From NCBI GenBank assembly GCA_046294495.1, contig JBKBKV010000005.1:1-55888 (forward strand): a stretch of 55,888 bases of DNA. The letters run 5' to 3'. The DNA comes from Dehalococcoidia bacterium (GTDB lineage Bacteria; Chloroflexota; Dehalococcoidia; Lucifugimonadales; HRBIN23). Below are positions 1 through 55,888 of this stretch, piece by piece. A program made the position numbers and the translations under genes. How positions within the stretch are numbered: position 1 is the first letter of the stretch; each line of letters starts with the position of its first letter. A model generated the notes under the pieces. The model was not told where the DNA came from. It searched no databases and saw only the letters and a program-made list of their open reading frames with translations.

Positions 1-549
1 GGGCTGATCGCAGGGTATTTTGGGGGTGTGGTGGATGAACTCATCAGCCGGATGGTGGACATATGGCTTTCCCTCCCATTTATCGTCGTAGCGCTGGCGG
101 CGGTCATCCTTTTCGGGCAGAGTTTTTCGGTAATGATAGGACTGCTGGCTCTGCTGGCGTGGGCCCCCTTCGTGCGTAATGTGCGGGCCGAGGTGATGGT
201 GCTGAAGACCAAGGACTATGTGGCCCTGGCAAAGGTGGCAGGAGCCTCGGTTCCGCGCATCCTCGTAACGCATATCCTGCCGGGCGTCCTGAACACTGTT
301 ATCGTTATCGCTACCCTGCGGGTCGGGCAACTGATCCTTTTTGAAGCGATCCTGAGTTTCCTGGGCGCAGGCATCCCACCACCCACCCCGGCGTGGGGGG
401 TTATGGTGGCCGACGGGCGCAACTATGTGCACGACGCCTGGTGGGTCTCCTTCTTTCCCGGCCTCGCCATCTTCCTAGTAGTTATGAGCCTCAACTTCCT
501 TGGCGACTGGGTGCGAGACCGCTTTGACCCACGCCTTCGCCAACTCTAG
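1..549 (+). CDS. ABC transporter permease, DppC/OppC type (5-prime partial; frame is open from base 1)
   Basis: Frame 1 reads GLIAGYFGGVVDELISRMVDIWLSLPFIV...FFPGLAIFLVVMSLNFLGDWVRDRFDPRLR. This is the typical C-terminal half of a peptide/nickel ABC permease (EAA-loop region, LNxxGDxLRD tail). Confidence 0.85.
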   Translation, partial: GLIAGYFGGVVDELISRMVDIWLSLPFIVVALAAVILFGQSFSVMIGLLALLAWAPFVRNVRAEVMVLKTKDYVALAKVAGASVPRILVTHILPGVLNTVIVIATLRVGQLILFEAILSFLGAGIPPPTPAWGVMVADGRNYVHDAWWVSFFPGLAIFLVVMSLNFLGDWVRDRFDPRLRQL

Positions 550-564
550 GAGCGTTAGAACAAG

Positions 565-1842
565 GTGTCAGTAGCCCTATCCGTAGCCCGACGCCTCCCC
601 TTTTTCTACGGGTGGGTGGTGGTGGGGGTTGCAGGCTCCACCATGTTCGTGCGCAACGGCGCTGCCAGCCTTACTCTGGCCGTTTTCGTTTACCCCATCT
701 CCCAGGAGTTAGGCTGGAGCCGCACCCTCATCGCAGGAGCCGCAAGCCTGGGAGGCATCCTGGCGACGGCGGCCTCCCCCTTGGCCGGATGGGCAGTAGA
801 CAGATATGGCCCGCGTTTGGTTTTGCTGGCCAGTGTGCTGGTGCTGGGGCTGTCCACCCTCTCCTTGGCGTGGGCCAGCATCCCCCTGGCCTTCTACATC
901 GCCTACGCCACAGGGAGGGTCATCTTCTCTAGCCCCATTCAGATTGGGGCGTCGGTGGCGGTTTCCCAATGGTTCATCCGCCAGAGGGGCAGGGCCAACG
1001 CCTTCCTCTTCCTGGCCCACGCCCTAGGGATGGGCCTATTCCCCCTTATCGCGCAAGTGATTATGGAGATGGGTGGTGGTGAGGCGTGGCGACAGGCGTG
1101 GCTGGGGCTGGGGGTGCTGGTGTGGGGCGTGGCCCTGGCACCTGTGGCCCTCTTTCTGGTGCGCCGGCCCGAAGACCTGGGAATGCTACCAGATGGGGAT
1201 AACCGGCAGGCCACAGCAGGGAATAGAAAGACGCCTTCCCCCTCCTCCGAGACCCACTGGGCACTGGGCCAGGCGACCCGCACCCCCGCCTTGTGGCTCC
1301 TGGCCCTGGCCGGGGGCCTGCTCTTTTTCGTGCACGCGGGGGTGAATATCCACATAGGGGCCTACCTGCGAGACCGGGGTCTGGCCGCCAGTGTGGCCGC
1401 CTTTGCTATAGCCCTAAACGCCGGCTTCACCGGCGGGGGAAGCCTGGTGTGGGGGTTCCTGGCGGAGCGTTTCCCGGTGCGCTGGTTGTATGTAGCAGTG
1501 GCGTGCACCATCGCAGCAGCGTCGCTACTTTTTACTACAGTGGACACTGTGCCCAAGGCCTTCTTGGGCACCGCTCTTTTCGGTGCAGGGCTTGCAGGGA
1601 TGCTGGTGCTCCCTTCAGTTGCCTTTGCCAACTACTTTGGGCGGCGCTCCCTGGGGAGCATCCGAGGCGCAACGGAGCCTTTTGTCTCCGCTGGGCAGGC
1701 CATTGGGGCCTTGCTGGCCGGCGCTATCCGCGATGCCACAGGGAGTTACCAAACGGCCTTCCTGGTGTTCGCAGGGGCAGCGCTGGCGGGAGCGGTCCTA
1801 TTAGCCGTTGCCCGCCCTCCCAGGGCACCTCACCGTGCTTAG
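565..1842 (+). CDS. MFS transporter
   Basis: 425 aa with about 12 hydrophobic segments in two halves separated by a charged central loop (RRPEDLGMLPDGDNRQ). GTG start 13 nt after the upstream stop. Confidence 0.8.
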   Translation: MSVALSVARRLPFFYGWVVVGVAGSTMFVRNGAASLTLAVFVYPISQELGWSRTLIAGAASLGGILATAASPLAGWAVDRYGPRLVLLASVLVLGLSTLSLAWASIPLAFYIAYATGRVIFSSPIQIGASVAVSQWFIRQRGRANAFLFLAHALGMGLFPLIAQVIMEMGGGEAWRQAWLGLGVLVWGVALAPVALFLVRRPEDLGMLPDGDNRQATAGNRKTPSPSSETHWALGQATRTPALWLLALAGGLLFFVHAGVNIHIGAYLRDRGLAASVAAFAIALNAGFTGGGSLVWGFLAERFPVRWLYVAVACTIAAASLLFTTVDTVPKAFLGTALFGAGLAGMLVLPSVAFANYFGRRSLGSIRGATEPFVSAGQAIGALLAGAIRDATGSYQTAFLVFAGAALAGAVLLAVARPPRAPHRA

Positions 1843-1952
1843 CGGTCTGCAAGACCCCCCCTCTTGCCGCTCGGGCTAGGGGGGCTTGCTTGAAGACCCA
1901 GTTGTGTTAATGTAATACTGGCTACACACCCAGGTGCACAGGAGGTGCGCGT

Positions 1953-3101
1953 GTGAAGATTACGGATGTGCGTGCCTTCCAGACCCAGGGCGGCCACGCC
2001 AACTGGACCTTTGTAAAGGTGTATACCGACAGCGGCCTCACAGGGGTAGGGGAGGCATCCCTTGAGCGCTTCGACACCATTGTGGTGCGGGCCATAGAAA
2101 CCTTCCGGGAGTTCCTCATCGGGAAAGACCCTTTCCAGATTGAGTATATCTGGAACACCCTCTCCAAGCAGACCTTCTGGTATGGGGGGCTGGTAACCCT
2201 GTGCGCCCTTAGCGGCATTGAACAGGCCCTATGGGACATCAAAGGCAAGGCGCTGGGCGTGCCAGTGTATGAACTGCTGGGCGGAAAGGTGCGGGACAAG
2301 GTCAGAGCCTATGCCAACGCGTGGGCCTTTCGGGGAGGCGTGTATCAAGGGCAAGACACCCCCGATACCATCGCCCGAAACGCCCAGGAGATGGTGAGCA
2401 AGGGCTTTACCGCTCTGAAGTGGGACCCCTTCCGCAACGCAGGCCAGGTGATCCATAAAGAGGATGAAGAGTTCGCCATCGCCTGCGTGCGCGCCGTGCG
2501 TGAGGCGGTGGGGCCCTCGGTAGACCTGCTAATTGAGTGCCACGGGCGCTTCAACATGTGGAGTGCCGTTCGCATGGCCCAGAAGTTGGAGCCTTTTGAC
2601 CCCTTCTTCTATGAGGAGCCAATCCCCCCGGACAATGTAGATGCCATGGCTGCTGTGGCAGCCGCTATCCGCATACCGATAGCCACCGGTGAGCGCCTCT
2701 TCACCCGTTGGGACTTCCGCCCACTATTGGAAAAACACGCCGCCCGCATCATCCAGCCAGACATCTGCCACGCCGGCGGCATTCTGGAACTTAAGAAGAT
2801 TGCAGCCATGGCAGAGGCCTACTATGTGGCGGTGCAACCCCACAACTCCAATGGCCCCATCTCCACCCTGGCAAGCCTCCACCTGGATGCCTGCATCCCC
2901 AACTTCATCATCCAGGAGTTCTTTTACCCCTACTTGGAGCACTACAACGAAATCCTCACCGAACCCCTGATTTATGCCGATGGTTACCTAACCATTCCTA
3001 CTGCACCGGGGCTTGGTGCCGACATCCGGGAGGAGGCGATCCTCAAGAGGCCCCCTGTTCCCCAGCCACTCCCGGCTCCGTGGATAGGCTCCTACTTCTA
3101 A
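1953..3101 (+). CDS. Enolase-superfamily dehydratase (galactonate dehydratase / mandelate racemase family)
   Basis: N-terminus MKITDVRAF...VKVYTDSGLTGVGEAS, then ALWDIKGKALGVPVYELLGG and a C-terminal metal-ligand barrel region. GTG start with AGGAGG 5 nt upstream. Confidence 0.8.
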   Translation: MKITDVRAFQTQGGHANWTFVKVYTDSGLTGVGEASLERFDTIVVRAIETFREFLIGKDPFQIEYIWNTLSKQTFWYGGLVTLCALSGIEQALWDIKGKALGVPVYELLGGKVRDKVRAYANAWAFRGGVYQGQDTPDTIARNAQEMVSKGFTALKWDPFRNAGQVIHKEDEEFAIACVRAVREAVGPSVDLLIECHGRFNMWSAVRMAQKLEPFDPFFYEEPIPPDNVDAMAAVAAAIRIPIATGERLFTRWDFRPLLEKHAARIIQPDICHAGGILELKKIAAMAEAYYVAVQPHNSNGPISTLASLHLDACIPNFIIQEFFYPYLEHYNEILTEPLIYADGYLTIPTAPGLGADIREEAILKRPPVPQPLPAPWIGSYF

Positions 3102-3279
3102 GGGTAGTCAAATATACTTGCCCACCTTGTAGCGCAACCGAGGTTAGCCTCGGTGCCGGCGTGCTGATAGGATAGGGAGCGCAATGCCGTAGAACGGCTA
3201 GGCTAGCCTTGACGGCATCCTAGGGACATGGTATCCTGGGGCTACGCCAGGCGCGGGGAAGGCCCGGGAAAGGAGGAGC

Positions 3280-3612
3280 ATGGTTACACTTACTCCAGCC
3301 GCAATCGCCCAACTGAAACAGGTTCTCAAAGAGGAAAACGCCGAAGATGCAGCAGTTCGCGTCCTTGTTGTCCCCGCAGGGCACGGTGTGCAGTATATGC
3401 TTACCCTGGAGCGTGAAACGAAGTCGGACGACCTCACCCTGGAGCACGACGGCCTGCGCATCGTGGTGGACCAGGACAGCGCCCCCCTCCTGGAAGGGGC
3501 GGAGATTGACTATGTGGAAGACTTCCCTCGCGCTGGGTTTGTCATCAGCAACCCCAATTTAGCCCTTGGCGGGTGCGCTTGCGGAGGCCAGTGCGACTGC
3601 GGCGGCCATTAG
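3280..3612 (+). CDS. Iron-sulfur cluster insertion protein, IscA/HesB/ErpA family
   Basis: 110 aa. Has the typical A-type carrier layout (LTPAAIAQLKQVL, LRIVVD, FVISNPN) and a Cys-rich tail GGCACGGQCDCGGH. AGGAGG precedes the ATG. Confidence 0.8.
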   Translation: MVTLTPAAIAQLKQVLKEENAEDAAVRVLVVPAGHGVQYMLTLERETKSDDLTLEHDGLRIVVDQDSAPLLEGAEIDYVEDFPRAGFVISNPNLALGGCACGGQCDCGGH

Positions 3613-3635
3613 CCCCCCTCCCGCAGAGCAATAGA

Positions 3636-3669
3636 GCGGCCCCTGGAAATCCAGGGGCCGCCGTCTTTG
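3636..3669 (+). terminator. Intrinsic terminator candidate after the IscA-like gene
   Basis: Perfect 11-bp stem GCGGCCCCTGG/CCAGGGGCCGC with AAAT loop (3636-3661), followed by CGTCTTTGT. Confidence 0.6.
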
Positions 3670-3766
3670 TAAGGCCTGCCCCTTACGGCTAACAGGCTAT
3701 CCCGCTACAACACCACGGCTACACTGGCTCGCCTCCTGTTACTCAAGGGTGCACCCTCAATGGGGA

Positions 3767-3795
3767 TTGACGAGGAAATACCAGTGTGCTATACT
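3767..3795 (+). promoter_or_regulatory. Sigma-70-like promoter candidate (TTGACG - 17 nt - TATACT)
   Basis: TTGACG at 3767-3772, exactly 17 nt spacer, TATACT at 3790-3795, in a 366-bp intergenic region. Confidence 0.5.
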
Positions 3796-3848
3796 AATGG
3801 CGCAGCGCAAAGGAGAATGCCCCTTGCGGCCCTCCTTGCCTGGTGCCT

Positions 3849-3884
3849 GGAGGAGTGTGGATTACCCACTCCTCCTTTTGATTT
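3849..3884 (+). terminator. Leader terminator / attenuator hairpin upstream of the 3979 gene
   Basis: 9-bp stem GGAGGAGTG/CACTCCTCC with 9-nt loop, then TTTTGATTT. Lies about 50-85 nt after the predicted start site and about 95 nt before the ATG at 3979. Confidence 0.6.
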
Positions 3885-3978
3885 GTGAGGCCCATGCCCC
3901 GGGCCGTTGGGTAGGGGCCTGCCGGCCGACGGCTCGGCCGATGTAGAGAGGGACAGTGGCGGGCGAAAGGGGTGCGGG

Positions 3979-4527
3979 ATGTCCTCCAATCACGGTAAAG
4001 CCCACCGTCTGAACGGATTTGCCTCCTTGCTGGTGCTTTTGGGCAGCTTCCTACTCGCTGTGCTGGCCCTGCTGGCTATTATGGCAGGGCCTATGATGGC
4101 ACTCTTCTTCGTGGTGGTGCTCTACACTGGGGTTATGGCGCTTTCCGGCGTGGCGATAGGCAAGGGCGTGTTCGCACTGGTGCAATCCTATCGGGGCGTG
4201 GCAAGAAAAGCCCCGCTCCCCGCGCCGGCGCCTATCCCCCAGGCCAGGCCCACGGTGCCTACGCCCGTGGTGGTAACCCTTGTATCCATGCAAGGCTCCT
4301 GCGCCAGGAAAATCCAGTATGCGGTAGGAAACATCTTCACCTTTGAGGACGGGGTGGTAACACCCGAAATGTGTGGCCCTGCCCTGCACGGCCTTCGCCC
4401 CATCGTGGAGGAGGTGCGTAGCACCCAAGAGCCACGAACAGCACGCCTGCAATGCCCCCTCTCCGGGAGCGTCATGGTCTTTGAGGTGAAGGCGCAGGAG
4501 CGCCGTCCGACCCGACGCGCAGCCTAG
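3979..4527 (+). CDS. Membrane-anchored protein with C-terminal TIGR04076-like Cys domain
   Basis: Two N-terminal hydrophobic helices (FASLLVLLGSFLLAVLALLAIMAGPMMALFFVVVLYTGVMALSGVAIG) and a Pro-rich linker. The C-terminal domain GSCARK..VGNIFTFEDG..TPEMCGPALHGL..LQCPLSGSVMVFEVK fits my memory of the TIGR04076 pattern. Start chosen at the internal ATG with AAAGGGG upstream. Confidence 0.5.
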   Translation: MSSNHGKAHRLNGFASLLVLLGSFLLAVLALLAIMAGPMMALFFVVVLYTGVMALSGVAIGKGVFALVQSYRGVARKAPLPAPAPIPQARPTVPTPVVVTLVSMQGSCARKIQYAVGNIFTFEDGVVTPEMCGPALHGLRPIVEEVRSTQEPRTARLQCPLSGSVMVFEVKAQERRPTRRAA

Positions 4528-4646
4528 CCTCTCCACCCTCTCTAGAGCACTCCTCTGTCAACCTGCGACTACGGGGCAGGGAGTTATGTTATGTTATTTA
4601 TTGGGCCTTGATGCACCCTTAGAATACGCCTAGGGAGGGGGTTATT

Positions 4647-5180
4647 ATGGTTAGTCTCAATGGTATCAGCGCCGAGCGGGTGGTGGATGCCTTCCGCCAA
4701 TGTGGCGTTACCCACATCGTATGGCTCCCAGACAGCGAGACCGGCTTCCTCTATGAAGCCTTGGTGCAAGAGAAATCCCTTACCCTGGTGCCGGTGGCCC
4801 GGGAGGGGGAGAGCATGGCTATCGCCGCCGGCCTGTGGATGGGGGGAAAGGTCCCATTGGTGCTTATCCAGAGCACCGGCTTCTTTGAATCGGGGGACAC
4901 TATACGGGGGCTGGTGCTAGATGTGGGGCTTCCCGTGGTGCTCTGCATCGGCTACCGTGGCTACGAGCGAGACAAACCACCAACCCAGCGGGCCGACTCG
5001 GCAGCCGTTTACCTGGAGCCGGTGCTCCAGGCGTGGGGAATCCCTTATCACCTGGTAGAGAGGGACGAAGATACGGTGCGCATCGTGCAGGCCTTTCGGG
5101 AGGCCCAGGAGCGCCAGGGGCCGGTAGCCGTTCTCATGTGCACCGAGTATACAGCGCAGCGGCGCAGGGGGAATGCATGA
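4647..5180 (+). CDS. comD: Sulfopyruvate/phosphonopyruvate decarboxylase-like TPP enzyme, alpha (N-terminal pyrimidine-binding) subunit
   Basis: ERVVDAFRQCGVTHIVWLPDSETGFLYEAL...REGESMAIAAGLWMGGK...IQSTGFF is the TPP_enzyme_N layout of split ComD-type subunits. Its stop overlaps the next start as ATGA. Confidence 0.65.
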   Translation: MVSLNGISAERVVDAFRQCGVTHIVWLPDSETGFLYEALVQEKSLTLVPVAREGESMAIAAGLWMGGKVPLVLIQSTGFFESGDTIRGLVLDVGLPVVLCIGYRGYERDKPPTQRADSAAVYLEPVLQAWGIPYHLVERDEDTVRIVQAFREAQERQGPVAVLMCTEYTAQRRRGNA

Positions 5181-5755
5181 TCGACTCTTTTGAAGCCACG
5201 CGCCTGATCCACCAGCACGCCGGGAGCGCCACCGTTATCCCCACCATGACCGCGTTGCGCCTGTGGCGCGCCCTGGGCCTCCGCCAGGAGCGGGACTTCC
5301 CACTGGTTGGTGCCATGGGCAAAGCCTCCTCTTTAGGCCTGGGACTGGCCATCGCCCAGCCCCAGCACAAGGTCATCGTCCTGGATGGCGACGGGAGCCT
5401 GCTGAATAACCTGGGCACCCTTGTTACCGTTGCCCATATGTCTCCGGCCAACTTCTACCACTTCGTATACCAGGACGGCGTCTACACCACCACCGGGGGC
5501 CAGCCCATCCCAGCCGCGGATATTGTGCACTTTGCAGACATAGCCAAAGGGGCGGGCTACCGCGCCGCTTACGACTTCAGCGACTTGGAGGCCTTCGCCA
5601 GCGAACTACCAGGCATCCTCACCCAACGGGGGCCAGTCCTAGTTTGCTTGCGGGTGCGCCACCCCCAGAACCTTCCACCTCTGGCGGCTGGCCAGATAGA
5701 CCGCAGGGCAGCCATCCGTCGGGTGCGCCAGACCCTCACCGGCAAGCCGGCCTAA
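5177..5755 (+). CDS. comE: Sulfopyruvate/phosphonopyruvate decarboxylase-like TPP enzyme, beta (diphosphate-binding) subunit
   Basis: VGAMGKASSLGLGLAIAQPQHKVIVLDGDGSLLNNLGTL carries the GDG-X-NN TPP-binding motif. Start set at ATG 5177, not at the 5033 ORF-track start. Confidence 0.65.
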   Translation: MIDSFEATRLIHQHAGSATVIPTMTALRLWRALGLRQERDFPLVGAMGKASSLGLGLAIAQPQHKVIVLDGDGSLLNNLGTLVTVAHMSPANFYHFVYQDGVYTTTGGQPIPAADIVHFADIAKGAGYRAAYDFSDLEAFASELPGILTQRGPVLVCLRVRHPQNLPPLAAGQIDRRAAIRRVRQTLTGKPA

Positions 5756-6270
5756 AGGTTTTCCCCTTGGTAACGCCCCTGGTAGCCCTGGGCCACAGGA
5801 TGCCCCAGGCGCAGAAACACCATCTGCACCAGGCGGGCGTTGCGCACCACCCGAAACCCCCCAGGGTTGAACACCACCAGAAGAGCCTGGGAGCGTCCGT
5901 GATACCCTGCATCCCACACAGCGTTGTGGACACTGACACCGCATCGCAACAGGGTGGAGCGGGGGAATGCCAGCGCCACCAGGTCAAGGGGGAGGTGCAC
6001 CACTTCGTTGAAGGTTATGAGATAGGCCCCAGGCCCTAGGGTGAGGGCCCCTGTATCGTCAAAGGGCATGGAGGCTGTGGGAGCCAGTTCTCGCTCCTGA
6101 CCGGCTCCCACAAGGCCTGCGCCCCGAAAGGCCGCTACCTCCCGCAGGGTGAGGTCAAAGCCGTGGGGCTGGAGTTGGGCCTCTAGGTCTACCCACCCAT
6201 CCACCAGCGGTGGGACGGCGTGGAGGCGCTCCCGAATGGACTCACGCTCCAGCACTGCCCCATCCATCAC
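5752..6270 (-). CDS. dCTP deaminase / dUTPase family protein
   Basis: PRSTLLRCGVSVHNAVWDAGYHGRSQALLVVFNPGGFRVVRNARLVQMVF matches the trimeric dUTPase-fold motif block (PRSS-R-G ... D-GY-G ... Q-vf). Confidence 0.7.
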   Translation of the reverse strand: MMDGAVLERESIRERLHAVPPLVDGWVDLEAQLQPHGFDLTLREVAAFRGAGLVGAGQERELAPTASMPFDDTGALTLGPGAYLITFNEVVHLPLDLVALAFPRSTLLRCGVSVHNAVWDAGYHGRSQALLVVFNPGGFRVVRNARLVQMVFLRLGHPVAQGYQGRYQGENL

Positions 6271-6504
6271 GGCGACCCCCTACGCAGGCGCAACAGGAGG
6301 GCCAGGGCATAGGGCGACAACCCCGGGGCAGGGCGGCGCTCCAATGGGGCGTAGCGCAGGCACTGATAAGCAGGAAGGGTCGCCCGACGGGGCGGCTTCA
6401 CGGCGCAGGCGTAGGCGTAGATGCAGTAATGAGGAAGGCACACCGTCCAACGAGCAGGCGCTTGACGCACCCTGCACCCCGTTCCCCTGACCGAAACAAT
6501 TAGG

Positions 6505-6530
6505 CCAGGATAGGCTCTCACCTATCCTGG
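6505..6530 (-). terminator. Hairpin, possible terminator downstream of the ALDH gene
   Basis: Perfect 10-bp stem CCAGGATAGG/CCTATCCTGG with 6-nt loop. On the minus strand it is followed by CCTAATTGTTTCGG, a weak U tract. It lies about 150 nt after the ALDH stop. Confidence 0.35.
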
Positions 6531-6678
6531 CAAATATCCATCGTCTTTGTCAAGCGCAAAACCCTAACTCGCCCCCCTCTTGCCTTGCAGGCGTCGCCAA
6601 CAATGTAGCAAAACTGGGGCTGGAGCGCCTTCGGCAGCACCATCGGCCACGGGATAGACACCTGCCTAGGGTATCCCC

Positions 6679-8091
6679 CTACAGGTGGATCACCACCATC
6701 TTCTCCTCGGTCATCTCGCGGATGGCGTATTTGGGGCCTTCCTTGCCAAAACCACTCTCCTTCAGCCCCCCATAGGGCATCAAGTCGGCCCGCCACTGAG
6801 GACCCCAGTTGATGTGGAGGTTACCCGATTCAACCTCCCGTGCAAAGCGCATGGCCCACTCCAGGTTCTGGGTGAAAATGCCCGCCGAAAGGCCATAAAT
6901 GGTGTCGTTGGCCAGAGCGATAGCCTCGTCAATGGAGTTGACAGGGGTTAGGGCTACCGCCGGGCCAAACAGTTCCTCGCAGGAGATGCGCATCTTGGGG
7001 CTAACATCGGCGACAACGGTGGGCATAACGAAACTGCCGTGCCGTTCGCCCCCGGTTACCAGGCGCGCCCCGCCCTGCACCGCCTCCTGAATCCAGGAGT
7101 GCACCCGCACTGCATCCCGCTCCCGCACCAGGGGGCCCATGCGGGTGCTCTCCTTCAATGGGTCGCCCCAGGTGATGGCCTCCACGGCAGGCTTCAGAGC
7201 ACCCACCAGGTCTGCGTAGATGGGGCGCAAGGGGATAACCCGCTGGGTGCTGATGCACACCTGCCCAGCGTTGCTGTAGCCGGTGGACACGATGCCCTCC
7301 ACCACCCTCTTTAGGTCGGCGTCGGGCATAATGATGAGGGGGGAGTTGCTCCCAAGTTCCATGGTCACCTTCTTCAGGCCCGCCACCTTGCAGATGCGCT
7401 CCCCTACATCCCGGCTGCCCGTGAAGGTGATTTTGCGGACGCGACGGTCGGTGCAGAGGGCCTCTCCTATCTGGCCCCCAGGCCCGGTGAGGCACTGGAC
7501 AGCCTCCGGGGGCAGGCCCGCCTCCAGGAGCACCTCCGTCAACTTCAGGGCAGAGATAGGGGTATCCGAGGCGGGCTTGATGATAACGCTGTTGCCCGCA
7601 GCCAGGGCTGGCCCCACCTTGTGGCAAACCAGGTTAAGGGGGAAGTTGAAGGGGCTGATGGCCACCACCACCCCACAGGGGACGCGAATGGTGAACCCGA
7701 AACGGTTCCCCGCCCCTGGGGAGCCGTCCAGTGGCACCACCTCCCCACCGATGCGCTTGGCCTCTTCAGCCGAAACGGTGACGGTTTGGACGGCCCGGCT
7801 CACCTCAAATCTGCTTTCGGCAATAGCCTTCCCCTCCTCAAGGGTAATGGTGCGGGCGAAGTCTTCGGCACGGGCCTCTATCAGGTCGGCTGCCTTCTTC
7901 AGGATGCGGTAGCGCTCGTAGCCCGACAGTTTGCGCATGGCCTGGGCACCCCGCACCGCTGAGGTGATGGCCCTGTCCACATCCTCCAGGTCCGCCTTGG
8001 GAACCGTGTCTACCACCCGCCCGTCGTAGGGGTAGAGGATGGGCATAGTCTGGGGCTTATCTATCCACTCGCCGGCCACATACATGCGCAT
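6679..8091 (-). CDS. NAD(P)-dependent aldehyde dehydrogenase
   Basis: Carries ALDH hallmarks FTGSRDVGERI and KKVTMELGSNSPLIIM (E-L-G-G-like Glu motif), plus the catalytic-Cys region NAGQVCISTQR. Start moved to MRMYVAGEWID (GGAGGGA upstream). Confidence 0.85.
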   Translation of the reverse strand: MRMYVAGEWIDKPQTMPILYPYDGRVVDTVPKADLEDVDRAITSAVRGAQAMRKLSGYERYRILKKAADLIEARAEDFARTITLEEGKAIAESRFEVSRAVQTVTVSAEEAKRIGGEVVPLDGSPGAGNRFGFTIRVPCGVVVAISPFNFPLNLVCHKVGPALAAGNSVIIKPASDTPISALKLTEVLLEAGLPPEAVQCLTGPGGQIGEALCTDRRVRKITFTGSRDVGERICKVAGLKKVTMELGSNSPLIIMPDADLKRVVEGIVSTGYSNAGQVCISTQRVIPLRPIYADLVGALKPAVEAITWGDPLKESTRMGPLVRERDAVRVHSWIQEAVQGGARLVTGGERHGSFVMPTVVADVSPKMRISCEELFGPAVALTPVNSIDEAIALANDTIYGLSAGIFTQNLEWAMRFAREVESGNLHINWGPQWRADLMPYGGLKESGFGKEGPKYAIREMTEEKMVVIHL

Positions 8092-8126
8092 AACCTGTCC
8101 CTCCTTCCAGACTATTGTATATATCC

Positions 8127-9020
8127 TTACCCTTTCATTGCCTGCTCCGCCAGCATGCGCCGGGTAACAGAGCCAATCTCCCCGGGTGTAGGGATGATCC
8201 AGCATCCCGCCTTCCGCAGAGCCTCTACCTTCGCCTCGGCAGTAGCCGCTTTGCCGGTGATGATAGCCCCCGCATGCCCCATACGCTTCCCAGGGGGCGC
8301 GGTGGCCCCCACCACGAAGGCGGCCACAGGCTTCCCCATCTCCCTTTGGATGAACTCTGCCGCCTCCTGCTCCTTTGTCCCTCCAATCTCCCCGATGAGC
8401 ACCACCGCCTCGGTCTCGGGGTCATCGTTGAACATGCGGAGAACATCCACAAAGGAGGTGCCGCTGATGGGGTCGCCACCTATGCCGACGCAAGTGGACT
8501 GGCCAATGCCCAGGCTGGTCAACTGCATCACCGCTTCATAGGTCAGTGTGCCGGAGCGGGAGACCACCCCCACTTTCCCCGGCCGGTGGATAGGCCCAGG
8601 CATAATGCCCACCTTGGTGCGGGTGCGAGGAGTGATAAGCCCTGGGCAGTTGGGGCCGATAAGGCGCACCCCTTTGCCTTCCAGCCAGCGCACCACCCTT
8701 ACCATGTCCATCACAGGGATACCTTCGGTGATGCACACGATCAAGCGCACCCCCGCCTCTGCCGCCTCCGCAATAGCATCAGTCGCGAAGGGGGCGGGCA
8801 CAAAGATAAGGGAGGTATTGGCCCCCGTCTGGCGAACGGCCTCCTCTACGCTATTGAAAACAGGCACCGTCTCTTTGAAGAAGGTCCCCCCACGGCCTGG
8901 GGTAACGCCCGCTACCACCTTCGTGCCATACTCCATACACCGCTCGGCGTGGAACCCCCCTTCTCGCCCCGTGATGCCCTGCACAACAACGCGGGTCGTT
9001 TCGTCAACCAGGATGGCCAC
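8127..9020 (-). CDS. sucD: Succinyl-CoA synthetase alpha subunit
   Basis: [23 protein letters not shown]..., phosphohistidine loop [19 protein letters not shown] 9020 is preferred because GGGAGGTG sits immediately upstream; GTG 9026 is possible. Confidence 0.9.
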
Positions 9021-9176
9021 GAACACCTCCCGAGTTATGGTAATAAGGGAAAGGTGAACCCCCCTGGGGCATGGTGATAGTTTCGCTCAAAAGCCACGGC
9101 CGAGGGGCACCTCCCGTTGGTAGAGCGCACAAAGTCGGCATAGCCCACCTCTGCGTGTAGAGGCCACACGGGAGGT

Positions 9177-10331
9177 CTACCCCTTCGCTGCAAGGGTCTC
9201 CGCCGCCTCCTGCAGGGTCTCCACAAAGGTTACCGGGAGGCCCGTGTTCCGCAGGATGGCGCGCCCCTCCTCCACATTGGTGCCCAGCATACGCACCACC
9301 ATAGGTGGACAATAGCCCTTCTGCTGCACGGCTCCCACGATGCCCCGTGCCGCCACATCGCACCGCAGGATTCCCCCGAAGATGTTCACCAGGATGCGCC
9401 GCACTCGTGGGTCGTCTAGAATAATGATGAAGGCCTGTCGAACCTTCTCCTCGCTGGCCCCACCTCCCACATCAAGGAAGTTGGCAGGCCGAGCACCCGC
9501 ACGGCTCACCATATCCAGGGTAGCCATAGCCAGGCCCGCCCCGTTCACCAGACACCCCACATCCCCATCTAGGCGCACATAAGCGATATCGGCGTCGGCC
9601 GCCAGGGCCTCCAAAGGATCCTCCTGCTCCCGGTCGCGCAGGGCTGCCAGGTCCGGGTGGCGAAAGAGGGCATCGTCGTCCAGGTTAACCTTGGCATCCA
9701 CCGCCAGCAGGCGCCCGTCGGTTGTAACGGCCAGGGGATTGATTTCCGCCAGAGAGCAGTCCTTTTCCACGAAGAGGCGATAGAGGCCCGCGGCCATATC
9801 GGCGAAGGGGCGCACCAGAGAAGGGGAGAGGTGCAAGGCGTAGGCCATCTTACGCCCCTGGAAAGGCAAAAGCCCCAGGACAGGGTCTGGGGCAACGCGG
9901 ACGATTTTCTCTGGGGAACGCTGGGCTACCTCTTCTATCTCCACACCCCCCTCTGCGCTGGCGATGACCACCGGCCCCCTCGCCGCTGCGTCCAGCACCA
10001 CCGCCAGGTAAAGTTCCTGGGCGATGTCCACCGCCTCGGCCACCAGCACCTTCTGCACCGGCACCCCCTCCGGCCCGGTCTGGTAGGTAACCAGGCGATG
10101 CCCCAGCAAGGCGGCCACCGCCTCGCGCGCCTCCTGGGGAGTGCTAACCAGGCGAATGCCCCCCGCCTTACCACGCCCCCCAGCGTGCACCTGCGCCTTG
10201 ACCACCATGCGCCCCCCCAGCGAACGGGCGATGCGCTCTGCCTCCTCGGGCGTGCTGGCTACCTCCCCTCGGGGGACGGGGATACCATACTGGGCTAGAA
10301 GGGCTTTGCCCTGGAATTCGTGCAACTTCAT
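9177..10331 (-). CDS. sucC: Succinyl-CoA synthetase beta subunit
   Basis: MKLHEFQGKALLAQYGIPVPRG..., ATP-grasp region, C-terminal NIFGGILRCD. Start set at the internal MKLHEF rather than the long ORF-track start. Confidence 0.9.
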   Translation of the reverse strand: MKLHEFQGKALLAQYGIPVPRGEVASTPEEAERIARSLGGRMVVKAQVHAGGRGKAGGIRLVSTPQEAREAVAALLGHRLVTYQTGPEGVPVQKVLVAEAVDIAQELYLAVVLDAAARGPVVIASAEGGVEIEEVAQRSPEKIVRVAPDPVLGLLPFQGRKMAYALHLSPSLVRPFADMAAGLYRLFVEKDCSLAEINPLAVTTDGRLLAVDAKVNLDDDALFRHPDLAALRDREQEDPLEALAADADIAYVRLDGDVGCLVNGAGLAMATLDMVSRAGARPANFLDVGGGASEEKVRQAFIIILDDPRVRRILVNIFGGILRCDVAARGIVGAVQQKGYCPPMVVRMLGTNVEEGRAILRNTGLPVTFVETLQEAAETLAAKG

Positions 10332-10459
10332 AGCGCTTGAACCCCGTAAAGAAGAGTGGCCCACTACAGAGGCGTTATCAAAGCCAGTATAGCACGGGGC
10401 GTTGCCCTCGCCCCTTGGGTATACGGGTATAATAGGCTCAAATGCTTCAGGAGGCAGGG

Positions 10460-11542
10460 ATGCAAGCGGCCATATTCTACGGGCCACACCAGCCCCTAAC
10501 TATTGGGGAAACCCTTATTGACCGTCCCTTGCCCCACGAAGTGCTGGTGCGCACCGCGGCTACAGGGGTATGCCACAGCGACCTGCACTTTGTTGAGGGG
10601 CTTTACCCCTTGCAAACGCCCGCCGTGCTGGGGCACGAGGCAGCCGGGGTGGTAGAGGCGGTGGGGGAACAGGTTACTTATGTGCGCCCCGGCGACCATG
10701 TCATCGCCTGTCTCTCGGTCTTCTGCGGTTCCTGCGAGAAATGCCTGACGGGGCACCCTAACCTGTGCCTCCAGCGCCCCAACCGTGCCCCCACCGATCC
10801 CCCCCGCCTGCGCCTTCCCAACGGCACCCCCATTACCCAGTTCGCCCTTATCTCCAGTTACGCCGAGAAGATGCTCCTCCACGAGAACACGGTGGTAAAG
10901 ATCGACCCTACCCTGCCTCTGGACAGGATGGCCCTGCTAGGATGCGGGGTTATTACGGGTGTAGGGGCTGTCCTCAACACAGCCAAGGTGGAGCCGGGCT
11001 CTACGGTGGCGGTGTTTGGGCTTGGGGGTGTAGGGCTGGCGGTGGTGCAAGGGGCGCGCATCGCAGGGGCGCGGCGCATCATCGCCGTTGACACGGTGGA
11101 GCGCAAACTGGGTATGGCCCTGGAACTGGGAGCAACGGATGTGGTGGACGCCTCCTCTCGGGACCCGGTGCAGGCCATCATAGATATAACAGGTGGGGGC
11201 GTGGACTATTCCTTTGAGGCCATTGGGCTGAAGGTAACGGCGGAGCAGGCCTTCAACTGCCTGGCCCCGGGGGGCACCGCCACCATTATCGGGATGATCC
11301 CCGTTGGACAGAAGGTAGAACTGGAGGGGCGCCAGTTCCTGCGGGAGCGCAAAATCCAGGGGAGCAGCATGGGCTCCAATCGCTTCCGGGTGGACATCCC
11401 CCGCTACATTGAGTTCTACCGCCAGGGGCGCCTGCGCCTGGACGAGATGGTTACTCGTCGGGGCAAGTTGGAGGATGTGAACGAGGCGTTCCGCGCCATG
11501 AAAGCCGGGGAGGTGGCGCGCACCGTGCTGGTGTTTGAGTAG
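10460..11542 (+). CDS. Zinc-dependent alcohol dehydrogenase (class III-like MDR)
   Basis: GVCHSDLHF, GHEAAGVVEAVG, structural-Zn Cys cluster CGSCEKCLTGHPNLC, Rossmann VAVFGLGGVGLA. AGGAGG lies 6 nt before ATG 10460. Confidence 0.85.
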   Translation: MQAAIFYGPHQPLTIGETLIDRPLPHEVLVRTAATGVCHSDLHFVEGLYPLQTPAVLGHEAAGVVEAVGEQVTYVRPGDHVIACLSVFCGSCEKCLTGHPNLCLQRPNRAPTDPPRLRLPNGTPITQFALISSYAEKMLLHENTVVKIDPTLPLDRMALLGCGVITGVGAVLNTAKVEPGSTVAVFGLGGVGLAVVQGARIAGARRIIAVDTVERKLGMALELGATDVVDASSRDPVQAIIDITGGGVDYSFEAIGLKVTAEQAFNCLAPGGTATIIGMIPVGQKVELEGRQFLRERKIQGSSMGSNRFRVDIPRYIEFYRQGRLRLDEMVTRRGKLEDVNEAFRAMKAGEVARTVLVFE

Positions 11543-11552
11543 CCCTCGGTTG

Positions 11553-11646
11553 TGGCGGAGGGGGTGGGATTCGAACCCACGTCCCTGCCCTTCAGCAGGG
11601 ATGCGGTTTTCAAGACCGCTGCCTTCAGCCGCTCAGCCACCCCTCC
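11553..11646 (-). tRNA. tRNA-Ser (anticodon UGA), class II with long variable arm, CCA encoded
   Basis: The reverse complement folds by hand. Acceptor GGAGGGG/CCCCTCC; D stem GCU/GGC; anticodon stem GCGGU/ACCGC with loop CUUGAAA (UGA). Variable arm CCCUGC-UGAAG-GCAGGG; T arm GTGGG-TTCGAAT-CCCAC; then G-CCA. Confidence 0.85.
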
Positions 11647-11913
11647 GCAAGTAGAGCTCGCACACTGGCCTTCCTATCGGTTGCCAACATCCCTTCGGAG
11701 CACCGCCCCACCTCCCTCGATGGACGGCTCCGCATAGCCTGGAAAAGCCAGCAACAGCATCTTCCTGAAGCCCAGTAAGGATATACCCACTGGGCAGTAG
11801 CGATCGCCCATCGCCTGACGGCCCTCTCAGGATCCGACTTCGCCTTTGCCCTCGTGGGGTCCTACAGTCCTGGGGGACTGCGGGGTCTTTCCCACCGGGC
11901 CCGGAGGCGCACC

Positions 11914-12792
11914 TTACTGGCTCATCCCCCTCCCAGTGAACCTTCGGCCCTCCTCCGCCACCTCAGCGCCCCCTCGGCAGGCGATGATCCTTACACCATC
12001 CCGTATCTTCTGCACTACCTCCTCCCTTGTGGCCGCCTCCAGAAAGGCGATGCCGGCGGCCCGACAGGCCCTGAAGACCCGCTCCCGGGCGGCCTGCATC
12101 TCGGGTGGATACGGGGGGTCATGCCTTTCCGGGAAACCCAGTGACATGCCCATGTCTCCCGGTCCCCACTCGGCAAAGGCTATGCCCGGCACCCGTACGC
12201 TCTCTTCCGCCCTCTCCAGTGCCCACCGGTTCTCTATCTTCAGACCCAGCAGGAGTTCACCCTTAGGATTTAGGGGCCATGGGTCCGCTTTCTCCAGGTA
12301 TTCTGGGACGCTGACACCCCATATGGCCGCGGCAGGCCCCTGGCCACCGAAGCCCCGCCGGCCTTCGCCAAGCCCCTCCCCCACCCCCTGGCGGTGGAAG
12401 GGATAGCGGCATGCCTCCACGAAGGCCCTAACCGCCTCGGGCGACTGGGCGTGGCATAGGAGGATGCCGTGCACTCCCCGGTCCAGCACCTGCTGGAACT
12501 GCCAGGCGTTGTATCTAACCTCCTCCAGAGTTCTGCCCGTGGCCGGCACGGTTACGATGACGGCAGGCGTCCTGTAACCGCTTCTGGTTGGGCCGCCATC
12601 TACCAGCCCACGCATGAACTGGGACAAAGCCCCCAAGTCGAAGGGCCCGTGCTCCATGTCTAGGATCAGCACGTCGGCCCAGGTCTGGGCAGCCTCCTTC
12701 CCCCCTTCGTAAGTAACCTGCCCCACCCCGGTGTAGTAGACAGGCTGCCCCCCCTCCAGCAGCGCTATGGCACGATTAACCCTCTTACCCAA
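11914..12792 (-). CDS. HpcH/HpaI-family aldolase (2-keto-3-deoxy-sugar-acid aldolase-like)
   Basis: Typical class II aldolase TIM-barrel layout: ALLEGGQPVYYTG...ADVLILDMEHGPFD...VIVTVPA...HGILLCHAQSPEAVRAFVEACRYP. Adjacent to an enolase-superfamily dehydratase. Confidence 0.75.
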   Translation of the reverse strand: MGKRVNRAIALLEGGQPVYYTGVGQVTYEGGKEAAQTWADVLILDMEHGPFDLGALSQFMRGLVDGGPTRSGYRTPAVIVTVPATGRTLEEVRYNAWQFQQVLDRGVHGILLCHAQSPEAVRAFVEACRYPFHRQGVGEGLGEGRRGFGGQGPAAAIWGVSVPEYLEKADPWPLNPKGELLLGLKIENRWALERAEESVRVPGIAFAEWGPGDMGMSLGFPERHDPPYPPEMQAARERVFRACRAAGIAFLEAATREEVVQKIRDGVRIIACRGGAEVAEEGRRFTGRGMSQ

Positions 12793-12839
12793 TTAGACCC
12801 CTCCCCGACTGTTACTACTCCTAACCTCTGGCTCCTCTC

Positions 12840-13979
12840 TTACCAGTTGGTGAAAGCCCCATCTCTCCGCCGTAACAGTGGAGCGAAGACGGGCCGATAG
12901 TCCCGGCTATACTTCAAAGCCGCCTCCTCCACAAACTCTATGCCCAGCCCTGGCTTCTCTGGCTTTAGAACATAGCCGTCCTCCCAGGGGACCTGAACAG
13001 GGAAGACATCGGGAAGGATGGTCATAGGCTTGACGGGCAGTTCCAGCACGCCGACATTGGTAGCGGACAGGCACAGGTGGGCACACGCTGCCGTGCTCAC
13101 TGGCCCCAGAGGATTGTGAGGCACGATGTCTATATAGTGGGTCTCGCACCAATGGGTAACCTTTAGTGCCTCGGTAATGCCCCCAACGATGCAAAGGTCA
13201 ATGCGGGCATACTGCACCAGTTCCTCTTCAACTACTTGGCGGAAGCCCCATTTGCTGGCCCACTGCTCCCCGGCGGCTATGGGCACCGAGACCTGGCGGG
13301 CCAGGGTGCGGTAACTCTCCGGGTTCTCCGAACGGAGAGGATCCTCCACGAAGAAAGGCCTGAAGGGCTCCAGTTCCCGGCAAAGCCTGATGGAGAAGGG
13401 GGTGTCCAGACGGGTGTGCACATCCAGGCAAATCTCCACCTGGTCTCCCACCTCCTCGCGCACGGCGGCTACCTGCTGAACCGCCTCGCGCACCGCCTCT
13501 GAAGGCTCCAAGACACCGTCAGGTTTGAAGGGAAGGCCCCACCGCACGAACTTCCACCCATCGGCCACTGTCTGGCGGCAACTCTCCAGTAGCGCGGGCA
13601 GGTCACCCTCCCGGTTGTGAGGGTAGCACACCACCTTGTCCCGCACGGGGCCGCCCAGGAGTTTGTAAACCGGCAAGCCAAGGGCTTTCCCCTTGATGTC
13701 CCAAAGGGCGATGTCAATGGCGCTAATGGCACTACACACAACCCGGTCGGCGGGGAAGAAGCACCTCCGAAACATCCACTGCCACAGTCGCTCGGTGCTT
13801 AGAGGGTCCTCCCCCTTTATCAGTTCCGCCAGGTGATAGACGGCCTGTTCTATGGAACGGCCCCAGTATTGGATACCGGCCTCCCCCACCCCGTAGACGC
13901 CCTCGTCCGTCTCCACTTTCACAAAGAAGAAGTTCCTGCCAGCCGTTATGGGAAATGCCTTCACCCCGGTTATCTTCAT
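12840..13979 (-). CDS. Enolase-superfamily dehydratase (D-mannonate/galactonate dehydratase-like)
   Basis: MKITGVKAFPITAGRNFFFVKVETDEGVYGVGEA..., AISAIDIALWDIKGKALGLPVYKLLGG, EDPL metal-ligand region. Paralog of 1953-3101. Confidence 0.8.
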   Translation of the reverse strand: MKITGVKAFPITAGRNFFFVKVETDEGVYGVGEAGIQYWGRSIEQAVYHLAELIKGEDPLSTERLWQWMFRRCFFPADRVVCSAISAIDIALWDIKGKALGLPVYKLLGGPVRDKVVCYPHNREGDLPALLESCRQTVADGWKFVRWGLPFKPDGVLEPSEAVREAVQQVAAVREEVGDQVEICLDVHTRLDTPFSIRLCRELEPFRPFFVEDPLRSENPESYRTLARQVSVPIAAGEQWASKWGFRQVVEEELVQYARIDLCIVGGITEALKVTHWCETHYIDIVPHNPLGPVSTAACAHLCLSATNVGVLELPVKPMTILPDVFPVQVPWEDGYVLKPEKPGLGIEFVEEAALKYSRDYRPVFAPLLRRRDGAFTNW

Positions 13980-14062
13980 GTGGCTCCTCCCTTTGAGTTT
14001 CCCGTCTCTGTTGAAGTCCTCACCTGGAACCTCGCAACCTTGTCAAGCGCAACGGCCCCTCC

Positions 14063-14416
14063 TCAGCATGCACCCCCCCTGAAACCGACGCTGGCCCCTA
14101 ACCTAGGGCAATGGACCTTTTGCACCATAGAATAACAACAAAAGGACAAAGATGCAAGGTATCGTGCACATTGAGCACATGTAAGACAGTTGCGGGGTCT
14201 CCTCTGGATGGCATCCCTAAGATACTCCAAGGGATGCGCCAGCCCAGGGCCTGGTGAGGCATAACGGCGTCGTAAGTGCACAGGCCACGCCAGGGGAGGG
14301 GGTCTTGGGGCGCTCACGGAGTAGAGTGATGACCTCCCGCCACTGCCTCCTCTGGCAAGCCCCACAAATACCCCCAGGGTTAGGGGCAGATGGCAAGGGC
14401 ACGCTACAAAGCCCAC
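14063..14416 (-). pseudogene. MerE-like remnant (CPCHLP transmembrane motif) immediately downstream of merA
   Basis: A GTG-initiated ORF begins VGFVACPCHLPLTLGVFVGLA. The CPCHLP-in-a-helix motif is the hallmark of the mercury transporter MerE. The expected N-terminal part and second helix are absent, and the remaining ORF is Arg/Pro-rich and runs into AT-rich promoter DNA. Confidence 0.25.
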
Positions 14417-14456
14417 CGCCAGGTGGGCCTATCCAGCAACGCGCCTCAACTACCCC

Positions 14457-15905
14457 CTACCCTATACAACAGGTCATCACCGAGATGTCCCGGGTGAAGG
14501 CCTGGGCCGCCAGTTTAATCCCCTCGCTCAATGTGGGGAAGACAAAAACGGTGTCGACCAGGTCTTCCACCTTCATCCTCTGTTGGACGGCCAGGGTGCC
14601 TGCGTGGATAAGGTCAGCCGCATAGGGAGCCACGATATGGATCCCCACAATCTGGTGACCCCGCGGGTTGACCACCATCTTGATGAGGCCTCGGTCCTCC
14701 TTGACCACCTTCGCCTTGGGGACCTGCTCTAGACGGACTGTCCGACAGGCGCAGACCCCTTCCCTCCTCATCAACTCCGTCTCGGTGAGGCCCACAGAGG
14801 CCACTTGGGGGTTGGTAAAGACGGCGTGGGGCACCGCATCGTAGTTGACGGCCTTATGAGAGCCAGTTAGGGCGTTCTCCGCGGCCAGGGCCCCCTCTTT
14901 GGCCGCCACTGTCTCCAGAGCCATCTTCCCGACACAGTCGCCAGCGGCGTAGATGGAAGGAATGCTTGTCTGGAACCACTCATTGACTTCAACAAAGCCA
15001 CCCTTACCGGTCTTGACTCCTACCCTTTCCAGCCCCAGATCCGCGGTGTTGGCCTGAATGCCAGCGGCCAGCAGTATATTCTCTGCCTCCAGGGTCTTCT
15101 CCCGTGGTGTGAAGGAGCGCCGGCGCTTGGCCCCTCCGCCCCCTTGGATAACTACCCTCTGCTTACCATCCCCCTCTTCCACCCGCTCCACCGTTATCCC
15201 CAAGTGGAAGCGGATGCCCTCCGCCTCCAGACACCGCTGGAGTTCTGCAGCCACCTCTGGTTCGTGGCGCGGCAGGATCTGGTCCATGGCCTCCAGCACC
15301 GTCACCTCCGAGCCGAAGTGGGTAAACATTTGGGCAAACTCCAATCCCAGCGGCCCCGCCCCAATGACGATGAGGCTCCTGGGCAACCGCTTCAGAGCCA
15401 GGGCGGTAACATTGGTTAGGTAGCGCCCCGGCTCCAGGCCCGGGATCGGAAGGGGTCTTGTGGAAGCGCCCACAGCGATGAGGATACGGGAGGCACTCAC
15501 CACATCACCGTTCACCGCTACCTCTGTTGGGGAGAGAAAACGGGCCTTACCTTCGCGATAGGCCACCCCCTTCAGGCTCTCCAGCACCTTTTTATAGTTG
15601 CTGTAGCGTAGAGCAGCCACCAGTTCATCCTTCTCGGTCAGGGCAGCCAGGAAGTCGGCTTTGAACTGGTGACCGTCCTGGAGCGCTCGAAAGCGAGGGC
15701 GGGCCGGGTAATAAGCCCCGTCCCCCACTGTTAACATATACTTGGAAGGGACACAGCCCACATTGACACAGGTGCCACCCATGGGCAGGCCCGAGTTGAC
15801 TATCAGGGCACTGGCTCCCAGGTCCGCAGCCTTGGTGGCGGCGGCAAAGGCCGCTGCCCCGCCCCCAATGATGAGCAGGTCATAGACTTTCTGCAAACTG
15901 GACAT
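14457..15905 (-). CDS. merA: Mercuric reductase, core form without N-terminal HMA (NmerA) domain
   Basis: FAD motif [13 protein letters not shown], redox-active [13 protein letters not shown]. The C-terminal tail [22 protein letters not shown] has the vicinal Cys pair characteristic of MerA (compare LKLAAQTF...LSCCAG). Confidence 0.75.
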
Positions 15906-16166
15906 CGCTCCTCCTCTCCTTCCGCTTATTTACCATTTGCCCGGCCCTAGCTTCTTTTCCCTATACACACCCTAACAGCACCCACGGCCGGATCAGGGCA
16001 CCCGCCAGGGCTTCTCCCCCCTGCTTTTTGCATCGCGGCCAGGTGAGGCTGAGGCCGTAGGCTTCATCGGGCCTGCGACACCGGGGACGGCCTTCTCGTA
16101 TAATAATGCCAGGGCTGGTGCTCCGTGTCTGTCTCGTGGGTTACAGAAGGGAGTGTCGAGGGTGTC

Positions 16167-16871
16167 ATGGCTAGCAACCAGCAACAAAAAGCCTCCACTG
16201 GCTTCCCCCCACCACCCCTTAGATCAGACATCATAGACATCACTTTGGCATTACAGGGGCTAGGCAGTGCACAGATGGAAGCAATCCTGGCGATGATGGA
16301 GTATCGCGCTTATTCGTCGGGGGCCTGTATTTTCCAGTTCGGGGAGCCTCACAGGGGTATTTACCTGGTCAAAAAAGGTCTCGTGGAAGAGTTCCGCTTG
16401 ACCGAGAGCGGCACCAGATTGCCCATTGATAGGGCAGGCCCTGGGGAACTGTTCGCCCTCTCTTCCCTGGAAGGAAACTATTGCTGTTCGGCTGAAGCCG
16501 TAAATGACAGTGTTATCGGTTGGCTGTCTTTCCAAAAGTTAGAAGATATCTGCGGAAAATACCCGAGGTTTGCTATGAATTTGGTTAGGATCCTCACGAA
16601 ACGCCTGGGAGAGGTGGAGGAGAGGCTAGAGGACCTGGCCCTGAAGACCCTGCGAGCCCGTGTCGCCAGCGCCCTGCTACAACTCTACGCCGTCCAAGGC
16701 CCCTCTCTAAAGCCGATAACCCACGAGGCCCTCAGCGAGTGGGCGGTCAGCAGCAGGCCAAAAGTGAGCATGGTATTAGAGGAAGCGCAAAGGGCAGGCC
16801 TTATACAACTGTCGCGGGGCGAAATCCAGATCGTGAACCCCGCGGGCCTGCAGGAGTGGGCTAAACTGTAG
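16167..16871 (+). CDS. Crp/Fnr-family transcriptional regulator
   Basis: cNMP-binding beta-roll (IFQFGEPHRGIYLVKKGLVEEFRL) and C-terminal wHTH (THEALSEWAVSSRPKVSMVLEEAQRAGLIQ). Divergent from merA. An alternative GTG start is at 16125. Confidence 0.8.
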   Translation: MASNQQQKASTGFPPPPLRSDIIDITLALQGLGSAQMEAILAMMEYRAYSSGACIFQFGEPHRGIYLVKKGLVEEFRLTESGTRLPIDRAGPGELFALSSLEGNYCCSAEAVNDSVIGWLSFQKLEDICGKYPRFAMNLVRILTKRLGEVEERLEDLALKTLRARVASALLQLYAVQGPSLKPITHEALSEWAVSSRPKVSMVLEEAQRAGLIQLSRGEIQIVNPAGLQEWAKL

Positions 16872-16956
16872 CCCATATCCCCCAAAAGGCTCCTCACCAG
16901 CCCCCTGCAGTGGCCAAACGCACGCCTAGCCAGCCGCACCCTGGCAAACACCGACC

Positions 16957-17979
16957 CTACCTTCCCCCCAACACCTCCTTCACCACCCGTATAATGCGAG
17001 ATGCATTGGGCACATAAAGGTCCTCCAGGGGGCGGCTGTAGGGGACGGGCGTGTGGGGAGGGGTTACCTTGCGGGGCGGAGCGTCCAGGTAGTCAAAGGC
17101 CTCTTCGGCCACCATCGCTTCTATCTCCGAGGCGACGCTACAGCGGGGGTTGTCCTCGTCCACAACCACGATGCGGTGTGTCTTCCGCACCGATTCCAGC
17201 ACCGTGTCGTAATCAAGGGGCGCCACGCTTAGCAGGTCTATCACCTCGGCGTCCACCCCCTCCTTCGCCAGCGCCTCCGCAGCCCCCATACACTCCCAGG
17301 TCATCAGGGCGATGCCCACCAGGGTGATATCTTTCCCCTCCTTCAAAACCCGCGCCTTGCCTATGGGGAGGGTGTAAGGTTCCTCCGGCACCGGCCCCAG
17401 ACGCCCGTAGAGTTTCTTGTGCTCAAATACGATAACCGGGTCATCGTCTCGTATAGCCGAAATCAGGAGGCCCTTGCCCGTGTAGGGGTCAGAGGGGACG
17501 ACACCCTTGAGGCCGGGGAAGTGGGCGAAGATGCTGTAGAAGGACTCGCTGTGTTGGGCGGCCGAGCCAACCCCGGCCCCGATACGGGTGATGATGGTAA
17601 CGGGCACCTTCACCTGCCCCCCATACATGTAGCGCATCTTGGCGGCATTGTTGATAATCTGATCCAGGCACACGCCGGCGAAGTCCACAAACATCAACTC
17701 CACCACAGGGCGCATGCCCACGCTGGCGGCACCGATACCCGCACCGATGAACCCCGCCTCGCTGATGGGGGTGTCCCGCACCCGCTCGGGGCCAAACTGG
17801 GTGATGAGGCCCTTGGTGACCCGAAAAGGGCCCCCCCAGGCGTCCACAATGCCCAGGTGGGCGCGCCCGGCCCCCCCGGCGATGTCCTCCCCCATGATGA
17901 ACACCGTGGGATCGCGCTCCATCTCCTGGCGCAGGGCCTCGTTGAGAGCCTCCCGAAAACGCAGTCCACGAGTGGCCAT
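16957..17979 (-). CDS. 2-oxoacid (pyruvate/acetoin/BCKA) dehydrogenase E1 component, beta subunit
   Basis: FREALNEALRQEMERDPTVFIMGEDI..., RVRDTPISEAGFIGAGIGAA, PVIVFEHKKLY and a C-terminal transketolase-C domain. No E1-alpha, E2 or E3 gene is adjacent. Confidence 0.85.
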   Translation of the reverse strand: MATRGLRFREALNEALRQEMERDPTVFIMGEDIAGGAGRAHLGIVDAWGGPFRVTKGLITQFGPERVRDTPISEAGFIGAGIGAASVGMRPVVELMFVDFAGVCLDQIINNAAKMRYMYGGQVKVPVTIITRIGAGVGSAAQHSESFYSIFAHFPGLKGVVPSDPYTGKGLLISAIRDDDPVIVFEHKKLYGRLGPVPEEPYTLPIGKARVLKEGKDITLVGIALMTWECMGAAEALAKEGVDAEVIDLLSVAPLDYDTVLESVRKTHRIVVVDEDNPRCSVASEIEAMVAEEAFDYLDAPPRKVTPPHTPVPYSRPLEDLYVPNASRIIRVVKEVLGGR

Positions 17980-18044
17980 ACCCCTCCCCTTGACTCAGCG
18001 GTCAAGTCCATGTTATAACAACCGCGGACAGTGAGGGGAAGCCT

Positions 18045-18251
18045 ATGCGGCATTTGTATCGATTCTTTAAACCCCACGACCCAAAGGCGTGGGTAGGCAA
18101 GGGCTTCGCCCTGACAGGCCTGGGGCGCCACCAGGAGGCGGTGGAGTGGCTATGCCGGGCGTGGAAGGCCAGAGAGCGCCTGCCCGACAAAGGGGCCTCG
18201 GTAGAGAAGACCCTAAGGCACCTTGGAGTTACCCCCGACCGCTGCCAGTAG
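18045..18251 (+). CDS. Small TPR-like protein (hypothetical)
   Basis: 68 aa. AWVGKGFALTGLGRHQEAVEWLCRAW fits a single TPR unit. GAGGGGA lies upstream of the ATG. Weak support. Confidence 0.3.
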   Translation: MRHLYRFFKPHDPKAWVGKGFALTGLGRHQEAVEWLCRAWKARERLPDKGASVEKTLRHLGVTPDRCQ

Positions 18252-18319
18252 ACACACTGTAGCACGCGCCCCATCCCCCGTGGCATCATGGAAGGAAAGC
18301 GCCGCGCAAGGGGAAAGCT

Positions 18320-19915
18320 ATGCCCGTTGACCCTGTATCCCTGGAGGTGTTCCGCAACCTATTCGCCTCGGTGGCCGAGGAGATGGGCGTTGCCCTGGGG
18401 CGCACCGCCTTCTCCCCCAACATCAAGGAGCGGAAGGACTACTCCTGCGCCCTCTTTGATCCCCAGGGCAACATGGTGGCCCAGGCCGCCCACATCCCGG
18501 TCCACCTGGGCTCCATGCCCGCCTCGGTGCAGGCGGCTATCGCCCACTTCACCTTCGCCACAGGGGATATCGTAATCCTCAACGACCCCTATATGGGAGG
18601 CACCCACCTGAACGATGTAACCCTGGTGGCCCCCGTCTTTGTGGGGGAGACGCTGGTGGGGTTCGTGGGCAACCGTGGACACCACGCCGATATCGGGGGG
18701 ATGACCCCCGGCTCCCTCCCACTCTCCACCGACCTATACCAGGAGGGTTTCATCTTCCCTCCCCTGAAACTGGCCAAGGGGGGCGTCCTCAACGAGGAGG
18801 TCATAACCCTGTTCTGCCGCAACTCCCGCACCCCCGAAGAGCGCAAGGGCGACCTGGCGGCCCAAGTCGCCGCATGCCGCACAGGGGAACGCCGTCTGCA
18901 AGACCTGGTGCACCGCTATGGGTGGGAGACGGTGCGGGAGCATATGTCCGCCCTGCTGGACTACGCCGAGCGCCTTACTCGCGCCGCCATCCGCTCTATG
19001 CCAAAAGGCTCCTACTCCTTCCGGGATTATATGGACGACGACGGCCTAACCAACGAGCCGGTGCCCATCCAGGTAACGGTGCGCATCCTGGAGGACTCCA
19101 TAGAGTTTGACTGGACGGGGACCAGCCCCCAGCGTCTGGGGTGCACCAACACGCCCCTGGCGGTGGCGGTGTCGGCGGTGCTTTATGTGATGCGGTGTAT
19201 CCTGGGGGAGCAGGTGCCCGCCAACCAAGGCATCCTGCGTGCCGTGCGCATCATCGCCCCCGAGGGGACGCTGGTGAACCCTCACCCTCCCGCCGCCGTG
19301 GCCGGGGGCAATGTGGAGACCTCCCAACGCCTAGTGGATGTGCTGCTGGGAGCACTGGCCCAGGCCCTACCACACCTTATCCCCGCCGCCAGCCAGGGCA
19401 CCATGAACAATGTCCTGGTAGGCGGGCACGACCCCATCCGTAACAAGACCTTCGCCTACTACGAGACCATCGCCGGGGGTATGGGCGCCAGCCCCACCAA
19501 AGACGGCCTCTCGGCCGTCCATACCCATATGACCAACACCATGAACACCCCCGTAGAGGCCCTGGAGATGGTGTATCCCCTACGGGTGCGCCGCTACACC
19601 ATCCGCCGAGGCTCCGGGGGGCAAGGCAAATACCGGGGCGGGGATGGCATCATCCGCGATCTGGAGTTCCTGGCCCCCGCCACGGTAACGGTGCTGTCGG
19701 AACGGCGGCGTTCCCGTCCCTGGGGTTTGCAGGGAGGCGAGCCTGGTCAGCCGGGGGAGAACATCCTCCTGAAGGGAGGGATAGAGGAGGTGCGTCTGCC
19801 TCCCAAGGTTACCCTTCGGGTAGATACTGGGGATTTGGTGAGCATCCGCACACCAGGAGGTGGCGGATGGGGCAAAGCAGACACCCCACCCACAGACCAG
19901 CGAGGTGAAAGATGA
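18320..19915 (+). CDS. Hydantoinase B / oxoprolinase family protein
   Basis: [23 protein letters not shown]...[16 protein letters not shown]...[15 protein letters not shown] is the HyuB signature region. No HyuA-type partner is adjacent. Confidence 0.85.
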
Positions 19916-20352
19916 CCACCAGCCGCATACGCACTGTTACCGTCCGCTCCCTTACCAACTATCGGGTCGAGGTAACCGCCCGGGGCCACACCTTCCTGGG
20001 GGATGAGCCTCCCCCCGAAGGGGAGGATGCAGGCCCCTCCCCTTACGAGTTCCTGCTGGCCTCCCTGGGCACCTGAACGGTAATCACGCTCCTCATGTAT
20101 ATGAGGAGGAAAGGGTGGGCGGTAAACTCCATTACCGCCATCGTGTCCCACCAGCGGGTGCCCGCCAACCAGAAGCCACCACAGGAAGGCCCCCAATCCC
20201 TAGAAGACCTGATCCGCCTGGAGGTTACCGTCCACGGGAACCTGGACGAGGAGCAGAAGGCCCGCCTCACGGAGATTATGGGGCGGTGCCCCGTGCACCG
20301 CACCCTCTCCCGCCCACCTCGCTTTGAGGAGACCCTGGAGGTTGTCCCCTAA
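19912..20352 (+). CDS. OsmC/Ohr-family peroxiredoxin-like protein with in-frame TGA (codon 55), candidate selenoprotein (alternatively a nonsense pseudogene)
   Basis: A single frame runs from ATG 19912 (ATGA overlap with the hyuB stop) through TGA 20074-20076 to TAA 20350-20352. The context is PSPYEFLLASLGT[TGA]TVITLLMYMRRKGW and, later, GRCPVHRTL, i.e. the two conserved OsmC Cys positions, with the first replaced by TGA. Confidence 0.65.
20089..20108 (+). promoter_or_regulatory. Candidate bacterial SECIS hairpin
   Basis: Perfect 8-bp stem CTCCTCAT/ATGAGGAG with loop GTAT. The stem starts 13 nt after the UGA. The apical loop starts 20 nt after the UGA and begins with GU. Confidence 0.5.
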
Positions 20353-20371
20353 CCCCTCTTGTCAGGGAGCG

Positions 20372-21175
20372 CTACTGCCCCTTGAAGGCTGGCTGGCGCT
20401 TCTCCAGGAAGGCCGCCACCGCTTCCCGATGGTCGTCGGTCAGGAAGGTGATGCCCTCCAGGGAGAGGGAGGTATCCAGCACCAGGTTCATATATTCCTT
20501 GACGATCTTGTTTACCGAATACTTGGTCCACTTGATGGCCTTGGTAGGCCCCTTGGCCAAGCGTGTAGCGAACTTGATAGCCTCGTCCAGGGCTTGCCCC
20601 TCTGGCACCACCTTATTGATAAGCCCGATGCGCTCCGCCTCCTCCGCCGACATCAGGTCGCCGGTCATCAGATACTGTTTAGCCCGCGCAACGCCACACA
20701 GGAGTGGCCAGATAACCGCTCCACCATCCCCAGCCACCAAACCCACCCGCACATGTGGGTCGCCGATGCGGGCGTTGCGGGCGGCGAAGATGACATCGCA
20801 GAAGAGGGCGAGGGTAGCACCTAGCCCCACAGCATCGCCGTTGACGGCGGCGATAATAGGGGCCTCCACCTCCAGCATGTTACGAATGAGGTGGCGCCCG
20901 CCTCTGGTAGGGGCGATGCCCCGCACCGGGTCAAAGCCCCGCTCCCGCATGCCCTGAATATCCCCCCCGGCGCAGAAGGCCCTCCCAGCCCCTGTTAACA
21001 CAATGGCGCGCACATCTGGGTCCCTGTCCAGGTCAACCCATATATCCTCTACCTCTAGATGCATAGCCGGGTGGATGGCGTTGAGGCGGTCTGGGCGGTT
21101 CAGGGTAACAATGGCCAGGCCGTCCTGTTTCTCCACCTTCAGGAACTGGTAGCGGCTGTAGTCAGGCATACCCAC
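20372..21175 (-). CDS. Enoyl-CoA hydratase/isomerase (crotonase) family protein
   Basis: VTLNRPDRLNA, LTGAGRAFCAGGDI, AAVNGDAVGLGATLALFCD: canonical crotonase oxyanion-hole motifs. Confidence 0.85.
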   Translation of the reverse strand: MGMPDYSRYQFLKVEKQDGLAIVTLNRPDRLNAIHPAMHLEVEDIWVDLDRDPDVRAIVLTGAGRAFCAGGDIQGMRERGFDPVRGIAPTRGGRHLIRNMLEVEAPIIAAVNGDAVGLGATLALFCDVIFAARNARIGDPHVRVGLVAGDGGAVIWPLLCGVARAKQYLMTGDLMSAEEAERIGLINKVVPEGQALDEAIKFATRLAKGPTKAIKWTKYSVNKIVKEYMNLVLDTSLSLEGITFLTDDHREAVAAFLEKRQPAFKGQ

Positions 21176-21241
21176 CTCCTTCGCCTTTTGCGCCTCTGAA
21201 GTGCCGCCTCAAGGATACCACATGTCGCCCTAGCGGACATA

Positions 21242-22666
21242 CTACAAGTGCGGGCGCCTAAGGCGCCCACGGATTTCCTGCTCCAGGGCATAACCCACCC
21301 GCAGGACAGTGGGTTCAGCAAGGGGAGCACCCACAATTTGCAGGCCAATGGGAAGGCCTTCGTGGCTGTAAGCACAAGGCACCGAGAGGGCGGGCACGCC
21401 TGTGAGATTGAAAGGGCTGACGAAGCGGGTGAGAGCCGTGCGCACTTCCACCGAGCGCCCCCCAACGCTTACCCGCTCTGCCCCAATGGGTGGGGCAGTA
21501 ATGGGGCAGGTGGGAAGCAGGAGTGCATCCACCCTCCGAAGAACATCTAGAAGGCTCTGGAGAGCCTTGCGCCGCACCTGCTGAGCTTTCAGGTAAAGGG
21601 TGCCAGGGAGGGCCATCCCAGCCAGAAGACGCACCAGCACATCCTCACCGTAGTCTTGGGGGCGCTCCCTAACCCAGCGCTCGTGCACTGCCGAAGCCTC
21701 GGCCATAAGGATGGCTATGTGGGCACCGGGCACATCTTCCACCCCTGGCCAGGAGACCTCCTCTATCCTTGCCCCAAGCCCTTCTAGAGCGTGGACAGCG
21801 TCCCTAAAGGCCTGGTCCACTTCTGTGTCCACTAATGTGAAGATGCCCTCCGTGAGCACACCCAACACTATCCCCTTTACGCCCTTGTCCAGGCCCCGCA
21901 GGTAAGGGGCCGACGGCGAGGGGTCCGAGCCCGGGTCGGCTGGGTCGTGCCCAGCGATAACGCTCAGGAGCAGCGCAACATCTTCTACTGTGCGCGCCAT
22001 AGGGCCTACATGGTCCATTGACCACGCCAGGGGGAACACTCCCCGTCGGCTCACACGCCCGTAAGTGGGCTTGAGGCCAACAATACCACAAAGGGCCGCC
22101 GGGATGCGGATAGAACCTCCTGTGTCAGTGCCTAGAGAAATGGGGAACAGGCCGGCGGCCAGGCCTGCCCCCGACCCTCCGGAAGAGCCGCCAGGGATAC
22201 GGGAGGTGTCCCAAGGGTTACGGGTGGCTCCGTAGTGGGGGTTGGTGGTGGTAATACCGTAGGCGAACTCGTGGAGGTTCAGTTTGCCCAGGAGAATAGC
22301 CCCAGCCCCCTTCAGGCGCTGGACCACAGGGGCATCCTCCTTTGGGACACGGCCCTGCAGGATACGGCTCCCGACAGTAGTCGGCAGGCCAGCCGTGTCA
22401 AAGATGTCCTTTAGGGCGACAGGGACACCGTGCAGAGGGCCCCGCCACGCCCCCTGCCGCGCCTCCTCCTCCAGACGGCGTGCCTCTTGGAGGGCTTCTT
22501 CAGGGTATAGGGCAATGTAGGCATTCAGGGCATCGTTCAGGTTCTGCCCTCGCTCCAGCAAGGCGCGAGTCACTTCAACCGGGGAAAGGCGCTTGCGCCT
22601 TATAAGGCGGGCTGCCTCCCGCGCCGAAAGCCAGCACACTTCGTCCGCGGTTGCTAGTGAGCGCAC
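21242..22666 (-). CDS. Amidase-signature family amidase (GatA-like)
   Basis: GGSSGGSGAGLAAGL...GTDTGGSIRIPAALCG is the AS-family Ser-cisSer-Lys signature block. Its start overlaps the upstream methyltransferase stop. Confidence 0.85.
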   Translation of the reverse strand: MRSLATADEVCWLSAREAARLIRRKRLSPVEVTRALLERGQNLNDALNAYIALYPEEALQEARRLEEEARQGAWRGPLHGVPVALKDIFDTAGLPTTVGSRILQGRVPKEDAPVVQRLKGAGAILLGKLNLHEFAYGITTTNPHYGATRNPWDTSRIPGGSSGGSGAGLAAGLFPISLGTDTGGSIRIPAALCGIVGLKPTYGRVSRRGVFPLAWSMDHVGPMARTVEDVALLLSVIAGHDPADPGSDPSPSAPYLRGLDKGVKGIVLGVLTEGIFTLVDTEVDQAFRDAVHALEGLGARIEEVSWPGVEDVPGAHIAILMAEASAVHERWVRERPQDYGEDVLVRLLAGMALPGTLYLKAQQVRRKALQSLLDVLRRVDALLLPTCPITAPPIGAERVSVGGRSVEVRTALTRFVSPFNLTGVPALSVPCAYSHEGLPIGLQIVGAPLAEPTVLRVGYALEQEIRGRLRRPHL

Positions 22667-23274
22667 AGAACACCTGCCTCTATGGGTGGTCTACTGGCCT
22701 GCACCGTTACCAGCAGCCCCCCCAAGTAGCGCTCCACCCTAGACAGCGTGAAGCCCGCCTCCTTCACCAGGGCTATTGTATCCCGGTCCAGGTGGCATCC
22801 CCCGGCCAGGTGCTTCCAGAGGGGCGTGGCGGCGCTCTGGAGCCAGGCGAGGGAACCCTTTGGATAGCGCACATGCTCCAGGGCCACTAGCAATCCCCCA
22901 GGACGCAGCACCCGATACACTTCCCTCAGCCCGTGCAAAGGGTCAGGAACCGTGCAGAAGACAAGTTGGGCTACAACCAGGTCAAAAATCCCGTCAGGGA
23001 AAGGGAGAGCCTGGGTATCTCCTTGGACGGGGTGAAGAGCAACCCCCCAGCGTGCCGCCTTTTGGCGCGCCCGATACAGGAAGGGGCGACGGGGGTCCAG
23101 CCCCAGCACGGCCTGCCCTGGGGCATAGGCTTGCAGGCCCAATCCCGTGCCGATGCCTATCTCCAGGACCACTTGAGAGGCCAGGCCGTTCAGTAATCGG
23201 CGTCGGAGGCCTGCCAGACCAAACCGTTCCAAGGGTGCGAGGCCCTGGTCATAGAAGGTTTCAAACAGCCCCAT
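22654..23274 (-). CDS. Class I SAM-dependent methyltransferase
   Basis: Motif I VLEIGIGTGLGL, then acidic-loop and Methyltransf_11-like motifs (LRPGGLLVALEH). Confidence 0.8.
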   Translation of the reverse strand: MGLFETFYDQGLAPLERFGLAGLRRRLLNGLASQVVLEIGIGTGLGLQAYAPGQAVLGLDPRRPFLYRARQKAARWGVALHPVQGDTQALPFPDGIFDLVVAQLVFCTVPDPLHGLREVYRVLRPGGLLVALEHVRYPKGSLAWLQSAATPLWKHLAGGCHLDRDTIALVKEAGFTLSRVERYLGGLLVTVQASRPPIEAGVLCAH

Positions 23275-23346
23275 ACCCAGCCTCTTCGCGGGGGCAAGGC
23301 CTGCCTAAACTTTACCCTGCTGTGGGGGAAGCGTCAAGGTGGTGGG

Positions 23347-24894
23347 TCAGGGTGGGAGTGGACGGAACGCCCGGCAATCGGGGCAAAGACCGGTAAAGCC
23401 ATGGAGGTTGGCGATACCCTGCTGGGCCATCAGACTTTCCACACGCTTTACCAAAGCCAGGGGCATGAAGGGGCGGCCACAGGAGCGGCATACCGCCTGC
23501 TCCGTCCTCGCTAGCACCCTAGGGCCTTGGGCAAGGGTAGTGGTGTCCACGCCCTGCCATAGGCTTATGGCCCTCTCGGGGCAGGCGGGAACGCACAGGG
23601 CGCAGGCCGTGCACCGTGCTGGGTTGAAAGTTAGCGCCACTTCCCCCTCACTTTCCTGGATGGCGAGGGCCTGCGGGGGGCAGAGGGTGGCACAGGTGCC
23701 ACAGAGAGTGCAAGCCGTGCTCACCTGCACTACGCCAAGGGGAACGAAAGAGTGCTCCTGATGCACCCTCGCACTGGCGCGCTGGGCCAGGGCCAGAAGG
23801 AGGGCGGGGAGGCCATCTTCACGAGAGGTTTCCAGGGGGGCAAGGGACGGAAGGGTAGCCAAACGGTGCAGGGTATCAGCCTGCGCCCCTTTGTCGGATG
23901 GCAAGATGGCCAGGCGCTCTCGTCCCAAACCCAGGGCCTCCAGCAAGTCGGCCAGGGCCTGTATCCGCCCACGCACGACGGGCGAGGCCCGATGGGGGCA
24001 ATGGGCGGCGTCGGGGAGAGCCACGCCCGTTCCCCCCAGGCCAAAGACCAGCAAGAGCACCTCCAGGGGGAGCATCCCCAGGCAAGGCACCTCAACCTGG
24101 AATATGGAGGGTGGGGGGCTGTCGTCGCCTTGAGGCAGGGCGCCACAGGGGCAGGTAAAGGCGATCACACGCTGGGAGAGGCGTTCTTGGGGGAAGGTCA
24201 GGAGGGCGTGCACCTCGGCCCGCAGGGGGGATATGCCATTGGCAGGGAGGTTTATGGCCTGCACAGGGCAGGATGGAGCGCACAGCCCACAGCCCTCGCA
24301 CCGCTCCCGCACCACCCTAATGGCTCCATCTCCCTCCTCCAGGGCTTGGTAGGGGCAGGCCCCGAGGCACAGGCGACACCCCTGCTCGGCGGCGCACAGG
24401 TCCTCCTTTACTACCGCCACCTCCTGGTAGCGCACTGGGGGAAGGCGAAAGAGGGCGCGCCGGCTAACGGGCGTAGAAAGGGACGCAAGGCGCAGGCGAA
24501 CGGCATCAGGCGATACCTCCGGGGAGGCCTGAAGGCGGGCGACAGCCCCTGCCAGAAGCAGGGTGGCTCTGGCCAAGGCCATCTCCTGGTCAGGGACGGG
24601 CCTATGCCACCCCTTCAGGTCAACGGTGCGGAGGCTCAGGGAGGCAAGGCGCACCCGCTGGACCTCCCGTTCAAAGGCCATACGGTGCTCCTTCTCGGCA
24701 CAGGCACCTACTACAACCCCCTCTGCCTGGCACTCAAGGGCTATTCGGGCCAGTAGGGCAGGCTTCTGGCAGAGCGCCTCTGGCCCGCGCACAACTACAC
24801 CCGGGAAGTGCCCCCCAAGGGAGCGGCGGATGTGCTCCAGGTCTACGCCGTTCAGCCCGGCGCAGTAACACAGGGCAACCAGGATGCGGCGCAT
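23347..24894 (-). CDS. Cytoplasmic polyferredoxin: four CxxCxxCxxxCP motifs, N-terminal MvhD/FlpD-like Cys region, C-terminal Zn-ribbon-like CxxC...CxxC
   Basis: CRLCLGACP, CEGCGLCAPSCP, CTLCGTCATLCP, CTACALCVPACP. N-terminus ILVALCYCAG...EGVVVGACA. C-terminus CRSCGRPF...LCPDCRAF. No signal or Tat motif. Confidence 0.7.
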   Translation of the reverse strand: MRRILVALCYCAGLNGVDLEHIRRSLGGHFPGVVVRGPEALCQKPALLARIALECQAEGVVVGACAEKEHRMAFEREVQRVRLASLSLRTVDLKGWHRPVPDQEMALARATLLLAGAVARLQASPEVSPDAVRLRLASLSTPVSRRALFRLPPVRYQEVAVVKEDLCAAEQGCRLCLGACPYQALEEGDGAIRVVRERCEGCGLCAPSCPVQAINLPANGISPLRAEVHALLTFPQERLSQRVIAFTCPCGALPQGDDSPPPSIFQVEVPCLGMLPLEVLLLVFGLGGTGVALPDAAHCPHRASPVVRGRIQALADLLEALGLGRERLAILPSDKGAQADTLHRLATLPSLAPLETSREDGLPALLLALAQRASARVHQEHSFVPLGVVQVSTACTLCGTCATLCPPQALAIQESEGEVALTFNPARCTACALCVPACPERAISLWQGVDTTTLAQGPRVLARTEQAVCRSCGRPFMPLALVKRVESLMAQQGIANLHGFTGLCPDCRAFRPLPP

Positions 24895-24904
24895 GGCTTA
24901 CCCC

Positions 24905-25612
24905 CTATCTCCGCTTGGGGGGCGAAGCGGTTCCCCTGCGCAGATGCTCAATCACAGCGTTTACCAGCCCCTGCTCATGGAATACAAAAGCCACCGCACC
25001 TTCTGCTACAGTAGCATAGAAGGAGGAGGCGTTGTGCTGAGACAATGCTCGGGCCAAAAGGGGGAGCCACTGGACAAGGTGCTCCTCAAGAAATGCCTTC
25101 TCCTGCTCCAGCATTGCCACACCAGCGGCTAGGTCTTTTCTCCGCCACGCCTGGCCCTCGCGCTCACACAGGAAAGCCATGAACTCCAACTCCACACTGA
25201 TGTGGTCCGGCGGGTATCCCGCAGTGGAGAGGGTAAGGTCGGCGGCCCGATAGTGTTCCAGGAGCCTCGCCAGCAGAAGCCCTGCATCGGCGCCCAACAG
25301 GCCTCGGCATACTCCTTCCCGCGGGGATAGAGGGGCTCTTTCCGTCCCCCGGGAGAAGAGGCGCATATACTCCTCCTGCAAACGCGGGAGGTCCGAGGTG
25401 GTAAGAGCGGTGAGAGCCTGGAACAGGCGTCGCCAGGTTGGAAAAAGGTCAAAGCCCAGAAGGGGATAGCGCTCCAGAACATAAGCCACTTGTGCCAGCG
25501 TGGACAGGCGCTCCCCCTCTGGGTAGAAGAAGAGGTCGGCTAGAAAGCGATAGGCTGCCTGGCGTGCTTGGGCCAGGCGTGGCAAAGGCGTGCCGGGGTA
25601 ACTAGATGCCAC
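24905..25612 (-). CDS. TorD/DmsD/NarJ-family molybdoenzyme maturation chaperone
   Basis: 235 aa, all-helical. RQAAYRFLADLFFYPEG...EEYMRLF...PDHISVELEFMAFL matches the TorD-like family signature (E-Y-x-LF, PDH-x-x-EL-F). Confidence 0.7.
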   Translation of the reverse strand: MASSYPGTPLPRLAQARQAAYRFLADLFFYPEGERLSTLAQVAYVLERYPLLGFDLFPTWRRLFQALTALTTSDLPRLQEEYMRLFSRGTERAPLSPREGVCRGLLGADAGLLLARLLEHYRAADLTLSTAGYPPDHISVELEFMAFLCEREGQAWRRKDLAAGVAMLEQEKAFLEEHLVQWLPLLARALSQHNASSFYATVAEGAVAFVFHEQGLVNAVIEHLRRGTASPPKRR

Positions 25613-25688
25613 AACCCTTCCCTTCCCCCTATCTTATCCCTGCGCCCCCCACGGCGGCTAGGGGCCTCAAGGCCGGCTCGCCTCATCG

Positions 25689-26990
25689 CTACCTTCCTTC
25701 CTCCTGCACCTCCATGATAGGGAACAACTTGATGAAGAGGAGGTATAGGAACATCCCCAGGGCGAAGAGGCCCAGGACAACGCTGTATTCCACCCAGGTG
25801 GGTGCGTAGTAACCGGGGCCGTAGGGCAGGAGGGCACCGTGAGTCAGCGAGGGGACTACGATCAGGTAGCGCTTGCCGATGGCTGCCAGGTTCACCAGCA
25901 CGCCGCTGAGGACGATGAGAGGCAGGGAGTAACGCCTCACAAGGGCTTGCCCAGCGCCAAGGGCGACAGAGAGCACGAACAGCCCGCCCGAGAGCCAGAA
26001 GAGCCAGGCGTATTGGCCCTTCAGCAGAGCATCCGTTACCTGAACCTCGTAGCCAGGGCCTGCATAGCCGCTGGCCAGGAACTCAAGCAGCAGGAAAGAG
26101 ATGTAGATTATGGTGAGCGCCATCAGGAGGTTGCTGAGCCAAGCGAAGACCCGTGGGTTCAACCGCTCCCGCTCCCCCAACACCTCCCGGAGGACGGCTG
26201 CGATGACGATGATAATCCCCGTAGCCGAGACCCCTGCCAGCACCACGAAACTGGGGCCCTGAAGGGCGCTATACCACCCCGGCCGTCCCCACTGGATGCC
26301 GAACACCAGACCCGAAGTGGAGGCTGCCACTACGCCCGCCACCAGCAGGACAAGGGCCAGTCCCAGACTGACCCGCTGGCGCCTCTCCTGTTGGCGCTGC
26401 CTCTGCGCCTCGGAGGTCATGGGGTAGCCTGCGGCTATAGCGCGCAGGAACCTTCGCCACCCGGTGGACTGGCGGGCGAGAAGGGCGGCATCCCGGCGGC
26501 TATCTAGGTAGAGATAGGTGGCAGTGGCCACTAGAGAGGTGATTACCCCCACGCTGAAAGTGCCGAAGAAGGGGGACATGGGCCGGGCATAGCGGAGAAG
26601 GTTCACGATGGCCCTGACGGGCTGACCTACATCGGCAATGATGCTCAAGGCCCCGACCAGCAAGGCAGCCAAAGCCGTCAGACCAAGGGGCCTACTTAGA
26701 GGGTGCAGATGGGAAAGCCCCATCAGGCGGACAAGGGCCAGCAAAACCATAGCCCCAAACCCTACCCCCACCGCGTAAAGCTCAAAGGCCACATACAGCC
26801 CCCAAGTGGCCCCGGCCGTGGTGCCCACATCCCGCATGCCCGTCGCGACCTCCCCTTCCATAACTTGGCGGGCGTAGGCATAAGCCCCCAAGCCCACCAG
26901 GGCCAGGAGGCCCAGGGTAATAAGAAGCCACCCAACACCAACGCGCCCCATGCCGTAGGGAAGAGCCCTCGCTTCTGCACGCGTTGCCAT
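25689..26990 (-). CDS. NrfD/PsrC-family integral membrane quinone-interacting subunit (paralog 2)
   Basis: About 10 predicted helices and highly similar to 30140-31486 along the full length. AAGGAGGAGG lies 6 nt before ATG 26990. Confidence 0.8.
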   Translation of the reverse strand: MATRAEARALPYGMGRVGVGWLLITLGLLALVGLGAYAYARQVMEGEVATGMRDVGTTAGATWGLYVAFELYAVGVGFGAMVLLALVRLMGLSHLHPLSRPLGLTALAALLVGALSIIADVGQPVRAIVNLLRYARPMSPFFGTFSVGVITSLVATATYLYLDSRRDAALLARQSTGWRRFLRAIAAGYPMTSEAQRQRQQERRQRVSLGLALVLLVAGVVAASTSGLVFGIQWGRPGWYSALQGPSFVVLAGVSATGIIIVIAAVLREVLGERERLNPRVFAWLSNLLMALTIIYISFLLLEFLASGYAGPGYEVQVTDALLKGQYAWLFWLSGGLFVLSVALGAGQALVRRYSLPLIVLSGVLVNLAAIGKRYLIVVPSLTHGALLPYGPGYYAPTWVEYSVVLGLFALGMFLYLLFIKLFPIMEVQEEGR

Positions 26991-27039
26991 ATGTATCCTC
27001 CTCCTTGTGTTGTTTGGCACTGAACCCTTGGCTTGCACC

Positions 27040-27570
27040 TTATCCTATACCCTGTCTCACCTTATTCCGCACCACCCTAAACCCAAAGACCACCCGGTGG
27101 CCGTGGTCCAGGTCATGGCAAACCACAGACTCCTGGCTTACCCCCTCTCCCCGGAGGCACCGGCCCACCGCCCATTCCAGACGGGAGCGGACCAGGGGAC
27201 AGAGACCTGGAGTAACAGTGTCTTCTGTGAAAAGGAACCTCTGCCCTACCCGGAAGCGCTGGCCCAGGGGGCACACCCCCTGTGCCTGAATCACGCGAGC
27301 GATGGCCACCACTTGGGGAACCGTGTGCTCCACATTTCGGGACGCCTCCAACCGGCACCCCCCATGCTTTCGCTCTCGCACCCACCCCACAAGAGCCGTC
27401 ACCTGTATCACAAACAGACCAACCACCGCCGCGAGGGCCAGCAGCAGGGCCAGGAGATAGCCGCCAAACATACCAATCGCCAGCAACAGGGCTATGCCAA
27501 TCCCCGCCAAGACCCTCCTCAGAGCCGAGGCCCGGCCTACCTTTTCCACCTCAGTATCAACGCCCTTCAT
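27040..27570 (-). CDS. Membrane-anchored protein with C-terminal TIGR04076-like Cys domain (paralog of 3979-4527)
   Basis: N-terminal helices (VLAGIGIALLLAIGMFGGYLLALLLALAAVVGLFVIQVTALVG), then GVCPLGQRFRVGQRFLFTED..TPGLCPLV..VVCHDLDHGHRVVFGFRVVR. AAGGAGGTGG precedes the ATG. Confidence 0.5.
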   Translation of the reverse strand: MKGVDTEVEKVGRASALRRVLAGIGIALLLAIGMFGGYLLALLLALAAVVGLFVIQVTALVGWVRERKHGGCRLEASRNVEHTVPQVVAIARVIQAQGVCPLGQRFRVGQRFLFTEDTVTPGLCPLVRSRLEWAVGRCLRGEGVSQESVVCHDLDHGHRVVFGFRVVRNKVRQGIG

Positions 27571-27877
27571 GCTCCACCTCCTTAACCCCTGTGCCGCTGG
27601 AGAAGCCCTTCTGAGAGATTTGGGCGATGAACTCCCTTATCCACTTCTCCCCCCTGGCTCTGTAGAAGGAGTAAGGTCCGCCCGAGAGGGGGTTGCGGAA
27701 TATTTCCAGGATCTGCTGGTAGTTCAACCCCCGGCGTATGAACTCCTCCACCATACAGTGGGCTATTTCTTCCAGAATGTCTTCCAGCGGCTCAACGCAC
27801 AGGGGCTCAATATGGTATCCCAAGGGCTTCGCCTCTTTAGGCATACCATTGCCCTTCTGGCTCAGCCCGGTTCCCAT
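27557..27877 (-). CDS. Hypothetical soluble protein (no family recognised)
   Basis: First gene after the terminator. Start chosen at MGTGLSQ (AAGGTGGGGG upstream); an alternative start is at 27937. The product ends 14 nt inside the next gene. Confidence 0.4.
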   Translation of the reverse strand: MGTGLSQKGNGMPKEAKPLGYHIEPLCVEPLEDILEEIAHCMVEEFIRRGLNYQQILEIFRNPLSGGPYSFYRARGEKWIREFIAQISQKGFSSGTGVKEVEHEGR

Positions 27878-27951
27878 ATCTGCCCCCACCTTGCTGGTCC
27901 CCTTTTTCAGTGTGGAGGAGCACGGGCTGGGAGACATCTCCCATGAGAGGG

Positions 27952-27994
27952 GGTTCTATAATAAAAAGAGACGGGATTTTTTATCCCGTCTCTT
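27952..27994 (-). terminator. Intrinsic terminator after the response-regulator gene
   Basis: Perfect 12-bp stem AAGAGACGGGAT/ATCCCGTCTCTT with T5 loop. On the minus strand it is followed by TTTTATTAT. A second hairpin CCATCCCC/GGGGATGG lies at 28026-28047. Confidence 0.75.
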
Positions 27995-28076
27995 GCCCGA
28001 TTGCCGTGGCTCCCCTCAGGCTTTACCATCCCCTCCGAAGGGGGATGGACATCCCCTGCCATCGGGGTAGCGCCGG

Positions 28077-28733
28077 CTAATAAGGAGGCTTAAGGAACCC
28101 CAGGCGCGTGGCGTATTTCAACAGTTCACCCCGGCTCTGCAGGTTCAGTTTCTCCATGATATGCTCCCGATGGGTCTGGACGGTGTGAACGCTGATGCAC
28201 AGCCGCTCAGCGATCTCTCGGTTGGTATAGCCCTGGGCGATGAGGCGCAACACCTCTTTCTCCCGGTCGCTTAGCTTGGCGTATGTCTCCTTCTCCTCAC
28301 CCTTTCCCACTCGGCTCAGGTAGTCGGCCACCAGATAGCCGGCCACGGAAGGGTGAAGGAAGATCTCACCTTTGGTCACCGCTCGTAAGGCCGCCACCAG
28401 CTCGGCCGATTTGGCTCCTTTCACCACATAGCCAGCGGCCCCTGCCTCCAGGGCCCGAAAGAAATACTCGGCATCCCCGTGCATGGTCAGGATCAGCACC
28501 TTCGCTTGAGGGAGGGCCTTCAATATCTTGCGGGTTCCCTCCAGGCCGTTGCCTTCCATCCTGATGTCCATCACCACCACATCTGGGCGATTTTTCTGTG
28601 CCTCTTGGAGCGCCTCCTCCGCGTTCCCCGCCTCCCCAACCACCTCAAACTCGCCCTGCGCTTCTAGAAGCATGCGGAGCCCTTCACGGAACAAGGCGTG
28701 GTCATCCACTAACAGCACTCGGGCTTTGCCCAT
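28077..28733 (-). CDS. NarL/FixJ(LuxR)-family response regulator
   Basis: Receiver domain (VLLVDDH...VVVMDIRM...KVLILTMH) plus a C-terminal GerE HTH (LSDREKEVLRLIAQGYTNREIAERLCISVHTVQTHR). Confidence 0.85.
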   Translation of the reverse strand: MGKARVLLVDDHALFREGLRMLLEAQGEFEVVGEAGNAEEALQEAQKNRPDVVVMDIRMEGNGLEGTRKILKALPQAKVLILTMHGDAEYFFRALEAGAAGYVVKGAKSAELVAALRAVTKGEIFLHPSVAGYLVADYLSRVGKGEEKETYAKLSDREKEVLRLIAQGYTNREIAERLCISVHTVQTHREHIMEKLNLQSRGELLKYATRLGFLKPPY

Positions 28734-29841
28734 CCATGGCCTCCTCAAGAAGCGGAAGCTCCACCTTCACCTTCGTCCCCCTGCCCGGCGTAGAGACCAA
28801 CTCCAGATGAGCACCGATGATCTCGGCCCGCTCTCGCATACCTTCCAGCCCCAGCCCCCGTTTCATCCGCTGGACCTCTTGGAGATCAAAGCCGCGGCCG
28901 TCGTCCTCCACTATGGCCGTCAGACGGTCGTCCTGGAAATGGATCTGCACCCTGGCGTGTTGCGCCGCTGCGTGGCGAGCGATATTGTTTATCGCTTCCT
29001 GCAACATGCGGAACAAGCCCACTTCCACGGCTTCAGGGAGCCTCCTGGCCTCCCCTTGCACCTCAAAATCCAAACTGACCCCCAATGGTGCCAGACAGGC
29101 CCGGGCGTAGGAGTATAGGCCAGACACCAAACCCAGATAGTCCAGAGCCGCCGGCCTCAGGCCCAGGATGATCCGTCGCAACTCCTCCAGTGCCCGGCTC
29201 CCCTGAAGGATGGACCGCTCTATATGCTGACGCACTCGCTCCTGGCCTGGGAGCAGGGAATCCCGGAGGGCTTCTATCCCCATCAGGAGGTTGGCCAGGG
29301 CCGGGGCGGTATCGTCATGGAGCTCCTGAGCCAGACGCCGCCGTTCCTCCTCCTGGGCGTGGATGACCTGCTTCACAAGACGCTGGACCTCCAGAGTCCG
29401 TTCCCGCACCCGCTTCTCCAGTTCCTGCTCCCACCAAGCCCGCGCCTCACTGGCCGCTTTAAGCTGTGAGCACATAGCGTTAAAGCTTTGAGCCAGCCGC
29501 CCGATCTCGTCCCGCCTTGCCGTAGTGACGGGCGGCTCATCCAGCACGCCCCGGGCGATACGGGCCGCGGCTTTCTCCAACTCTCCCAGGGGACGGAGAA
29601 TGTAGCGGGCGTGCAGCCAGGCGCTGGCCGACGCCACCGCCAGAACCCCAAGCCCGAAGAGAGGCACGATGCTTAGCAGCCGGGAAAGGGGCCAGCCGTT
29701 TCGTAAGGCATAGGCCGTGATCAGGCCAAAAACCACCGTTGCGAACACAACACCTGCCACCACCCCAAGAACCACCTGGTAGCACACGCTCAGGTCCCGG
29801 TACAAGGTAAGCGCTCGTCTCAAAACCCCGCCTCCCTGCAT
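28702..29841 (-). CDS. Sensor histidine kinase, NarX/LiaS type (2 TM + HAMP + HisKA_3 + HATPase_c)
   Basis: HAMP-like DEIGRLAQSFNAM, H-box RRLAQELHDDTAPAL, N/G boxes (NNIARHA, EDDGRGF, GLGLEGMRERA). Start at MQGGG with GGGAGGGGAG upstream. Confidence 0.8.
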   Translation of the reverse strand: MQGGGVLRRALTLYRDLSVCYQVVLGVVAGVVFATVVFGLITAYALRNGWPLSRLLSIVPLFGLGVLAVASASAWLHARYILRPLGELEKAAARIARGVLDEPPVTTARRDEIGRLAQSFNAMCSQLKAASEARAWWEQELEKRVRERTLEVQRLVKQVIHAQEEERRRLAQELHDDTAPALANLLMGIEALRDSLLPGQERVRQHIERSILQGSRALEELRRIILGLRPAALDYLGLVSGLYSYARACLAPLGVSLDFEVQGEARRLPEAVEVGLFRMLQEAINNIARHAAAQHARVQIHFQDDRLTAIVEDDGRGFDLQEVQRMKRGLGLEGMRERAEIIGAHLELVSTPGRGTKVKVELPLLEEAMDGQSPSAVSG

Positions 29842-29920
29842 CTCCCCTCCCTTTCCCTGGCAGGAGTATCCTACCCTTCCGCTCTGCCACCCCGCATTGG
29901 GGCCGAGGGGCAACCTCCAC

Positions 29921-30127
29921 TCACCGCTCGGGAAACAGTTCGTAAACCACGGCCGAGAGGAAGGTGAGCATTACCCCCAGCACAAACAACCCCGCCGCAA
30001 AGGGCACCCGGGGGTTGCTGAAGCCCTCATGGACAGGCTGTCCGAGGGGTGCCGCCAGGAAGAAGTAACTTACCACCGCCAGGACCACCCCCGCCACCAG
30101 CGTCAGGACGGTCAGGGCAATACGCAT
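29921..30127 (-). CDS. Small two-helix membrane protein (68 aa), translationally linked to NrfD paralog 1
   Basis: MRIALTVLTLVAGVVLAVVSYFFLAA...AAGLFVLGVMLTFLSAVVYELF. GGGAGGTG lies 5 nt before the ATG, which is 12 nt after the upstream stop. Confidence 0.55.
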   Translation of the reverse strand: MRIALTVLTLVAGVVLAVVSYFFLAAPLGQPVHEGFSNPRVPFAAGLFVLGVMLTFLSAVVYELFPER

Positions 30128-30139
30128 GCCACACCTCCC

Positions 30140-31486
30140 TCATTGCTTCTCCGACCGCCTCTGCAACTCCGCCCTCACCGGTGCTTCCACCGGCACCTCC
30201 CTATGCACAACTTCCATAATGGGGAAGACCTTCATGAAGAGGGTGTAGAGGAGACCCCCCAGGGCGAAGAGACCCAGGATAATACTGTATTCCACCCAGG
30301 TGGGTGCGTAAGCGCCCTCACCGTAGGGGAGCAGGTTCCCCATCGTCAGAGAGGGCGCTACGATAAGGAAGCGCTTGCCGATAGCCGCTATGTTCACCAA
30401 CACCCCTGTCAGCACGATCAACGGCAGGTAGTGACGCCGGGTGAGGGCCTGTGCAAGCCCCATGAGAGCGGAGACGAACAGAAGCCCCCCTGAAAGCCAG
30501 AAGAGCCACGCATACCTGCCGGTAAGTAGCGCCTGGGTCAGGCGTGCCTCGTGGTGGTGCCCAGCATAGCCCGCCGTCAGCATTTCCGCCAGAAGGAAGT
30601 AGAGGTAGATCAAGGCGAGCACCGTCATGAAGTTGCTGAGCCAGACAAAGACCCGCAGGTTCAACTGCTCCCGCTCCCCCAGCACCTGCCTGAGTAGGGC
30701 CGCGATGACGATGAGGAGCCCCGTCCCAGATACCCCAGCCAGCATTACAAAGCCAGGGGCCTGGAGGGCGCTATACCACCCGGGGCGTCCCAACTGGATG
30801 CCAAAGACGAAGCCTAGGGTGGAGTGGGCCGTTACCAGCAAAGGCAGGATGGCCAAGGCTAGCCAGAAACTGGTCTGGTCGTGCCGTTTCCGTTCCTCGG
30901 GGGTGTCCCGGTAGCCCGCCGCCCACAGCCGGTAAAACCCCCTAAAGGGGGTGTCCTTTTGGGCCATCAGATAGGCGTCCCGACGCCCCGCCAGGTAGAA
31001 ATAGACCAGGCTGGCGAACAGGTAGCCGGAGATGACCAGGGTGAAGGTGCCGAAGAAGGGGGACATGGGCCGGGCGTAGCGGGGGAGGTTGATAAGGGCC
31101 CGAAAGGGCTGCCCCACATCTGCCAAGACGCTGAAGGCACCAAGTATGAGTGTTATCACCGTCAATAACTCGGCCGTGCGGGAGACGGGCCGCAGATAGG
31201 AGAGGTTCATAACCCGCACCAGGGCCGCCACGGTGATGCCCGCGAAACTCACCCCTACGAAATAGACCACGAAGGCGATATATAGCCCCCACGGGGCACC
31301 GCCCATAGTGCCCACATCCCGCATCCCCGTAACGATCTCCCCTTCCATAAGTTGACGAGAGTAGGCGTAAGCCCCCAGTCCCACCAGGGCCAGGAGGCCC
31401 AGCGTCGCCATAAACCACACTGCGCCCAACCGCCCTATGCCATAAGGGAGCCTTTCAAGCCGTGGAGCCTCGACCTTTTCCACCAT
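30140..31486 (-). CDS. NrfD/PsrC-family integral membrane quinone-interacting subunit (paralog 1)
   Basis: About 10 predicted helices. Start at MVEKVEAPRLERLPYG, 2 nt after the FeS-subunit stop, with GGGAGGGTG upstream. Confidence 0.85.
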   Translation of the reverse strand: MVEKVEAPRLERLPYGIGRLGAVWFMATLGLLALVGLGAYAYSRQLMEGEIVTGMRDVGTMGGAPWGLYIAFVVYFVGVSFAGITVAALVRVMNLSYLRPVSRTAELLTVITLILGAFSVLADVGQPFRALINLPRYARPMSPFFGTFTLVISGYLFASLVYFYLAGRRDAYLMAQKDTPFRGFYRLWAAGYRDTPEERKRHDQTSFWLALAILPLLVTAHSTLGFVFGIQLGRPGWYSALQAPGFVMLAGVSGTGLLIVIAALLRQVLGEREQLNLRVFVWLSNFMTVLALIYLYFLLAEMLTAGYAGHHHEARLTQALLTGRYAWLFWLSGGLLFVSALMGLAQALTRRHYLPLIVLTGVLVNIAAIGKRFLIVAPSLTMGNLLPYGEGAYAPTWVEYSIILGLFALGGLLYTLFMKVFPIMEVVHREVPVEAPVRAELQRRSEKQ

Positions 31487-31488
31487 GC

Positions 31489-32226
31489 TTACACCCTCCC
31501 TTTCACTTTCTCCATCTGCCGAACCGCAGTGCCGGGTGGCTGCCCTATGTAGTAAACCCGGGGCTGGGTATTCCACTCCTCCAGCAGGCGGAAGTGGGGC
31601 TTGCGCTTCAGAATGCGTGAGACAATACTGTTGGGGTCATCCAGGTCGCCGAAGTGGAGGGCGAAGGCAGGGCAATTGGCCACGCAGGCGGGCTGAAGCC
31701 CCTTCTCCACCCGCTGGACGCAGAAGGTGCACTTCTCGATCACGCCCTTTATATGGCCCCCCCCAGCGATGCGCCGCCTCTCAGGGCCGTAAGAGGCGGC
31801 CAGGTCGGGGTTCTTGTAGGGCGGGGTAGTGCCATTGGTTCGGGAGGCCAGGGCCTTGTCTTCCTTCCAGTCCAGGTAGTAGTTCTTCTTGGGTGCCTTC
31901 CAGTTGAAGTAGTTGACACCGTAAGGGCAGGCCACCTGGCAGTATCTGCACCCGATGCACCTCTCCCAGTCGGTGGCCACCAGCCCGTCCTCCCGTTTGT
32001 AGCGTGCCCCCACAGGACACACCTTCACGCAGGGGGGATTGTCGCAGTGCTGGCAAGGGCGAGGCAAGAACCAAACGCGGGTGTTGGGATATTGGCCCTC
32101 CTCAAAACGGAAGACATACATCCAGAAGACGGCCTGGGGGGTGTTGTTCTCCACTTTGCAGGCCTCCATGCAGGCCCGACACCCCATGCACCGCTCCAGG
32201 TCTATGACCATGCCGTATTTGGCCAT
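31489..32226 (-). CDS. Four-cluster [4Fe-4S] electron-transfer subunit (PsrB/NrfC/DmsB type)
   Basis: CMGCRACMEAC, CQHCDNPPCVKVCP, CIGCRYCQVACP, CTFC...CVANCP. No own signal peptide, as expected for a Tat hitch-hiker. Confidence 0.9.
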   Translation of the reverse strand: MAKYGMVIDLERCMGCRACMEACKVENNTPQAVFWMYVFRFEEGQYPNTRVWFLPRPCQHCDNPPCVKVCPVGARYKREDGLVATDWERCIGCRYCQVACPYGVNYFNWKAPKKNYYLDWKEDKALASRTNGTTPPYKNPDLAASYGPERRRIAGGGHIKGVIEKCTFCVQRVEKGLQPACVANCPAFALHFGDLDDPNSIVSRILKRKPHFRLLEEWNTQPRVYYIGQPPGTAVRQMEKVKGRV

Positions 32227-32240
32227 ATTGCCCCCCTTTA

Positions 32241-33035
32241 CTACTGTGCCTCAATGGGGATAGCCACGATGTCCGCATCAACACCTATGCCCAGGGTCAC
32301 GGGGAAAGAAACATGGTGCCGTCGGTTAGAGACCATGTCCTCAAAAACAGCGACCCCGATGGTATACGCCCGGCCTGGCTCAAAGGCGACATCGTCAGGA
32401 TTGCCGGTATTAAGTTTGCGGCGCATTTCCAAGACCCATTTCCCGTTCTCCCACCGACTGTTAGCCAGGATATCCCCTCGGCTTCCATCAGGCGTCCGCA
32501 ACACCCTGCGGGAGATGATGTCGCCAACCTGGAACTGGACAGAGGGATCAAAGGGCGCGGTTGTGACGCCCTCAATAAGGGGCGATTTGGTCAGGAGTTC
32601 TTCCAGGCGCCCTTCAGAGATAGCCTGAAAGCCAACTTTAGTCTTGTCATACATGTAGGTGGGCTTGCCTTCCTTCAGAACATTCTCCGAGAACATGCTC
32701 TTGCCCTTGTCGCTGTTGCGGTATTCCAGAACATAGAAGTCGTCGGCGTAGCCGATAGGCCCAGAGCGGGCCCCCCGCCACATTAACAAATCCAGGAACT
32801 GCTTGTCCTGAAAGAGTCGCTGGATCTCCTCCTTGGATTTACCCTTATTCCAACCTCCCGCAAGGTAAAGAGGCGTGGGGACTCCCAGGCTGTATACTGG
32901 GGCTCCTGAGGCTTGGAGGCCTGGATACTGACCGTCCCTAAGTAGTCCCCCACCGCCACCAGCACTGCAAAGACAATGGCGCCCCCCTACAAGAAGACGT
33001 TTACCAGGCCGGGCAAGGAAGTCTTTCATGGTCAT
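32241..33035 (-). CDS. Ethylbenzene-dehydrogenase-gamma-like (EB_dh / cytochrome c552-DMSO-reductase-like haem-binding domain) protein
   Basis: The C-terminal block ANSRWENGKWVLEMRRKLNTGNPDDVAFEPGRAYTIGVAVFED...RRHHVS parallels the type II DMSO-reductase gamma-subunit pattern (HRNGEWNV..R....D......AFAVW...R). The N-terminus as written lacks a signal peptide (see findings). Confidence 0.6.
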   Translation of the reverse strand: MTMKDFLARPGKRLLVGGRHCLCSAGGGGGLLRDGQYPGLQASGAPVYSLGVPTPLYLAGGWNKGKSKEEIQRLFQDKQFLDLLMWRGARSGPIGYADDFYVLEYRNSDKGKSMFSENVLKEGKPTYMYDKTKVGFQAISEGRLEELLTKSPLIEGVTTAPFDPSVQFQVGDIISRRVLRTPDGSRGDILANSRWENGKWVLEMRRKLNTGNPDDVAFEPGRAYTIGVAVFEDMVSNRRHHVSFPVTLGIGVDADIVAIPIEAQ

Positions 33036-33041
33036 CCTCTA

Positions 33042-35603
33042 CTACTTATACACCCGCACCTTGACATGGAAGGTGTTGTCGGCAGTGTTGGCTACATACC
33101 CTTCGCCGGTGAAGAACAGGGTGTTGGGGGTAGGCCCTTGCCCTTTGGTCCAGGGGTGGCGGGCTACCTCTCCATAGTGGTGAGGCATGCCCACCACATC
33201 CGGGCGGATGGCCTCGGTCAACGCCACTTTCACTTTCACCCGGCGCGTCTCGCCTGTTACGGCATTGTGGGACTCCACGATGACCTCATCCCCCTCTTTT
33301 ATGCCCCTCTCCCGCGCCGTTGCAGGGTTCATCACCAGCCTCTGCTCCTGGGCCAGTTCCGCCACCAAAGGTATCTGAGAGGCCCTGCTCTGCTTGAACT
33401 CTATCTTCTTAAAGGAGATAAGGGTGAGGTCATACTGGGGCGGGGACTTCCACATGGTCGGTTCCCGCCAGGTGGGGAAGGGGGTATAGTCCCGCCAGTA
33501 GACCTCCTCAGCACCCTTGGCCCGCATCTCCCTCTGGTAGCGCAAGAGGGACTCCCCGTATAGGCGGTGGCGTTCGGCGCCTTTGAAGCCCTGGGCATAG
33601 CCGTAAAAGGTCTTGGGAGCGACAGGGCCCCGCACCCAGACGCCATTCCTCTCAAAGTAGGCTATCCCCTCTGCCAGCCCCTGGGACTTGGCCCAGCGGT
33701 CGGCGATCTCCCTCACCGTGGGCTTGGTGTTGATGTCCAGTTTGTGGGGGTCTTTGAGGCCCAGTTGGGCATTGAGGCGGTCCAGGAAGCCGTCTTTACC
33801 GTAGAGGATGCCCAGCCTCTCGCACAGGTCCAGGTATATGTCAATCTCCCCACGGCTCTGGAATATCGGCTCCGTCACCGGCAGGCGGAAAGTGGTGGCG
33901 GCCACATACTGGTCAGTGGCTCCTATGGGCCCCTCGTATTTTTCCAGGGTAGAGGCGGGAAGAACTACATCAGCAAAGAGGTCGGCGGTGCGGGAGAGCC
34001 ATGGGTCAATGGCCACCACAAACTTGAACTTCTTATACGCCTCCATAAAGGTAGCCTGGTCCGTGAAGGAGGCCAGGGGGTTGACCATGTGCAGGATAAC
34101 CACCTCCGGGACCTTGTTGACCTGGTATTTCTCAGGGTTGAGCATGACCTTGGCTATCATGCCGGGGTTGACGGAAATAATGGGGAAGAACTTGCTGTCT
34201 TTGAGGGTGTAGTCGTAGGGGGGGTCTTTAATCTTCACTGAGTCTAGGGACTTGTAGTTGCCGTGCACCTTCCATGTCCAGTCAATGCGAACACCCCCCA
34301 CCGCCTCCACGGCCCCCAGAAGCATAAAGACCATATACATAGCACGGTAGAACTGAAAGCCCAGTTCCTGCTGGGACACGTGGTAAGCCATGAGGGAGAC
34401 GGGTCGGTAGGGGAGCGTAACCCCCTCCAGGACAATAGTGCTGCCGATCATAGCGTTCTGGCCCAGTTCACGAGCCACCCGTCTAATGTCCTCGGCGGGG
34501 ATGCCGCAGACCCCAGCAGCCCATTCGGGGGTATACCGCTCCACATGCTCCTTGAACAGTTGGAAGGCTGGCTTGACCCTTACCCCACCCACCTCAAACT
34601 CCCCTTCTAATGCTGGAGAGACATCCCTTGCATCAAAGGGCCTGGCGCTCTTGGTCTTCTCGTCCCATACCTGCTCCTTCCCTTCTATGCGCAGGAAGAA
34701 GCCGTCCTCCTGCACCAGGAAGGGAGCATTGGTATACTTGGCGAGGTAATCCAGGTCAACGGTGCCCTGAGCGATGAGCGCATTGCACAGGGCTAGGGCC
34801 AGGGCCAGGTCGGTGCCCGGCTTGATGGGGAGCCACTGGTCGGCGAAGGGGCCGGCGTTGCGCAGGTATGGGTCTATCACCACCACCTTCATCCCCCGCT
34901 CCCGCGCATCCAGAAACTGCTGGTTCCAGGTGATCCAGCACAACTTGTTGCCCCCTGCGTTGGTGATGTTCCACCCCCAGGCCAAGAGGTAGCGGGTGTA
35001 GCGAAAGTCGGGGTGGGCATTGCCGTGGAGGCCGATGGTGTATTCGGCTGCGCGGTAGCCGGCGTCGGAGCAGTAGGAGCCATGCCCCACCTTGGTTGCC
35101 CCCAGGGCACCAACAAAGGCGTTGTCGTAGATAGGCTCCTGTTTACTGCGCCCCTTCTGCCATAAGATTAGCTTGGGGTCTTTGGCCCGCACCTCCTTGA
35201 TCTTGGCCGCCACCAGTTCCAGGGCCTCGTCCCAGGTGGCTGGGCGGAAGCGCCCGGGGACACCCTTCTCGTTGGTGCGGATGAGGGGGGTCTGCACGCG
35301 GTTGGGGTCGTAGAGAGCCATAATCTGGGCTACCCCTTTAGGGCAGAGGGTGCCACGGTTGCGGGGGTGGTTCGGATGCCCCTCCAGTTTCACCACCAGG
35401 CCGTTCACCTTACGGGCCAAAATGCCACAGTCCTGTTTGCCTATCCAGCAGGTGGTGGGAACCCATTCTTCGCTGGCTGGGAGTGGTTTGGAATTGCCCC
35501 CTGCCGCCAGCGTCTCCAGCCCCTGGGACAGGAAACGAGAGAGGAGCAGAGAACCACCGACCGCTGCGCTACCCTTTAGGAAAGTCCGTCGCGTTACTTT
35601 CAC
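33042..35603 (-). CDS. Tat-exported molybdopterin (bis-MGD) oxidoreductase catalytic subunit, Psr/Phs/Ttr-like
   Basis: A GTG start with AAGGAGG 7 nt upstream gives (M)KVTRRTFLKGSAAVGG, a twin-arginine signal. It has an FS0-like Cys region, LCPKG and the candidate Mo-ligand region GHGSYCSDAGY. It is MopB-like along the full length, and an ADC-barrel-like C-terminus (VVGMPHHYG) is present. Confidence 0.85.
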   Translation of the reverse strand: MKVTRRTFLKGSAAVGGSLLLSRFLSQGLETLAAGGNSKPLPASEEWVPTTCWIGKQDCGILARKVNGLVVKLEGHPNHPRNRGTLCPKGVAQIMALYDPNRVQTPLIRTNEKGVPGRFRPATWDEALELVAAKIKEVRAKDPKLILWQKGRSKQEPIYDNAFVGALGATKVGHGSYCSDAGYRAAEYTIGLHGNAHPDFRYTRYLLAWGWNITNAGGNKLCWITWNQQFLDARERGMKVVVIDPYLRNAGPFADQWLPIKPGTDLALALALCNALIAQGTVDLDYLAKYTNAPFLVQEDGFFLRIEGKEQVWDEKTKSARPFDARDVSPALEGEFEVGGVRVKPAFQLFKEHVERYTPEWAAGVCGIPAEDIRRVARELGQNAMIGSTIVLEGVTLPYRPVSLMAYHVSQQELGFQFYRAMYMVFMLLGAVEAVGGVRIDWTWKVHGNYKSLDSVKIKDPPYDYTLKDSKFFPIISVNPGMIAKVMLNPEKYQVNKVPEVVILHMVNPLASFTDQATFMEAYKKFKFVVAIDPWLSRTADLFADVVLPASTLEKYEGPIGATDQYVAATTFRLPVTEPIFQSRGEIDIYLDLCERLGILYGKDGFLDRLNAQLGLKDPHKLDINTKPTVREIADRWAKSQGLAEGIAYFERNGVWVRGPVAPKTFYGYAQGFKGAERHRLYGESLLRYQREMRAKGAEEVYWRDYTPFPTWREPTMWKSPPQYDLTLISFKKIEFKQSRASQIPLVAELAQEQRLVMNPATARERGIKEGDEVIVESHNAVTGETRRVKVKVALTEAIRPDVVGMPHHYGEVARHPWTKGQGPTPNTLFFTGEGYVANTADNTFHVKVRVYK

Positions 35604-35915
35604 AGCAACCCTCCTTACCTTACATCGCGGGTAGCGTATGCCCCGACAAAGGGATAGCCTGTCAGTTGTGGTGCGTCTACTGCATCCGCCAGGTAATAAT
35701 GGCACAACCTGGCCTACAGGGGAAAGGGACGGAAGGCCTTTCATTGCACTAGCCGAAAGGCCCTCAAATGCAGGCCAGAATGCCAGGCCAAAGGTCTCAG
35801 GTAGAGAAGACTGTTACCATCTCTTTTGACCCCATCAGAAGGGGTTCTGGCCCTTTTCCCTCATTTTGACTATTATAGAAACGCCAGGACCAGGCGCTCC
35901 CTTGGAGGTTGTCCC

Positions 35916-37397
35916 ATGGAGTGGGAAGCGGTCATCGGGCTAGAGGTGCACGCCCAACTGCTCACCCGAAGCAAGATGTTCTGTCCCTGCCCCGCCGACT
36001 ACCAGGCGGCGGAGCCAAACACCCGTGTCTGCCCGGTGTGCCTGGGGATGCCGGGCGTCCTCCCAGTCATCAACCAGCAGGCGGTAGAGTTTACCATTAT
36101 GACGGGCCTGGCCCTGAACTGTTCCATCGCCACCCAGACCCACTTTGACCGCAAGAACTACCCTTACCCCGACCTGATGAAGGGCTACCAGATCTCCCAA
36201 TATGCCGACCCCATCGCCCACGACGGCTGGCTGGAGATAGAGGTGGACGGGCAAAGGAGGCGCATAGGCATCATCCGTGTCCACCTGGAGGAGGATGTGG
36301 CCAAACTGCACCACTTCCACCAGCCCACAGGCGAAGCCTACTCCCTGGTGGATGTGAACCGCTCCGGTGTGCCCCTGATGGAAATCGTGAGCAGGCCCGA
36401 TATACGCTCCCCAGAGGAGGCGCGCCTCTACCTGGTGCGCCTGCGCACCATCCTCCAATACCTGGGGGTATGTTCCGGGGATATGGAGAAAGGCACCTTC
36501 CGGTGCGACGCCAATGTGAGCATCCGCCCCAAAGGATCCTCTACCCTTATGCCCAAGGTAGAGGTGAAAAATATGAACTCCTTCAGGGCCGTCCAGCGGG
36601 CTTTGGAGTATGAAGTCCAGCGCCAAATTCAGGTGGTGGAAAGAGGGGGCCGGGTAGTGCAGGAGACGCGGGGATGGATAGAAGAGCGGGGGGCTACGGT
36701 GAGCCAGCGCACCAAGGAATTCGCCCACGACTACCGCTACTTCCCGGAGCCTGATCTCCCGCCACTGGTCATCGCTCCAGAGTGGGTAGAGCGCATCCGC
36801 CAGCGCCTGCCCGAACTCCCCGATGCCCGCCGGGAGCGCTTCATCTCCCTCTACGCCCTGCCCCCATACGATGCGTCCCTTCTTACAGCCTCCAAAGAGA
36901 TGGCCGACTACTTTGAGGCGTGTCTGCGCGTTCGCCCCCTGGCGGACGAAGCCCTCCACCGTTTCGCCAAAGCCATAAGCAACTGGCTCCTGGGCGAGTT
37001 CAGCCGCCTGCTGAACCTCAATAATATGGACATCGCCCAGGCCCGGGTGTCCCCCACAGACCTGGTGGCCTTGCAAGACCTGGTGGACAATGGAACGCTG
37101 AGTATTAGCATGGCCAAAACCGTCTTTGAGGAGATGTTCGCCACGGGGAAGCCCCCAGCCCAGATCGTCCAGGAGCGGGGAATGGTGCAGGTGAGCGACG
37201 CAGAGGCAGTGCTCCCCGCCGTAGAAGAGGCCATAAAAGGTAGCCCCCAGGCGGTGCAGGACTACCTGAAGGGGAAAGAGACGGCCCTCCGCTATCTGGT
37301 GGGGCAGGTGATGAAAATCACCAAGGGGAAAGCCAACCCAACCCTGGTGAACACCCTGTTGAAGGAGCGCCTGGAAGGCCTCAAAAAGGGCGCGTAG
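35916..37397 (+). CDS. gatB: Asp-tRNA(Asn)/Glu-tRNA(Gln) amidotransferase subunit B
   Basis: [23 protein letters not shown]..., [26 protein letters not shown] and a C-terminal GatB_Yqey domain. GGAGG lies 7 nt before ATG 35916. Confidence 0.9.
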
Positions 37398-37508
37398 AGG
37401 GCAGGGGCTTGCACTGACCGCACAAGGCGTTATGATAGGGTGGGCCCGGGTGCCGTCAGGGAGTAGCGAAAGGTTTATGCCGAAAAAAGCAATATGGGAG
37501 GAATAGAC

Positions 37509-38675
37509 ATGGACTTTCGGTTTACCCCCAAAGAGGAGGCTTTTCGCAAGGAACTGCGGTCCTTCCTGAAGCAGGAACTGCCCCCCGACTGGCAAGGCGG
37601 GGGCCTAGAGGCCGATAGCGAGTCCGAGTGGCAGTTCACCCTGCAACTGCGTAAGAAACTGGCCCAGAAGGGATGGCTCACCATCGCCTGGCCCAAGGAA
37701 TACGGGGGGATGGGCGCCTCCCACACTACACAACTGGTCTACAACGAGGAGATGGCCTATCACCGCGTGCAGGGGGTAATAGATATCTGGGGCGTTACCA
37801 TGCTGGCCCCCATTCTCATGAAGTTCGGCACCGAGGAGCAGAAGCGCACCTACCTGCCCCCCATCGCACGGGCGGAGGTGCAATGGTGCCAGGGCTACTC
37901 CGAGCCAGGCTCCGGCTCCGACCTAGCATCTTTGCAGCTGCGCGCCGTGGAAGATGGGGACGACTTTGTCCTCAACGGCACTAAGATCTGGACCAGCAAC
38001 GCCCACCGCGCCGACCATATCTTCGTGCTGGCCCGCACCGACCCTAACGCCCCCAAACACCGGGGCATCTCCTTTATCTTGGTGGACATGCGCACAAAAG
38101 GTGTGCAAGTGCGCCCCATTATCAATATGGCCGGCCTGCACGGCTTCAACATGACCATATTTGACGATGTGCGGGTGCCCAAGCGCAACCTGGTGGGGGA
38201 AAAGAATATGGGATGGTATGTGGGGGCCGCCCTCCTAGACTTTGAGCGCTCGGGCATCGGCTACTACGCCGGTGGAAAGCGCACCCTGGAGGACCTGGTG
38301 GCAGTGGCCCGGGAGCGCCGCCTGACCCAGGATGCCCGTGTGCGCAATGCCCTGGCTGAACTGGCGGTGGAGATAGAGGCTGGACGCCTAATGGCCTATA
38401 ACATCGCCTGGATGCAAGGGAAGGGCCTCATCCCCAACCGGGAGGCCTCCTGCAACAAACTTTTCGGCTCCGAGTTGCAGCAGCGCCTGGCGCATACAGG
38501 CTTGGCCCTGCTAGGGCTTTACGGGCAGTTGGAGCCTGGGTCTAAGTGGGCGCTTCTGCGGGGTAGGCTGGAGCGGGCTTGGCTCACCAGTTTCTCCAGC
38601 ACCATCGCAGGCGGCACCTCGGAAATCCAACGGAATGTTATCGCTATGCGTGGGCTGGGCTTGCCCAGGGGGTAG
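37509..38675 (+). CDS. Acyl-CoA dehydrogenase
   Basis: QGYSEPGSGSDLASL, GTKIWTSNA and the C-terminal catalytic region GGTSEIQRNVIA. Confidence 0.85.
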   Translation: MDFRFTPKEEAFRKELRSFLKQELPPDWQGGGLEADSESEWQFTLQLRKKLAQKGWLTIAWPKEYGGMGASHTTQLVYNEEMAYHRVQGVIDIWGVTMLAPILMKFGTEEQKRTYLPPIARAEVQWCQGYSEPGSGSDLASLQLRAVEDGDDFVLNGTKIWTSNAHRADHIFVLARTDPNAPKHRGISFILVDMRTKGVQVRPIINMAGLHGFNMTIFDDVRVPKRNLVGEKNMGWYVGAALLDFERSGIGYYAGGKRTLEDLVAVARERRLTQDARVRNALAELAVEIEAGRLMAYNIAWMQGKGLIPNREASCNKLFGSELQQRLAHTGLALLGLYGQLEPGSKWALLRGRLERAWLTSFSSTIAGGTSEIQRNVIAMRGLGLPRG

Positions 38676-38685
38676 AGGAGGGCCT

Positions 38686-39825
38686 CTATCGCTTGAGGAT
38701 GTGCACTGTGCATACCCCCCCGGCCCCGGAGCACTGGGCCAGGCCCACCCGCGCCCCCCGCACCTGCCGGGGGCCAGCCTCCCACCGCAGTTGCATAACT
38801 AGTTCGTGGAGCATGCGCACCCCCGTAGCCCCGAATGGGTGGCCCATGGCCTGCAGGCCCCCGTCCGTGTTCACCGGGATGTCCCCGCCGATTTCTGTCC
38901 GCCCCTCCCGGGTGGCTATCCACCCCTCACCCCGCCTCACCAGGCCCAGATGCTCTATCTGCTCTATCTCCCCGATGGTGGCAGCGTCGTGCACCTGAAC
39001 CACATCCACATCCTCTGGCCCCAGCCCTGCCATTTCGTAGGCCTCCTGGGCGGCCACTGTGGTGAGGGAGGGGTTGTCTACCCTGGGGCCCTGATAAGGG
39101 GTGGTGCGGAGCACCGACGCCACCACTGGTATAGCCCGCTCTGGGTTACTGGTATAGCGGCTGACTGCCTCCTGGGCACAGAGCACCGCCGCCGATGCCC
39201 CCTCACTGGTGGGACAGCACTGGTAGAGGGTTAGAGGCTCGGCGATCATACGAGAGGTGAGCACCTCTTCCAAAGTGAAGACCTTCTGATACTGGGCGTA
39301 GGGGTTTAGGGTGGCGTTGCGGTGGGCCTTCACCGCCACCTGGGCGATGGCCTCCACAGGCGCTCCGAAGTCGTGCATATACCGACGCATGCGCAGGGCG
39401 TAGCCGGCCATCATATGGTCGGCCCCCAACAGGTGCTGGCGGCTGGCGGTGCCCGTTACACTCACCGGCCCCCTGGGAACCCGCTCCGCCCCGAAGGCAA
39501 GGGCAATGTCGTAAAGGCCGCTGGCTATCCCCCAGTAGGCCTGCCAGAATGCGGTAGAACTAGAGGCACAAGCATTCTCCACATTTACCACGGGAATGGT
39601 GGTGAGACCCAGGGCGCGGAGCACCACCTCCCCCATGGACATCCCCTCATAGTAGACCTGCCCGAAGTAGGCTATCTGGATGTCCCTAAACCTGACCCCT
39701 GCATCCTTCAGGGCCTCCAGGACGGCGGTGCGCGCCATATGGGGGAGGGTCTTATCCGGGAAACGCCCGAAGGGGTGCAGACCCACTCCCAGAATGGCTA
39801 CACCCCGCAACGGTGCCTTCACCAT
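38686..39825 (-). CDS. Thiolase-fold protein, SCP-x/lipid-transfer type
   Basis: VAILGVGLHPFGRF..., NACASSSTAFWQA (Cys region), C-terminal GHPFGATG and CSGAGG. AAGGAGG lies 5 nt before ATG 39825. Confidence 0.85.
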   Translation of the reverse strand: MVKAPLRGVAILGVGLHPFGRFPDKTLPHMARTAVLEALKDAGVRFRDIQIAYFGQVYYEGMSMGEVVLRALGLTTIPVVNVENACASSSTAFWQAYWGIASGLYDIALAFGAERVPRGPVSVTGTASRQHLLGADHMMAGYALRMRRYMHDFGAPVEAIAQVAVKAHRNATLNPYAQYQKVFTLEEVLTSRMIAEPLTLYQCCPTSEGASAAVLCAQEAVSRYTSNPERAIPVVASVLRTTPYQGPRVDNPSLTTVAAQEAYEMAGLGPEDVDVVQVHDAATIGEIEQIEHLGLVRRGEGWIATREGRTEIGGDIPVNTDGGLQAMGHPFGATGVRMLHELVMQLRWEAGPRQVRGARVGLAQCSGAGGVCTVHILKR

Positions 39826-39836
39826 ACCGACCTCCT

Positions 39837-40265
39837 TTATCCCTTTGCCCATTTGTAGACCATAATCTCCCGCCCCTCCTCGTCCTTACCCGCCGGGCGC
39901 AGGACAAGGCGCACAGGCATCCCTATGAACACCTCCCGAGGGTCGCAGTCCACCACTTCCGAAATGATGCGCACCCCCTCAGGGGTCTCCACCTCGGCCA
40001 GGATGTATGGCACCCTCCCCTCCCAGCGGGGGGGTGGGGCGTGGACAACAGTGTATGCGTAGACACTCCCTCGCCCGCTCAACTCCACAGGCTCAAGGTC
40101 TGGGGAGGTGCAGTTGACGCAGAAAAGGGCATCCCGCCCCAGTGTGCACACCCCGCACTCCCGACACCGGGTGCCCAGGAGCACCCCCCTGGTGCCATCC
40201 CCCTCCAGGCGCAGATGGGAGGGGAAAATGGGGACGCGCTGGTGCGTGGCGTTGCTGGTGCTCAT
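39837..40265 (-). CDS. DUF35 Zn-ribbon + OB-fold protein (thiolase partner)
   Basis: LLGTRCRECGVCTLGRDALFCVNC (rubredoxin-like ribbon), then an OB fold (GSVYAYTVVH...ILAEVETPEGVRII). Confidence 0.8.
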   Translation of the reverse strand: MSTSNATHQRVPIFPSHLRLEGDGTRGVLLGTRCRECGVCTLGRDALFCVNCTSPDLEPVELSGRGSVYAYTVVHAPPPRWEGRVPYILAEVETPEGVRIISEVVDCDPREVFIGMPVRLVLRPAGKDEEGREIMVYKWAKG

Positions 40266-40277
40266 CCCTCTCCTTTT

Positions 40278-41252
40278 CTACACCCGGTAGCCCTCCCGGA
40301 TGGTGGCACGCCCCTTGAGGGCCAGGAGGCGCCCCACCCCCACCCGTTTCTCCAGCATCTCCTGGTGAGAGGCCACACTGTATACCCACTTCTCCATATA
40401 AGCACGGATATCGCCCCGGCCACGGACGGCGCCGAAGACCTCACGGACATGTTCCCCGTCTATGGTGTAGTAGCCGGGGCACTCGCCAGGGTAGGCCCCA
40501 AAGGGAGCGTGCACCACCGCATCCACTACGAAGAAGGGGATGGTGGTGAGGCCCGGGTTGCGGCGAAACTCCTCCGTGTCAATAATCTCCTCAGCGGAAA
40601 GAATAACTTTGCGCGAGGCCAGAGCCGCCTCCCGATGGGCGATATCGGTGCCAAAGACCCGGGCGTTGCCGTAGATGTCGGCCTGGTGAACATGGATGAG
40701 GGCCACATCAGGGTTGAGGGCGGGGACGATAAGGGTGGGCTGGCCAGTGAAGGGGTCTCGCACCACCTTGGCCCCGGAATGCTGGAAGCCTGTGGTGCCC
40801 CCAAAGGAGCGGATAGGCAGGAAGGGGACGCCCATGGCCCCAGCCCGCAGGCGCGCGGTGAGCACCACATTGCTGTATTCAAACATCTCCACCCTGCCTT
40901 CTAGAACAGCCCTGGTTACGGCTGGGCCGGGGCCGAAGAAGCCCACGTCCACCCGGCGCACACACCCAGCAGCCACCAGGAGGGCCACATCCACATAGGT
41001 AAACTTGCCACAAACCCACAGCCCCTTCTTGCCCTGGCGCATCAGTTCACGCTCCAGGGCGGCTGGCCCCCGATGCAGGTATTCGCAGTCGTAGACCAGG
41101 TAGTCGCCATCCTCTACGAATCGGGCGATGGCCTCCCGTTCAGACATCAGTTTTGGCACCATGCCCCGGGCCTTGTGGGTGCGCACCCACTCCCGGAAGC
41201 CATCCGGGTCAACAGGTTTGATAACGCCTTTCCCTTCCGTCAGGACTTCCAT
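40278..41252 (-). CDS. CoA-transferase subunit A (glutaconate-CoA-transferase GctA-like)
   Basis: MSEREAIARFVEDGDYL..., GMVPFLPIRSFGGT-like block GAMGVPFLPIRSFGGT, ALIHVHQADIYGN. Confidence 0.8.
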   Translation of the reverse strand: MEVLTEGKGVIKPVDPDGFREWVRTHKARGMVPKLMSEREAIARFVEDGDYLVYDCEYLHRGPAALERELMRQGKKGLWVCGKFTYVDVALLVAAGCVRRVDVGFFGPGPAVTRAVLEGRVEMFEYSNVVLTARLRAGAMGVPFLPIRSFGGTTGFQHSGAKVVRDPFTGQPTLIVPALNPDVALIHVHQADIYGNARVFGTDIAHREAALASRKVILSAEEIIDTEEFRRNPGLTTIPFFVVDAVVHAPFGAYPGECPGYYTIDGEHVREVFGAVRGRGDIRAYMEKWVYSVASHQEMLEKRVGVGRLLALKGRATIREGYRV

Positions 41253-41256
41253 GCCA

Positions 41257-41589
41257 TCACCGCAGGATTGGGGGGTTCATGGCCACCCCGTTGTGGATAA
41301 AGAAACTGCGAACAAAGTTGGCCCGCTCCCGGCTCCCCTCCTGGCGCTCAAAGGCGTCTATCTGCTCTATATAGCGGCGACGGGCGCGGGTGCTCAGGAG
41401 GAAGCGGCTCCCCTCCCCCTGGGGACGCAGGCAGGCGTTGACCATGCTGTCGGGGTCTTGCCCCACCAGGGCACAGAAGCGCTCCAACACCTCCAGCGCC
41501 TCCTGAGGGAGGCTCTCCCCCCAGAAACGCTGGTAACTCTCCCGCCACACCTGCACTGAAGAGAACCTGTCTATAGGGTGCTCCAGCAT
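41257..41589 (-). CDS. Hypothetical protein (110 aa, no family recognised)
   Basis: Start at MLEHPIDRF, 8 nt after the upstream stop; ends 4 nt before the CoA-transferase A start. Its position inside the operon supports that it is coding. Confidence 0.4.
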   Translation of the reverse strand: MLEHPIDRFSSVQVWRESYQRFWGESLPQEALEVLERFCALVGQDPDSMVNACLRPQGEGSRFLLSTRARRRYIEQIDAFERQEGSRERANFVRSFFIHNGVAMNPPILR

Positions 41590-41597
41590 ACTGCTCT

Positions 41598-42398
41598 TCA
41601 CCCCTGGGGCAGTCCGAACATGCGGGCCAGGGCACGCAACTCCTGTTTCCGCCAGGGTATAGGGGGGCATTGCTGGATGAGGCCATCCCCCCTCAGACGC
41701 TCCACGACCCGGGGGTCGCGGCGGAAGGGGGTGGATGTGTTGCCCTCAAAGAAGGTCTCTTCAAAGGCCCCTAACGGGATTTGCCCGGCGCCCTCTGCGC
41801 TTTCGGCGGGGTAGCCCACCAGAAGTGCCTGGAGAGGCTCCCAGGTGTCGGGGACGCGCAGGACCCGGCGCGCCCCCTCTTCGTTAAAGGGGACAAGGCA
41901 CACCCCAAGACCTTCATCCACGGCGCACAGGAGGGCCTGCTCCATAGCCATGCCTGCATCGGGGTGGCCCCCCCGTCGCGGCCCCATCTCCCACAGGGGG
42001 CGGAGCACCTGGGGCAAGATTACCTCCGACACATACCTACTGCTCCAGCCATGAGTGGGGGGCAAGGCCCCTACATCCACAATGGCGCCCGAGGGCACTG
42101 TAGGCCAGGGCCTCTCTTCCACCGCCCGGCGCCCTGCATCGGTGTCGTAGAACCAGAATATATAGACAGGGGCAAGGTCAAACTCCACCGAGGCCATAGG
42201 GGTCTTGAGGGCGTCCCGCTCCTGAGGCGTCAGCCACTCCCTGTAAGTAACCACCGCCTTGGCGAAGGCCACATTCATAGCCCGGGAGGCAAGGCGGGCC
42301 GCCTCCAGCATCTTCTGAATCTTGGCCCGCTCCACGGGACGCCACGCCTGGAAGAAGCGGGTGGTGCGCAGGTTGCCCATTACCTGGAGGAAGTGCAC
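41598..42398 (-). CDS. Nitroreductase-superfamily flavoprotein (paralog B)
   Basis: N-terminus RTTRFF, mid-region ALPPTHGW, AMEQALLCAVDEGLG and the shared tail IPWRKQELRALARMFGLP. Clear paralog of 42409-43257. Confidence 0.7.
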   Translation of the reverse strand: MHFLQVMGNLRTTRFFQAWRPVERAKIQKMLEAARLASRAMNVAFAKAVVTYREWLTPQERDALKTPMASVEFDLAPVYIFWFYDTDAGRRAVEERPWPTVPSGAIVDVGALPPTHGWSSRYVSEVILPQVLRPLWEMGPRRGGHPDAGMAMEQALLCAVDEGLGVCLVPFNEEGARRVLRVPDTWEPLQALLVGYPAESAEGAGQIPLGAFEETFFEGNTSTPFRRDPRVVERLRGDGLIQQCPPIPWRKQELRALARMFGLPQG

Positions 42399-42408
42399 CT
42401 AAACACCT

Positions 42409-43257
42409 CTACATGGGAAGCCCAAACATCTTGGCCAAGGCGCGCAGTTCAGCCCTGCGCCAGGGCAGGGGAGCGGGGTCTTGAATCATCTTAGCGGATT
42501 TCAGTTCCTCTACAACTGCCTGCTCCCGTCGGAAGGGAATGCCGTAGCGCCCCTCAAAGAAGTCCTCCTCAAAGGGTTCCCGGGGGCGCTGGCCCCCTGC
42601 CTCTAGCGACTCGGCAGGGTAGCCCAGGAGCATAGGGCTGGCTGGTAGCCAGTGGTCGGGTATACCCAGAATGCGCCGGGCTGCCGGCGTGCTGACCCCG
42701 GTGAGCATAGCCCCCAGCCCCAGGGCAAAAGCGCACAGCAAAGCATGCGCCTGGGCCACGCCCAAGGCGGTATTGGCCAGGTTCAGCAGGCGCACTGGAT
42801 AGGATGGCCCCGGTTGCGGCCCCTCGGGCCTCCGTATCATCAGGTGCACCCGGTCTGGGTCGTTCAGAATAGCCTGATACACCCGAGGGATGACTACCTC
42901 GTCCACATAGCGGGGCGTCCACCCGTGGCTGGGAGGCAACGCCCCTACCTCTATCATCTCCTTCAGGTGGTGTCCATCGGTGGCCCTCGCCAGTGCGTCT
43001 AGGTCGGCGAAGAAGAAGAGGTAGACGGGAGCCATATCTAGTTGGGCAGTGGTGGTGGGGGTCTTCAGGGCCTCCAGGTCTTCCTGGGAAAGGCTGTCCC
43101 TGTAGACCACCACCAGGCGCAGGAAATGCACCCCCATAACCCGGGGTGCAAGCAAGACGACCTCCAATATGGTCTGGACCTTCTCCCGCTCCACAGGGCG
43201 CCAGGGCAGGAAAAAGCGAATGGAGCGCCTCCTTCCAACCACCTCTTTGAACTCCAC
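42409..43257 (-). CDS. Nitroreductase-superfamily flavoprotein (paralog A)
   Basis: A GTG start with AGGAGG 5 nt upstream gives (M)EFKEVVGRRRSIRFF, the classic nitroreductase N-terminal motif. It also has ALPPSHGW, AQAHALLCAFALGLG and the tail LPWRRAELRALAKMFGLP. Confidence 0.7.
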   Translation of the reverse strand: MEFKEVVGRRRSIRFFLPWRPVEREKVQTILEVVLLAPRVMGVHFLRLVVVYRDSLSQEDLEALKTPTTTAQLDMAPVYLFFFADLDALARATDGHHLKEMIEVGALPPSHGWTPRYVDEVVIPRVYQAILNDPDRVHLMIRRPEGPQPGPSYPVRLLNLANTALGVAQAHALLCAFALGLGAMLTGVSTPAARRILGIPDHWLPASPMLLGYPAESLEAGGQRPREPFEEDFFEGRYGIPFRREQAVVEELKSAKMIQDPAPLPWRRAELRALAKMFGLPM

Positions 43258-43271
43258 ATCCCCTCCTGCGG

Positions 43272-43493
43272 CTAGCCTTTGCCCTCTTTCAGGGCCAGCC
43301 AGGGCAAACGCACAAGATACCAGAGCACCCGCCAATGGAGGGAGAGGCGCACCAGGTGCAGCATCTCTCTAGGGGAGATAATGGTATCGGCTTGCCAGAT
43401 TCCCATGCTCCCTCTAAGCACAAGGGCGTTGCCCCTTGGGCACACTTCACTTATGGCTATGACAAACTCCCCTGCGCCACTCTCCACGCGCAT
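43272..43493 (-). CDS. Possible small ORF (73 aa), unknown function
   Basis: Fills the 186-nt gap between two operon genes. GGAG lies about 10 nt before the ATG, and its TAG stop sits just upstream of the next gene's RBS. No family recognised. Confidence 0.25.
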   Translation of the reverse strand: MRVESGAGEFVIAISEVCPRGNALVLRGSMGIWQADTIISPREMLHLVRLSLHWRVLWYLVRLPWLALKEGKG

Positions 43494-43521
43494 AGGTGCA
43501 CTCCGAAAGTGGTGTCCGATG

Positions 43522-44907
43522 CTATACCGCCACAGCGCCCCGAACCGCCTCCAGGGCCCGCTGGGCAGCGGGGCCGTGCCACAACTCCATATGGCGAGCC
43601 TGGGTCTCGGTGTAAGACTCGGGGCCGTAGAAGCGGTCGTAGAACTCCAGGTCAAGGTGGTGGGCCTGGAACCAGGCCGTGGTAACGATGGGGTCGTAGG
43701 CCACAGGGAAGCGCCCATAGGTCTCCCAGCAGTAGTTGCAGATGTCTTTGACGCATTGGACCTGGGCCTCGCTATACACCGGGACGCCTGAGGCGAACCC
43801 CTCTGCCCCCCTAACGGCTATCTGGGAGCAAGTGGGGGTGTAGATCCCACCCACCCCGAACTTCTTCTCCACAATGTGGTCCACTGCCTTGTCCATACTG
43901 CCGTAGTAGACAGGCAGGTGGGTCTCCAGGATACCGTCAAGGCCCACAGGGATAGGGGCCACACTGGGGACGCCCACCCCTGCACCACCCCGTGCCCGTT
44001 GGCCATACTTGGGGGTGATGAAGCGAAAGCCTAGCCCCTTGGCCAGGGGCGTCCCGCCCAGGAGCACCAGGGGGTTGGGAGTGGCGTGCACCCATCCGCC
44101 AAGGCCCATAGCCTGCACCGCCAGTTGCAGGTTCTGCTCCATAAAGCCCGCCTCAATAATGGAGACGATGCCCAGCAACGAGAGGGGCATAGTGAGTTTC
44201 TCCTTCAGAAGCCCCTCCTTCACCCAACGCTCGCAACCGGCGTAGCGCCCTCCCCCCTGGATGTCGTCCACCACGGCTATGCCCCCATCGGGCCACCCTA
44301 CCATTAGCAGAAGGGCGTTGATGCTCTCCTCCGTGGTATCCAGCACCGGCAGGAAGATAGTGGAGCCGGGGATGTCGGAGTCCCATAGATTGAAGGGGAG
44401 CATCACAGGGTAGCGGCGTGGATACTGGGGACGGCCATCAAAGAGTTTCACACGTGCAGCCCGGAAGTGGTGGAGCACCTTCTCCTGGTCCTCTGGCCCC
44501 TCAAACTCCAAGGTCTTGGTAGGCTGGATGTTCTCAAACTTGATAAAATAGGTCCCCTCGTCGTTCCAATAAATCAGGCGCGCCTCATGGGAGTTGCAGG
44601 GGCTGGCAAAGGTAAGCCCCAGCCAGGTAAGGATTGTATTCCCCCCGGCCTCCCGCTCTTTATCATCGCGGAAGGGAAGGTCTGCCAGGACGCGCCCAGT
44701 TACCCCGGTGGCCGCCTCCACCAGCAGGGCCTCCTCTAACTCGTCCAGGGGCATAGGGGCAAAGCGGGACTTATACCTTGTCGGACCGCCGGGGATCTCC
44801 GCCCCCATGGCGAAACGCCGGGAGCGGCGCTTGAAGATAGTGTCAAAAAGGGGCCAAGCACTCTTTAGCCCCGGGTGCTCTAGCAGGGGGTGTGTCCCGC
44901 TGGTCAT
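43522..44907 (-). CDS. Large (461 aa) nitroreductase-superfamily-like protein with long internal insertion
   Basis: N-terminus FKRRSRRF...LDELEEALLVEAATGVTG, and a distal block IIEAGFMEQNLQLAVQAMGLGGWVHA (typical FMN-site region). Its start overlaps the CoA-transferase B stop by 4 nt. Confidence 0.5.
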   Translation of the reverse strand: MTSGTHPLLEHPGLKSAWPLFDTIFKRRSRRFAMGAEIPGGPTRYKSRFAPMPLDELEEALLVEAATGVTGRVLADLPFRDDKEREAGGNTILTWLGLTFASPCNSHEARLIYWNDEGTYFIKFENIQPTKTLEFEGPEDQEKVLHHFRAARVKLFDGRPQYPRRYPVMLPFNLWDSDIPGSTIFLPVLDTTEESINALLLMVGWPDGGIAVVDDIQGGGRYAGCERWVKEGLLKEKLTMPLSLLGIVSIIEAGFMEQNLQLAVQAMGLGGWVHATPNPLVLLGGTPLAKGLGFRFITPKYGQRARGGAGVGVPSVAPIPVGLDGILETHLPVYYGSMDKAVDHIVEKKFGVGGIYTPTCSQIAVRGAEGFASGVPVYSEAQVQCVKDICNYCWETYGRFPVAYDPIVTTAWFQAHHLDLEFYDRFYGPESYTETQARHMELWHGPAAQRALEAVRGAVAV

Positions 44908-45776
44908 GCCTCCTCCTCCGTTACTTTCTCTCCCTGGGCAAAGGCGTAGGTTCCGTCGGGGCGGCGCTCAATCACCCTCCCCTCACCGCTAAAACGGCCA
45001 TCCACATCCAAACGGGTGCGCAGGATATCCAGTTCCTCTTCTGTAGGTGGAGGTATCACCTCTATCCGTTCCGCCAGCAAGGGGCGGAAACTCATCTCCT
45101 CCAGCACCTGCTCCACACTCACGAAAGAAGAGACGGCTATCAGGCGAAGGTGATGGCTCCTCTCCTCAAAGTCAAAGATGGCCCAGGGGGTAACCACACG
45201 CCATGGGCCTGTCCCCCTGGGCAGGCCGGCCCTCTCCCTTGCGCCCGGGGAGCCGTCCAGATAGCCAGGGGAGCTGATGAAGTCAACCTTCGGCACGAAC
45301 TTGCGGCGCTGCTGATCGGTGGCGATGATTGTGCGCCAGCACAGGGAGGCGATGGAGTCCGCCCCGCCGGGGCCACCGAAGCGCCTCCCCTCCCGCGGAT
45401 AAGCGCCCAGCCAGGTGGAGTTGATATTGCCGTAGGGGTCTACCTGGAGGGTGTTGATAATACCGCAGTCTATGTAACCCAACTGGGCATAGTCGCCGGC
45501 GATGTTCATGGTCGCCCACTGCACGGCGCGGTAACCGGAGCGAGCGGTCATCATACTGCCAATGGGGTCAAAAGGGAGGGCCGGTTCTGGGGCCACCACC
45601 CCATCCTCGGTGATGTAGAAGGCGTTGGGGGCGTGAAGCGCCTTGGCGATGAGCAGGGCGTAGAGAGGACCGCCCCCACCCGCCACCCAGTAACTCCTGC
45701 CGTCCTCCACCAGACGGGAGAGGATGCACACCTGCTGTTCCCGTTCGGTGAACCACTGGGCCGGTGTGCCGCGCAT
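44904..45776 (-). CDS. CoA-transferase subunit B (glutaconate-CoA-transferase GctB-like)
   Basis: ERE-QVCILSRLVEDG...WVAGGGGPLYALLIAKA...LGYIDCGIINTLQVDPYGNINST matches the family I CoA-transferase beta-subunit layout. Confidence 0.8.
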   Translation of the reverse strand: MRGTPAQWFTEREQQVCILSRLVEDGRSYWVAGGGGPLYALLIAKALHAPNAFYITEDGVVAPEPALPFDPIGSMMTARSGYRAVQWATMNIAGDYAQLGYIDCGIINTLQVDPYGNINSTWLGAYPREGRRFGGPGGADSIASLCWRTIIATDQQRRKFVPKVDFISSPGYLDGSPGARERAGLPRGTGPWRVVTPWAIFDFEERSHHLRLIAVSSFVSVEQVLEEMSFRPLLAERIEVIPPPTEEELDILRTRLDVDGRFSGEGRVIERRPDGTYAFAQGEKVTEEEA

Positions 45777-45947
45777 CGCCCCCTCCTTGTAGCCCCTCGG
45801 CTGTGGGTATAATAGCCATTGTTCCCTCCATCGTCAAGGGTGCAAGGAAAGTCTTTAGGGAATAGGTTTGCAAATCGTTGTCTTTTGCCCTCTATACGGT
45901 CTATCATGCGCTGTGAATAAAAAGGGGGTTTTGTCAGGAGGCGTGCA

Positions 45948-47168
45948 ATGGCCCATCCCCTGCGAGACCGCTACTGCATCGTTGGTGTGGGAGAGACGGA
46001 GTATTCCCAGCACTCTGGGTGCACCACTCGCGCCATGGCCGTGGAGGCAGTCAAGAAAGCCATAGAGGACGCCGGCCTTACCCCCAAAGATGTGGATGGC
46101 CTGCTCAGTTACCACATGGGGGATTCCACCCCTTCAACAGCCGTGGCGTCGGACCTGGGCATCCGTCCCAACTTCTTTATGGATGTAAGCGGGGGTGGCT
46201 CCAGCACCGAGGCCCTTATCGGCCTGGCTATGGGGGCCATGCAGGTGGGTATGTGCCATACCGTGGCTATCTACCGCTCTATGAACGGCTACACCCAGGT
46301 GCGCATCGGCGGCACCGGGGCAAGGGCTTCCACCCCCGTAAGTGGGAGTGAACTGCTGGTGCGCCCCTATGGGCTGATGAGCCCTGTCCAGCGCTTCGCC
46401 TTCGCCTTCACCCGCCACATGATGGAATACGGCACCACCAACGAGCAGTTGGCTATGGTGAAGGTGGTGCACAGCCGACACGCCAGCGCCAACCCTAAAG
46501 CCTTCAAGAAGGAGCCAGTTACCGTAGAGGATGTGCTGAACTCCCGGTGGATCGTGAAGCCGGTGGCTCACCTGCTGGACTGTTGCCTGGAGACCGACAA
46601 CGCCACCTGCATCATCGTTACCTCGGCAGAGCGGGCGCGCCACCTGCGCCAGCGCCCCATTTACATTATGGCGGTGCAGGGGCGTGGATCCCGCACATTC
46701 CCAGACAACCCCTGGTCCGAGGCCCCTATCACCCTTATCGGGGGAAACTACATCGCCCCTCGCATCTTTGAGATGGCTGGCGTTGGCCCTGAGGATATAG
46801 ACATCACCGGGTGCTACGACGCCTTCACCTTTACGGTGGTGCTTCAGTTTGAGGCCTACGGCTTTTGCAAAGTAGGCGAAGGGGGGCATTATGTGAGTAG
46901 CGGCATTACTGCCCTGGGGGGCAAGCGCCCCAACAATACTAGCGGGGGCCATCTATGCGAGGGTTACACCCATGGGATGAATATGGTCATAGAGAATGTG
47001 CGCCAACTACGAGGCCAGGCCGACGACTACTGCCCCGGCTGGCGTGAGGGAAAACACACCTACCAGTATGGGCCGGGCGGATGCCGCCAGGCCAGGGATG
47101 TGGAGATCGCTATGAACATGGGGTGGGGCACGCCTGGCTACGGCTCCGCCCTTATCCTGCGGAGGTAG
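45948..47168 (+). CDS. Thiolase-fold protein, SCP-x/lipid-transfer type (second copy)
   Basis: YCIVGVGETEYS..., thiolase-like N and C domains, NTSGGHLCEGYTHGMN. Confidence 0.85.
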   Translation: MAHPLRDRYCIVGVGETEYSQHSGCTTRAMAVEAVKKAIEDAGLTPKDVDGLLSYHMGDSTPSTAVASDLGIRPNFFMDVSGGGSSTEALIGLAMGAMQVGMCHTVAIYRSMNGYTQVRIGGTGARASTPVSGSELLVRPYGLMSPVQRFAFAFTRHMMEYGTTNEQLAMVKVVHSRHASANPKAFKKEPVTVEDVLNSRWIVKPVAHLLDCCLETDNATCIIVTSAERARHLRQRPIYIMAVQGRGSRTFPDNPWSEAPITLIGGNYIAPRIFEMAGVGPEDIDITGCYDAFTFTVVLQFEAYGFCKVGEGGHYVSSGITALGGKRPNNTSGGHLCEGYTHGMNMVIENVRQLRGQADDYCPGWREGKHTYQYGPGGCRQARDVEIAMNMGWGTPGYGSALILRR

Positions 47169-47170
47169 CC

Positions 47171-47671
47171 GTGCCAACCTACGAGTATCGTGGCCTGCTT
47201 TTGAGCCTCCCAGAGTTTGACCAGGAGCATACAGGTTACTTTGAGGCAGCCCGCTGCCACCAGTTGGTGGTGAAGCAGTGCCTAGACTGCCGCCTACTGC
47301 GGTGGGAGCCAGGGCCTGCCTGCCCCTTCTGCACATCATTGCGCTGGGAGTGGGCACCCGTCAGCGGCAAAGGGGAAATTTACAGTTACCAGATCGTCTA
47401 CCACACCGTGCTCCCGGGCTTTCGGGACTGGGTGCCCTACCCCATCGTGCTGGTGGAACTGGATGAACAGAAGGGGATGCCCACCCCCGGCTACGGCCTG
47501 CGCATCACCGCCAATCTGGTGGACGAAAACTTCCGCCCCGAGCGAGAGGAGCGTGTGGCCATCGGCGCACGGGTGGAGGCCGTGTTTATGGACTTGCCCA
47601 ATGGCCTCACTCTCCCCCAGTTCAAACTGTCTGCGGAGCAGCCCCGGGGGAGGGTGTGGCGGCACGGGTGA
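47171..47671 (+). CDS. DUF35 Zn-ribbon + OB-fold protein (second copy)
   Basis: GTG start 2 nt after the thiolase stop. LVVKQCLDCRLLRWEPGPACPFC ribbon, then GEIYSYQIVYH...IVLVELDEQ OB fold. Confidence 0.8.
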   Translation: MPTYEYRGLLLSLPEFDQEHTGYFEAARCHQLVVKQCLDCRLLRWEPGPACPFCTSLRWEWAPVSGKGEIYSYQIVYHTVLPGFRDWVPYPIVLVELDEQKGMPTPGYGLRITANLVDENFRPEREERVAIGARVEAVFMDLPNGLTLPQFKLSAEQPRGRVWRHG

Positions 47672-47698
47672 TAAAGCGAGGCCACCAGTGGACGATTA

Positions 47699-47724
47699 GG
47701 GGCCTGGCGATGTCGCCAGGCCCC
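47699..47724. terminator. Bidirectional hairpin between convergent genes
   Basis: GGGGCCTGGCG/CGCCAGGCCCC, an 11-bp stem with 4-nt loop, between the DUF35 gene (+) and the lyase gene (-). No clear U tract. Confidence 0.45.
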
Positions 47725-47739
47725 CTCCGTATACTTCCC

Positions 47740-49158
47740 CTAGCCCGACACCGGCCCCGCCCCTAACCCTGGCTCTGTCATCTTCTCCGGGTTCAGGATT
47801 TGGTCCAGTTCCGCCTCGGTGAGGGTGGTGCGCTCCCGGGCCACTTCGCGAATAGTTCGCCCCGTTCTCGCCGCCTCTTTGGCTATTTCGGCAGCCTTGT
47901 CATAACCGATGACCGGGGCCAGGGCGGTGGTGAGCATCAGGCCCTTCTCCACCATTTCCGGGCCTTTTGCAGTGGCCTTCAGCCCCTTGACGCACTGCTC
48001 GGAGAAGTTACGGACCGCTGATGCCAGCAGAGAGGCCGATTCCAGCAGGTTGCGGGCGGCCAGGGGCATCATAAGGTTCAACTCAAAGTAACTTCCCAGG
48101 TCGGCCTGCACTACGGCTACATCGTTGCCCAGCACCTGCCCACACACCTGGATTAGCGACTCGGCGATGACAGGGTTCACCTTGCCTGGCATAATGGAAC
48201 TCCCTGGTTGCACCTCAGGCAGAAGGAGTTCCCCCAGCCCCGCTCGCGGCCCCGACCCTAACCAGCGAATGTCGTTGGCAATCTTGTTCAGGCTCAGGGC
48301 AACGGTGCGCAACGCCCCACTGGCCATGGCTACATTGTCCAGCGTCGCCTGGGCCTGGAAGTGGTTGTCCGTCTCCCGGATAGGGTGACCCACCACCTGG
48401 GAGAGGAGGGCGCAGACGGTGGAGGCGAACTGGGGGTGGGTGTTCACCCCTGTGCCCACTGCTGTGCCCCCCAGAGCCACCTCGGAGAGTTCGTCCAAGG
48501 CGTAGTTCAGGCGGCGGATGCCCCTCTCCACCTGTCCCGCATACCCTAGGAACTCCTGCCCCAGGCGGATGGGCGTGGCGTCTTGCAGGTGCGTGCGCCC
48601 CGTCTTGATAATGGGCCAAAACTCCTGAGACTTGGCCAGCAGGGCCTGGCGAAGCCCCTCCAGGGCAGGGAGCAAGTCCTCCTTTATAGCCATAATGGCC
48701 GCAAGGTGGATAGCCGTGGGAATTACATCATTGGAGGACTGCCCCAGGTTCACATGGTCGTTGGGGTGCACCTTGCGAGACCCGCGTGGGAAACCCAGGA
48801 TCTCGCCGGCGCGGTTGGCGATAACCTCGTTGGCGTTCATGTTGGTGGAAGTGCCCGACCCCGTCTGGAAGATGTCCACAACGAACTGGTCGTCCCACTT
48901 CCCCTCGGCCACCTCCCACGCCGCCTGGACCATAGCGTTGCCAATAGCCGAGTCCAAAAGGCCCAGTTGCATATTGGCCTTGGCCGCCCCCCATTTGATA
49001 AGACCTAGGGCACGGATTAAGCGCCTGGGAAAGCGCAGGCCGCTAATCGGGAAGTTCAACACCGCCCGCTGGGTAGAGGCACCGTAATACGCATCGGCGG
49101 GCACCTCCATTGGCCCCATAGAGTCGCGCTCAACGCGTGTAGGACGGGTAACCGTCAT
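47740..49158 (-). CDS. Class II fumarate hydratase / aspartate ammonia-lyase family enzyme
   Basis: RVERDSMGPMEVPADAYYGASTQRA, TGSGTSTNMNANEV, SS-loop GSSIMPGKVNP. The fumarase versus aspartase choice is not resolved from sequence alone. Confidence 0.8.
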   Translation of the reverse strand: MTVTRPTRVERDSMGPMEVPADAYYGASTQRAVLNFPISGLRFPRRLIRALGLIKWGAAKANMQLGLLDSAIGNAMVQAAWEVAEGKWDDQFVVDIFQTGSGTSTNMNANEVIANRAGEILGFPRGSRKVHPNDHVNLGQSSNDVIPTAIHLAAIMAIKEDLLPALEGLRQALLAKSQEFWPIIKTGRTHLQDATPIRLGQEFLGYAGQVERGIRRLNYALDELSEVALGGTAVGTGVNTHPQFASTVCALLSQVVGHPIRETDNHFQAQATLDNVAMASGALRTVALSLNKIANDIRWLGSGPRAGLGELLLPEVQPGSSIMPGKVNPVIAESLIQVCGQVLGNDVAVVQADLGSYFELNLMMPLAARNLLESASLLASAVRNFSEQCVKGLKATAKGPEMVEKGLMLTTALAPVIGYDKAAEIAKEAARTGRTIREVARERTTLTEAELDQILNPEKMTEPGLGAGPVSG

Positions 49159-49301
49159 ATACCACCTCCGGAGGTGTAATGCACCCCCATACTACCCTGC
49201 TCCCCCTCTGTCAGTGTAGGGCCGAAGGGCCTAAGAATTGCGTAGGCGGGTGTTGCCTCGCCTGACCCGCTACGCTACCATAAAACGGGCTGGATAGTAT
49301 T

Positions 49302-50732
49302 ATGAACACCGTTTCTGCGCCACGCCTGGCCGCTCTGGAGCGGCTGGCTCTCCACAACTTGCGCAGGGTAGAAGAGGCCGAGTTTCGCAGTGCCCTAGAG
49401 GAGGCTCTGGCCCAACTTACCGGTGCCAAGGGGGCAAACCTCCTCCCTGCCGGGGCATCGCCCCCAAAGGGAGCGCTTGCCCTGCCCCTGGAAGCAGAGG
49501 GGCATTCCTTGGGGAGCCTGGTTTTGGATGGGGTGGAGGCCCCAACCCCCGGTCTACTAGAGGAGGCCAAGGCGGTGGCCCTGGTGGGGCTGGCCCTGCT
49601 CCAAGCAGGAGAGGCACTGCGCCGCGAGGAGCGCCTTCAGCGGGAGGCCCGTGCCCGCCAACGACGCCTCCAGGCCATAATAGACGCAATCCCAGAGGCC
49701 TTGCTCATTGTGCAGGCCCCTACGGCCCACATCAGCATGGCCAACCGCTGGGCGCACCGTATGCTGGGCACCACAGAAGACGGCCGCCTGGCCATTGGCT
49801 CTCTCTACGACCTGCGCCTGTTCACCCCAGAGGGAGTGCCCCTGCCCTTTGAACAGCGCCCAACCACACGATGCCTCCGGGGCGAGGTGTGTGAAGGGCT
49901 GGAGGTGCTACTGGAGGTGCGCCCCGGTCAACGCATCCCCCTGCTAGTAAACGCCGCCCCACTATCCGACGAGCACGGACACACCATAGGGGCTGTGGTG
50001 GTGTGGCAAGACATCACCCACCTGAAGCGCATGGAGCGCCTGCGCTCGGACTTCCTCTCCATGGTGAGCCACGACCTGCGCACACCCCTGGCCAGCATCA
50101 AGGCCGCCGTCTCCACCCTTCGCACCACACCTGCCCTTGAGCCTGCATCCCAGCAGGGGTTGCTCCAGGCTATTGACGAGGAGACAGAGCGACTGGTGCG
50201 TATGGTCAACAACCTGCTAGACCTCTCCCGGCTAGAGGCAGGGGCGTTGCCTGTAGAGCCAGAGGAATGCTGGCTGGCGGACATCGTCCAGCAGGCTGTC
50301 CGCGAAGTGGAGCGGGCAGGGCTGGCCCAGGGACGCGGTATACAGATACACCTGCCACCGGATCTACCTCCACTCTGGGCGGACTTCTCCCATATCCAGC
50401 GGGTGGTGGTGAACTTGCTGGTCAACGCTCTGGCCCACGCCCCGTCCACCACCCCCGTGCGTATTACCGCGTCTCACGACGCCCGGCGCAATGAGGTGCT
50501 GGTGAGTGTAGCCGATGAGGGGCCGGGTATACCCGCAGAGGACATCCCCCACCTCTTTGAGCGCTTCTATCGCCCTAGGCAGAAGGGGGGACACGGAACG
50601 GGCCTGGGCCTAGCCATCTGCAAGGCCCTGGTGGAACTCCACGGCGGGCGTATCTGGGCCGAGAGCACGCCGGGGCGCGGCTCCACTTTCACCTTCGCCC
50701 TCCCCATAGGGGGGCACACGCCCCAGGGGTAA
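49302..50732 (+). CDS. Cytoplasmic sensor histidine kinase (GAF-like + PAS + HisKA + HATPase_c)
   Basis: No TM segments. PAS block IIDAIPEALLIV..., H-box FLSMVSHDLRTPL, N box LLVNALAHA, G boxes DEGPGI and GTGLGLAICK. Confidence 0.8.
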   Translation: MNTVSAPRLAALERLALHNLRRVEEAEFRSALEEALAQLTGAKGANLLPAGASPPKGALALPLEAEGHSLGSLVLDGVEAPTPGLLEEAKAVALVGLALLQAGEALRREERLQREARARQRRLQAIIDAIPEALLIVQAPTAHISMANRWAHRMLGTTEDGRLAIGSLYDLRLFTPEGVPLPFEQRPTTRCLRGEVCEGLEVLLEVRPGQRIPLLVNAAPLSDEHGHTIGAVVVWQDITHLKRMERLRSDFLSMVSHDLRTPLASIKAAVSTLRTTPALEPASQQGLLQAIDEETERLVRMVNNLLDLSRLEAGALPVEPEECWLADIVQQAVREVERAGLAQGRGIQIHLPPDLPPLWADFSHIQRVVVNLLVNALAHAPSTTPVRITASHDARRNEVLVSVADEGPGIPAEDIPHLFERFYRPRQKGGHGTGLGLAICKALVELHGGRIWAESTPGRGSTFTFALPIGGHTPQG

Positions 50733-50734
50733 GC

Positions 50735-51454
50735 GTGCCGCCCCCCAAACCCTCCCGTATCCTGGTGGTGGAAGACGACGCCCGCCTTTGCCGTTTCCTG
50801 GTAGACCTCCTTCGCCGCCAGGACTATCAGGCCGAGATGGCCCTGGATGGGAACCAAGCCCTGACGGTGGCCGAGACCTTTCAGCCCCATCTGGTCGTCC
50901 TGGACCTTGCCTTGCCGGGGCTGAATGGGCTGGAGGTGCTACAGCGCCTGCGCCAGTGGAGCACTGCCCCCGTCATTGTCCTATCCGGGCGGGGCGAAGA
51001 GGCGCTAAAGGTAAAGGCACTGGATATGGGGGCCGACGACTACCTCACCAAGCCCTTTAGCCCCCCCGAGTTGCTGGCACGTATCCGTGCCCTGCTGCGC
51101 AGAGCAGAGCACACCCCCCCAGGCCATGCCCCCGCAGCCTTGTCCTTCGGCGACCTGACCATAGACTTTAGCGCTCGCCTTGTGAAGCGAGGGGGGAAGG
51201 AGGTGCCCCTCACACGCACCGAGTTCGCCCTCCTACAGGTATTGGCGGCCAACGCCGGGAAGGTGTTGACCCATAAGGAGCTGCTCCAGCAGGTGTGGGG
51301 GCCGGAGTATGGCGAAGAGGCAGAATACCTTCGCACCTTTATCAAGCAGTTGCGCCGCAAACTGGAGCCCGACCCCTCCCGCCCCCGTTACATCCTGACC
51401 CAGCCGGGCGTCGGATACCGCTTCCAGCCCCCAGGGGAGACTACATCTAGGTAA
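50735..51454 (+). CDS. OmpR/PhoB-family response regulator (KdpE-like)
   Basis: Receiver ILVVEDD...LVVLDLALPG...VIVLSGR, and winged helix LTRTEFALLQVL...YLRTFIKQLRRKLEPDPSRPRYILTQPGVGYRF. GTG start 2 nt after the kinase stop. Confidence 0.85.
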   Translation: MPPPKPSRILVVEDDARLCRFLVDLLRRQDYQAEMALDGNQALTVAETFQPHLVVLDLALPGLNGLEVLQRLRQWSTAPVIVLSGRGEEALKVKALDMGADDYLTKPFSPPELLARIRALLRRAEHTPPGHAPAALSFGDLTIDFSARLVKRGGKEVPLTRTEFALLQVLAANAGKVLTHKELLQQVWGPEYGEEAEYLRTFIKQLRRKLEPDPSRPRYILTQPGVGYRFQPPGETTSR

Positions 51455-51564
51455 AACCAGCCCCTTCACACTTTTTTCACGGGCGCGCCCCCTCCCTTCA
51501 CACCTTCTTCACAAAGGCCCCCTACACTATGGTCTGGAAAGGGCTACCAAGAGGAGGGAAGGGA

Positions 51565-51975
51565 ATGGCACGCCCCATAACGCTTCTCCTGGTGGAAGAC
51601 GACCCCACCCTGCTCCACACCCTGGCTCTCGCCCTGGGGGCGCGGGGCTATAAGGTGCTCACCGCCGGGTGCGTGCGGGAGGGGCTGTCTGTCGTCGCCG
51701 GGACGGGACAGGTAGACGCTATGGTTATAGACCTGGGTCTGCCGGACGGGATGGGGTGGGAATTGGTGGAACACCTGCGTCAAGTTGGGCGCACACCCCC
51801 TCCCACCGTGCTTATCAGCGCATCTACCCTCTCCCCCAGGGAGGTGCACGCCCACGGCCTGACCGCCTATCTGCCCAAACCCTTTAGTGTGGAACATCTG
51901 GTGGAGGTGGTCTCCCTGGCCATGCAAAGGTCTGGGACAACTATATCCCCCCACAACAAGGAGGTGCTACTATGA
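51565..51975 (+). CDS. Stand-alone receiver-domain protein
   Basis: ITLLLVEDDPTL...AMVIDLGLPDG...VLISAS...YLPKPF. No output domain. Confidence 0.7.
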   Translation: MARPITLLLVEDDPTLLHTLALALGARGYKVLTAGCVREGLSVVAGTGQVDAMVIDLGLPDGMGWELVEHLRQVGRTPPPTVLISASTLSPREVHAHGLTAYLPKPFSVEHLVEVVSLAMQRSGTTISPHNKEVLL

Positions 51976-52166
51976 TCTGGTTTAGAGCATGCCCACGGTG
52001 CCACGGCGACTTGCGGGAGGTGGCCGACCATTGGGGGAGAACGGTGCTTTGCCTCCAGTGCGGGTATGAACTGACCCCCGCCCAGGAGATACGCCTGCGC
52101 ATGGCCGCTGCCCAGAGGGGGCAACCTGCTTCACCCAAGCGGGATATGGTGGCCATAGGACGCTAA
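51972..52166 (+). CDS. Small Zn-ribbon protein (64 aa)
   Basis: CPRCHGDL...CLQCGYEL, i.e. two CxxC pairs. ATGA overlap with the receiver gene's stop. Confidence 0.4.
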   Translation: MIWFRACPRCHGDLREVADHWGRTVLCLQCGYELTPAQEIRLRMAAAQRGQPASPKRDMVAIGR

Positions 52167-52192
52167 ACCCTCTTTAGCATAGGAGGCACGCT

Positions 52193-53092
52193 GTGAAGAC
52201 TATACTGGTGGCGTTGGATGGCTCCCCTATCGCTGAGCAGGTGCTGCCCCTTGTGCGCCTCTTGGGAGAGCGTCTGCCAGCCAGGCTAGTTCTATTCACA
52301 GCGGTGCCTCCTCTGACAGGAGAGGTCCAACGAGCCTACGCCCAACTGCGCCTCCCTTTGGATGTGGCGGTGCACCTGGCCCGGGCCGAGGAATACCTCT
52401 CCCTTACAGCACGCCCGCTGCGGGGGGCAGGGCTGGAGGTGGTTATCAAGGCGCAAGAGGGGGAGCCAGTTGATCAAATCCTCACTTATGCCCAGGAGGT
52501 GAAAGCCGACTTTATCGCCCTCACTACCCACGGGCGCACCGGCTTCGCCCGCCTGGTGATGGGGAGCGTGGCCGACCGCCTTCTGCGCACCTCTTCTGTC
52601 CCTCTCATCCTAGTGAAGGCGCGGCCCCCCACAGCGCGCCCCGCACCCCCCAGGGTGCAGAGCGTCCTCGTCCCCCTGGACGGGTCTCCCCTGGCCGAGG
52701 CTGTCTTGCCCACGGCCCGAGAACTGGCCAAGGCCTTGCAGGTGGACCTGCTTCTAGCCCGGGTGGTCAGCATTCCGGTGGCCATTAGCATGTGGCCCGA
52801 GGCCTCCACCTATCTGGCCGAGACGCTAGAGAGCCTGCGTCAGGAGGCCCAGACCTATCTGTCGGCTTTGCAAGCCGACATTACGGCCAAAGGAGAAAGT
52901 GTGCGCACAGAGGTAAGGGAGGGCCAGCCAGCGGAGGAAGTGGTGGCTCTGGCCCGCCGCCACAGTTCACTGGTGGTGATGGCCACCCACGGCTATGGTG
53001 GTGCCCGTCGCCTCTTCCTGGGTAGCGTGGCACAGCGGGTTCTTCTTACCCTGGGCGGGCCGGCCGTGGTAATGCGCCCACAGGGGGTGTAG
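52193..53092 (+). CDS. Universal stress protein, tandem UspA domains
   Basis: Two repeats of ILVALDGSP...A..VLP... and ...HGRTGFARLVMGSVADRLL / HGYGGARRLFLGSVAQRVL. Confidence 0.8.
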   Translation: MKTILVALDGSPIAEQVLPLVRLLGERLPARLVLFTAVPPLTGEVQRAYAQLRLPLDVAVHLARAEEYLSLTARPLRGAGLEVVIKAQEGEPVDQILTYAQEVKADFIALTTHGRTGFARLVMGSVADRLLRTSSVPLILVKARPPTARPAPPRVQSVLVPLDGSPLAEAVLPTARELAKALQVDLLLARVVSIPVAISMWPEASTYLAETLESLRQEAQTYLSALQADITAKGESVRTEVREGQPAEEVVALARRHSSLVVMATHGYGGARRLFLGSVAQRVLLTLGGPAVVMRPQGV

Positions 53093-53096
53093 AAAC

Positions 53097-53360
53097 ATGG
53101 AGTTCCTGGTGCAGGTGCTGGTCAGCCTGAAGCCAGCCGTCAACGACCCCCAGGGCCTAACGGTGCAGAACGCCCTGCGCGACCTGGGCTTCCCAGGGGT
53201 GCGACGGGTGCGCGTGGGGAAATACCTTGAGGTGCTTCTGGAGGCGGAGAGTCTGGAGGCAGCCCAGCGTCAGGCCGAGGAGATGTGCCGCAAACTCCTG
53301 GCCAACCCGGTCATTGAGCAGTTCCAGTTCACCGTGCGAGAAGTCAGCCTTACACCCTAA
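53097..53360 (+). CDS. purS: Phosphoribosylformylglycinamidine synthase subunit PurS
   Basis: 87 aa. VSLKPAVNDPQGLTVQNALRDLGF..VRRVRVGKYLEV is the PurS signature. No purQ or purL follows. Confidence 0.85.
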   Translation: MEFLVQVLVSLKPAVNDPQGLTVQNALRDLGFPGVRRVRVGKYLEVLLEAESLEAAQRQAEEMCRKLLANPVIEQFQFTVREVSLTP

Positions 53361-53369
53361 ACATACCAC

Positions 53370-54050
53370 TTACCCTAGTTCCGGCCAGAAACGCTCCTCC
53401 TGCCAGGGGTCGCCCCGCATATGGTAACCCCGCAACTCCCAGAAGCCCGGCTTCTCCGTATCCATAAACTCCAGGCCGTTCACCCACTTGGCGCTCTTCC
53501 ACCCGTAGAGGTGGGGCACCACAAGGCGCAAAGGCCCTCCATGCTCCGCGGCCAGAGGTTTGCCATCGTGGCGGTCGGCTAACAGGGTAGTCTCCGCCAG
53601 CAGATCCTCCAGCAGAAGGTTGGTGGTGTAGCCCCCGTAGCAATGCACCATAACATAGCGTGCATCACCCTTGGGACGCGCCAACTCCACGAGGGTGCGG
53701 GCGGAGACCCCCTCCCATGCGTTCTCCAGACGGCTCCACTGGGTAACGCAGTGGAAGTCAGCGGTAATGGCGATGCGCGGCAATGCCTGAAACTCTTGCC
53801 AGGCAAGTTCCCTTTCCTGCTCCACCAGGCCAAAGAGGCGGAAGCGCCATTTGGCCAGGTCAATACGCGGCGTGGGGCCATAAGTGAGGACGGGGAACTT
53901 GGTGGTAACGAACTGCCCTGGCGGCACCTTCAAGTGCGGTGGCACATCCTGTCTGATAACCTTTGGCGGGCGTGGAGCGCGTGGCTCGTTCACTGCCCTC
54001 CCTCCCCCTGAGGCTGTCCCCATGTTAGCCACAGAGTAGAGCGCTGTCAA
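53370..54050 (-). CDS. Small sulfite-oxidase-like molybdopterin-binding oxidoreductase
   Basis: Oxidored_molyb pattern: ADFHCVTQWSR (Mo-ligand Cys context), GKPLAAEHGGPLRLVVPHLYGWKSAKWV. No signal peptide is seen, and the start is uncertain (54050 or 54023). Confidence 0.75.
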   Translation of the reverse strand: MTALYSVANMGTASGGGRAVNEPRAPRPPKVIRQDVPPHLKVPPGQFVTTKFPVLTYGPTPRIDLAKWRFRLFGLVEQERELAWQEFQALPRIAITADFHCVTQWSRLENAWEGVSARTLVELARPKGDARYVMVHCYGGYTTNLLLEDLLAETTLLADRHDGKPLAAEHGGPLRLVVPHLYGWKSAKWVNGLEFMDTEKPGFWELRGYHMRGDPWQEERFWPELG

Positions 54051-54104
54051 ACACCTAGGGGCAGTCGCCCTAAAAAGAGAACACCCACAGCGCCCTTTAG
54101 AGGC

Positions 54105-55355
54105 TCACTGCGCCCTCCGGTGCCTGCTATGGGTAAGAAACAACACCCAAACCCCCACCACAACAAGCGCCACCGCCCCTATGACCCCAATCCACAATCC
54201 CCGATTTTCCAACATAGCGGCGGGGTCAAAGGGTGTCGGCTTTGCTGGAGGTAAGGCCGACACCAGGCGCACCACCTTATCATCACCGGGGCGAGGGGTC
54301 CCTCGCCCGTCGCGGTTGCTGGTGGTTATGTAAAGATAACCGTCTGGGCCTTCCACAATGTCCCGTAGCCGCCCCAACTCCCCCTGGAGAAACACCTCCT
54401 GTCCCAGGAGGTGCCCTTCGCTATCAAGGTCCAGGCGGCGCAGATGGGACTGGCCTCCGCCGAACCCCAAAGTTACAAAGAGCAGGTCACCCTGCCACTG
54501 GGAGTAGCGTGGGCTGGTAACAAAGGTCGCCCCCGCGGGAGCAATGCTGGGCGTATAGACGGCTAGCGGGTCCCTATAGCGGGGGTTGCCGGCGTCTCCT
54601 TGCACCAGGGGCCAGCCGTAGTTGCCTCCCGCCGTCAGGCGGTTCACCTCGTCGTTGCCCACTGGGCCGTGCTCTGTAATCCACGCCTGCCCCGTCTGGG
54701 GATGGAAAGCCAGCCCCTGGGGGTTACGGTGTCCCAGGGTATATACCAGCGAGCCACTGAAGGGGTTGTCTGGGGGTGGGGAGCCGTCCCTATACATGCG
54801 CAGCACCTTGCCAGCCAAGGAGGCGGTATCCTGGGCCAACTCAGGGCGGCGGGCGTCGCCGGTGGTGGCCCACAGCATCCCATCGGGGCCAAACTTCAGC
54901 CGACACCCGTCGTGAATATCCGCTCCGGGGATGCCATCCACCACCACCTCCTCGTTAACCCCGCGCCCATCCACCTCCCGCAAACGGACGATCCGGTTGG
55001 CGAGGGTGCCATCGGCCAGGCGGTAGGTGTAGCACAGGTAGACGAAAGGCTCCTGGGGGAATTGGGGGTCTAGGGCAATACCCAGGAGGCCCCCTTCGCC
55101 CACAGCAGCCACTGGGAGCACCGCCCACGGCGCTTCACTTAAGCGCCCCCCTCCTATAACCCGCACCCGCCCAGGCCGTTCCGTAAGGAAAAGGCGTCCA
55201 TCGGGGGCGAAAGCCAAGCCCCAGGGCACCTCCAGCCCCACGGCAACCACCTCCAGAGAGAAGGGAAAAGAAGGCTGTGGCGAAGCGCCAGAGGAAACCA
55301 AAACCAGCACACCCAACAGTAAAAGGCCGACCAGGCGATGTTTTATCCCCTGCAT
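54105..55355 (-). CDS. PQQ-dependent sugar dehydrogenase (soluble glucose/sorbosone dehydrogenase family) with signal peptide and C-terminal TM anchor
   Basis: Signal LVGLLLLGVLVLVSSGA. Beta-propeller blocks (PWGLAFAPDGRLFLTERPGRV, GLLGIALDP, HDGCRLKFGPDG, GHRNPQGLAF, EHGP..DEVN). C-terminal helix IGVIGAVALVVVGVWVLFL. Confidence 0.8.
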   Translation of the reverse strand: MQGIKHRLVGLLLLGVLVLVSSGASPQPSFPFSLEVVAVGLEVPWGLAFAPDGRLFLTERPGRVRVIGGGRLSEAPWAVLPVAAVGEGGLLGIALDPQFPQEPFVYLCYTYRLADGTLANRIVRLREVDGRGVNEEVVVDGIPGADIHDGCRLKFGPDGMLWATTGDARRPELAQDTASLAGKVLRMYRDGSPPPDNPFSGSLVYTLGHRNPQGLAFHPQTGQAWITEHGPVGNDEVNRLTAGGNYGWPLVQGDAGNPRYRDPLAVYTPSIAPAGATFVTSPRYSQWQGDLLFVTLGFGGGQSHLRRLDLDSEGHLLGQEVFLQGELGRLRDIVEGPDGYLYITTSNRDGRGTPRPGDDKVVRLVSALPPAKPTPFDPAAMLENRGLWIGVIGAVALVVVGVWVLFLTHSRHRRAQ

Positions 55356-55888
55356 ATCATAAGCATATCAAGCCTGCCCGCCACGCCCCACTGCAGCGCT
55401 CCCAGGCATGTAAGGCACGCCTATCGCAAGGCTGCCAGGCTCAATCAACGAAATTCATTTCCCCACCTGGGCTCAGTGGCTTGCGCCTTACCCGCACCGT
55501 GGGGCACACCGGAGCCGCGGACGCGCTGGTTAGCCTGCCGGCTATGATTTCGAGGGCATCTCTCAAGGGGAATTTCTTCTCAATAGTGGGATGAACAACG
55601 CCGGACAGTCGCAGCTACTTTTGATAGTTTCCTCACCGGCAGTTCCCCAATGTCTGGATTTATCCAACAATCGCGCTAAGGAGCTGTCCGTCTTTTCTGA
55701 CTTAGGGGCATGATAGATGAAAATAATCCCCCACTTATTTGGCTTTTTGACATTATCTAATCTGGGAGTCTCTCATCAGCGTCGGAAGTAAAATTTCAAA
55801 ATTGCGATTAGTTTTTCTCCGAGTGATGCAAAGCGCCTTCAGTTCGCACAGATGCTCTTGGCCTTGAAGACAAAGCCTAAAATCAATC

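Follow-up and report, generated by a model that had tools for sequence, protein, structure and literature searches.

The window, by which we mean the whole 55,888-nt stretch of Dehalococcoidia DNA analysed here, carries on its forward strand an orphan gene of the Hydantoinase_B (HyuB) family at 18,320–19,915 (Pfam PF02538, E=4e-223), followed by an OsmC-family gene with one in-frame TGA. The TGA stop of HyuB (19,913–19,915) shares bases with the ATG at 19,912, and a Shine-Dalgarno-like GAGGTG, read from the sequence, is located at 19,902–19,907, 4 nt upstream of this ATG. From the ATG the frame runs through 54 sense codons to the TGA at 20,074–20,076 and proceeds through 91 further codons to the TAA at 20,350–20,352. 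An earlier note on this DNA had described the ATGA overlap and this frame, and both are reproduced on re-translation, together with the peptide context, ...GPSPYEFLLASLGT*TVITLLMYMRRKGW... and then GRCPVHRTL. As the note also remarked, the mechanical ORF list contains only the distal piece, 20,095–20,352.

The UGA and the catalytic cysteine column

Read through the TGA, the complete ORF (19,912–20,352, + strand) is predicted to encode an OsmC-family selenoprotein of 146 residues with U55 and C126. With the TGA taken as Cys, the product matches Pfam PF02566 (OsmC) with 63.2 bits, above the gathering cut-off of 27.5 (E=3e-17, profile positions 1–98 of 100). The alignments, which the earlier note had proposed as a check, place the TGA at the first, predicted peroxidatic, Cys of the family (LGxC-T), invariant in 15/15 and 36/36 Cys homologs and encoded there by TGT or TGC. 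By alignment, the UGA is shown to occupy the catalytic Cys column. The predicted resolving residue is Cys126 (TGC codon at 20,287–20,289), which belongs to a C-P-V-H motif invariant in all homologs. U55 and C126 are 71 residues apart (64 in the Cys ortholog described below), with both columns invariant; a catalytic Cys pair about 60 residues apart is a hallmark of the Ohr/OsmC superfamily (PMC5384416). Members of the Ohr and OsmC subfamilies proper have a conserved catalytic Arg and Glu. In the sequence alignment, the loop preceding the long helix contains an invariant Glu, E32 (D-E-P), and lacks an invariant Arg; the nearest nearly invariant Arg is R66, on the helix after the predicted Sec.

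The fold was modelled with AF2 on the Cys ortholog, which is 63% identical to the window protein. The model has a pLDDT of 86.7, and its best 50 Foldseek matches are all OsmC/Ohr-type structures, with TM ≤0.72. The profile match and the ortholog model show that the window protein has the predicted OsmC fold and belongs to the family. It is of the small COG1765/YhfA-like type, that is, of the poorly characterised third group of the OsmC/Ohr superfamily, in which peroxidase activity is poorly documented (PMC5384416).

A hairpin downstream of the UGA and its conservation

Twelve nucleotides after the TGA, at 20,089–20,108 on the + strand, a predicted bacterial SECIS stem-loop is formed by the 8-bp stem CUCCUCAU/AUGAGGAG with the apical loop GUAU (−10.2 kcal/mol for the hairpin alone). 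In DNA letters, this is the stem CTCCTCAT/ATGAGGAG and the loop GTAT, just as the earlier note had reported it, with the loop starting 20 nt after the TGA. The bSECIS model (PMC13188914) sets an apical loop of 3–9 nt, an upper stem of 4–16 bp, G among the first two loop nucleotides, a UGA-to-loop distance of 16–37 nt and an MFE ≤ −7.5 kcal/mol. The SECIS check, also proposed in the note, finds the hairpin inside every one of these limits, with a loop of 4 nt that starts with G and then U.

An equally stable bSECIS-compliant hairpin follows 28 of the 1120 TGA triplets of the window (2.5%), and a perfect 8-bp stem whose loop has G among its first two nucleotides is expected 0.006 times by chance at the allowed spacings. 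The folding energy of the region is unexceptional (z=−1.74 versus shuffles), and by total MFE 14% of synonymous resamples equal it. Since the sequence is GC-rich, such total-MFE tests are uninformative, and position-specific hairpin tests were therefore used. In the Rfam scan of the whole window a tRNA was the sole match, with no SECIS family. A lower helix around the hairpin (CAUC/GGUG, CCAUG/CGUGG) was considered and rejected, as its residues are conserved in Cys forms and similar pairings are found there too. At the above chance levels, the window hairpin taken by itself is suggestive and not decisive; it stands above chance because it is conserved in relatives.

The layout of 54 codons, TGA and 91 codons downstream of HyuB is also present in three related lineages (L004-9, L001/2 and L003/16), whose proteins are 81–88% identical to that of the window. 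In total, the TGA is kept in four lineages of this group (clade 1) and at nine loci of a second, distant group of Chloroflexota (clade 2), where it lies at the equivalent column of proteins with 42–48% identity. At the equivalent position a hairpin folds in 13/13 Sec-form loci versus 0/9 Cys forms. The clade-2 hairpin occupies the same place with another sequence, CUG-CGGC/UGUAU/GCCG-A-CAG. Its stem has 4+3 bp and one bulged A, its loop is UGUAU, its spacing is 19 nt and its energy −9.3 kcal/mol, all within the bSECIS limits. When stem pairs are matched by rank from the stem base, since the clade-2 bulge shifts the column register, both sides are altered in 4/7 shared pairs; this covariation amounts to a single contrast between the clades and a single change of U-A to U-G, because the stem is invariant within each clade. 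The comparison thus shows a conserved, covarying predicted hairpin at the SECIS position. A metagenome scan and a search with the 54-aa N-terminal fragment gained few extra sequences.

The syntenic Cys ortholog (L010-13) has TGT in place of the TGA and no hairpin. It encodes Y-A-R-R as TAC GCA CGG CGC, whereas the Sec forms have TAT (A/G)TG AGG AGG, which is the 3′ arm; the stem is destroyed in the ortholog because its Arg-Arg is CGG CGC instead of AGG AGG. The AGG codon makes up 13% of the Arg codons of the window. The comparison of orthologs suggested in the note therefore returned the TGA with its hairpin in the three related lineages, TGT without it in the syntenic ortholog and a compensated hairpin in the second clade.

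These data bear on whether the hairpin has anything to do with the TGA. It could simply follow from the amino acids encoded there or serve another role, such as mRNA stability or pausing: its 5′ arm, CTCCTCAT, encodes a conserved L-L-M that is found in the Cys ortholog as well, and comparable hairpins arise by chance at the above rate in this GC-rich window. But the 3′ arm is confined to Sec forms and needs the rarer AGG AGG along with an A-to-M/V substitution, the hairpin keeps the same offset in every Sec form and in none of the Cys forms, and the two clades differ in a compensatory manner. We regard an unrelated hairpin as vanishingly improbable.

HyuB and the OsmC gene are neighbours in every clade-1 relative and also in the Cys ortholog, and the HyuB proteins are 88–94% identical. 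The tight coupling to HyuB, which the earlier note pointed out, is thus real and conserved in the lineage. Judged from the ATGA, the OsmC gene is translationally coupled to the orphan HyuB gene, and, judged from gene order, this coupling is independent of whether the OsmC protein is of the Sec or the Cys form. Pfam scans of the ~50 window ORFs revealed no HyuA-type gene.

Selection before and after the UGA

In the 48 codons upstream of the TGA dN/dS is 0.04–0.07 (dS 0.5–1.4), and downstream of it 0.19–0.36. The two parts form one frame, and purifying selection acts on it upstream as well as downstream of the UGA. Across the hairpin zone synonymous change is reduced about 5-fold: in codons 50–66 (20,059–20,109, + strand) dS is 0.08–0.17 versus 0.39–1.41 in the flanking coding sequence. 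The 12-nt spacer between UGA and hairpin (20,077–20,088) has one variable position among the clade-1 relatives and is near-invariant, synonymous sites included. The drop of dS in codons 50–66 reflects a constraint at the RNA level.

The TGA is taken as a stop by gene callers and in the public entries for the relatives. Two fragment genes are given both in GCA_025060295.1 (NZ951_01615 and an 85-aa ‘OsmC family protein’) and in bacterium HR23 (HRbin23_00075/00076), the proximal part being a 54-aa hypothetical protein. Such records agree with a nonsense mutation, which would leave an OsmC pseudogene or a gene cut to a 54-residue peptide, as does the lack of Sec machinery among the genes seen in the window and the related loci. 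However, the stop falls exactly on the catalytic Cys column, and this explanation is already contradicted by the conservation of the TGA in four lineages at dS up to 1.4 and at the nine clade-2 loci and by the purifying selection on both halves (dN/dS 0.04–0.36). A nonsense mutation is thus extremely unlikely, and the public annotations of the relatives almost certainly split the gene wrongly.

Purifying selection on each half is equally predicted if the gene is genuinely split, so that the 54-aa polypeptide and an 85-aa one starting at ATG 20,095 assemble into an OsmC-like fold without the first catalytic residue. The ATG at 20,095 is conserved in clade 1, and clade 2 has an ATG three codons past the TGA. 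Inspection of the sequence upstream of ATG 20,095 nonetheless reveals no purine-rich site comparable to GAGGTG, and this ATG lies without a Shine-Dalgarno-like sequence, buried in the stem. Of all residues, such a break would delete the invariant catalytic one, and it would interrupt the long helix; a split gene also leaves the freeze at synonymous sites and the hairpin-specific choice of codons unaccounted for. We therefore consider it highly unlikely.

It is also conceivable that the UGA is read through without selenium, by near-cognate Trp or Cys decoding or after UGA reassignment, with the hairpin merely stimulating read-through. The Sec machinery of the source genome is an inferred one, and TGA is the least used stop of the 38 Pfam-supported window genes (7/38, versus 21 for TAG). 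On the other side, TGA terminates at least seven other Pfam-supported genes of the window (HyuB and at least six more) at their expected ends, and the genetic code in the window is therefore standard; among ~50 genes, the OsmC site is the single in-frame TGA that was found. The redox-Cys position and the geometry of the hairpin match Sec insertion specifically, and Sec forms are already known in the OsmC-like family. Read-through without selenium is thus very unlikely.

Probable selenocysteine decoding, proposed mechanism and significance

Hence, we suggest with high confidence that 19,912–20,352 is a single gene for a 146-residue protein of the OsmC/Ohr superfamily, in which the UGA at 20,074–20,076 is decoded as selenocysteine. 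The reading of the UGA as Sec, put forward in the earlier note, is supported by the invariant Cys column, the conserved TGA and hairpin and the bSECIS fit, and it would give U55 together with C126 as the redox pair.

Following the pathway established in bacteria, the hairpin at 20,089–20,108 would by analogy act as a bacterial SECIS. SelB-GTP-Sec-tRNA(Sec), positioned on the GU-containing apical loop, would supply Sec at the UGA, where release factor 2 would then not terminate. In the folded protein, as in the family, the selenol would be placed on the long helix at the position of the peroxidatic Cys, and the thiol of Cys126 (CPVH) at the resolving position. Reduction of a hydroperoxide would lead via a selenenic acid to a selenenylsulfide, and a dithiol would recycle the latter. 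Ohr/OsmC proteins are recycled by lipoylated proteins. The window ORF at 14,457–15,905 was considered as a lipoamide dehydrogenase partner and rejected, as it passes the MerA equivalog cut-off. On these family analogies, the product is probably a peroxidase with Sec replacing the catalytic Cys.

No matches to SelA, SelB or SelD were returned by tblastn in the 56-kb window or in 34 related loci, using E. coli queries whose sequences were checked against PDB 8uzw, 5lzb and 3u0o. ARAGORN found no tRNA-Sec in the window and in 23 of the 34 related loci, and Pfam scans found no Sec-machinery domains among the ~50 window ORFs. A second selenoprotein gene was not found in the window either: among its 88 TGA-bridged ORF pairs, the OsmC site alone has both a genuine gene frame and a compliant hairpin. 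The pairs that extend a real gene were inspected by reading, and the candidates in SucD, in a HesB-like protein and in an unknown 206-aa ORF were rejected for want of a credible Sec site. Sec use in Chloroflexi/Dehalococcoidia is generally on record in the literature, and some of the most selenoprotein-rich bacteria are found among Dehalococcoidia (PMC13326102). We infer the presence of the Sec machinery in the genome, the actual incorporation of selenium at the UGA, and the peroxidase activity with its reductant.

The E. coli fdhF SECIS is the paradigm of bacterial elements. The window hairpin is similar to it in being a stem-loop that closely follows the UGA within the coding sequence, with the upper stem about 11–12 nt away and G/U in the apical loop. 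However, the two have no sequence similarity, and the clade-1 element, which is a predicted one, lacks a bulged U and has the loop GUAU. With the Ohr/OsmC thiol peroxidases, such as Xylella Ohr and E. coli OsmC, the window protein shares the fold, as modelled on the Cys ortholog, and a redox pair about 60–70 positions apart, of which the first residue sits on the long helix and the second belongs to a C-P motif. It differs from them in having predicted Sec instead of Cys as the first catalytic residue and in belonging to the third group.

OsmC-like selenoproteins (COG1765/PF02566, motif ‘UxxT’) were predicted in the Sargasso Sea metagenome by Zhang, Fomenko & Gladyshev in 2005 (PMC1088965), in agreement with the mention of such proteins in the earlier note, and they are listed in reviews of 2022 and 2026 (PMC9312934, PMC13188914). 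The window protein resembles the 2005 set in its Pfam family, in Sec at the first conserved Cys, in having Cys-containing homologs and in a hairpin of bacterial SECIS type that follows immediately and has G in its small apical loop. Unlike ‘UxxT’, the window has U-T-V-I-T, with Thr at +1 and +4 and not at +3, as compared at the level of the motif. The hosts are terrestrial and thermal Chloroflexota here, versus marine plankton for the 2005 set.

The best NCBIfam match of the window protein is NF041052 OsmC_like_Se (‘OsmC-related (seleno)protein’), over residues 9–143 of 146. The scores, 50.1 bits for the window protein, 38–41 for the clade-2 Sec forms and 40–64 for the Cys homologs, stay below the curated cut-off of 95. 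This is probably why the halves are called as separate genes in the relatives. Both Chloroflexota clades are missed by the NCBI model of OsmC selenoproteins and are therefore probably absent from selenoproteome counts.

We advance tentatively, and with more doubt than belief, a joint reading of these observations. The peroxidatic Cys would have given way to Sec in at least two independent events in the small third-group OsmC-like proteins of Chloroflexota, with a SECIS built de novo each time on the same codons, and neither lineage is in the curated OsmC selenoprotein family. The loop would rest on the codons of a conserved (M/L)-Y, and recoding of L-L/R-R or L-R/A-D-R would have created the arms. 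The coupling to HyuB in the thermophilic lineage would hint at an unrecognised Se-dependent partnership, for example in redox protection or activation of a HyuA-less enzyme of the hydantoinase/oxoprolinase type.

The principle remains as it was, since OsmC-like selenoproteins have been predicted since 2005 and the window gene adds a member. With a Sec form and a Cys form as orthologs in conserved synteny, the locus makes a clean natural comparison, useful for asking what favours Sec at the peroxidatic position. The two SECIS elements, which differ in construction but occupy the same codons, are useful for the study of SECIS evolution inside coding sequence.

Gene layout and protein family

The OsmC-family gene at 19912-20352 (+) carries one in-frame TGA. 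From ATG 19912 the frame runs through 54 sense codons to TGA 20074-20076 and continues for 91 codons to TAA 20350-20352, as the earlier note had read it; the mechanical ORF list indeed holds only the distal 85-codon piece (20095-20352). The perfect hairpin described there is also present 12 nt past the in-frame TGA, with an 8-bp stem (20089-20096 / 20101-20108) and a GUAU loop. GAGGTG stands 4 nt upstream of ATG 19912, and no similar site precedes the internal ATG 20095, which is buried within the hairpin stem. ATG 19912 overlaps, as ATGA, the TGA stop of the ORF 18320-19915 (+), a full-length Hydantoinase_B protein (HyuB; Pfam E=4e-223).

When the TGA is translated as Cys, the product (146 residues) hits the Pfam OsmC model over nearly its whole length (63 bits, cut-off 27.5). 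The proposed catalytic position of the TGA holds in alignments with 15 and 36 Cys homologs, where its column is that of the invariant Cys (L-G-x-C-T); the second family Cys, C126 in C-P-V-H, is likewise invariant. In Ohr/OsmC enzymes peroxidatic and resolving Cys residues about 60 residues apart reduce the hydroperoxide, with lipoyl groups as the reductant, and a third group, made up of small homologs, has been little studied (PMC5384416). From its sequence we assign the window protein to this third, COG1765/YhfA-like group. It has an invariant Glu (E32), and no catalytic Arg was recognised in it. AlphaFold was run on the nearest ortholog with Cys, which is 63% identical to the window protein (pLDDT 86.7); among the PDB matches of this model that were listed (best 50) all are OsmC/Ohr structures, with TM up to 0.72. 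Some homologs with Cys at this column (L020:9176-10393; L027:9161-10261) are about 400 aa long, with an alpha/beta-hydrolase-like domain fused N-terminally. The closest solved structure by sequence, PDB 9wo1 (‘Osmotically inducible protein C’), is similar to them in length (400 aa), with its OsmC domain C-terminal.

Conservation of the TGA and of the hairpin

The bacterial SECIS model of a 2026 prokaryotic selenoproteome review has an upper stem of 4-16 bp that carries an apical loop of 3-9 nt, with G at loop position 1 or 2 and usually G or U next to it on the 3′ side, a UGA-to-loop distance of 16-37 nt and MFE <= -7.5 kcal/mol (PMC13188914). The hairpin agrees with it in loop (4 nt), stem (8 bp), spacing (20 nt) and energy (-10.2 kcal/mol by itself). 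However, an equally good hairpin follows 2.5% of the TGA triplets in the GC-rich window by chance, and hence the comparative evidence weighs more.

Homolog search returned three close relatives, each called as a truncated protein of 84-85 residues: a Dehalococcoidia MAG (GCA_025060295.1), ‘bacterium HR23’ (GCA_002923335.1) and a set of Logan contigs. Their contigs carry the 54-codon ORF, the TGA and the 91-codon ORF directly after HyuB, as in the window. When the four DNA sequences are aligned, the TGA is kept in all of them and sits in a stretch of about 50 nt that hardly varies, synonymous positions included, while the remainder of the gene varies freely. By the Nei-Gojobori method, dN/dS is 0.04-0.07 across the 48 codons that precede the TGA (dS 0.5-1.4) and 0.19-0.36 in the part after it, and in codons 50-66 dS falls to 0.08-0.17. 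Both halves are thus translated in the 19912 frame, and the codons directly 3′ of the TGA are also under constraint at the RNA level.

The relatives thus keep both TGA and hairpin, whereas the syntenic Cys ortholog (L010-13) has TGT and lacks the 3′ arm. It encodes Y-A-R-R as TAC GCA CGG CGC, against TAT (A/G)TG AGG AGG in the TGA forms, and therefore the 3′ arm is present only alongside TGA; AGG makes up 13% of Arg codons in the window. The ortholog has HyuB upstream, as in the window, and has downstream trypsin-PDZ, SBP_bac_5, UPF0102 and RNase HII genes in common with the Dehalococcoidia MAG. A hairpin folds at the matching offset in 13 of 13 TGA-form loci vs none of nine Cys-form loci. Within the window group, the loop-closing U-A pair is U-G in three relatives.

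Two more perfect 8-bp hairpins lie within the gene, at 20019-20043 (AGGGGAGG/CCTCCCCT) and 20118-20139 (GGCGGTAA/TTACCGCC). Neither is fully kept in the relatives, and both therefore probably arise as a side effect of Gly/Pro-rich, GC-rich coding sequence. A strong 10-bp hairpin elsewhere (6504-6531, GCCAGGAUAG/CUAUCCUGGC, -17.1 kcal/mol), in a gap of about 400 nt between a dCTP deaminase-like gene and an aldehyde dehydrogenase gene, may serve as a terminator or have a regulatory role.

Genetic code, selenocysteine machinery and other window genes

The genetic code of the window is standard, since HyuB and at least six further genes with Pfam support end in TGA. Stop usage in the 38 Pfam-supported genes (TAG 21, TAA 9, TGA only 7; one entry is left out of the tally) departs from what is usual at 62% G+C.

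Neither the window (about 50 ORFs, Pfam scan) nor 34 related loci contain selA, selB or selD (E. coli protein queries, confirmed against PDB entries), and ARAGORN found no tRNA-Sec in the window or 23 related loci. Selenoproteins are reported from Chloroflexi (PMC1794560), and the ten bacteria richest in selenoproteins in BSepDB include two Dehalococcoidia (PMC13326102), which makes selenocysteine use in the host lineage plausible. No second selenoprotein gene was found within the window. A molybdopterin oxidoreductase of 900 aa, exported by TAT, is encoded in a cluster at 23347-35744 (-), and its catalytic subunit has no in-frame TGA. A LuxR-type two-component system breaks up this cluster, which also includes two NrfD-type membrane subunits, a TorD/NarJ-type chaperone and a poly-ferredoxin of 515 aa that has an MvhD/FlpD-like domain.

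The sole tRNA in the window is tRNA-Ser(UGA). Between it and the E1-beta gene sits a 5.3-kb segment (11647-16956) with an HpcH-like aldolase, an MR_MLE enolase-superfamily protein, a 117-aa ORF, MerA and a Crp-family regulator. The MerA gene (14457-15905, -) encodes a pyridine-nucleotide disulfide oxidoreductase above the mercury(II) reductase equivalog cut-off (TIGR02053, 525 vs 454 bits). Because the identical tRNA (94/94) stands 22 nt from E1-beta in the related contig L005, the segment seems to have been inserted, or lost in the relative, next to the tRNA.

A second TGA clade and the place of the gene in its family

Local tblastn over loci from genome and metagenome scans revealed nine Chloroflexota loci (L017, L018, L019, L021, L024, L025, L028, L029, L030), complete chromosomes among them, that form a second and distant clade; they are 42-48% identical, with TGA at the matching column in all nine (e.g. 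L018:10148-10150). Its hairpin starts at the same offset with a different sequence (CUG-CGGC/UGUAU/GCCG-A-CAG), four of the seven shared stem pairs being changed on both sides. A crude neighbour-joining tree sets the two TGA clades apart, each beside Cys forms, which suggests at least two Cys/Sec switches.

The tight coupling to an orphan hydantoinase-B gene, pointed out earlier, is real: the ATGA-type overlap is kept in all TGA forms of the window clade, and the window holds no HyuA. HyuB is 88-94% identical across relatives, more conserved than the coupled OsmC protein; its best NCBIfam match, caprolactamase subunit beta, is far below cut-off (279 vs 1000 bits). The Cys ortholog retains the adjacency, but with an 11-nt overlap, and the second clade, with IlvD, an AlkZ-like DNA glycosylase and a ceramidase-like protein as neighbours, has no HyuB coupling. 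Hence the coupling belongs to the lineage and is unrelated to selenocysteine.

OsmC-like selenoproteins are indeed known from metagenomic surveys, as the earlier note had it: the ‘OsmC-like protein’ (COG1765, motif UxxT) is one of the new selenoprotein families that were predicted in 2005 from Sargasso Sea sequences (PMC1088965), and reviews of 2022 and 2026 still list it (PMC9312934, PMC13188914). The NCBI model NF041052, ‘OsmC-related (seleno)protein’, has a cut-off of 95; the window protein scores 50 bits and the second clade 38-41. By this cut-off both stand outside the curated family, although they are predicted to work in the same manner as its members. Missing it is probably why the relatives are annotated as two fragments: public records give the halves of the predicted gene as separate CDS (L001:9818-10258; L003:9818-10255), the N-terminal as a 54-aa hypothetical protein (NZ951_01615, HRbin23_00075) and the C-terminal as an 84-85-aa ‘OsmC family’ or hypothetical protein (HRbin23_00076).

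Taken together, the predicted selenocysteine codon and SECIS are well supported and very probably genuine. The gene represents a new lineage of an already known kind of selenoprotein, of interest mainly for annotation and for work on how SECIS elements and Sec/Cys exchange evolve.

Follow-up and report, generated by a model that had tools for sequence, protein, structure and literature searches.

A probable maturation polyferredoxin at the distal end of a molybdoenzyme gene cluster split by a lineage-specific insert

The chaperone and polyferredoxin genes travel with a molybdoenzyme cluster

The genes at positions 22654-27937 probably represent the distal end of one molybdoenzyme cluster that is split by a lineage-specific insert, with the polyferredoxin encoded there acting as a maturation partner similar to NapF or SreD. 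The window analyzed here is a 55,888-nucleotide stretch of a Dehalococcoidia bacterium contig, and every gene that a preliminary description had listed in this region is present on the minus strand, as are all features reported below. That description had treated the region as a separate second module. Synteny instead identifies it as the distal end of the upstream molybdenum (Mo) enzyme operon. Genes for a Tat-exported Mo subunit, an iron-sulfur (FeS) subunit, one 10-helix NrfD, a 68-aa membrane protein, a TorD-like chaperone and a 515-aa polyferredoxin follow one another in this order in 11 or more loci, which represent several phyla. The arrangement is found in loci L002, L004-L009, L011, L014 and L016, which belong to Chloroflexota, CSP1-3/Sysuimicrobiota and Actinomycetota, while locus L001 (HR23) carries Mo, EB_dh, FeS, NrfD, small protein, TorD, polyferredoxin, methyltransferase, amidase and ECH genes and lacks the insert. 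In all 14 loci where the sequence upstream of the polyferredoxin gene can be read, the chaperone gene immediately precedes it. All relatives outside a narrow clade possess a single NrfD, and the chaperone and polyferredoxin genes come after it within the operon that also encodes the Mo and FeS subunits. Across phyla, the chaperone and polyferredoxin genes thus travel with the Mo/FeS/NrfD genes. This conserved order assigns them to the upstream Mo enzyme and not to the second NrfD of the window (NrfD2), and because the clusters of relatives contain a single NrfD, the polyferredoxin is older than NrfD2 and independent of it. The earlier proposal of an Hme/Dsr-like pairing, with the polyferredoxin as specific partner of NrfD2, is not supported in view of the same observation. 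A lack of conserved synteny, which had been suggested as an argument against the module, is found for the 106-aa, 176-aa and NrfD2 genes but not for the TorD-like and polyferredoxin genes.

The core enzyme begins with a Mo-bisPGD catalytic subunit (33042..35603) carrying the Tat signal TRRTFLKG and matching the Pfam families Molybdopterin, Molybdop_Fe4S4, Molydop_binding and TAT_signal. Its top NCBIfam match is PhsA at 254.7 bits against a cutoff of 694 bits, and all equivalog cutoffs are missed widely. The nearest solved structure is Thermus PsrA (2vpw, E = 8e-43), with ArrA next. The subunit is a member of the Psr/Phs/Arr-like superclade that is not assigned to a known substrate class and, in line with the preliminary description, the gene set does not correspond to a named, characterized complex. 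A Tat motif is present in all associated Mo subunits examined across loci. An extra EB_dh-like subunit of the haem-b type (32241..33035; PF09459, 100.4 bits) follows and is confined, among the relatives examined, to the window and L001/HR23. The four-cluster FeS subunit (31489..32226; Fer4_11) is PsrB/ArrB/DsrO-like, scoring 204-214 bits with the ArrB and DsrO profiles and sharing 65-79% identity with the copies of relatives. It has no signal of its own and is presumably exported together with the Mo subunit. NrfD1 (30140..31486; Pfam NrfD), the ancestral quinone-interacting membrane anchor with 10 hydrophobic segments, is 54-70% identical to the single NrfD of each relative and, as there, is followed by the small gene. 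This gene (29921..30127), found by tblastn and ORF analysis, encodes a two-helix 68-aa membrane protein matching the small proteins of L001 (E = 5e-15) and L002 (E = 3e-13), and the gene is located between those of NrfD and the chaperone in 12 loci. It had been overlooked previously and is key to the synteny.

In the window, the insert is located between the 68-aa gene and the chaperone gene, is common to the window and two near relatives (L084 and L085) only, and consists of a histidine kinase, a response regulator, a terminator, the 106-aa and 176-aa orphan genes and NrfD2. At the other end of the region, a UbiE-type methyltransferase identified by Pfam (22654..23274) is preceded by a promoter-like site (23337-23309) and follows the polyferredoxin gene only in L001 (HR23) and L083. 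It is probably outside the system; Pfam identifies amidase and crotonase genes beyond it.

The polyferredoxin is built of HdrA- and MvhD-like modules

The 515-aa polyferredoxin (23347..24894; Pfam Fer4 families and FlpD) consists of an HdrA N-terminal-like domain, an SRRALF linker, two [4Fe-4S] motifs, an MvhD/FlpD-like domain, two further [4Fe-4S] motifs and a four-cysteine C-terminal ribbon. Three of the four CxxCxxCxxxCP motifs described earlier are canonical while the fourth is a Cx5CxxCxxxCP variant. The likeness to MvhD/FlpD had been placed at the N-terminus; the Pfam FlpD match covers the middle of the protein (residues 261-330) and the N-terminal domain matches that of HdrA. In profile searches against the PDB, residues 6-129 align with HdrA residues 8-135, the linker and first ferredoxin domain align with the C-terminal ferredoxin domain of HdrA, and the middle domain aligns with MvhD. 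The AF2 model (pLDDT 76, pTM 0.78) matches HdrA in Foldseek with E = 3e-9 and MvhD with a TM-score of 0.60-0.68 when normalized by target length. The polyferredoxin resembles an HdrA without the flavin core, fused to an MvhD-like domain. With at least 950 representatives at E ≤ 1e-30, its family is widespread and without a name. The linker carries a [ST]-R-R-x-[LF]-[FL] motif whose two arginines are 98-99% conserved in 148 family representatives, and the motif sits in a region disordered in the AF2 model. As described previously, the polyferredoxin is cytoplasmic and no N-terminal Tat motif or signal peptide is found in the soluble proteins of the region.

The polyferredoxin most likely assists maturation of the exported enzyme

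Directly upstream of the polyferredoxin gene lies that of a redox-enzyme maturation chaperone of the TorD/NarJ family (24905..25612; PF02613, 70.5 bits), which scores 77 bits with TIGR03482, below the cutoff. The window contains a single Mo subunit, in agreement with the original assignment of the chaperone to this one Tat-exported client. Within the cytoplasm, the chaperone would hold the Tat signal of this client. Analogy and topology suggest that the polyferredoxin is most likely a NapF-like pre-export maturation partner of this chaperone. As a NapF/SreD-like maturation or redox-proofreading factor, it may equip the Mo/FeS pair with Fe-S clusters, verify these clusters or donate reducing equivalents to the pair, with the disordered S-R-R-x-L-F peptide as a putative docking site. 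The topological argument is that the Mo subunits are Tat-exported, the polyferredoxin has no N-terminal signal and the NrfD proteins have no electron-carrying motifs. Several observations count against a maturation role. The polyferredoxin is far larger than NapF and consists of electron-transfer modules of the HdrA/MvhD type; in known systems, such modules connect redox partners in the cytoplasm instead of serving as assembly factors. It is kept in every cluster examined, while NapF is often dispensable, and the RR motif of NapF is reportedly not essential. In addition, because of the terminator within the insert, transcription of the chaperone and polyferredoxin genes is here separate from that of their client, an uncommon arrangement for a maturation pair.

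We consider it unlikely that the polyferredoxin is instead a permanent cytoplasmic electron-transfer subunit, bound to NrfD and/or the 68-aa protein and connecting the quinone site with a donor or acceptor in the cytoplasm. This would extend the Hme/Dsr-like logic of the preliminary description to the whole cluster. It would account for a protein made only of electron-transfer modules (HdrA N- and C-terminal domains, MvhD and four [4Fe-4S] motifs) that is strictly kept and adjoins a conserved small membrane protein as a possible anchor. In Wolinella succinogenes, moreover, NapF depends on the membrane protein NapH for membrane attachment according to the title of a study cited in PMC10609526. 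However, all loci encode a catalytic Mo/FeS pair that is exported by Tat, and neither the NrfD proteins (no cysteine or haem motifs) nor the small protein contain cofactor motifs suited to transmembrane electron transfer. A CCG/HdrD-like or haem-b partner as in Dsr/Hme is absent, the polyferredoxin gene is always joined to the chaperone gene and not to NrfD, and an archaeal cluster (L017) contains the polyferredoxin without the small protein.

The insert encodes regulators, two orphans and a diverged NrfD

Within the insert, a HAMP/HisKA_3 histidine kinase (28702..29841) and a LuxR-type response regulator (28077..28748; Response_reg and GerE), both identified by Pfam, show dN/dS values of 0.17 and 0.14 relative to L084. 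In L004, L006, L011 and L014, homologous kinase/regulator pairs precede the Mo gene, and the kinase of the insert is the cognate sensor, relocated into the operon. Between the response-regulator stop codon and the terminator lies a strongly structured RNA-like element (27995..28075) that occurs once in the window, is about 94% conserved in L084 and L085 and yielded no match in an Rfam search. The surrounding segment (27955-28078) folds with -59.5 kcal/mol (z = -4.9). The intrinsic terminator reported earlier is real; it maps to 27966..27994 with a 12-bp stem, a 5-nt loop and a T-run, is kept in L084 and divides the response regulator from the distal genes.

The first distal gene (27557..27877) encodes a soluble, lineage-specific 106-aa protein without matches in Pfam, NCBIfam or PDB, whose sole homologue, in L084, is 83% identical. 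An alternative ORF of 126 aa begins further upstream, at 27937, but L084 lacks this ATG and carries a 2-nt indel there, supporting the 106-aa start chosen originally. The 176-aa orphan (27040..27570), also lineage-specific, combines an N-terminal hydrophobic hairpin with a C-terminal domain containing five conserved cysteines and two conserved histidines. The hairpin agrees with the two helices described before, while the cysteine count had been given as four. The reported likeness to TIGR04076 is confirmed, although its score of 13.8 bits (E = 0.065) falls well short of the 33-bit cutoff. Only two homologues exist (99% and 84% identity), both in the same gene context, and the AF2 model is poor (pLDDT 56). 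With dN/dS of 0.29 (106 aa) and 0.36 (176 aa) relative to L084 and no indels, both orphans look like real genes at the level of coding-sequence comparison.

NrfD2 (25689..26990; Pfam NrfD, E = 2.9e-20) is 60% identical to NrfD1. Its full ORF spans 25689-27038, with a probable start at 26990 giving 433 aa. The two NrfDs are sisters in 46 of 50 neighbor-joining bootstraps. Of 125 positions that are invariant among orthologues, NrfD2 has altered 34, with substitutions such as E106G, H221A, Y155S, E198Q and Y296S. It contains no cysteine and no CxxCH, its dN/dS relative to L084 is 0.22 and, among solved structures, it matches ActC (6f0k_C) best. Having arisen by local duplication of NrfD1, NrfD2 has diverged fast at otherwise invariant positions while remaining constrained. 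Perhaps together with the membrane-anchored 176-aa cysteine protein, it may be a neofunctionalized accessory membrane subunit of the same enzyme.

A more specific arrangement, in which NrfD1 and NrfD2 would be paired within a single complex as ActC and ActF are in alternative complex III, appears quite improbable. The quinone site would then remain with NrfD1, and NrfD2, perhaps joined by the 176-aa protein, would form a second module with an ion-translocating or structural role. Both proteins are 10-helix NrfDs, the structural match of NrfD2 to ActC fits, the invariant residues lost at the five positions named above are polar or ionizable yet the gene is under purifying selection, and the arrangement is kept in L084 and L085. 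On the other hand, one NrfD suffices in all other lineages and the cytochromes that form part of alternative complex III are absent. Such a pairing is compatible with the maturation role favored for the chaperone and polyferredoxin. Finally, that the 106-aa, 176-aa and NrfD2 genes are neutral rearrangement debris, non-functional ORFs beside a decaying paralogue, is very hard to credit: their homologues are limited to a very narrow clade, the 176-aa model is poor and NrfD2 has lost many invariant residues, but the dN/dS values given above (at dS of about 0.24), the complete lack of frameshifts or indels over 106, 176 and 433 codons, a GC3 of 0.70-0.75 as in neighboring genes and the overlap or abutment of the three genes, which suggests translational coupling, speak against decay.

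Comparison with known systems

Alternative complex III likewise contains two paralogous 10-helix NrfD-type subunits, and NrfD2 matches ActC chains best. In contrast, the ActA/ActE c-type cytochromes are absent here, the Mo subunit, a protein distinct from the FeS subunit, still has the domains that bind its cofactor, and the NrfD duplication is recent and limited to one narrow clade. No c-type cytochrome is found in the window: no cluster gene contains CxxCH and no window ORF contains two or more. PsrABC, PhsABC and ArrAB(C) have a Mo, FeS and NrfD core in common with the present cluster, but the characterized enzymes include neither a 10-helix NrfD nor the small membrane subunit nor the polyferredoxin. 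A Dsr/Hme-type system is not supported, as a CCG/HdrD-like domain and a haem-b/haem-c partner are both absent.

With the HdrA/MvhD proteins of methanogen heterodisulfide reductase-hydrogenase complexes, the polyferredoxin shares its N-terminal, linker-ferredoxin and middle domains. Unlike HdrA, it has no thioredoxin-reductase/FAD core, so flavin-based bifurcation is not expected, and HdrA in turn has no RR motif. The partners HdrB and HdrC are absent and the context is a periplasmic quinone-linked Mo enzyme.

NapF and the polyferredoxin are both cytoplasmic proteins with four [4Fe-4S] motifs whose genes adjoin the chaperone gene of a Tat-exported Mo enzyme, and both carry an S-R-R-x-hydrophobic motif without a hydrophobic core region (SRRGIL in Escherichia coli NapF). 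NapF is, however, only 164 aa long, lacks HdrA- and MvhD-like domains and the ribbon, and carries its RR motif at the N-terminus and not internally; the polyferredoxin scores 49 bits with TIGR00402 against a cutoff of 102. The Nap chaperone is NapD and not a TorD-family protein. NapF binds NapA and is required for its Fe-S assembly before Tat export (PMC10609526).

By composition, the closest known system is archaeal sreABCDE of Acidianus ambivalens and Thermoproteus tenax, which encodes a Tat-exported Mo subunit, an FeS subunit, an NrfD-type anchor, the polyferredoxin SreD, described as of unknown function, and the NarJ/TorD-like SreE (PMC3189178; PMC8551704). At the level of gene composition, these five parts are the same as in the present cluster. 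The two differ in that the chaperone here precedes the polyferredoxin, the NrfD is 10-helix and ActC-like instead of about 300 aa long, and a 68-aa membrane protein is added, as are, in this lineage, the EB_dh subunit, NrfD2 and the two orphans. The exact A-B-C-D-E order is present in the Hydrothermarchaeota cluster L017, whose D protein has no RR motif, carries domains of the FlpD and Fer4 families and aligns with the polyferredoxin of the window at E = 4e-31.

The chaperone and polyferredoxin genes are inherited with a Mo-enzyme operon

All genes named in the preliminary description were confirmed, on the minus strand and at the positions it assigned. The upstream half of the locus encodes a Mo subunit with a Tat signal (33042-35603; Pfam TAT_signal, Molybdop_Fe4S4, Molybdopterin and Molydop_binding), an EB_dh-like subunit (32241-33035), a four-cluster FeS subunit (Fer4_11; 204-214 bits on the ArrB and DsrO profiles), NrfD1 (30140-31486; Pfam NrfD) and a 68-aa two-helix membrane protein (29921-30127) that had been overlooked. 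In the window, genes for a HAMP/HisKA_3 kinase and a LuxR-type regulator (28077-29841) lie within the operon and are followed by a structured element of ~80 nt (27995-28075), lying between the regulator stop codon and the terminator. The terminator itself (27994-27966) had been recognized before; it consists of a 12-bp stem with a T-run and is kept in a relative. Downstream come, in order, genes for a 106-aa protein (27557-27877), a 176-aa protein (27040-27570), NrfD2 (25689-26990), a TorD-like chaperone (24905-25612) and a 515-aa polyferredoxin (23347-24894). Profile searches agree with the initial naming of the last three as a second NrfD (Pfam NrfD, E = 2.9e-20), a TorD chaperone (NarJ/TorD family PF02613, 70.5 bits against a 22.2-bit cutoff) and a polyferredoxin (Pfam Fer4 dicluster domains and FlpD). 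Genes within each half of the locus are separated by short gaps or overlap. The subunit at 33042-35603 is, as had been stated, the only Mo subunit in the window, beside two NrfDs.

The upstream subunits are of the Psr/Phs/Sre/Arr type, with a Tat-exported Mo-bisPGD subunit carrying an N-terminal Fe4S4 domain, a four-cluster FeS subunit and an NrfD-family anchor. The Mo subunit lies below the cutoff of every substrate-specific equivalog profile (PhsA, ArrA, TtrA, DmsA and others), scoring best on PhsA (254.7 bits against a 694-bit cutoff) and reaching 138 against 1600 on ArrA. Among solved structures, Thermus PsrA comes closest to this subunit.

Polyferredoxin homologues were used to reach related contigs, one genome per species was scanned and the loci were mapped with the proteins of the window. 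"Bacterium HR23" carries an uninterrupted operon of Mo, EB_dh, FeS, NrfD, small two-helix protein, chaperone, polyferredoxin, methyltransferase, amidase and enoyl-CoA hydratase genes, and on a more distant contig the Mo, FeS, NrfD, small protein, chaperone and polyferredoxin genes form one operon. This six-gene order was found again in members of Chloroflexota, CSP1-3/Sysuimicrobiota and Actinomycetota that derive from hot-spring and subsurface sites, with Mo subunits that are 56-72% identical. Each six-gene locus has a single NrfD, 54-70% identical to NrfD1 compared to 46-58% for NrfD2. In all loci with readable upstream sequence (14/14), the chaperone gene immediately precedes that of the polyferredoxin, and every associated Mo subunit that was examined carries a Tat motif. 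The chaperone-polyferredoxin pair is inherited together with the Tat-exported Mo/FeS pair and one NrfD.

Homologues of the 106-aa and 176-aa proteins are found on two short contigs only (L085 and L084; 99% and 83-84% identical, respectively), both of which have the same inserted arrangement as the window. Since the chaperone and polyferredoxin are conserved with the upstream genes elsewhere while the insert is confined to the window and these two contigs, the "second module" of the preliminary description is a composite. The chaperone and polyferredoxin genes very probably represent the conserved tail of the upstream operon, and the remainder a lineage-specific insert. Synteny thus bears out the co-conservation of chaperone and polyferredoxin but shows the 106-aa, 176-aa and NrfD2 genes to be lineage-specific, and what had been read as an independent unit now appears as the accessory part at the end of a single Mo-enzyme operon. 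The insert also carried regulators into the operon interior. In four loci of relatives (L004, L006, L011 and L014), homologous kinase/regulator pairs precede the Mo gene or are divergent to it; because the pair accompanies the Mo gene in other phyla, this suggests a two-component system dedicated to this Mo enzyme. Overall, the locus is a lineage-specific rearrangement of a recurrent and uncharacterised Sre/Psr-like cluster. No discussion of this Mo enzyme was found in the papers examined on CSP1-3/Sysuimicrobiota.

Some features were seen in few loci. The EB_dh-like (haem-b gamma-type) subunit between the Mo and FeS genes occurs only in the window (264 aa) and in HR23 (511 aa; L001 812-2347). 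The usual partners of EB_dh subunits are type II DMSO-reductase-family enzymes that have no NrfD; here the subunit sits in a Psr-type, NrfD-anchored enzyme. The HR23 FeS gene is split into two overlapping ORFs (L001 2349-2675 and 2624-3091), representing either a frameshift or an assembly error. The methyltransferase, amidase and crotonase reported after the polyferredoxin gene (20372-23274, minus strand) match Pfam methyltransferase, amidase and enoyl-CoA hydratase families. They follow it only in the window, HR23 and the related locus L083, a case of lineage synteny, and the trio is not counted as part of the respiratory cluster.

The insert contains a structured element, two orphan genes and a diverged NrfD

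The ~80-nt element (27995-28075, minus strand) consists of a long-range stem around the hairpin CCATCCCCCTTCGGAGGGGATGG. The fold of 27955-28078 has a free energy of -59.5 kcal/mol (z = -4.9), and the element, which is unique within the window, shows about 94% conservation in both L084 and L085. Rfam searches of 20000-37000 returned nothing, the structured element included, which rules out a Moco riboswitch in this region. The succession of structure, terminator and genes corresponds to an attenuator or leader layout, and the element might therefore regulate the distal genes.

Comparison with L084 (dS about 0.24) yielded dN/dS values of 0.29 and 0.36 for the 106-aa and 176-aa genes, respectively, 0.22 for NrfD2, 0.25 for the chaperone and 0.14-0.17 for the kinase and regulator, with zero indels in the compared genes, indicating that the two orphans are real genes. 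The start of the 106-aa gene at 27877 is favoured over a 126-aa ORF, as the ATG of the longer frame is missing from L084, which carries a 2-nt indel at this site. For the 106-aa protein, searches for families, PDB entries and remote homologues gave no match. For the 176-aa protein, the likeness to TIGR04076 noted earlier exists but is far below membership (13.8 bits against a 33-bit cutoff, E = 0.065) and covers only residues 23-67 of the C-terminal domain. Its AF2 model has a pLDDT of 56, with the C-terminal domain below 50.

NrfD1 and NrfD2 are 60% identical and are sisters in 46 of 50 neighbor-joining bootstraps, NrfD2 having the longer branch. NrfD2 is altered at 34 of 125 positions that are invariant in 14 orthologues, with losses of ionisable or polar residues including E106G, H221A, Y155S, E198Q and Y296S. 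This pattern points to neofunctionalisation and not to mere redundancy or decay. Among solved structures, ActC subunits of alternative complex III are nearest to NrfD2. NrfD2 may plausibly be an ActF-like accessory within the same complex. The duplication may offer a natural experiment on the possible origin of ActC/ActF-like pairs.

The polyferredoxin combines HdrA- and MvhD-like domains with a conserved Arg pair

An exhaustive profile search identified at least 950 polyferredoxin family representatives (50%-identity clusters) at E<=1e-30, the best 150 of which align over all or most of their length. This overturns the rarity suggested by a word-indexed search, which had returned 6 relatives. 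Family members carry only generic names in their sources, such as "ferredoxin" or "4Fe-4S binding protein". The AF2 model (pLDDT 76, pTM 0.78) consists of two alpha/beta and two ferredoxin domains with a disordered linker at residues 130-172. In profile searches against the PDB, the HdrA N-terminal domain matches residues 6-129, the HdrA C-terminal ferredoxin domain residues 131-238 and MvhD chains residues 246-342. Likewise, Foldseek matched the model to HdrA (E = 3e-9) and MvhD (TM-score 0.60-0.68, normalised to target length), and a score of 30.3 bits on PF02662 (MvhD/FlpD; 22.3-bit cutoff) places residues 261-330 in that family.

Conservation was computed across 148 family representatives. 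All 16 Cys that make up the four [4Fe-4S] motifs are conserved at 99-100%, and the C-terminal CxxC...CxxC ribbon at 99%. Four CxxCxxCxxxCP motifs had been reported for the window protein; three are canonical and the fourth is a Cx5CxxCxxxCP variant. Both MvhD-like domains have a set of three Cys located where strands 1-3 end, C9/C42/C65 being conserved at 80-89% and C248/C271/C299 at 91-97%. The linker contains a motif, [ST]-R-R-x-[LF]-[FL], in which the Arg pair is conserved at 99% and 98%. In the window, it reads S-R-R-A-L-F (residues 144-149; 24447-24464, minus strand) and lies in the segment that AF2 predicts to be disordered. Although similar to the Tat consensus, the motif is without a hydrophobic region and was rejected as a real Tat signal for that reason. 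HdrA was rejected as its origin, the aligned HdrA segment being without RR. No N-terminal export signal was found in the polyferredoxin; the N-terminal "MRRILVAL" forms strand 1 of the HdrA-like domain, is missing in relatives and was likewise dismissed as a Tat signal.

Similar RR-x-hydrophobic motifs precede the ferredoxin domains of more distant relatives. Shorter relatives of 160-360 aa, in which the RR motif is retained together with one or two ferredoxin domains and the ribbon at the C-terminus, are encoded beside further Psr-like sets of Mo, FeS and NrfD genes in Anaerolineae, Chloroflexia and Spirochaetes (L022 8242-10606, L023 5674-10402 and L024 965-3602); this RR-ferredoxin-ribbon unit is therefore a candidate for the functional core. 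A Pyrobaculum match (L018) was excluded as the same system, having HdrD-like and Sqr-like neighbors and no Mo cluster.

Possible roles of the polyferredoxin

The fixed position of the polyferredoxin beside a Tat-signal chaperone suggests a NapF-like role before export. The protein would act as a maturation factor of the Mo enzyme, a role to which we assign roughly even chances. NapF is a cytoplasmic protein with four [4Fe-4S] clusters that binds NapA and is required for NapA Fe-S assembly (PMC10609526). The disordered, conserved RR peptide is a candidate docking site, and S-R-R-A-L-F may be the segment bound by the chaperone. There is precedent for docking on such a peptide in NarJ, which binds the vestigial Tat-like N-terminus of NarG, itself not exported. 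If the RR peptide does serve for docking, Tat proofreading would gain a redox component.

The main alternative, that the polyferredoxin is a permanent cytoplasmic electron-transfer subunit, still carries some weight given the HdrA/MvhD module make-up of the protein and the strict retention of its gene. Searches of NrfD and the small membrane protein found no redox-cofactor motifs. A cofactor-less NrfD would therefore provide no transmembrane electron passage, which would place the polyferredoxin outside the path from quinone to active site, in line with the pre-export role. An improbable extension makes the polyferredoxin a new class of redox-active co-chaperone whose S-R-R-x-L-F Tat mimic occupies the chaperone, combined, in the present lineage, with a second, ActF-like NrfD with a Cys-rich membrane partner; the Mo subunit would be freed to the Tat translocon only after the polyferredoxin clusters report correct cofactor loading or redox state.

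Comparison with known systems

The closest system in composition is sreABCDE, an archaeal sulfur reductase with a polyferredoxin, SreD, "of unknown function" and a chaperone, SreE (PMC3189178; PMC8551704). The cluster encodes the corresponding set, with Mo, FeS and anchor subunits, a polyferredoxin and a NarJ/TorD-like chaperone. In a Hydrothermarchaeota locus (L017), the genes stand in the exact sre order, and the polyferredoxin encoded there, which contains FlpD, is a homologue of that of the window (E = 4e-31). The link to SreD of Acidianus or Thermoproteus is consequently one of gene composition and, indirectly, of this archaeal cluster. The chaperone belongs to the TorD/NarJ maturation proteins and adjoins Tat Mo clusters in all relatives.

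The likeness to NapF is functional only. The polyferredoxin scores 49.4 bits on TIGR00402 (102.2-bit cutoff) and BLASTP similarity is confined to the Fe-S motifs, but both proteins have four Cys motifs and an RR motif without a hydrophobic region, N-terminal in E. coli NapF (SRRGIL) and internal in the window protein (SRRALF). Other systems are more distant. Only the N- and C-terminal domains of HdrA align; the polyferredoxin is without the FAD-binding thioredoxin-reductase core, has no Pyr_redox or FAD Pfam match and scores 65-87 bits on HdrA NCBIfam profiles with cutoffs of 1100-1400. Two NrfD-like subunits, as ActC and ActF in alternative complex III, are present in NrfD1 and NrfD2, but the ActA pentahaem and ActE monohaem cytochromes c are not; the window has no c-type cytochrome, the cluster proteins contain no CxxCH motif and no window ORF has two or more. 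The Hme/Dsr-like logic first proposed is not supported, as DsrMKJOP/Hme systems have a CCG-domain (DsrK/HdrD) subunit and haem-b DsrM, whereas no protein here has a CCG Pfam match or CCG-like motif and no such haem partner is present; DsrP profile scores are 51.9 and 77.6 bits (350-bit cutoff). The missing flavin domain, CCG/haem and cytochromes c thus place the polyferredoxin and its cluster outside HdrA, Dsr/Hme and alternative complex III, respectively.

Three features seem worth carrying forward from these comparisons: the six-gene signature, which ties an HdrA/MvhD-like polyferredoxin to a TorD-family chaperone in a recurrent Mo-enzyme cluster, the invariant Tat-like peptide, and the recent NrfD duplication with its loss of invariant residues. 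The widespread SreD-type polyferredoxins can now be approached through their defined domain plan, the three-Cys site in each of the two MvhD-like domains, and the invariant Tat-like peptide in a protein encoded next to a Tat-signal chaperone.

Follow-up and report, generated by a model that had tools for sequence, protein, structure and literature searches.

The window analysed here, a stretch of 55,888 nt from contig JBKBKV010000005.1 of a Dehalococcoidia bacterium, carries a molybdoenzyme operon in which a gene resembling the gamma subunit of ethylbenzene dehydrogenase (EB_dh) separates the gene of the catalytic subunit (alpha) from that of the iron-sulfur subunit (beta), followed by a gene for an NrfD-type membrane anchor. 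In the initial annotation this composition had been read as a five-subunit complex of an architecture that could not be matched to any described enzyme. The locus raises the question if the interposed gene indeed provides such an enzyme with a haem subunit or if its presence has to be explained differently.

Organization of the locus

All ORFs of the initial annotation were present at their coordinates on the minus strand in our ORF check, and Pfam, motif and hydropathy analyses bore out the gene order and the domain assignments, including the FeS subunit with four clusters, the 10-helix NrfD subunit and the 68-aa two-helix protein (Table 1). SD-like sequences were likewise found at the junctions, which are as tight as had been described: the alpha gene ends with TAG TAG, followed by AGG ATG, and the EB_dh ORF ends with TAG TAA, followed by AGGGGGG CAAT and the ATG of beta. 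The terminator proposed downstream of the response regulator gene could be seen as a hairpin, and the operon runs on beyond it with a second NrfD, a TorD-like chaperone and a polyferredoxin.

Table 1. Features of the molybdoenzyme locus, with positions given for the window
Feature	Position	Strand	Evidence or remark
Alpha, predicted Tat-exported Mo/W-bisPGD catalytic subunit, 853 aa	33042..35603	-	GTG start after AAGGAGG
Remnant gene of an EB_dh-fold c-type cytochrome, open 264-aa ORF	32241..33035	-	Pfam EB_dh (PF09459)
G6 run, putative +1 frameshift site	32982..32987	-	Removal of one G gives back an HR23-like hydrophobic signal anchor
Ancestral signal-anchor/N-terminal segment GGAIVFAVLVAVGDYLGT VSIQASKPQEPQYTAWESPRLFT	32862..32981	-	Now read in the wrong frame
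Beta, electron-transfer subunit	31489..32226	-	Pfam Fer4_11; 16 Cys in four [4Fe-4S]-type ferredoxin motifs
NrfD1, NrfD-family membrane anchor	30140..31486	-	Pfam NrfD, E = 2e-25; ~10 hydrophobic segments (hydropathy)
68-aa two-helix membrane protein	29921..30127	-	No Pfam family; two hydrophobic helices
HisKA_3 histidine kinase	28702..29913	-	Pfam HAMP, HisKA_3, HATPase_c; 2 TM
NarL/LuxR-type response regulator	28077..28748	-	Pfam Response_reg, GerE
Intrinsic-terminator-like hairpin, 3′ of the response regulator	27966..27994	-	12-bp stem and T-rich tail
Window-specific block (p126, p176, second NrfD)	25689..27937	-	
p126	27557..27937	-	No family match
p176	27040..27570	-	No family match
Second NrfD paralogue	25689..27038	-	61% identical to NrfD1
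TorD/NarJ-type maturation chaperone	24905..25612	-	Pfam Nitrate_red_del; position conserved in the family
Polyferredoxin, 515 aa, FlpD/MvhD-like domain	23347..24894	-	Conserved at the end of the family's operons

The alpha subunit matches the Pfam domains TAT_signal, Molybdop_Fe4S4, Molybdopterin and Molydop_binding, in agreement with its description as a Tat-signal catalytic subunit of the MopB type; PF10518 matches residues 2–21, and the sequence contains RRTFLKGSAAVGG. Its Mo-ligand motif reads HGSYCSD, and in an alignment with Thermus PsrA and Shewanella ArrA as references the cysteine of HGSYC coincides with the ligand region of both proteins (SVSLC and HSSVC, respectively). This cysteine is conserved without exception in the 80 family members compared, and the assumed Cys ligation and Psr-like nature of alpha were upheld. 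The FS0 motif, C52-W-I-G55-K-Q-D-C59...C87, is unusual in that a glycine takes the place of the second cysteine; the canonical four-cysteine form C-x2-C-x3-C...C is absent from alpha, and the glycine is found in all 80 family members.

The family placement of alpha was based on NCBIfam equivalog scores and PDB matches. Alpha reached none of the equivalog cut-offs, those of PhsA, ArrA, TtrA and DmsA/YnfE all being far above its scores. The best match was PhsA (256 bits, cut-off 694) and the second-best QrcB (168 bits, cut-off 440); TIGR03479 (DMSO_red_II_alp) scored 156 bits (cut-off 985), ArrA 138 bits (cut-off 1600) and TtrA 64 bits (cut-off 1750). The nearest relatives in the PDB are PsrA (2vpw, E = 5e-43) and ArrA (6cz7, E = 1e-31). 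Judged by its sequence, alpha is a Tat-exported, Cys-liganded protein of the Psr/Arr-like kind. Beta does not possess a signal peptide and obtained 214 bits with ArrB and 204 bits with DsrO.

The core operon represents a widespread family

More than 1,700 database proteins match alpha at E <= 1e-10, and the family occurs in Chloroflexota, Methylomirabilota, Actinomycetota, Nitrospinota and archaea with 59–83% identity across phyla. In a survey of 80 species-level loci, whose alpha subunits are 59–79% identical, beta directly follows alpha in 78. The core operon consists of the genes for alpha, the four-cluster beta, NrfD, a two-helix protein of ~70 aa, a TorD-like chaperone and a polyferredoxin, and this is also the usual order past beta; the NrfD anchor is kept in most loci and missing from some. 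In most of these loci, NrfD is followed by a homologue of the 68-aa protein, which marks this protein as a conserved small subunit. The core operon is a member of a large, highly conserved and uncharacterised Psr/Phs/Arr-like CISM family, that is, of a very widespread group of enzymes with an invariant non-canonical FS0 motif and no assigned substrate. Since the cultured Ca. Lucifugimonas marina JH545, a SAR202 member, carries the canonical operon, the function of this family is experimentally approachable.

Of the species genomes surveyed, 78 show the alpha-beta junction, and not one of them has an EB_dh gene there; the gene is likewise absent from the loci of the two nearest alpha relatives that were examined (81% and 83% identity). 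Its presence is patchy across the alpha tree.

The EB_dh ORF is a decayed cytochrome gene

The 264-aa ORF indeed matches EB_dh (E = 2e-28); however, the match covers the C-terminal half of the profile only (positions 107–236 of 236). A complete EB_dh gamma subunit was rejected as an interpretation on account of this partial match and of the length of the homologues, which comprise 440–510 aa. Comparison to the 511-aa orthologue of 'bacterium HR23' reveals that the ORF is pieced together from segments in different frames. While residues 59–261 are 80% identical to residues 302–504 of the HR23 protein, residues ~19–58 constitute out-of-frame sequence: codons 1–18 share the HR23 frame, the ~40 codons after them fit HR23 residues 17–58 in the +1 frame only (BLOSUM62 score 89), and in-frame homology picks up again at HR23 residue ~301. 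A +1 frameshift, which we place in the G6 run, has put the ancestral signal anchor out of frame. The 3′ end of the ancestral N-terminal segment (~32862) forms the junction of a 727-nt deletion (727 = 3 x 242 + 1), which joins nt 176 of the HR23 gene to nt 903 and has removed all three haem-c motifs (HR23 codons ~59–300) together with the N-terminal half of the fold, including the strands that align to EbdC 55–89. Convincing microhomology was not found at the breakpoint ACCTT/GCGGG, and the missing N-terminal half is not encoded elsewhere in the window (tblastn E >= 0.6). Because the two lesions compensate each other, the 264-aa reading frame remains uninterrupted until 14 nt ahead of beta.

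Of the features of an operon-embedded cytochrome, the window copy has thus kept the position between alpha and beta and the C-terminal ~205 residues, and has lost the in-frame signal anchor or lipobox, both CxxCH motifs and the CX3CH motif. All family-invariant residues of the retained part are still in place, including Met128 and His240. Hydropathy analysis of the 264-aa product did not reveal a hydrophobic N-terminal segment or an own export signal, and AF2 modelled it poorly (pLDDT 57.7; residues 1–65 and 78–122 below 50). In the profile alignment, the Lys region of EbdC falls near RRHHVSF of the family, where a His is invariant and Lys is absent.

The 264-aa ORF hence is, as read from its motifs and alignment, orthologous to an EB_dh-fold c-type cytochrome of ~510 aa but decayed, and the comparison shows that the lineage of the window inherited the cytochrome gene and is now losing it. 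The exotic look of the operon is due to a remnant gene in decay, which should neither be annotated as an ethylbenzene dehydrogenase gamma subunit nor be counted as a haem subunit.

As a counterpoint to loss, the remnant still is an intact ORF with an SD-like sequence, and its compensating lesions could reflect selection for the C-terminal domain and not just for translation through to beta.

Intact cytochrome genes in related loci

In the intact orthologue of ~510 aa, the EB_dh fold is accompanied by two CxxCH and one CX3CH as haem-c motifs and by a signal anchor at the N-terminus. Its gene lies between those of alpha and beta in HR23 (L173) and in the metagenome contigs L172 and L174, all three of which show the order alpha, EB_dh-like protein of 505–511 aa, beta, NrfD and a protein of ~72 aa, so that the gene order noticed in the window recurs with an intact gene. 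In HR23, the order equals that of the window from alpha through a methyltransferase, an amidase and an enoyl-CoA hydratase, with 79% identity for the alpha C-terminus, 80% for the C-terminal part of EB_dh, 78–93% for beta and 90% for the hydratase. Missing from this syntenic locus is a block of ~4.3 kb that comprises p126, p176, the second NrfD, the kinase and the regulator. Two further loci are partially covered by their contigs: L171 contains the C-terminus of alpha, a 474-aa EB_dh-like protein (lipobox, CASCH, CQACH, CWITCH) and the start of beta, and in L008 an EB_dh-like gene cut by the contig start lies directly upstream of beta, followed by NrfD, the small protein and the TorD-like chaperone.

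The full-length proteins span positions 3–236 of the EB_dh profile, in contrast to 107–236 in the window copy. A model of the long form (pLDDT 86) matches NxrC and EbdC across ~400 alignment columns, and the best PDB fold matches of the intact form are 7b04_C and 2ivf_C with a probability of 1.0. Since the intact proteins of ~470–510 aa carry CxxCH and CX3CH motifs, they are c-type cytochromes by this criterion, and the classification of the window protein as a haem-b gamma subunit of the type II enzymes had to be abandoned, its intact orthologues being c-type proteins of ~500 aa.

Free-standing homologues of ~440–460 aa are common and occur next to NapC/NirT, bc-type complexes, MtrB-type porins and NapA. 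These long forms contain one CxxCH and one CX3CH, compared to two CxxCH and one CX3CH in the operon-embedded subfamily. In L106 and L111, they are encoded directly upstream of bona fide NapA (1123 and 1112 bits, respectively; cut-off 904), which suggests a NapB-like role as periplasmic redox partner. NapB, the dihaem electron donor to NapA, differs from these cytochromes in its fold, and the window contains no Nap genes. A metagenome scan with the single 264-aa sequence gave no matches, and one with alignment A1 yielded 80 loci, none of which harbors a window-type alpha. No NCBIfam model matches the EB_dh-like protein.

An enzyme with the order alpha, EB_dh, beta and NrfD was not found in the literature searched, which addressed EB_dh with NrfD, Lucifugimonas molybdopterin enzymes, CISM phylogenies and extracellular electron transfer and contained no characterization of the system. 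Together with the unreached NCBIfam equivalogs, this agrees with the earlier statement that the architecture could not be matched to a described enzyme. As far as gene order tells, the composite architecture is real, undescribed and patchily distributed, and it is rare, because few intact loci are known and none of the 78 surveyed genomes has the EB_dh gene. The patchy distribution and the ongoing loss suggest that an accessory electron route is gained and lost.

Comparison to characterized enzymes

With PsrABC/PhsABC (e.g. Thermus thermophilus PsrABC, PDB 2VPZ) and ArrAB(C), the window operon has in common a Tat-exported, Cys-liganded Mo-bisPGD alpha, a four-cluster beta without a signal peptide of its own and an NrfD-type anchor; PhsA and ArrB are the best NCBIfam matches of alpha and beta, respectively. 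It differs from these systems by the FS0 motif of its family (C-x2-G-x3-C) and by the additional ~70-aa membrane protein, TorD-like chaperone and polyferredoxin. PsrC is an 8-helix anchor, and DsrP, QrcD and ActC are the kind closer to the 10-helix form; the anchor of the window, with ~450 aa and ~10 helices, is thus nearer to the latter three.

The gamma subunits of the type II enzymes partner Asp-liganded alpha subunits, and these enzymes are soluble and not NrfD-anchored. The intact orthologues share with EbdC and NxrC, as well as SerC, DdhC and ClrC, the beta-sandwich fold of EB_dh (PF09459) and the location of the gene beside those of a MopB alpha and an FeS beta. Type II gammas have a size of ~200–290 aa and a single haem b ligated by Met and Lys (PMC8840923). 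The intact cytochromes of the window family, in contrast, are c-type proteins of ~470–510 aa with a Cys-liganded, Psr-like alpha and NrfD as predicted partners, and the window copy possesses only the C-terminal half of the fold.

Qrc (QrcABCD) and Alternative Complex III follow a similar plan, in which a MopB-type protein is combined with an FeS protein, an NrfD-type protein of 10 helices and a c-type cytochrome; the NCBIfam matches to QrcC and QrcD are weak. Neither QrcB nor ActB retains the Mo cofactor or its ligand; unlike them, the window alpha keeps the Cys ligand together with both domains for PGD binding. Multihaem all-alpha proteins serve as cytochromes in Qrc and Alternative Complex III, as opposed to the EB_dh-fold cytochrome found here.

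Proposed enzyme and alternative explanations

The locus most likely encodes an uncharacterised Psr/Phs/Arr-like enzyme whose cytochrome gene has been lost to deletion and frameshift, and which works without this cytochrome. On the model of the PsrABC and Arr structures, alpha and the four-cluster beta would sit on the quinone-interacting NrfD-type anchor together with the ~70-aa protein. The TorD-like chaperone would serve in the maturation of the complex, and the polyferredoxin is always co-encoded. Again by analogy, electrons would pass between the quinone pool at NrfD, the FeS chain of beta and then FS0, and the Mo site, with a substrate located in the periplasm. In a minority of lineages, the EB_dh-fold cytochrome of ~470–510 aa with its signal anchor or lipobox, encoded between alpha and beta, presumably provides the FeS chain with a second, cytochrome-linked electron route; its gene position suggests that it is a physical subunit. 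The window enzyme would correspond to the canonical complex of alpha, beta, NrfD and the small subunit, and the open remnant ORF may at most keep translation going through to beta. The remnant nevertheless points to an undescribed arrangement, in which a Psr/Arr-like, NrfD-anchored molybdoenzyme is combined with an EB_dh-fold c-type cytochrome between alpha and beta.

A working five-subunit complex that uses the 264-aa product as haem subunit, as initially assumed, is unlikely in the window, because the signal anchor has been frameshifted and the deletion has taken away the haem-c motifs as well as half of the fold at the N-terminus. More generally, the product could be a functional fifth subunit, either binding haem b or acting as a haem-less half-domain, that hitch-hikes through the Tat pathway with alpha/beta and docks on the complex along with NrfD. 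We regard this as improbable, although the ORF is open and has an SD-like sequence, its lesions compensate each other, no invariant residue of the retained part has been lost, with Met128 and His240 as potential axial ligands, and dN/dS relative to HR23 is 0.08, as low as in the neighbouring genes. Such a low value is just as expected with recent lesions, and the product comprises half of the EB_dh fold, ~40 out-of-frame residues and no signal peptide or hydrophobic segment, lacks all three haem-c motifs and is poorly modelled, with residues 1–122 mostly below pLDDT 50. A selective version of this explanation holds that the +1 frameshift was favoured since it restored translation of the C-terminal half-domain, which would then be a haem-c-free fifth subunit, Tat-carried with alpha/beta, and would play a structural role or bind haem b via Met128 and His240. 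We consider this version doubtful to the same degree; if true, it would represent the domain-level remodelling of a redox subunit, caught soon after the event.

Very unlikely is an assembly or sequencing artefact that conceals a full-length gene of ~510 aa like that of HR23. A homopolymer such as G6 is a typical site of sequencing errors, but an internal deletion of 727 nt is no homopolymer error, and correction of the G run alone leads to a stop at 32783, soon past the junction. In addition, the flanking genes are intact, and the 90% cluster of the 262-aa form starting at the second ATG (P0121) has two members, with a longest recorded contig of 11,898 nt as compared to the 55,888 nt of the window. 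Insertion of a partial free-standing cytochrome gene between alpha and beta by illegitimate recombination, so that the gene was never full-length here, would fit the common free-standing homologues, which are mobile among contexts, and the patchy EB_dh presence on the alpha tree, but it is hardly credible given the 80% identity to the operon-embedded HR23 gene (<= 57% for other homologues found), the ancestral start codon and signal-anchor region upstream of the junction, placed as in HR23, and the HR23 synteny across the whole locus.

The adjacent two-component system

The kinase encoded in the operon had been called NarX-like, which applies to its HisKA_3 core only, because there is almost no extracytoplasmic loop: its hydrophobic helices (residues 47–65 and 79–97) are 13 residues apart, and hydropathy analysis found no periplasmic ligand-binding (P-box) sensor domain between them. 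The pair thus has in common with the NarX/NarL nitrate system the HisKA_3 core and a regulator with REC and LuxR-type HTH domains, whereas the P-box periplasmic sensor of NarX is without counterpart. Expression of the operon is probably under control of this adjacent HisKA_3/NarL-type pair. Kinase homologues adjoin the operon in many of the 80 surveyed genomes and regulator homologues of >= 150 bits adjoin alpha in 23 of 80 loci, so that the proposed dedicated NarL-type system is matched by a homologous pair beside this type of operon in no fewer than 23 of the 80 genomes.

The operon and its catalytic subunit

All ORFs named in the initial annotation were recovered on the minus strand, with tight junctions and SD-like sequences between them, and are listed below with their identities to the corresponding products of bacterium HR23 (locus L173).

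Features of the window and identity to HR23
Feature	Coordinates	Strand	Families or description	Identity to HR23
alpha (catalytic)	33042-35603	-	Pfam TAT_signal, Molybdop_Fe4S4, Molybdopterin, Molydop_binding	79% (C-terminus)
FS0 motif of alpha	35430-35456		alpha residues 50-58	
EB_dh ORF (264 aa)	32241-33035	-	Pfam EB_dh (PF09459), E = 2e-28, profile positions 107-236 of 236 only	80% (residues 59-261 vs HR23 302-504)
G6 run	32982-32987			
60-aa ORF	32783-32965	-	ancestral frame of the signal-anchor region	
beta (FeS)	31489-32226	-	Pfam Fer4_11	78-93%
NrfD1 (anchor)	30140-31486	-	Pfam NrfD	67%
68-aa small protein	29921-30127	-	no Pfam family	
Kinase	28702-29913	-	Pfam HAMP, HisKA_3, HATPase_c	
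Response regulator	28077-28748	-	Pfam Response_reg, GerE	
Terminator-like hairpin	27966-27994	-	12-bp stem, T-rich tail	
p126	27557-27937			
p176	27040-27570			
Kinase-to-second-NrfD block	25689-29913		~4.3 kb	
TorD-like chaperone				59%
Polyferredoxin	23347-24894		FlpD/MvhD-like domain	62%
Enoyl-CoA hydratase				90%

The proposed four-cluster beta, 10-helix NrfD and two-helix small protein were borne out by motifs and hydrophobic segments: beta carries four ferredoxin-type motifs with 16 Cys, NrfD1 about ten hydrophobic helices and the 68-aa protein two. The strong terminator suggested downstream of the regulator corresponds to the hairpin in the table.

The nearest solved structures to alpha are Thermus PsrA (2vpw, E = 5e-43) and ArrA (6cz7), and in alignments with each of them the Cys of its 'GHGSYC' stretch falls in the ligand-Cys region, which supports the assignment as a Cys-liganded, Psr-like subunit. 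No equivalog cut-off was reached in an NCBIfam search (bits against cut-off: PhsA 256/694, QrcB 168/440, ArrA 138/1600). More than 1,700 proteins of a large protein database match alpha at E <= 1e-10; the top 120, of 65-83% identity and from many phyla, are named only 'molybdopterin-dependent oxidoreductase', and a characterisation of this family was not found in the literature searched. When the window was aligned with 79 species-level loci, the ligand motif H-G-x-[YF]-C-S-D was invariant in all 80 sequences. Equally invariant (window and L010-L089), and non-canonical, is the motif of the FeS cluster FS0, C-W-I-G-K-Q-D-C-G: compared with the canonical C-x2-C-x3-C, Gly takes the place of the second Cys in 80/80 sequences, and Asp58 and Lys56 are likewise invariant. 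As judged from the sequence, the Gly-for-Cys replacement implies that the cluster is of the 3Fe-4S type or has a fourth ligand other than Cys. A tightly conserved, uncharacterised enzyme family with such a motif is of durable interest.

The canonical operon and the departures of the window

A scan with alpha over one genome per species yielded 80 loci (alpha identity 59-79%), whose called ORFs were searched with the proteins of the window. Among the taxa represented are Dehalococcoidia, Anaerolineae, Thermoflexus, Thermomicrobia, Methylomirabilota, Actinomycetota, Nitrospinota, Thermoplasmata and Bathyarchaeia, and one locus belongs to the isolate Ca. Lucifugimonas marina JH545. Beta directly follows alpha in 78 of the 78 loci with this junction on the contig, and none of these junctions holds an EB_dh gene; the closest alpha relatives examined, L001 (81%) and L170 (83%), also have nothing between the two genes. 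The commonest order is alpha, beta, NrfD, a ~70-aa protein, a TorD-like chaperone and a polyferredoxin with an FlpD/MvhD-like domain. The latter protein, of ~460-540 aa, is encoded by the last gene in most of L010-L089 and matches HdrA C-terminal, NapF and RnfB models weakly; it may take part in maturation or provide a cytoplasmic electron link. No NrfD homologue is present in the operons of L014, L021, L024, L025, L027, L028, L047, L053 and L063, mostly from Methylomirabilota/Rokubacteria plus one Burkholderiales MAG; these consist of alpha, beta, TorD-like and polyferredoxin genes with only a ~50-960 nt gap after beta, which suggests a soluble or differently anchored form of the enzyme.

The window departs from the canonical operon twice, by the EB_dh ORF at the alpha-beta junction and by a block of ~4.3 kb that separates the small-subunit gene from that of the chaperone. 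This block, which is absent from the syntenic HR23 locus, comprises the kinase, regulator, terminator, p126, p176 and another NrfD gene, whose product shows 61% identity to NrfD1 and 54% to HR23 NrfD. The second NrfD lacks its own small-subunit partner; neither p126 nor p176 matches a family or has a homologue in any locus compared. The NarL-type system noted beside the operon was confirmed by its Pfam domains, and at least 23 of the 80 loci have homologues of both genes (HisKA_3 kinase, NarL-type regulator) as a pair close by. The kinase possesses two TM helices 13 residues apart, followed by HAMP, and would sense within or at the membrane and not via a periplasmic domain. Since such a domain is missing, nothing points specifically to nitrate.

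The EB_dh gene of the window is a broken remnant

HR23 and the window share their gene order through methyltransferase, amidase and enoyl-CoA hydratase. Over codons 1-18 (MTMKDFLARPGKRLLVGG) the window's EB_dh ORF corresponds in frame to HR23 residues 1-18; the following ~120 nt match HR23 residues 17-58 (signal anchor onward) in the +1 frame only (GGAIVFAVLVAVGDYLGT VSIQASKPQEPQYTAWESPRLFT; BLOSUM62 score 89); after that, similarity resumes at HR23 residue ~301, in frame again. The G6 run is the likely site of a +1 insertion, and removal of one G in silico brings back the hydrophobic N-terminus. The deletion comprises nt 177-903 of the HR23 gene, i.e. 727 nt or 3 x 242 + 1; together with the 1-nt insertion the lesions therefore cancel and the ORF remains open. 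Translation in the ancestral frame would end at 32783, and the 60-aa ORF follows this frame through the deletion junction to the stop.

With the deleted segment the gene lost each of the three haem-c motifs as well as the N-terminal half of the fold; this half is not encoded in the rest of the window. Full-length proteins cover EB_dh profile positions 3-236. The window's product has no hydrophobic segment and gave a poor model (pLDDT 57.7; residues 1-65 and 78-122 <50). The predicted match to EB_dh thus holds for the C-terminal part of the profile only, and the haem-b gamma subunit of the initial annotation is replaced by a broken remnant of an operon-embedded haem-c cytochrome gene.

The 205 retained codons keep every family-invariant residue and have a dN/dS against HR23 of 0.08 (alpha C-terminus 0.19, NrfD 0.29; dS near saturation), and the anchor segment, although out of frame, can still be clearly recognised. 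Such a picture is expected from recent inactivation and does not in itself demonstrate a present function. Through the compensating frameshift the ORF stays open until 14 nt before beta, keeping ribosomes on the message, and avoided polarity on beta and NrfD would be a sufficient explanation for it. That selection acts on the half-domain itself, for which the low dN/dS might be taken to speak, appears improbable to us. An assembly artefact is unlikely because the 727-nt deletion is not a homopolymer error and the 90% cluster of the 262-aa second-ATG form (P0121) holds two member sequences, with a longest recorded contig (11,898 nt) other than the window.

Intact cytochrome genes between alpha and beta

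On the short contig L171, an EB_dh-like gene lies between the 3' end of an alpha gene, whose product has 68% identity to the C-terminus of the window's alpha, and the start of beta. This gene encodes 474 aa without interruption, with a lipobox (LAALGC) and the motifs CASCH, CQACH and CWITCH, and a search with this protein revealed a ~470-510-aa subfamily. Three members are on long contigs (L172, HR23 and L174), and in each case alpha (854 aa) precedes the cytochrome gene, with beta, NrfD and a ~72-aa protein after it. The proposed composite order is hence genuine and recurrent, and constitutes an undescribed variant of a known enzyme type, in which the inserted protein is an EB_dh-fold c-type cytochrome and not a haem-b gamma subunit; the initial interpretation is to this extent partly supported. 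On another short contig, L008, a partial EB_dh-like gene precedes those for beta, NrfD, a 71-aa protein and a TorD-like protein. Two overlapping ORFs (108 and 155 aa) are called in place of one HR23 beta gene (L173 2349-3091), pointing to a frameshift or assembly error in that genome.

In a low-resolution neighbour-joining tree of the 213 C-terminal alpha residues, the window groups with HR23 (intact gene) and with L170, L001, L010 and L011 (without the gene); L171 and L172 cluster elsewhere, and L174 forms a branch by itself. The cytochrome gene is therefore distributed patchily. One loss is documented directly by the window; the rest of the pattern may stem from repeated losses, from gains or from both.

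By analogy with PsrABC and Arr, the enzyme, with its Tat signal, NrfD anchor and small membrane protein, would be a periplasm-facing, quinone-linked oxidoreductase in which electrons pass from NrfD via beta and FS0 to Mo, or in reverse. In genomes with an intact cytochrome, haem c would open a further route for electrons between the enzyme and periplasmic partners, in either direction, resembling the role of the gamma subunit of type II enzymes or of NapB, and the enzyme of the window presumably works without it.

Free-standing EB_dh-like cytochromes

Nearly all homologues of the EB_dh ORF are 440-460 aa long, and the window's ORF aligns to them from ~residue 59 onward only. In the free-standing long forms, a signal peptide is accompanied by one CxxCH and one CX3CH. 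The AlphaFold model of one of these, P0125 (pLDDT 86), best matches NxrC (7b04_C) and EbdC (2ivf_C) in alignments that span ~400 columns for a query of 461 residues, so that both halves of the protein contribute to the EB_dh sandwich.

The neighbours of these genes include NapC/NirT-type tetrahaem cytochromes, Rieske/cytochrome b modules with multihaem cytochromes, MtrB/PioB-type porins and other sets of Arr/Phs-like MopB, FeS and NrfD proteins (e.g. L121). In L106 (1528-5380) and L111 (76-4088), a gene for a ~450-aa EB_dh-like c-type cytochrome lies immediately upstream of a bona fide NapA (1123 and 1112 bits, NCBIfam cut-off 904), and these cytochromes may be NapB-like electron donors. From such gene neighbourhoods, the free-standing forms look like general periplasmic redox partners or electron shuttles, a role of which no description was found in the literature searched. 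The association of EB_dh-fold c-type cytochromes with several respiratory modules is a second point of durable interest. Family members beside NapC/NirT, Rieske/cytochrome b and MtrB/PioB porin-cytochrome clusters occur in L003, L004, L006, L007, L009, L124, L130, L138 and L143-L168, and a weak EB_dh-like match (50 bits) is located ~8 kb downstream of a canonical operon in a Methylomirabilia MAG (L035 20358-21407).

Follow-up and report, generated by a model that had tools for sequence, protein, structure and literature searches.

The window, a stretch of 55,888 nucleotides from a Dehalococcoidia bacterium with a 1.7-Mb genome (GCA_046294495.1, JBKBKV010000005.1:1-55888), carries a single tight operon of nine genes on its minus strand between positions 38686 and 45776. 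In order, these encode a CoA-transferase β subunit (CoAT-B), X461, s73, NTR1, NTR2, u110, the CoA-transferase α subunit (CoAT-A), a DUF35 protein, and a thiolase (Table 1). The gaps between genes range from -4 to 28 nt, X461 overlapping CoAT-B by 4 nt (ATGA), and a candidate promoter sits inside the 171-bp divergent intergenic region. All genes listed in an earlier note on this DNA are present in the ORF list and the Pfam and NCBIfam annotation, with boundaries that were exact or off by a few codons.

Table 1. Features of the operon and its flanks, with positions counted from the first letter of the window.
Feature	Position	Strand	Basis
Acyl-CoA dehydrogenase (ACAD)	37494..38675	+	Three ACAD domains; conserved flank, outside island
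DUF35-associated thiolase, 379 aa	38686..39825	-	Thiolase_N and Thiolase_C_1
DUF35 protein, Zn ribbon and OB fold, 142 aa	39837..40265	-	PF01796, 81.4 bits
CoAT-A, GctA-like CoA-transferase α, 324 aa	40278..41252	-	PF01144, 80.9 bits
u110, 110-aa helical partner of NTR proteins, unnamed family	41257..41589	-	Adjacency, fusion
NTR2, nitroreductase-family paralog, 266 aa	41598..42398	-	PF00881, 41.1 bits; keeps LASRAxN, degenerate Arg motifs
NTR1, nitroreductase-family paralog, 282 aa	42409..43257	-	PF00881, 33.9 bits; keeps RRSIR and GGQRPR
s73, 73-aa conserved partner of X461, unnamed family	43272..43493	-	Homologous ORFs in other loci
X461, predicted nitroreductase-fold protein, 461 aa, unnamed family	43522..44907	-	Predicted structure
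CoAT-B, GctB-like CoA-transferase β, 290 aa	44904..45776	-	PF01144, 32.8 bits
Sigma-70-like promoter candidate	45809..45837	-	TTGACG-17-TATTAT, 10/12 matches, 5' of CoAT-B; consensus match only
Ltp2-like Cys-less thiolase-fold protein and DUF35	45948..47671	+	Conserved flank, outside island

The island and its flanks

The operon is carried on a 7.25-kb island (38676-45927). Genome comparison found the operon missing from two genomes of the same genus and one of the same family, and in sister species the slot of the island holds hydrolase and monooxygenase genes, a luciferase-like monooxygenase gene among them. The lineage-specific part is the whole nine-gene island and not the NTR genes alone. 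No hydratase or 3-hydroxyacyl-CoA dehydrogenase gene occurs in the operon, so a full turn of β-oxidation is not encoded locally.

The genes on either side form a conserved flank and are not members of the unit. The 3' end of the ACAD gene has 83% identity in the sister genome G001, reaching the island border, and the Ltp2-like/DUF35 pair is 83% identical at the nucleotide level in both G001 and G002, genomes that lack the operon. The earlier note had listed the ACAD and this second pair as features flanking the cluster; the pair is shared with operon-free genomes, and so is the ACAD in one sister species of two. The note had described the pair as thiolase-like plus DUF35. The pair is indeed present, but its thiolase-fold protein (45948-47168) is not an ordinary thiolase: 'SGGGSS' replaces the thiolase Cys position and the closest solved chain is the Ltp2 aldolase (6ok1, 2e-67). 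With a fold that lacks the nucleophilic Cys and a DUF35 gene that follows it, the pair has the features of a putative Ltp2-type retro-aldolase.

CoA-ester enzymes of the operon

Both CoA-transferase subunits score above the PF01144 (CoA_trans) cut-off of 23. The nearest solved chain to CoAT-B is GctB (1poi_B, E 1e-34), and the best solved match of CoAT-A is GctA (1poi_A, E 7e-34). The catalytic Glu is kept in CoAT-B, where 'ITEDG' aligns with 'IVESG' of GctB, and the TEDG motif is invariant in 18/18 CoAT-B orthologs. AibB, a solved relative in the same family that we take to be a decarboxylase, has Asn at this position. CoAT-A orthologs share 60-74% identity across phyla. An IpdAB-type CoA-ester ring hydrolase fits poorly, as IpdB matches CoAT-B at 2e-7 to 9e-6 compared with 1e-34 for GctB, and Pfam and NCBIfam annotation of the window gives no steroid catabolic genes among the annotated neighbours. 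The A and B genes are not adjacent here as in the GctAB type, but lie 3.65 kb apart within one operon with five genes between them. Such adjacency is a property of gene order and not of the enzyme.

The thiolase, whose ATG start is preceded by AAGGAGG, keeps the nucleophile Cys ('NACASSST') and the His ('GHPFGATG'), and reads 'HDAA' where SCP2-type thiolases have the acid/base Cys of 'HDCF'. Its nearest solved chains are SCP2-thiolase (6hsj), BbsB (7pxp), and an archaeal thiolase (6esq). The DUF35 protein has four Cys as CxxC...CxxC, giving a Zn ribbon that is intact in sequence. With the Cys, the His, and the adjoining Zn-ribbon/OB protein, the two genes are of the DUF35-associated thiolase type (BbsAB or archaeal). 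Orthology with BbsAB was rejected as the NCBIfam equivalog cut-offs of BbsA and BbsB were both missed, the DUF35 protein matching the BbsA model at 3.5e-13, under the cut-off.

Nitroreductase-fold proteins and their small partners

NTR1 and NTR2 both score above the PF00881 cut-off of 23.5. NTR1 starts at a GTG preceded by AGGAGGGG, and NTR2 has ~1000 homologs. The unusual tail that the earlier note saw in the tandem pair, P-x-P-W-R-x-x-E-x-R-A-L-x-x-M-F-G-L-P, is real. It is a hallmark of the NTR family as a whole: across 21 sequences, its W, R, E, and L never vary.

In the tree, the NTR1 clade (support 100/100) and the NTR2 clade (100/99) have topologies that mirror each other, and all NTR1 orthologs share a ~20-aa insertion and the same motif pattern. 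NTR1 and NTR2 are old paralogs. The superfamily pattern is a homodimer with two symmetrical FMN sites. In NTR enzymes the FMN is held where the two subunits of the dimer meet (PMC10404671). RRSIR and GGQRPR are kept only in NTR1 and LASRAxN only in NTR2, and single-copy NTRs keep all three. From E. coli NfsB structures, we presume that these motifs serve FMN binding, including contributions from the separate subunits. Their complementary loss would imply a heterodimer with one intact FMN site. A heteromeric FMN enzyme, raised as a possibility in the earlier note, is thus supported at the sequence level by this degeneration, the mirrored topologies, and fusions of NTR2 to u110.

These fusions, 389-aa forms, occur in many genomes (including loci L004 and L102), and u110 lies directly downstream of an NTR gene in 56/66 loci. 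It has no Pfam family. Its AF2 model (pLDDT 91.7) bears a faint resemblance to the core-binding domain found at the N terminus of tyrosine recombinases (XerA, Z 7.0). Sequence comparison with the PDB gave a weak match between NTR2 and AlbA (E 0.069).

X461 matches no Pfam or NCBIfam family and its >2310 homologs are all annotated 'hypothetical'. A profile of X461 gave only a weak match, to Frp (E 0.02). Its AF2 model (pLDDT 79) is predicted to adopt the nitroreductase fold, as the earlier note's term 'nitroreductase-like' had implied, and the best 50 VIA-align matches to this model are all nitroreductase-superfamily chains. The best of these is 8cqs_A (Z 12.2 over 168 aa), followed by BmdC, ThcOx, and McbC, with AlbA at Z 8.1; the structural neighbours thus include azoline and cyclodipeptide oxidases.

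The 'possible 73-aa ORF' next to it proved to be a real conserved gene. Homologs of s73, which has no Pfam family, directly adjoin X461 either upstream or downstream in >20 loci from several phyla, and their alignment has nine invariant columns. FixC, FixX, s73, and X461 form a four-gene unit in eight loci, 5/8 of which are without NTR or CoAT genes, and in five module loci FixC-like and FixX-like genes lie between u110 and s73-X461. X461 and s73 are missing from the otherwise complete modules L102, L103, L110, L111, and L115, and are therefore not essential to the core chemistry.

The wider module and its possible role

The loci compared here were retrieved with X461 or NTR queries. The earlier note had proposed checking the synteny of the CoAT-B, NTR, and CoAT-A genes, and the identical nine-gene order was found in three other contigs (L022, which is from a SAR202 MAG; L114; and L116). 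Elsewhere A and B are mostly adjacent (L103, L110, L111, L115, L036, L053, L126, L137, and others) or an AMP-forming CoA ligase takes the place of the transferase (L004, L102, L128, L147, and others), the two mostly standing in for each other. Through at least six different gene orders NTR-u110 accompanies CoA-activation and thiolase genes, its neighbours in the other arrangements being CoAT A/B or an AMP-CoA ligase, a thiolase, and an enoyl-CoA hydratase or SDR. This company supports the proposal of an integral role for the flavoproteins in a CoA-ester pathway. Among the 15 loci whose flanks reach 5 kb or more on each side, CoA activation is present in 11, a thiolase in eight, and an X461-like gene in seven, although these counts are not independent because most loci are short metagenome contigs of related lineages. 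Recurrent extra neighbours are SDR (12 loci), enoyl-CoA hydratase (six), and the ADC family (six). Judged by gene content, the conserved unit consists of NTR and u110, a CoA-activating enzyme, and a thiolase, often with an X461-like protein.

This set of genes is found again in many uncultured bacteria, and so the module is likely to encode a step in CoA-ester metabolism that has yet to be described. The earlier note could not map the cluster to a described pathway, and searches of the literature, Pfam, NCBIfam, and PDB likewise gave no characterised match. From the sequences, the best reading is of an FMN oxidoreductase that would act on a CoA ester in a β-oxidation-like route. The operon would then be one arrangement of a widespread module that metabolises a carboxylic acid as its CoA ester. 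The separation of A and B is read as a derived rearrangement in a SAR202-like lineage, of no mechanistic meaning, because the pair is elsewhere adjacent or exchanged for the AMP-forming ligase. Jointly, this explanation is given a probability of roughly 0.5.

The acid would be activated by the GctAB-type CoA-transferase with its catalytic Glu, a task that an AMP-forming CoA ligase would perform in other lineages. NTR1 and NTR2 may then form a special oxidoreductase: an obligate heterodimer that has just one intact FMN site and is joined by u110. This enzyme would most likely introduce a C=C bond beside the thioester or a carbonyl, or take one away, standing in for an acyl-CoA dehydrogenase or enoyl reductase. 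X461, a double-sized protein of the predicted nitroreductase fold, and s73 could make up a second flavoprotein unit that most likely passes electrons on, a role suggested by the ETF-QO-like FixC/FixX pair beside them elsewhere. The resulting 3-oxoacyl-CoA would be cleaved by the DUF35-thiolase pair. The lack of hydratase and 3-hydroxyacyl-CoA dehydrogenase genes in the operon, the 'HDAA' of the thiolase, and the modules devoid of X461 and s73 speak against this scheme. TyzC and OxzB provide a precedent for C-C desaturases of the nitroreductase fold (PMC10404671).

The alternative that fares best, while still unlikely, gives the NTR proteins, and perhaps also X461, an accessory part as reductases of flavin or quinone, for instance to provide reduced flavin for luciferase-like monooxygenases or to detoxify a by-product; they would be linked to the CoA genes by co-regulation only and would not act on the CoA ester. 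Many members of the NTR family, including PDB neighbours, are NAD(P)H:flavin or nitro/quinone reductases, and in five loci the module has a luciferase-like monooxygenase gene nearby, with one also in the sister-species slot. However, such a gene occurs in only ~5 of ~90 loci and not in the window operon, and the persistence of NTR-u110 with CoA-activation and thiolase genes across gene orders argues against a merely co-regulated reductase. Nor would a generic flavin reductase usually have lost motifs in a complementary fashion or have a dedicated partner fused to it.

A little less probable again is a biosynthetic module, in which the thiolase and DUF35 protein condense acyl-CoAs and the NTR-fold proteins are O2-dependent desaturases (cf. 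TyzC, OxzB, AlbA) on the way to a lipid or small metabolite. Oxidases of this fold whose desaturation substrates are acylated adjoin acyl-activating enzymes in lipid biosynthesis (PMC10404671). DUF35/thiolase pairs also condense in archaea, with 6esq among the closest solved chains, and PaaK-like ligases and an MFS exporter are found near some type-E loci. Conversely, no ThiF, NRPS, PKS, or acyltransferase partner was found; Gct-type CoA-transferases, enoyl-CoA hydratase, SDR, and ADC-family neighbours are typical of catabolism, and the host genome is small (1.7 Mb) and has the island in place of hydrolase and monooxygenase genes.

It is lower still on the scale, and doubtful, that the A/B pair is a CoA-ester hydrolase or decarboxylase (cf. 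IpdAB, AibAB) for which the flavoproteins prepare the substrate. The solved relatives include IpdAB (6con, 6co6) and AibAB (5mzw), and a CoA ligase occurs alongside or in place of the pair in many loci, but the β subunit is far closer to GctAB (1e-34 vs. 2e-10 and 2e-7), the Glu that AibB is without is invariant, no steroid-ring genes are nearby, and CoAT A/B and the AMP ligase mostly interchange as two activation routes would. Finally, it is very improbable that three flavoprotein genes were put into a CoA-transferase operon by chance in one lineage with no functional link, an insertion that the earlier note held would overturn its reading: the absence of the operon from related genomes and the adjacency of A and B in most other lineages would fit, but it is the entire island that is lineage-specific, no NTR-free operon is found among the loci retrieved with X461 or NTR queries (L023 has X461, s73, and CoAT A/B with no NTR hit), and in at least three phyla NTR-u110 is found with CoAT A/B or a CoA ligase.

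The preferred reading, an FMN oxidoreductase within a CoA-ester route, recalls several known systems. GctAB of Acidaminococcus fermentans (1POI; family I CoA-transferases) shares the two-subunit architecture, its chains are the best solved matches of α and β alike, and the β Glu is kept; here, however, five genes split the pair and its partners are flavoproteins and a thiolase instead of 2-hydroxyglutaryl-CoA dehydratase genes. AtoDA-AtoB and PcaIJ-PcaF likewise bring together a family I CoA-transferase of two subunits and a thiolase, which cleaves the activated 3-oxoacyl-CoA. The thiolase here differs in being of the DUF35-associated SCP2/BbsB type, NTR1, NTR2, u110, X461, and s73 have no counterpart there, and NCBIfam scores against AtoD and PcaI fall far under the cut-offs of those models.

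Electron-transfer proteins linked to acyl-CoA redox enzymes are exemplified by fixABCX beside the cai operon. FixCX/ETF-QO proteins are tied to s73-X461 by gene neighbourhood elsewhere, a link from context alone; FixAB/ETF genes were not noticed in the units concerned, and the window operon is without FixCX. TyzC/OxzB, AlbAB (8UC3), BmdC, ThcOx, and McbC share the nitroreductase fold and rank at the top of the structural comparison with X461 (Z 8-11). These oxidases desaturate C-C or C-N bonds that adjoin an acyl or amide group. AlbA requires a second, small subunit, and small partners likewise accompany the NTR proteins (u110) and X461 (s73). No sequence relationship is detectable beyond the fold, however, and the partners here are CoA-ester enzymes and not ThiF, NRPS, or cyclodipeptide synthases.

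Further DUF35-thiolase pairs are known, such as IpfDE of ibuprofen-CoA degradation. In the BbsAB benzoylsuccinyl-CoA thiolase (7PXP) and the archaeal thiolase/HMGCS/DUF35 complex (6ESQ), a gene for a Zn-ribbon/OB protein also lies beside that of a Cys-keeping SCP2-type thiolase. DUF35-thiolase systems, too, go together with a redox enzyme and one that activates with CoA, but the redox partners here are of the predicted nitroreductase fold in place of an ACAD, SDR, or dioxygenase.

The operon and its flanks

Nine genes with intergenic gaps of -4 to 28 nt form a minus-strand operon at 38686-45776, which bears out the gene cluster claimed in an earlier note. A promoter-like site immediately 5' of the first gene matches at 10 of 12 positions, and no internal terminators distinguishable from chance were found within the operon. 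Its products are the two subunits of a CoA-transferase (CoAT-A and CoAT-B, alpha and beta), the nitroreductase-fold protein X461 with its small partner s73, two nitroreductase paralogs (NTR1 and NTR2), the small protein u110, a DUF35 protein, and a thiolase.

Coordinates of the operon genes, their flanks, and features at the compared loci (L-numbers)
Feature	Sequence	Position	Strand	Remark
CoA-transferase beta	window	44904-45776	-	PF01144
X461, 461 aa	window	43522-44907	-	no Pfam or NCBIfam family
s73, 73 aa	window	43272-43493	-	conserved ORF
NTR1	window	42409-43257	-	GTG start; PF00881
NTR2	window	41598-42398	-	PF00881
u110, 110 aa	window	41257-41589	-	no family
CoA-transferase alpha	window	40278-41252	-	PF01144
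DUF35	window	39837-40265	-	PF01796
Thiolase	window	38686-39825	-	Thiolase_N + Thiolase_C_1
Acyl-CoA dehydrogenase (ACAD)	window	37494-38675	+	
Second thiolase-like/DUF35 pair	window	45948-47671	+	first protein 45948-47168
Operon slot	L018 (G002)	3681-6728		
Operon slot	L019 (G001)	3680-6716		
CoA-transferase alpha paralog	L205 (G000, contig C25)	9749-10594	-	GctA-like; in-frame TGA
FixC-FixX-s73-X461 unit	L036	7921-11317		also L038, L045, L048, L049, L050, L053, L084
Interrupted X461, CoAT-A, CoAT-B	L084	10001-13186		deltaproteobacterial MAG
CofD-like gene beside type E cluster	L128	5817-6809		also L140, L148, L156, L189

The window's genome is a MAG of 1.74 Mb that is 96% complete. Two genomes of the same genus, G001 and G002, lack the operon; genes for a luciferase-like monooxygenase and two alpha/beta hydrolases fill its slot, which is a variable catabolic locus within the genus. 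GatB and the second thiolase-like/DUF35 pair show ~83% DNA identity to both, and G001 alone of the two also retains the ACAD and fumarase at the locus. The operon stands as an island: homology to these genomes ends at the ACAD stop (38675) on one side and ~20 nt short of where the second pair begins (45948) on the other. No X461 or NTR2 orthologs were found in these two genomes or in one same-family genome, and all three hold only paralogs of CoAT-A at 36% identity. Membership of the second pair and the ACAD in the unit was considered and rejected, as the pair persists without the operon in both genomes, and the ACAD in G001. The first gene of the pair is thiolase-like as described, but its product has SGGGSS at the position of the nucleophilic Cys, and its closest relative is the steroid side-chain aldolase Ltp2 (6ok1). 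By sequence it is probably a retro-aldolase acting with the downstream DUF35 protein.

Within the operon, the thiolase retains its Cys and His and the DUF35 protein its Zn ribbon. The nearest solved relatives of CoAT-A and CoAT-B are GctA (E 7e-34) and GctB (E 1e-34). A rival reading makes the two subunits an IpdAB/AibAB-like non-transferase. The catalytic Glu aligns in CoAT-B, where the decarboxylase AibB has Asn, and the motif TEDG is invariant across 18 CoAT-B orthologs. Separately, a GctA-like paralog of the alpha subunit contains an in-frame TGA, which is identical ('VLDNT*GVILSMLQAGAMGVPF') in G000, G001 (L198), and G002 (L199), with the frame kept on both sides. In the paralog of another genome, G003 (L197), the match includes a single TGA. 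Some 25 nt downstream of the TGA there is a 6-bp hairpin (GCTCCA-GGC-TGGAGC). The TGA is a candidate selenocysteine site of a CoA-transferase-like protein.

Arrangements of the module in other genomes

For the synteny survey, X461 relatives supplied 80 genome loci and NTR relatives 80 metagenome loci, which were scored by tblastn with the window proteins as queries. Six arrangement types resulted, with two loci (L004 and L020) as variants of type A that have a ligase or lack the transferase genes.

Arrangement types found in the synteny survey
Type	Arrangement	Loci
A	exact nine-gene order, 50-74% amino-acid identity	L022 (SAR202 MAG), L114, L116
B	CoAT-A and CoAT-B adjacent, with DUF35, thiolase, NTR1, NTR2, u110; no X461	L103, L110, L111, L115
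C	AMP-CoA ligase in place of transferase	L102, L113, L117
D	single NTR, u110, CoAT-A, CoAT-B, X461-like	L126, L127, L135, L137, L138, L143, L172, L186
E	ligase, thiolase, NTR, u110, X461-like	L128, L132, L140, L147, L148, L156, L159, L185 and others
F	NTR, u110, FixC, FixX, s73, X461, CoAT-A, CoAT-B	L036, L053, L084, L155, L162

The splitting of the CoA-transferase genes by flavoprotein genes, as first noticed, is real but confined to type A. A private, lineage-specific insertion of flavoprotein genes into an otherwise intact CoA-transferase operon, the scenario that the earlier note had set against its own inference, fails across types A-F: the gene set recurs, and NTR and u110 genes accompany CoA-transferase or ligase genes from one arrangement to the next. 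Chance juxtaposition is a further rival reading, and an improbable one. Of 66 loci of sufficient length, 56 have u110 directly after the NTR gene. Fifteen loci extend for 5 kb or more to either side; of these, 11 have a CoA-activating enzyme, eight a thiolase, and seven an X461-like gene; most of the four that have none of these carry an enoyl-CoA hydratase. Genes for SDR, ADC-family, and PaaK-like ligase proteins also recur nearby. Nearby transporters (SBP_bac_5, SDF, DctP, MFS) were rejected as a guide to the substrate, being inconsistent from locus to locus.

MAGs in which the module recurs alongside CoA-ester enzymes come from ocean, soil, and groundwater and belong to Chloroflexota/SAR202, deltaproteobacteria, Binataceae, and Acidimicrobiales, groups to which the breakdown of recalcitrant organic matter is attributed.

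The nitroreductase-fold proteins and their partners

NTR1 and NTR2 do share a C-terminal tail, as had been noted, and PWR...RAL..MFGLP is the hallmark of their family of ~1000 proteins, which is rare in the host's phylum (4 of 401 sampled genomes). In a maximum-likelihood tree the NTR1 orthologs form one clade (100/100) and the NTR2 orthologs another (100/99) with matching internal order, which argues that the duplication is old and that the pair co-evolves. One FMN site in NfsB structures combines the Arg motifs of one subunit with the S..N motif of the other. FMN sits at the dimer interface of NTR enzymes (PMC10404671). Single-copy NTRs keep all three of the motifs G-x-RRSIR, LASRAxN, and GGQRPR. 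NTR1 keeps the first and last, with S to P and N to G/E changes in LASRAxN; NTR2 keeps LASRAxN, has a degenerate G-x-RRSIR, and has lost the first Arg of GGQRPR. This complementary loss, together with the NfsB arrangement, predicts an NTR1:NTR2 heterodimer with one intact site and one FMN per pair.

In many 389-aa proteins u110 is fused to NTR2. Its model is a helical domain (pLDDT 91.7) weakly like the tyrosine recombinase core-binding domain. A recombinase fragment, suggested by XerA and integrase N-domain matches, was rejected: Z is at most 7.0 for a helical bundle, the catalytic domain is missing, and the protein is enzyme-fused. The likeness is at most fold reuse.

X461 has >2310 homologs in many phyla, none of them named. 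Even at E <= 1, Pfam and NCBIfam searches placed none of X461, s73, and u110 in a family, and Foldseek against the PDB gave no X461 match at E <= 1e-3. The fold is visible only by VIA-align, in which the top 50 matches of the AF2 model (pLDDT 79) are all nitroreductase-fold chains (best Z 12.2), with azoline and cyclodipeptide oxidases high among them. The possible 73-aa ORF of the earlier note proved to be a real gene, s73, which adjoins X461 on either side in >20 loci and has nine invariant residues. Complex prediction for the two scored 0.00, which is uninformative either way. Eight loci in Binataceae and deltaproteobacterial MAGs carry a FixC-FixX-s73-X461 unit, in which FixC stands for a FixC-like, ETF-QO-type FAD protein and FixX for a FixX-like ferredoxin; five of them are without NTR or CoA-transferase genes. 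At one (L084), X461, CoAT-A, and CoAT-B each fall into 2-3 tblastn pieces, frameshifts that are assembly indels or pseudogenes. Two X461 homologs of a same-order genome (G007; L008 and L009, 36% identity) have in-frame stops, one TAA versus two TGA.

At five metagenome loci a ligase-thiolase-NTR-u110-X461-like cluster is immediately preceded by a gene for a CofD-like 2-phospho-L-lactate transferase, which scores 240 bits with TIGR01819 (cut-off 257); PaaK/F390-synthetase-like ligases lie downstream. There may be a link to F420 in those organisms. FbiB C-terminal models match NTR1 and NTR2 weakly. F420 dependence was rejected for the window's organism, where a role for F420 is unlikely because no CofD was found in its own 96%-complete genome.

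A proposed pathway

An acid would be converted to its CoA ester by the CoA-transferase here and by a ligase in other lineages. The NTR1/NTR2/u110 flavoenzyme would perform a special redox step, most plausibly C=C desaturation or reduction beside a thioester or carbonyl; NTR-fold oxidases perform such C=C chemistry on other acyl compounds (PMC10404671). X461/s73 could relay electrons, as the FixCX association suggests, and the DUF35 protein and thiolase would split the 3-oxoacyl-CoA. Other places in the window's genome would supply the hydratase and dehydrogenase steps, genes for which lie near the module at other loci.

It is possible, with a probability that we put at about one in four, that NTR1/NTR2/u110 is a new nitroreductase-fold class of FMN-dependent acyl-CoA alpha,beta-dehydrogenase (or enoyl-CoA/enone reductase). 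Such an enzyme would be an asymmetric one-active-site heterodimer with a recruited integrase-like helical subunit, standing in for the ACAD in a route that resembles beta-oxidation, and X461/s73 would be a hitherto overlooked electron-transfer flavoprotein pair that connects such enzymes with FixCX and the quinone pool. Rival readings are an accessory flavin reductase and a biosynthetic role. If the NTR heterodimer does act on CoA esters, the nitroreductase superfamily would gain a reaction type and a gap in the hosts' annotated beta-oxidation-like pathways would be explained.

The earlier view that the cluster maps to no described pathway stands, as Pfam, NCBIfam, PDB, and literature searches gave no match that explains the module. 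No paper on it was found in literature on nitroreductases with CoA-transferase, DUF35, thiolase, acyl-CoA synthetase, or SAR202. Three of the operon's families (X461, s73, and u110) are nameless and the tailed NTR family bears a generic label only. What has not been described is the gene combination, the predicted asymmetric NTR heterodimer, and the small partner families; the superfamilies themselves are known.
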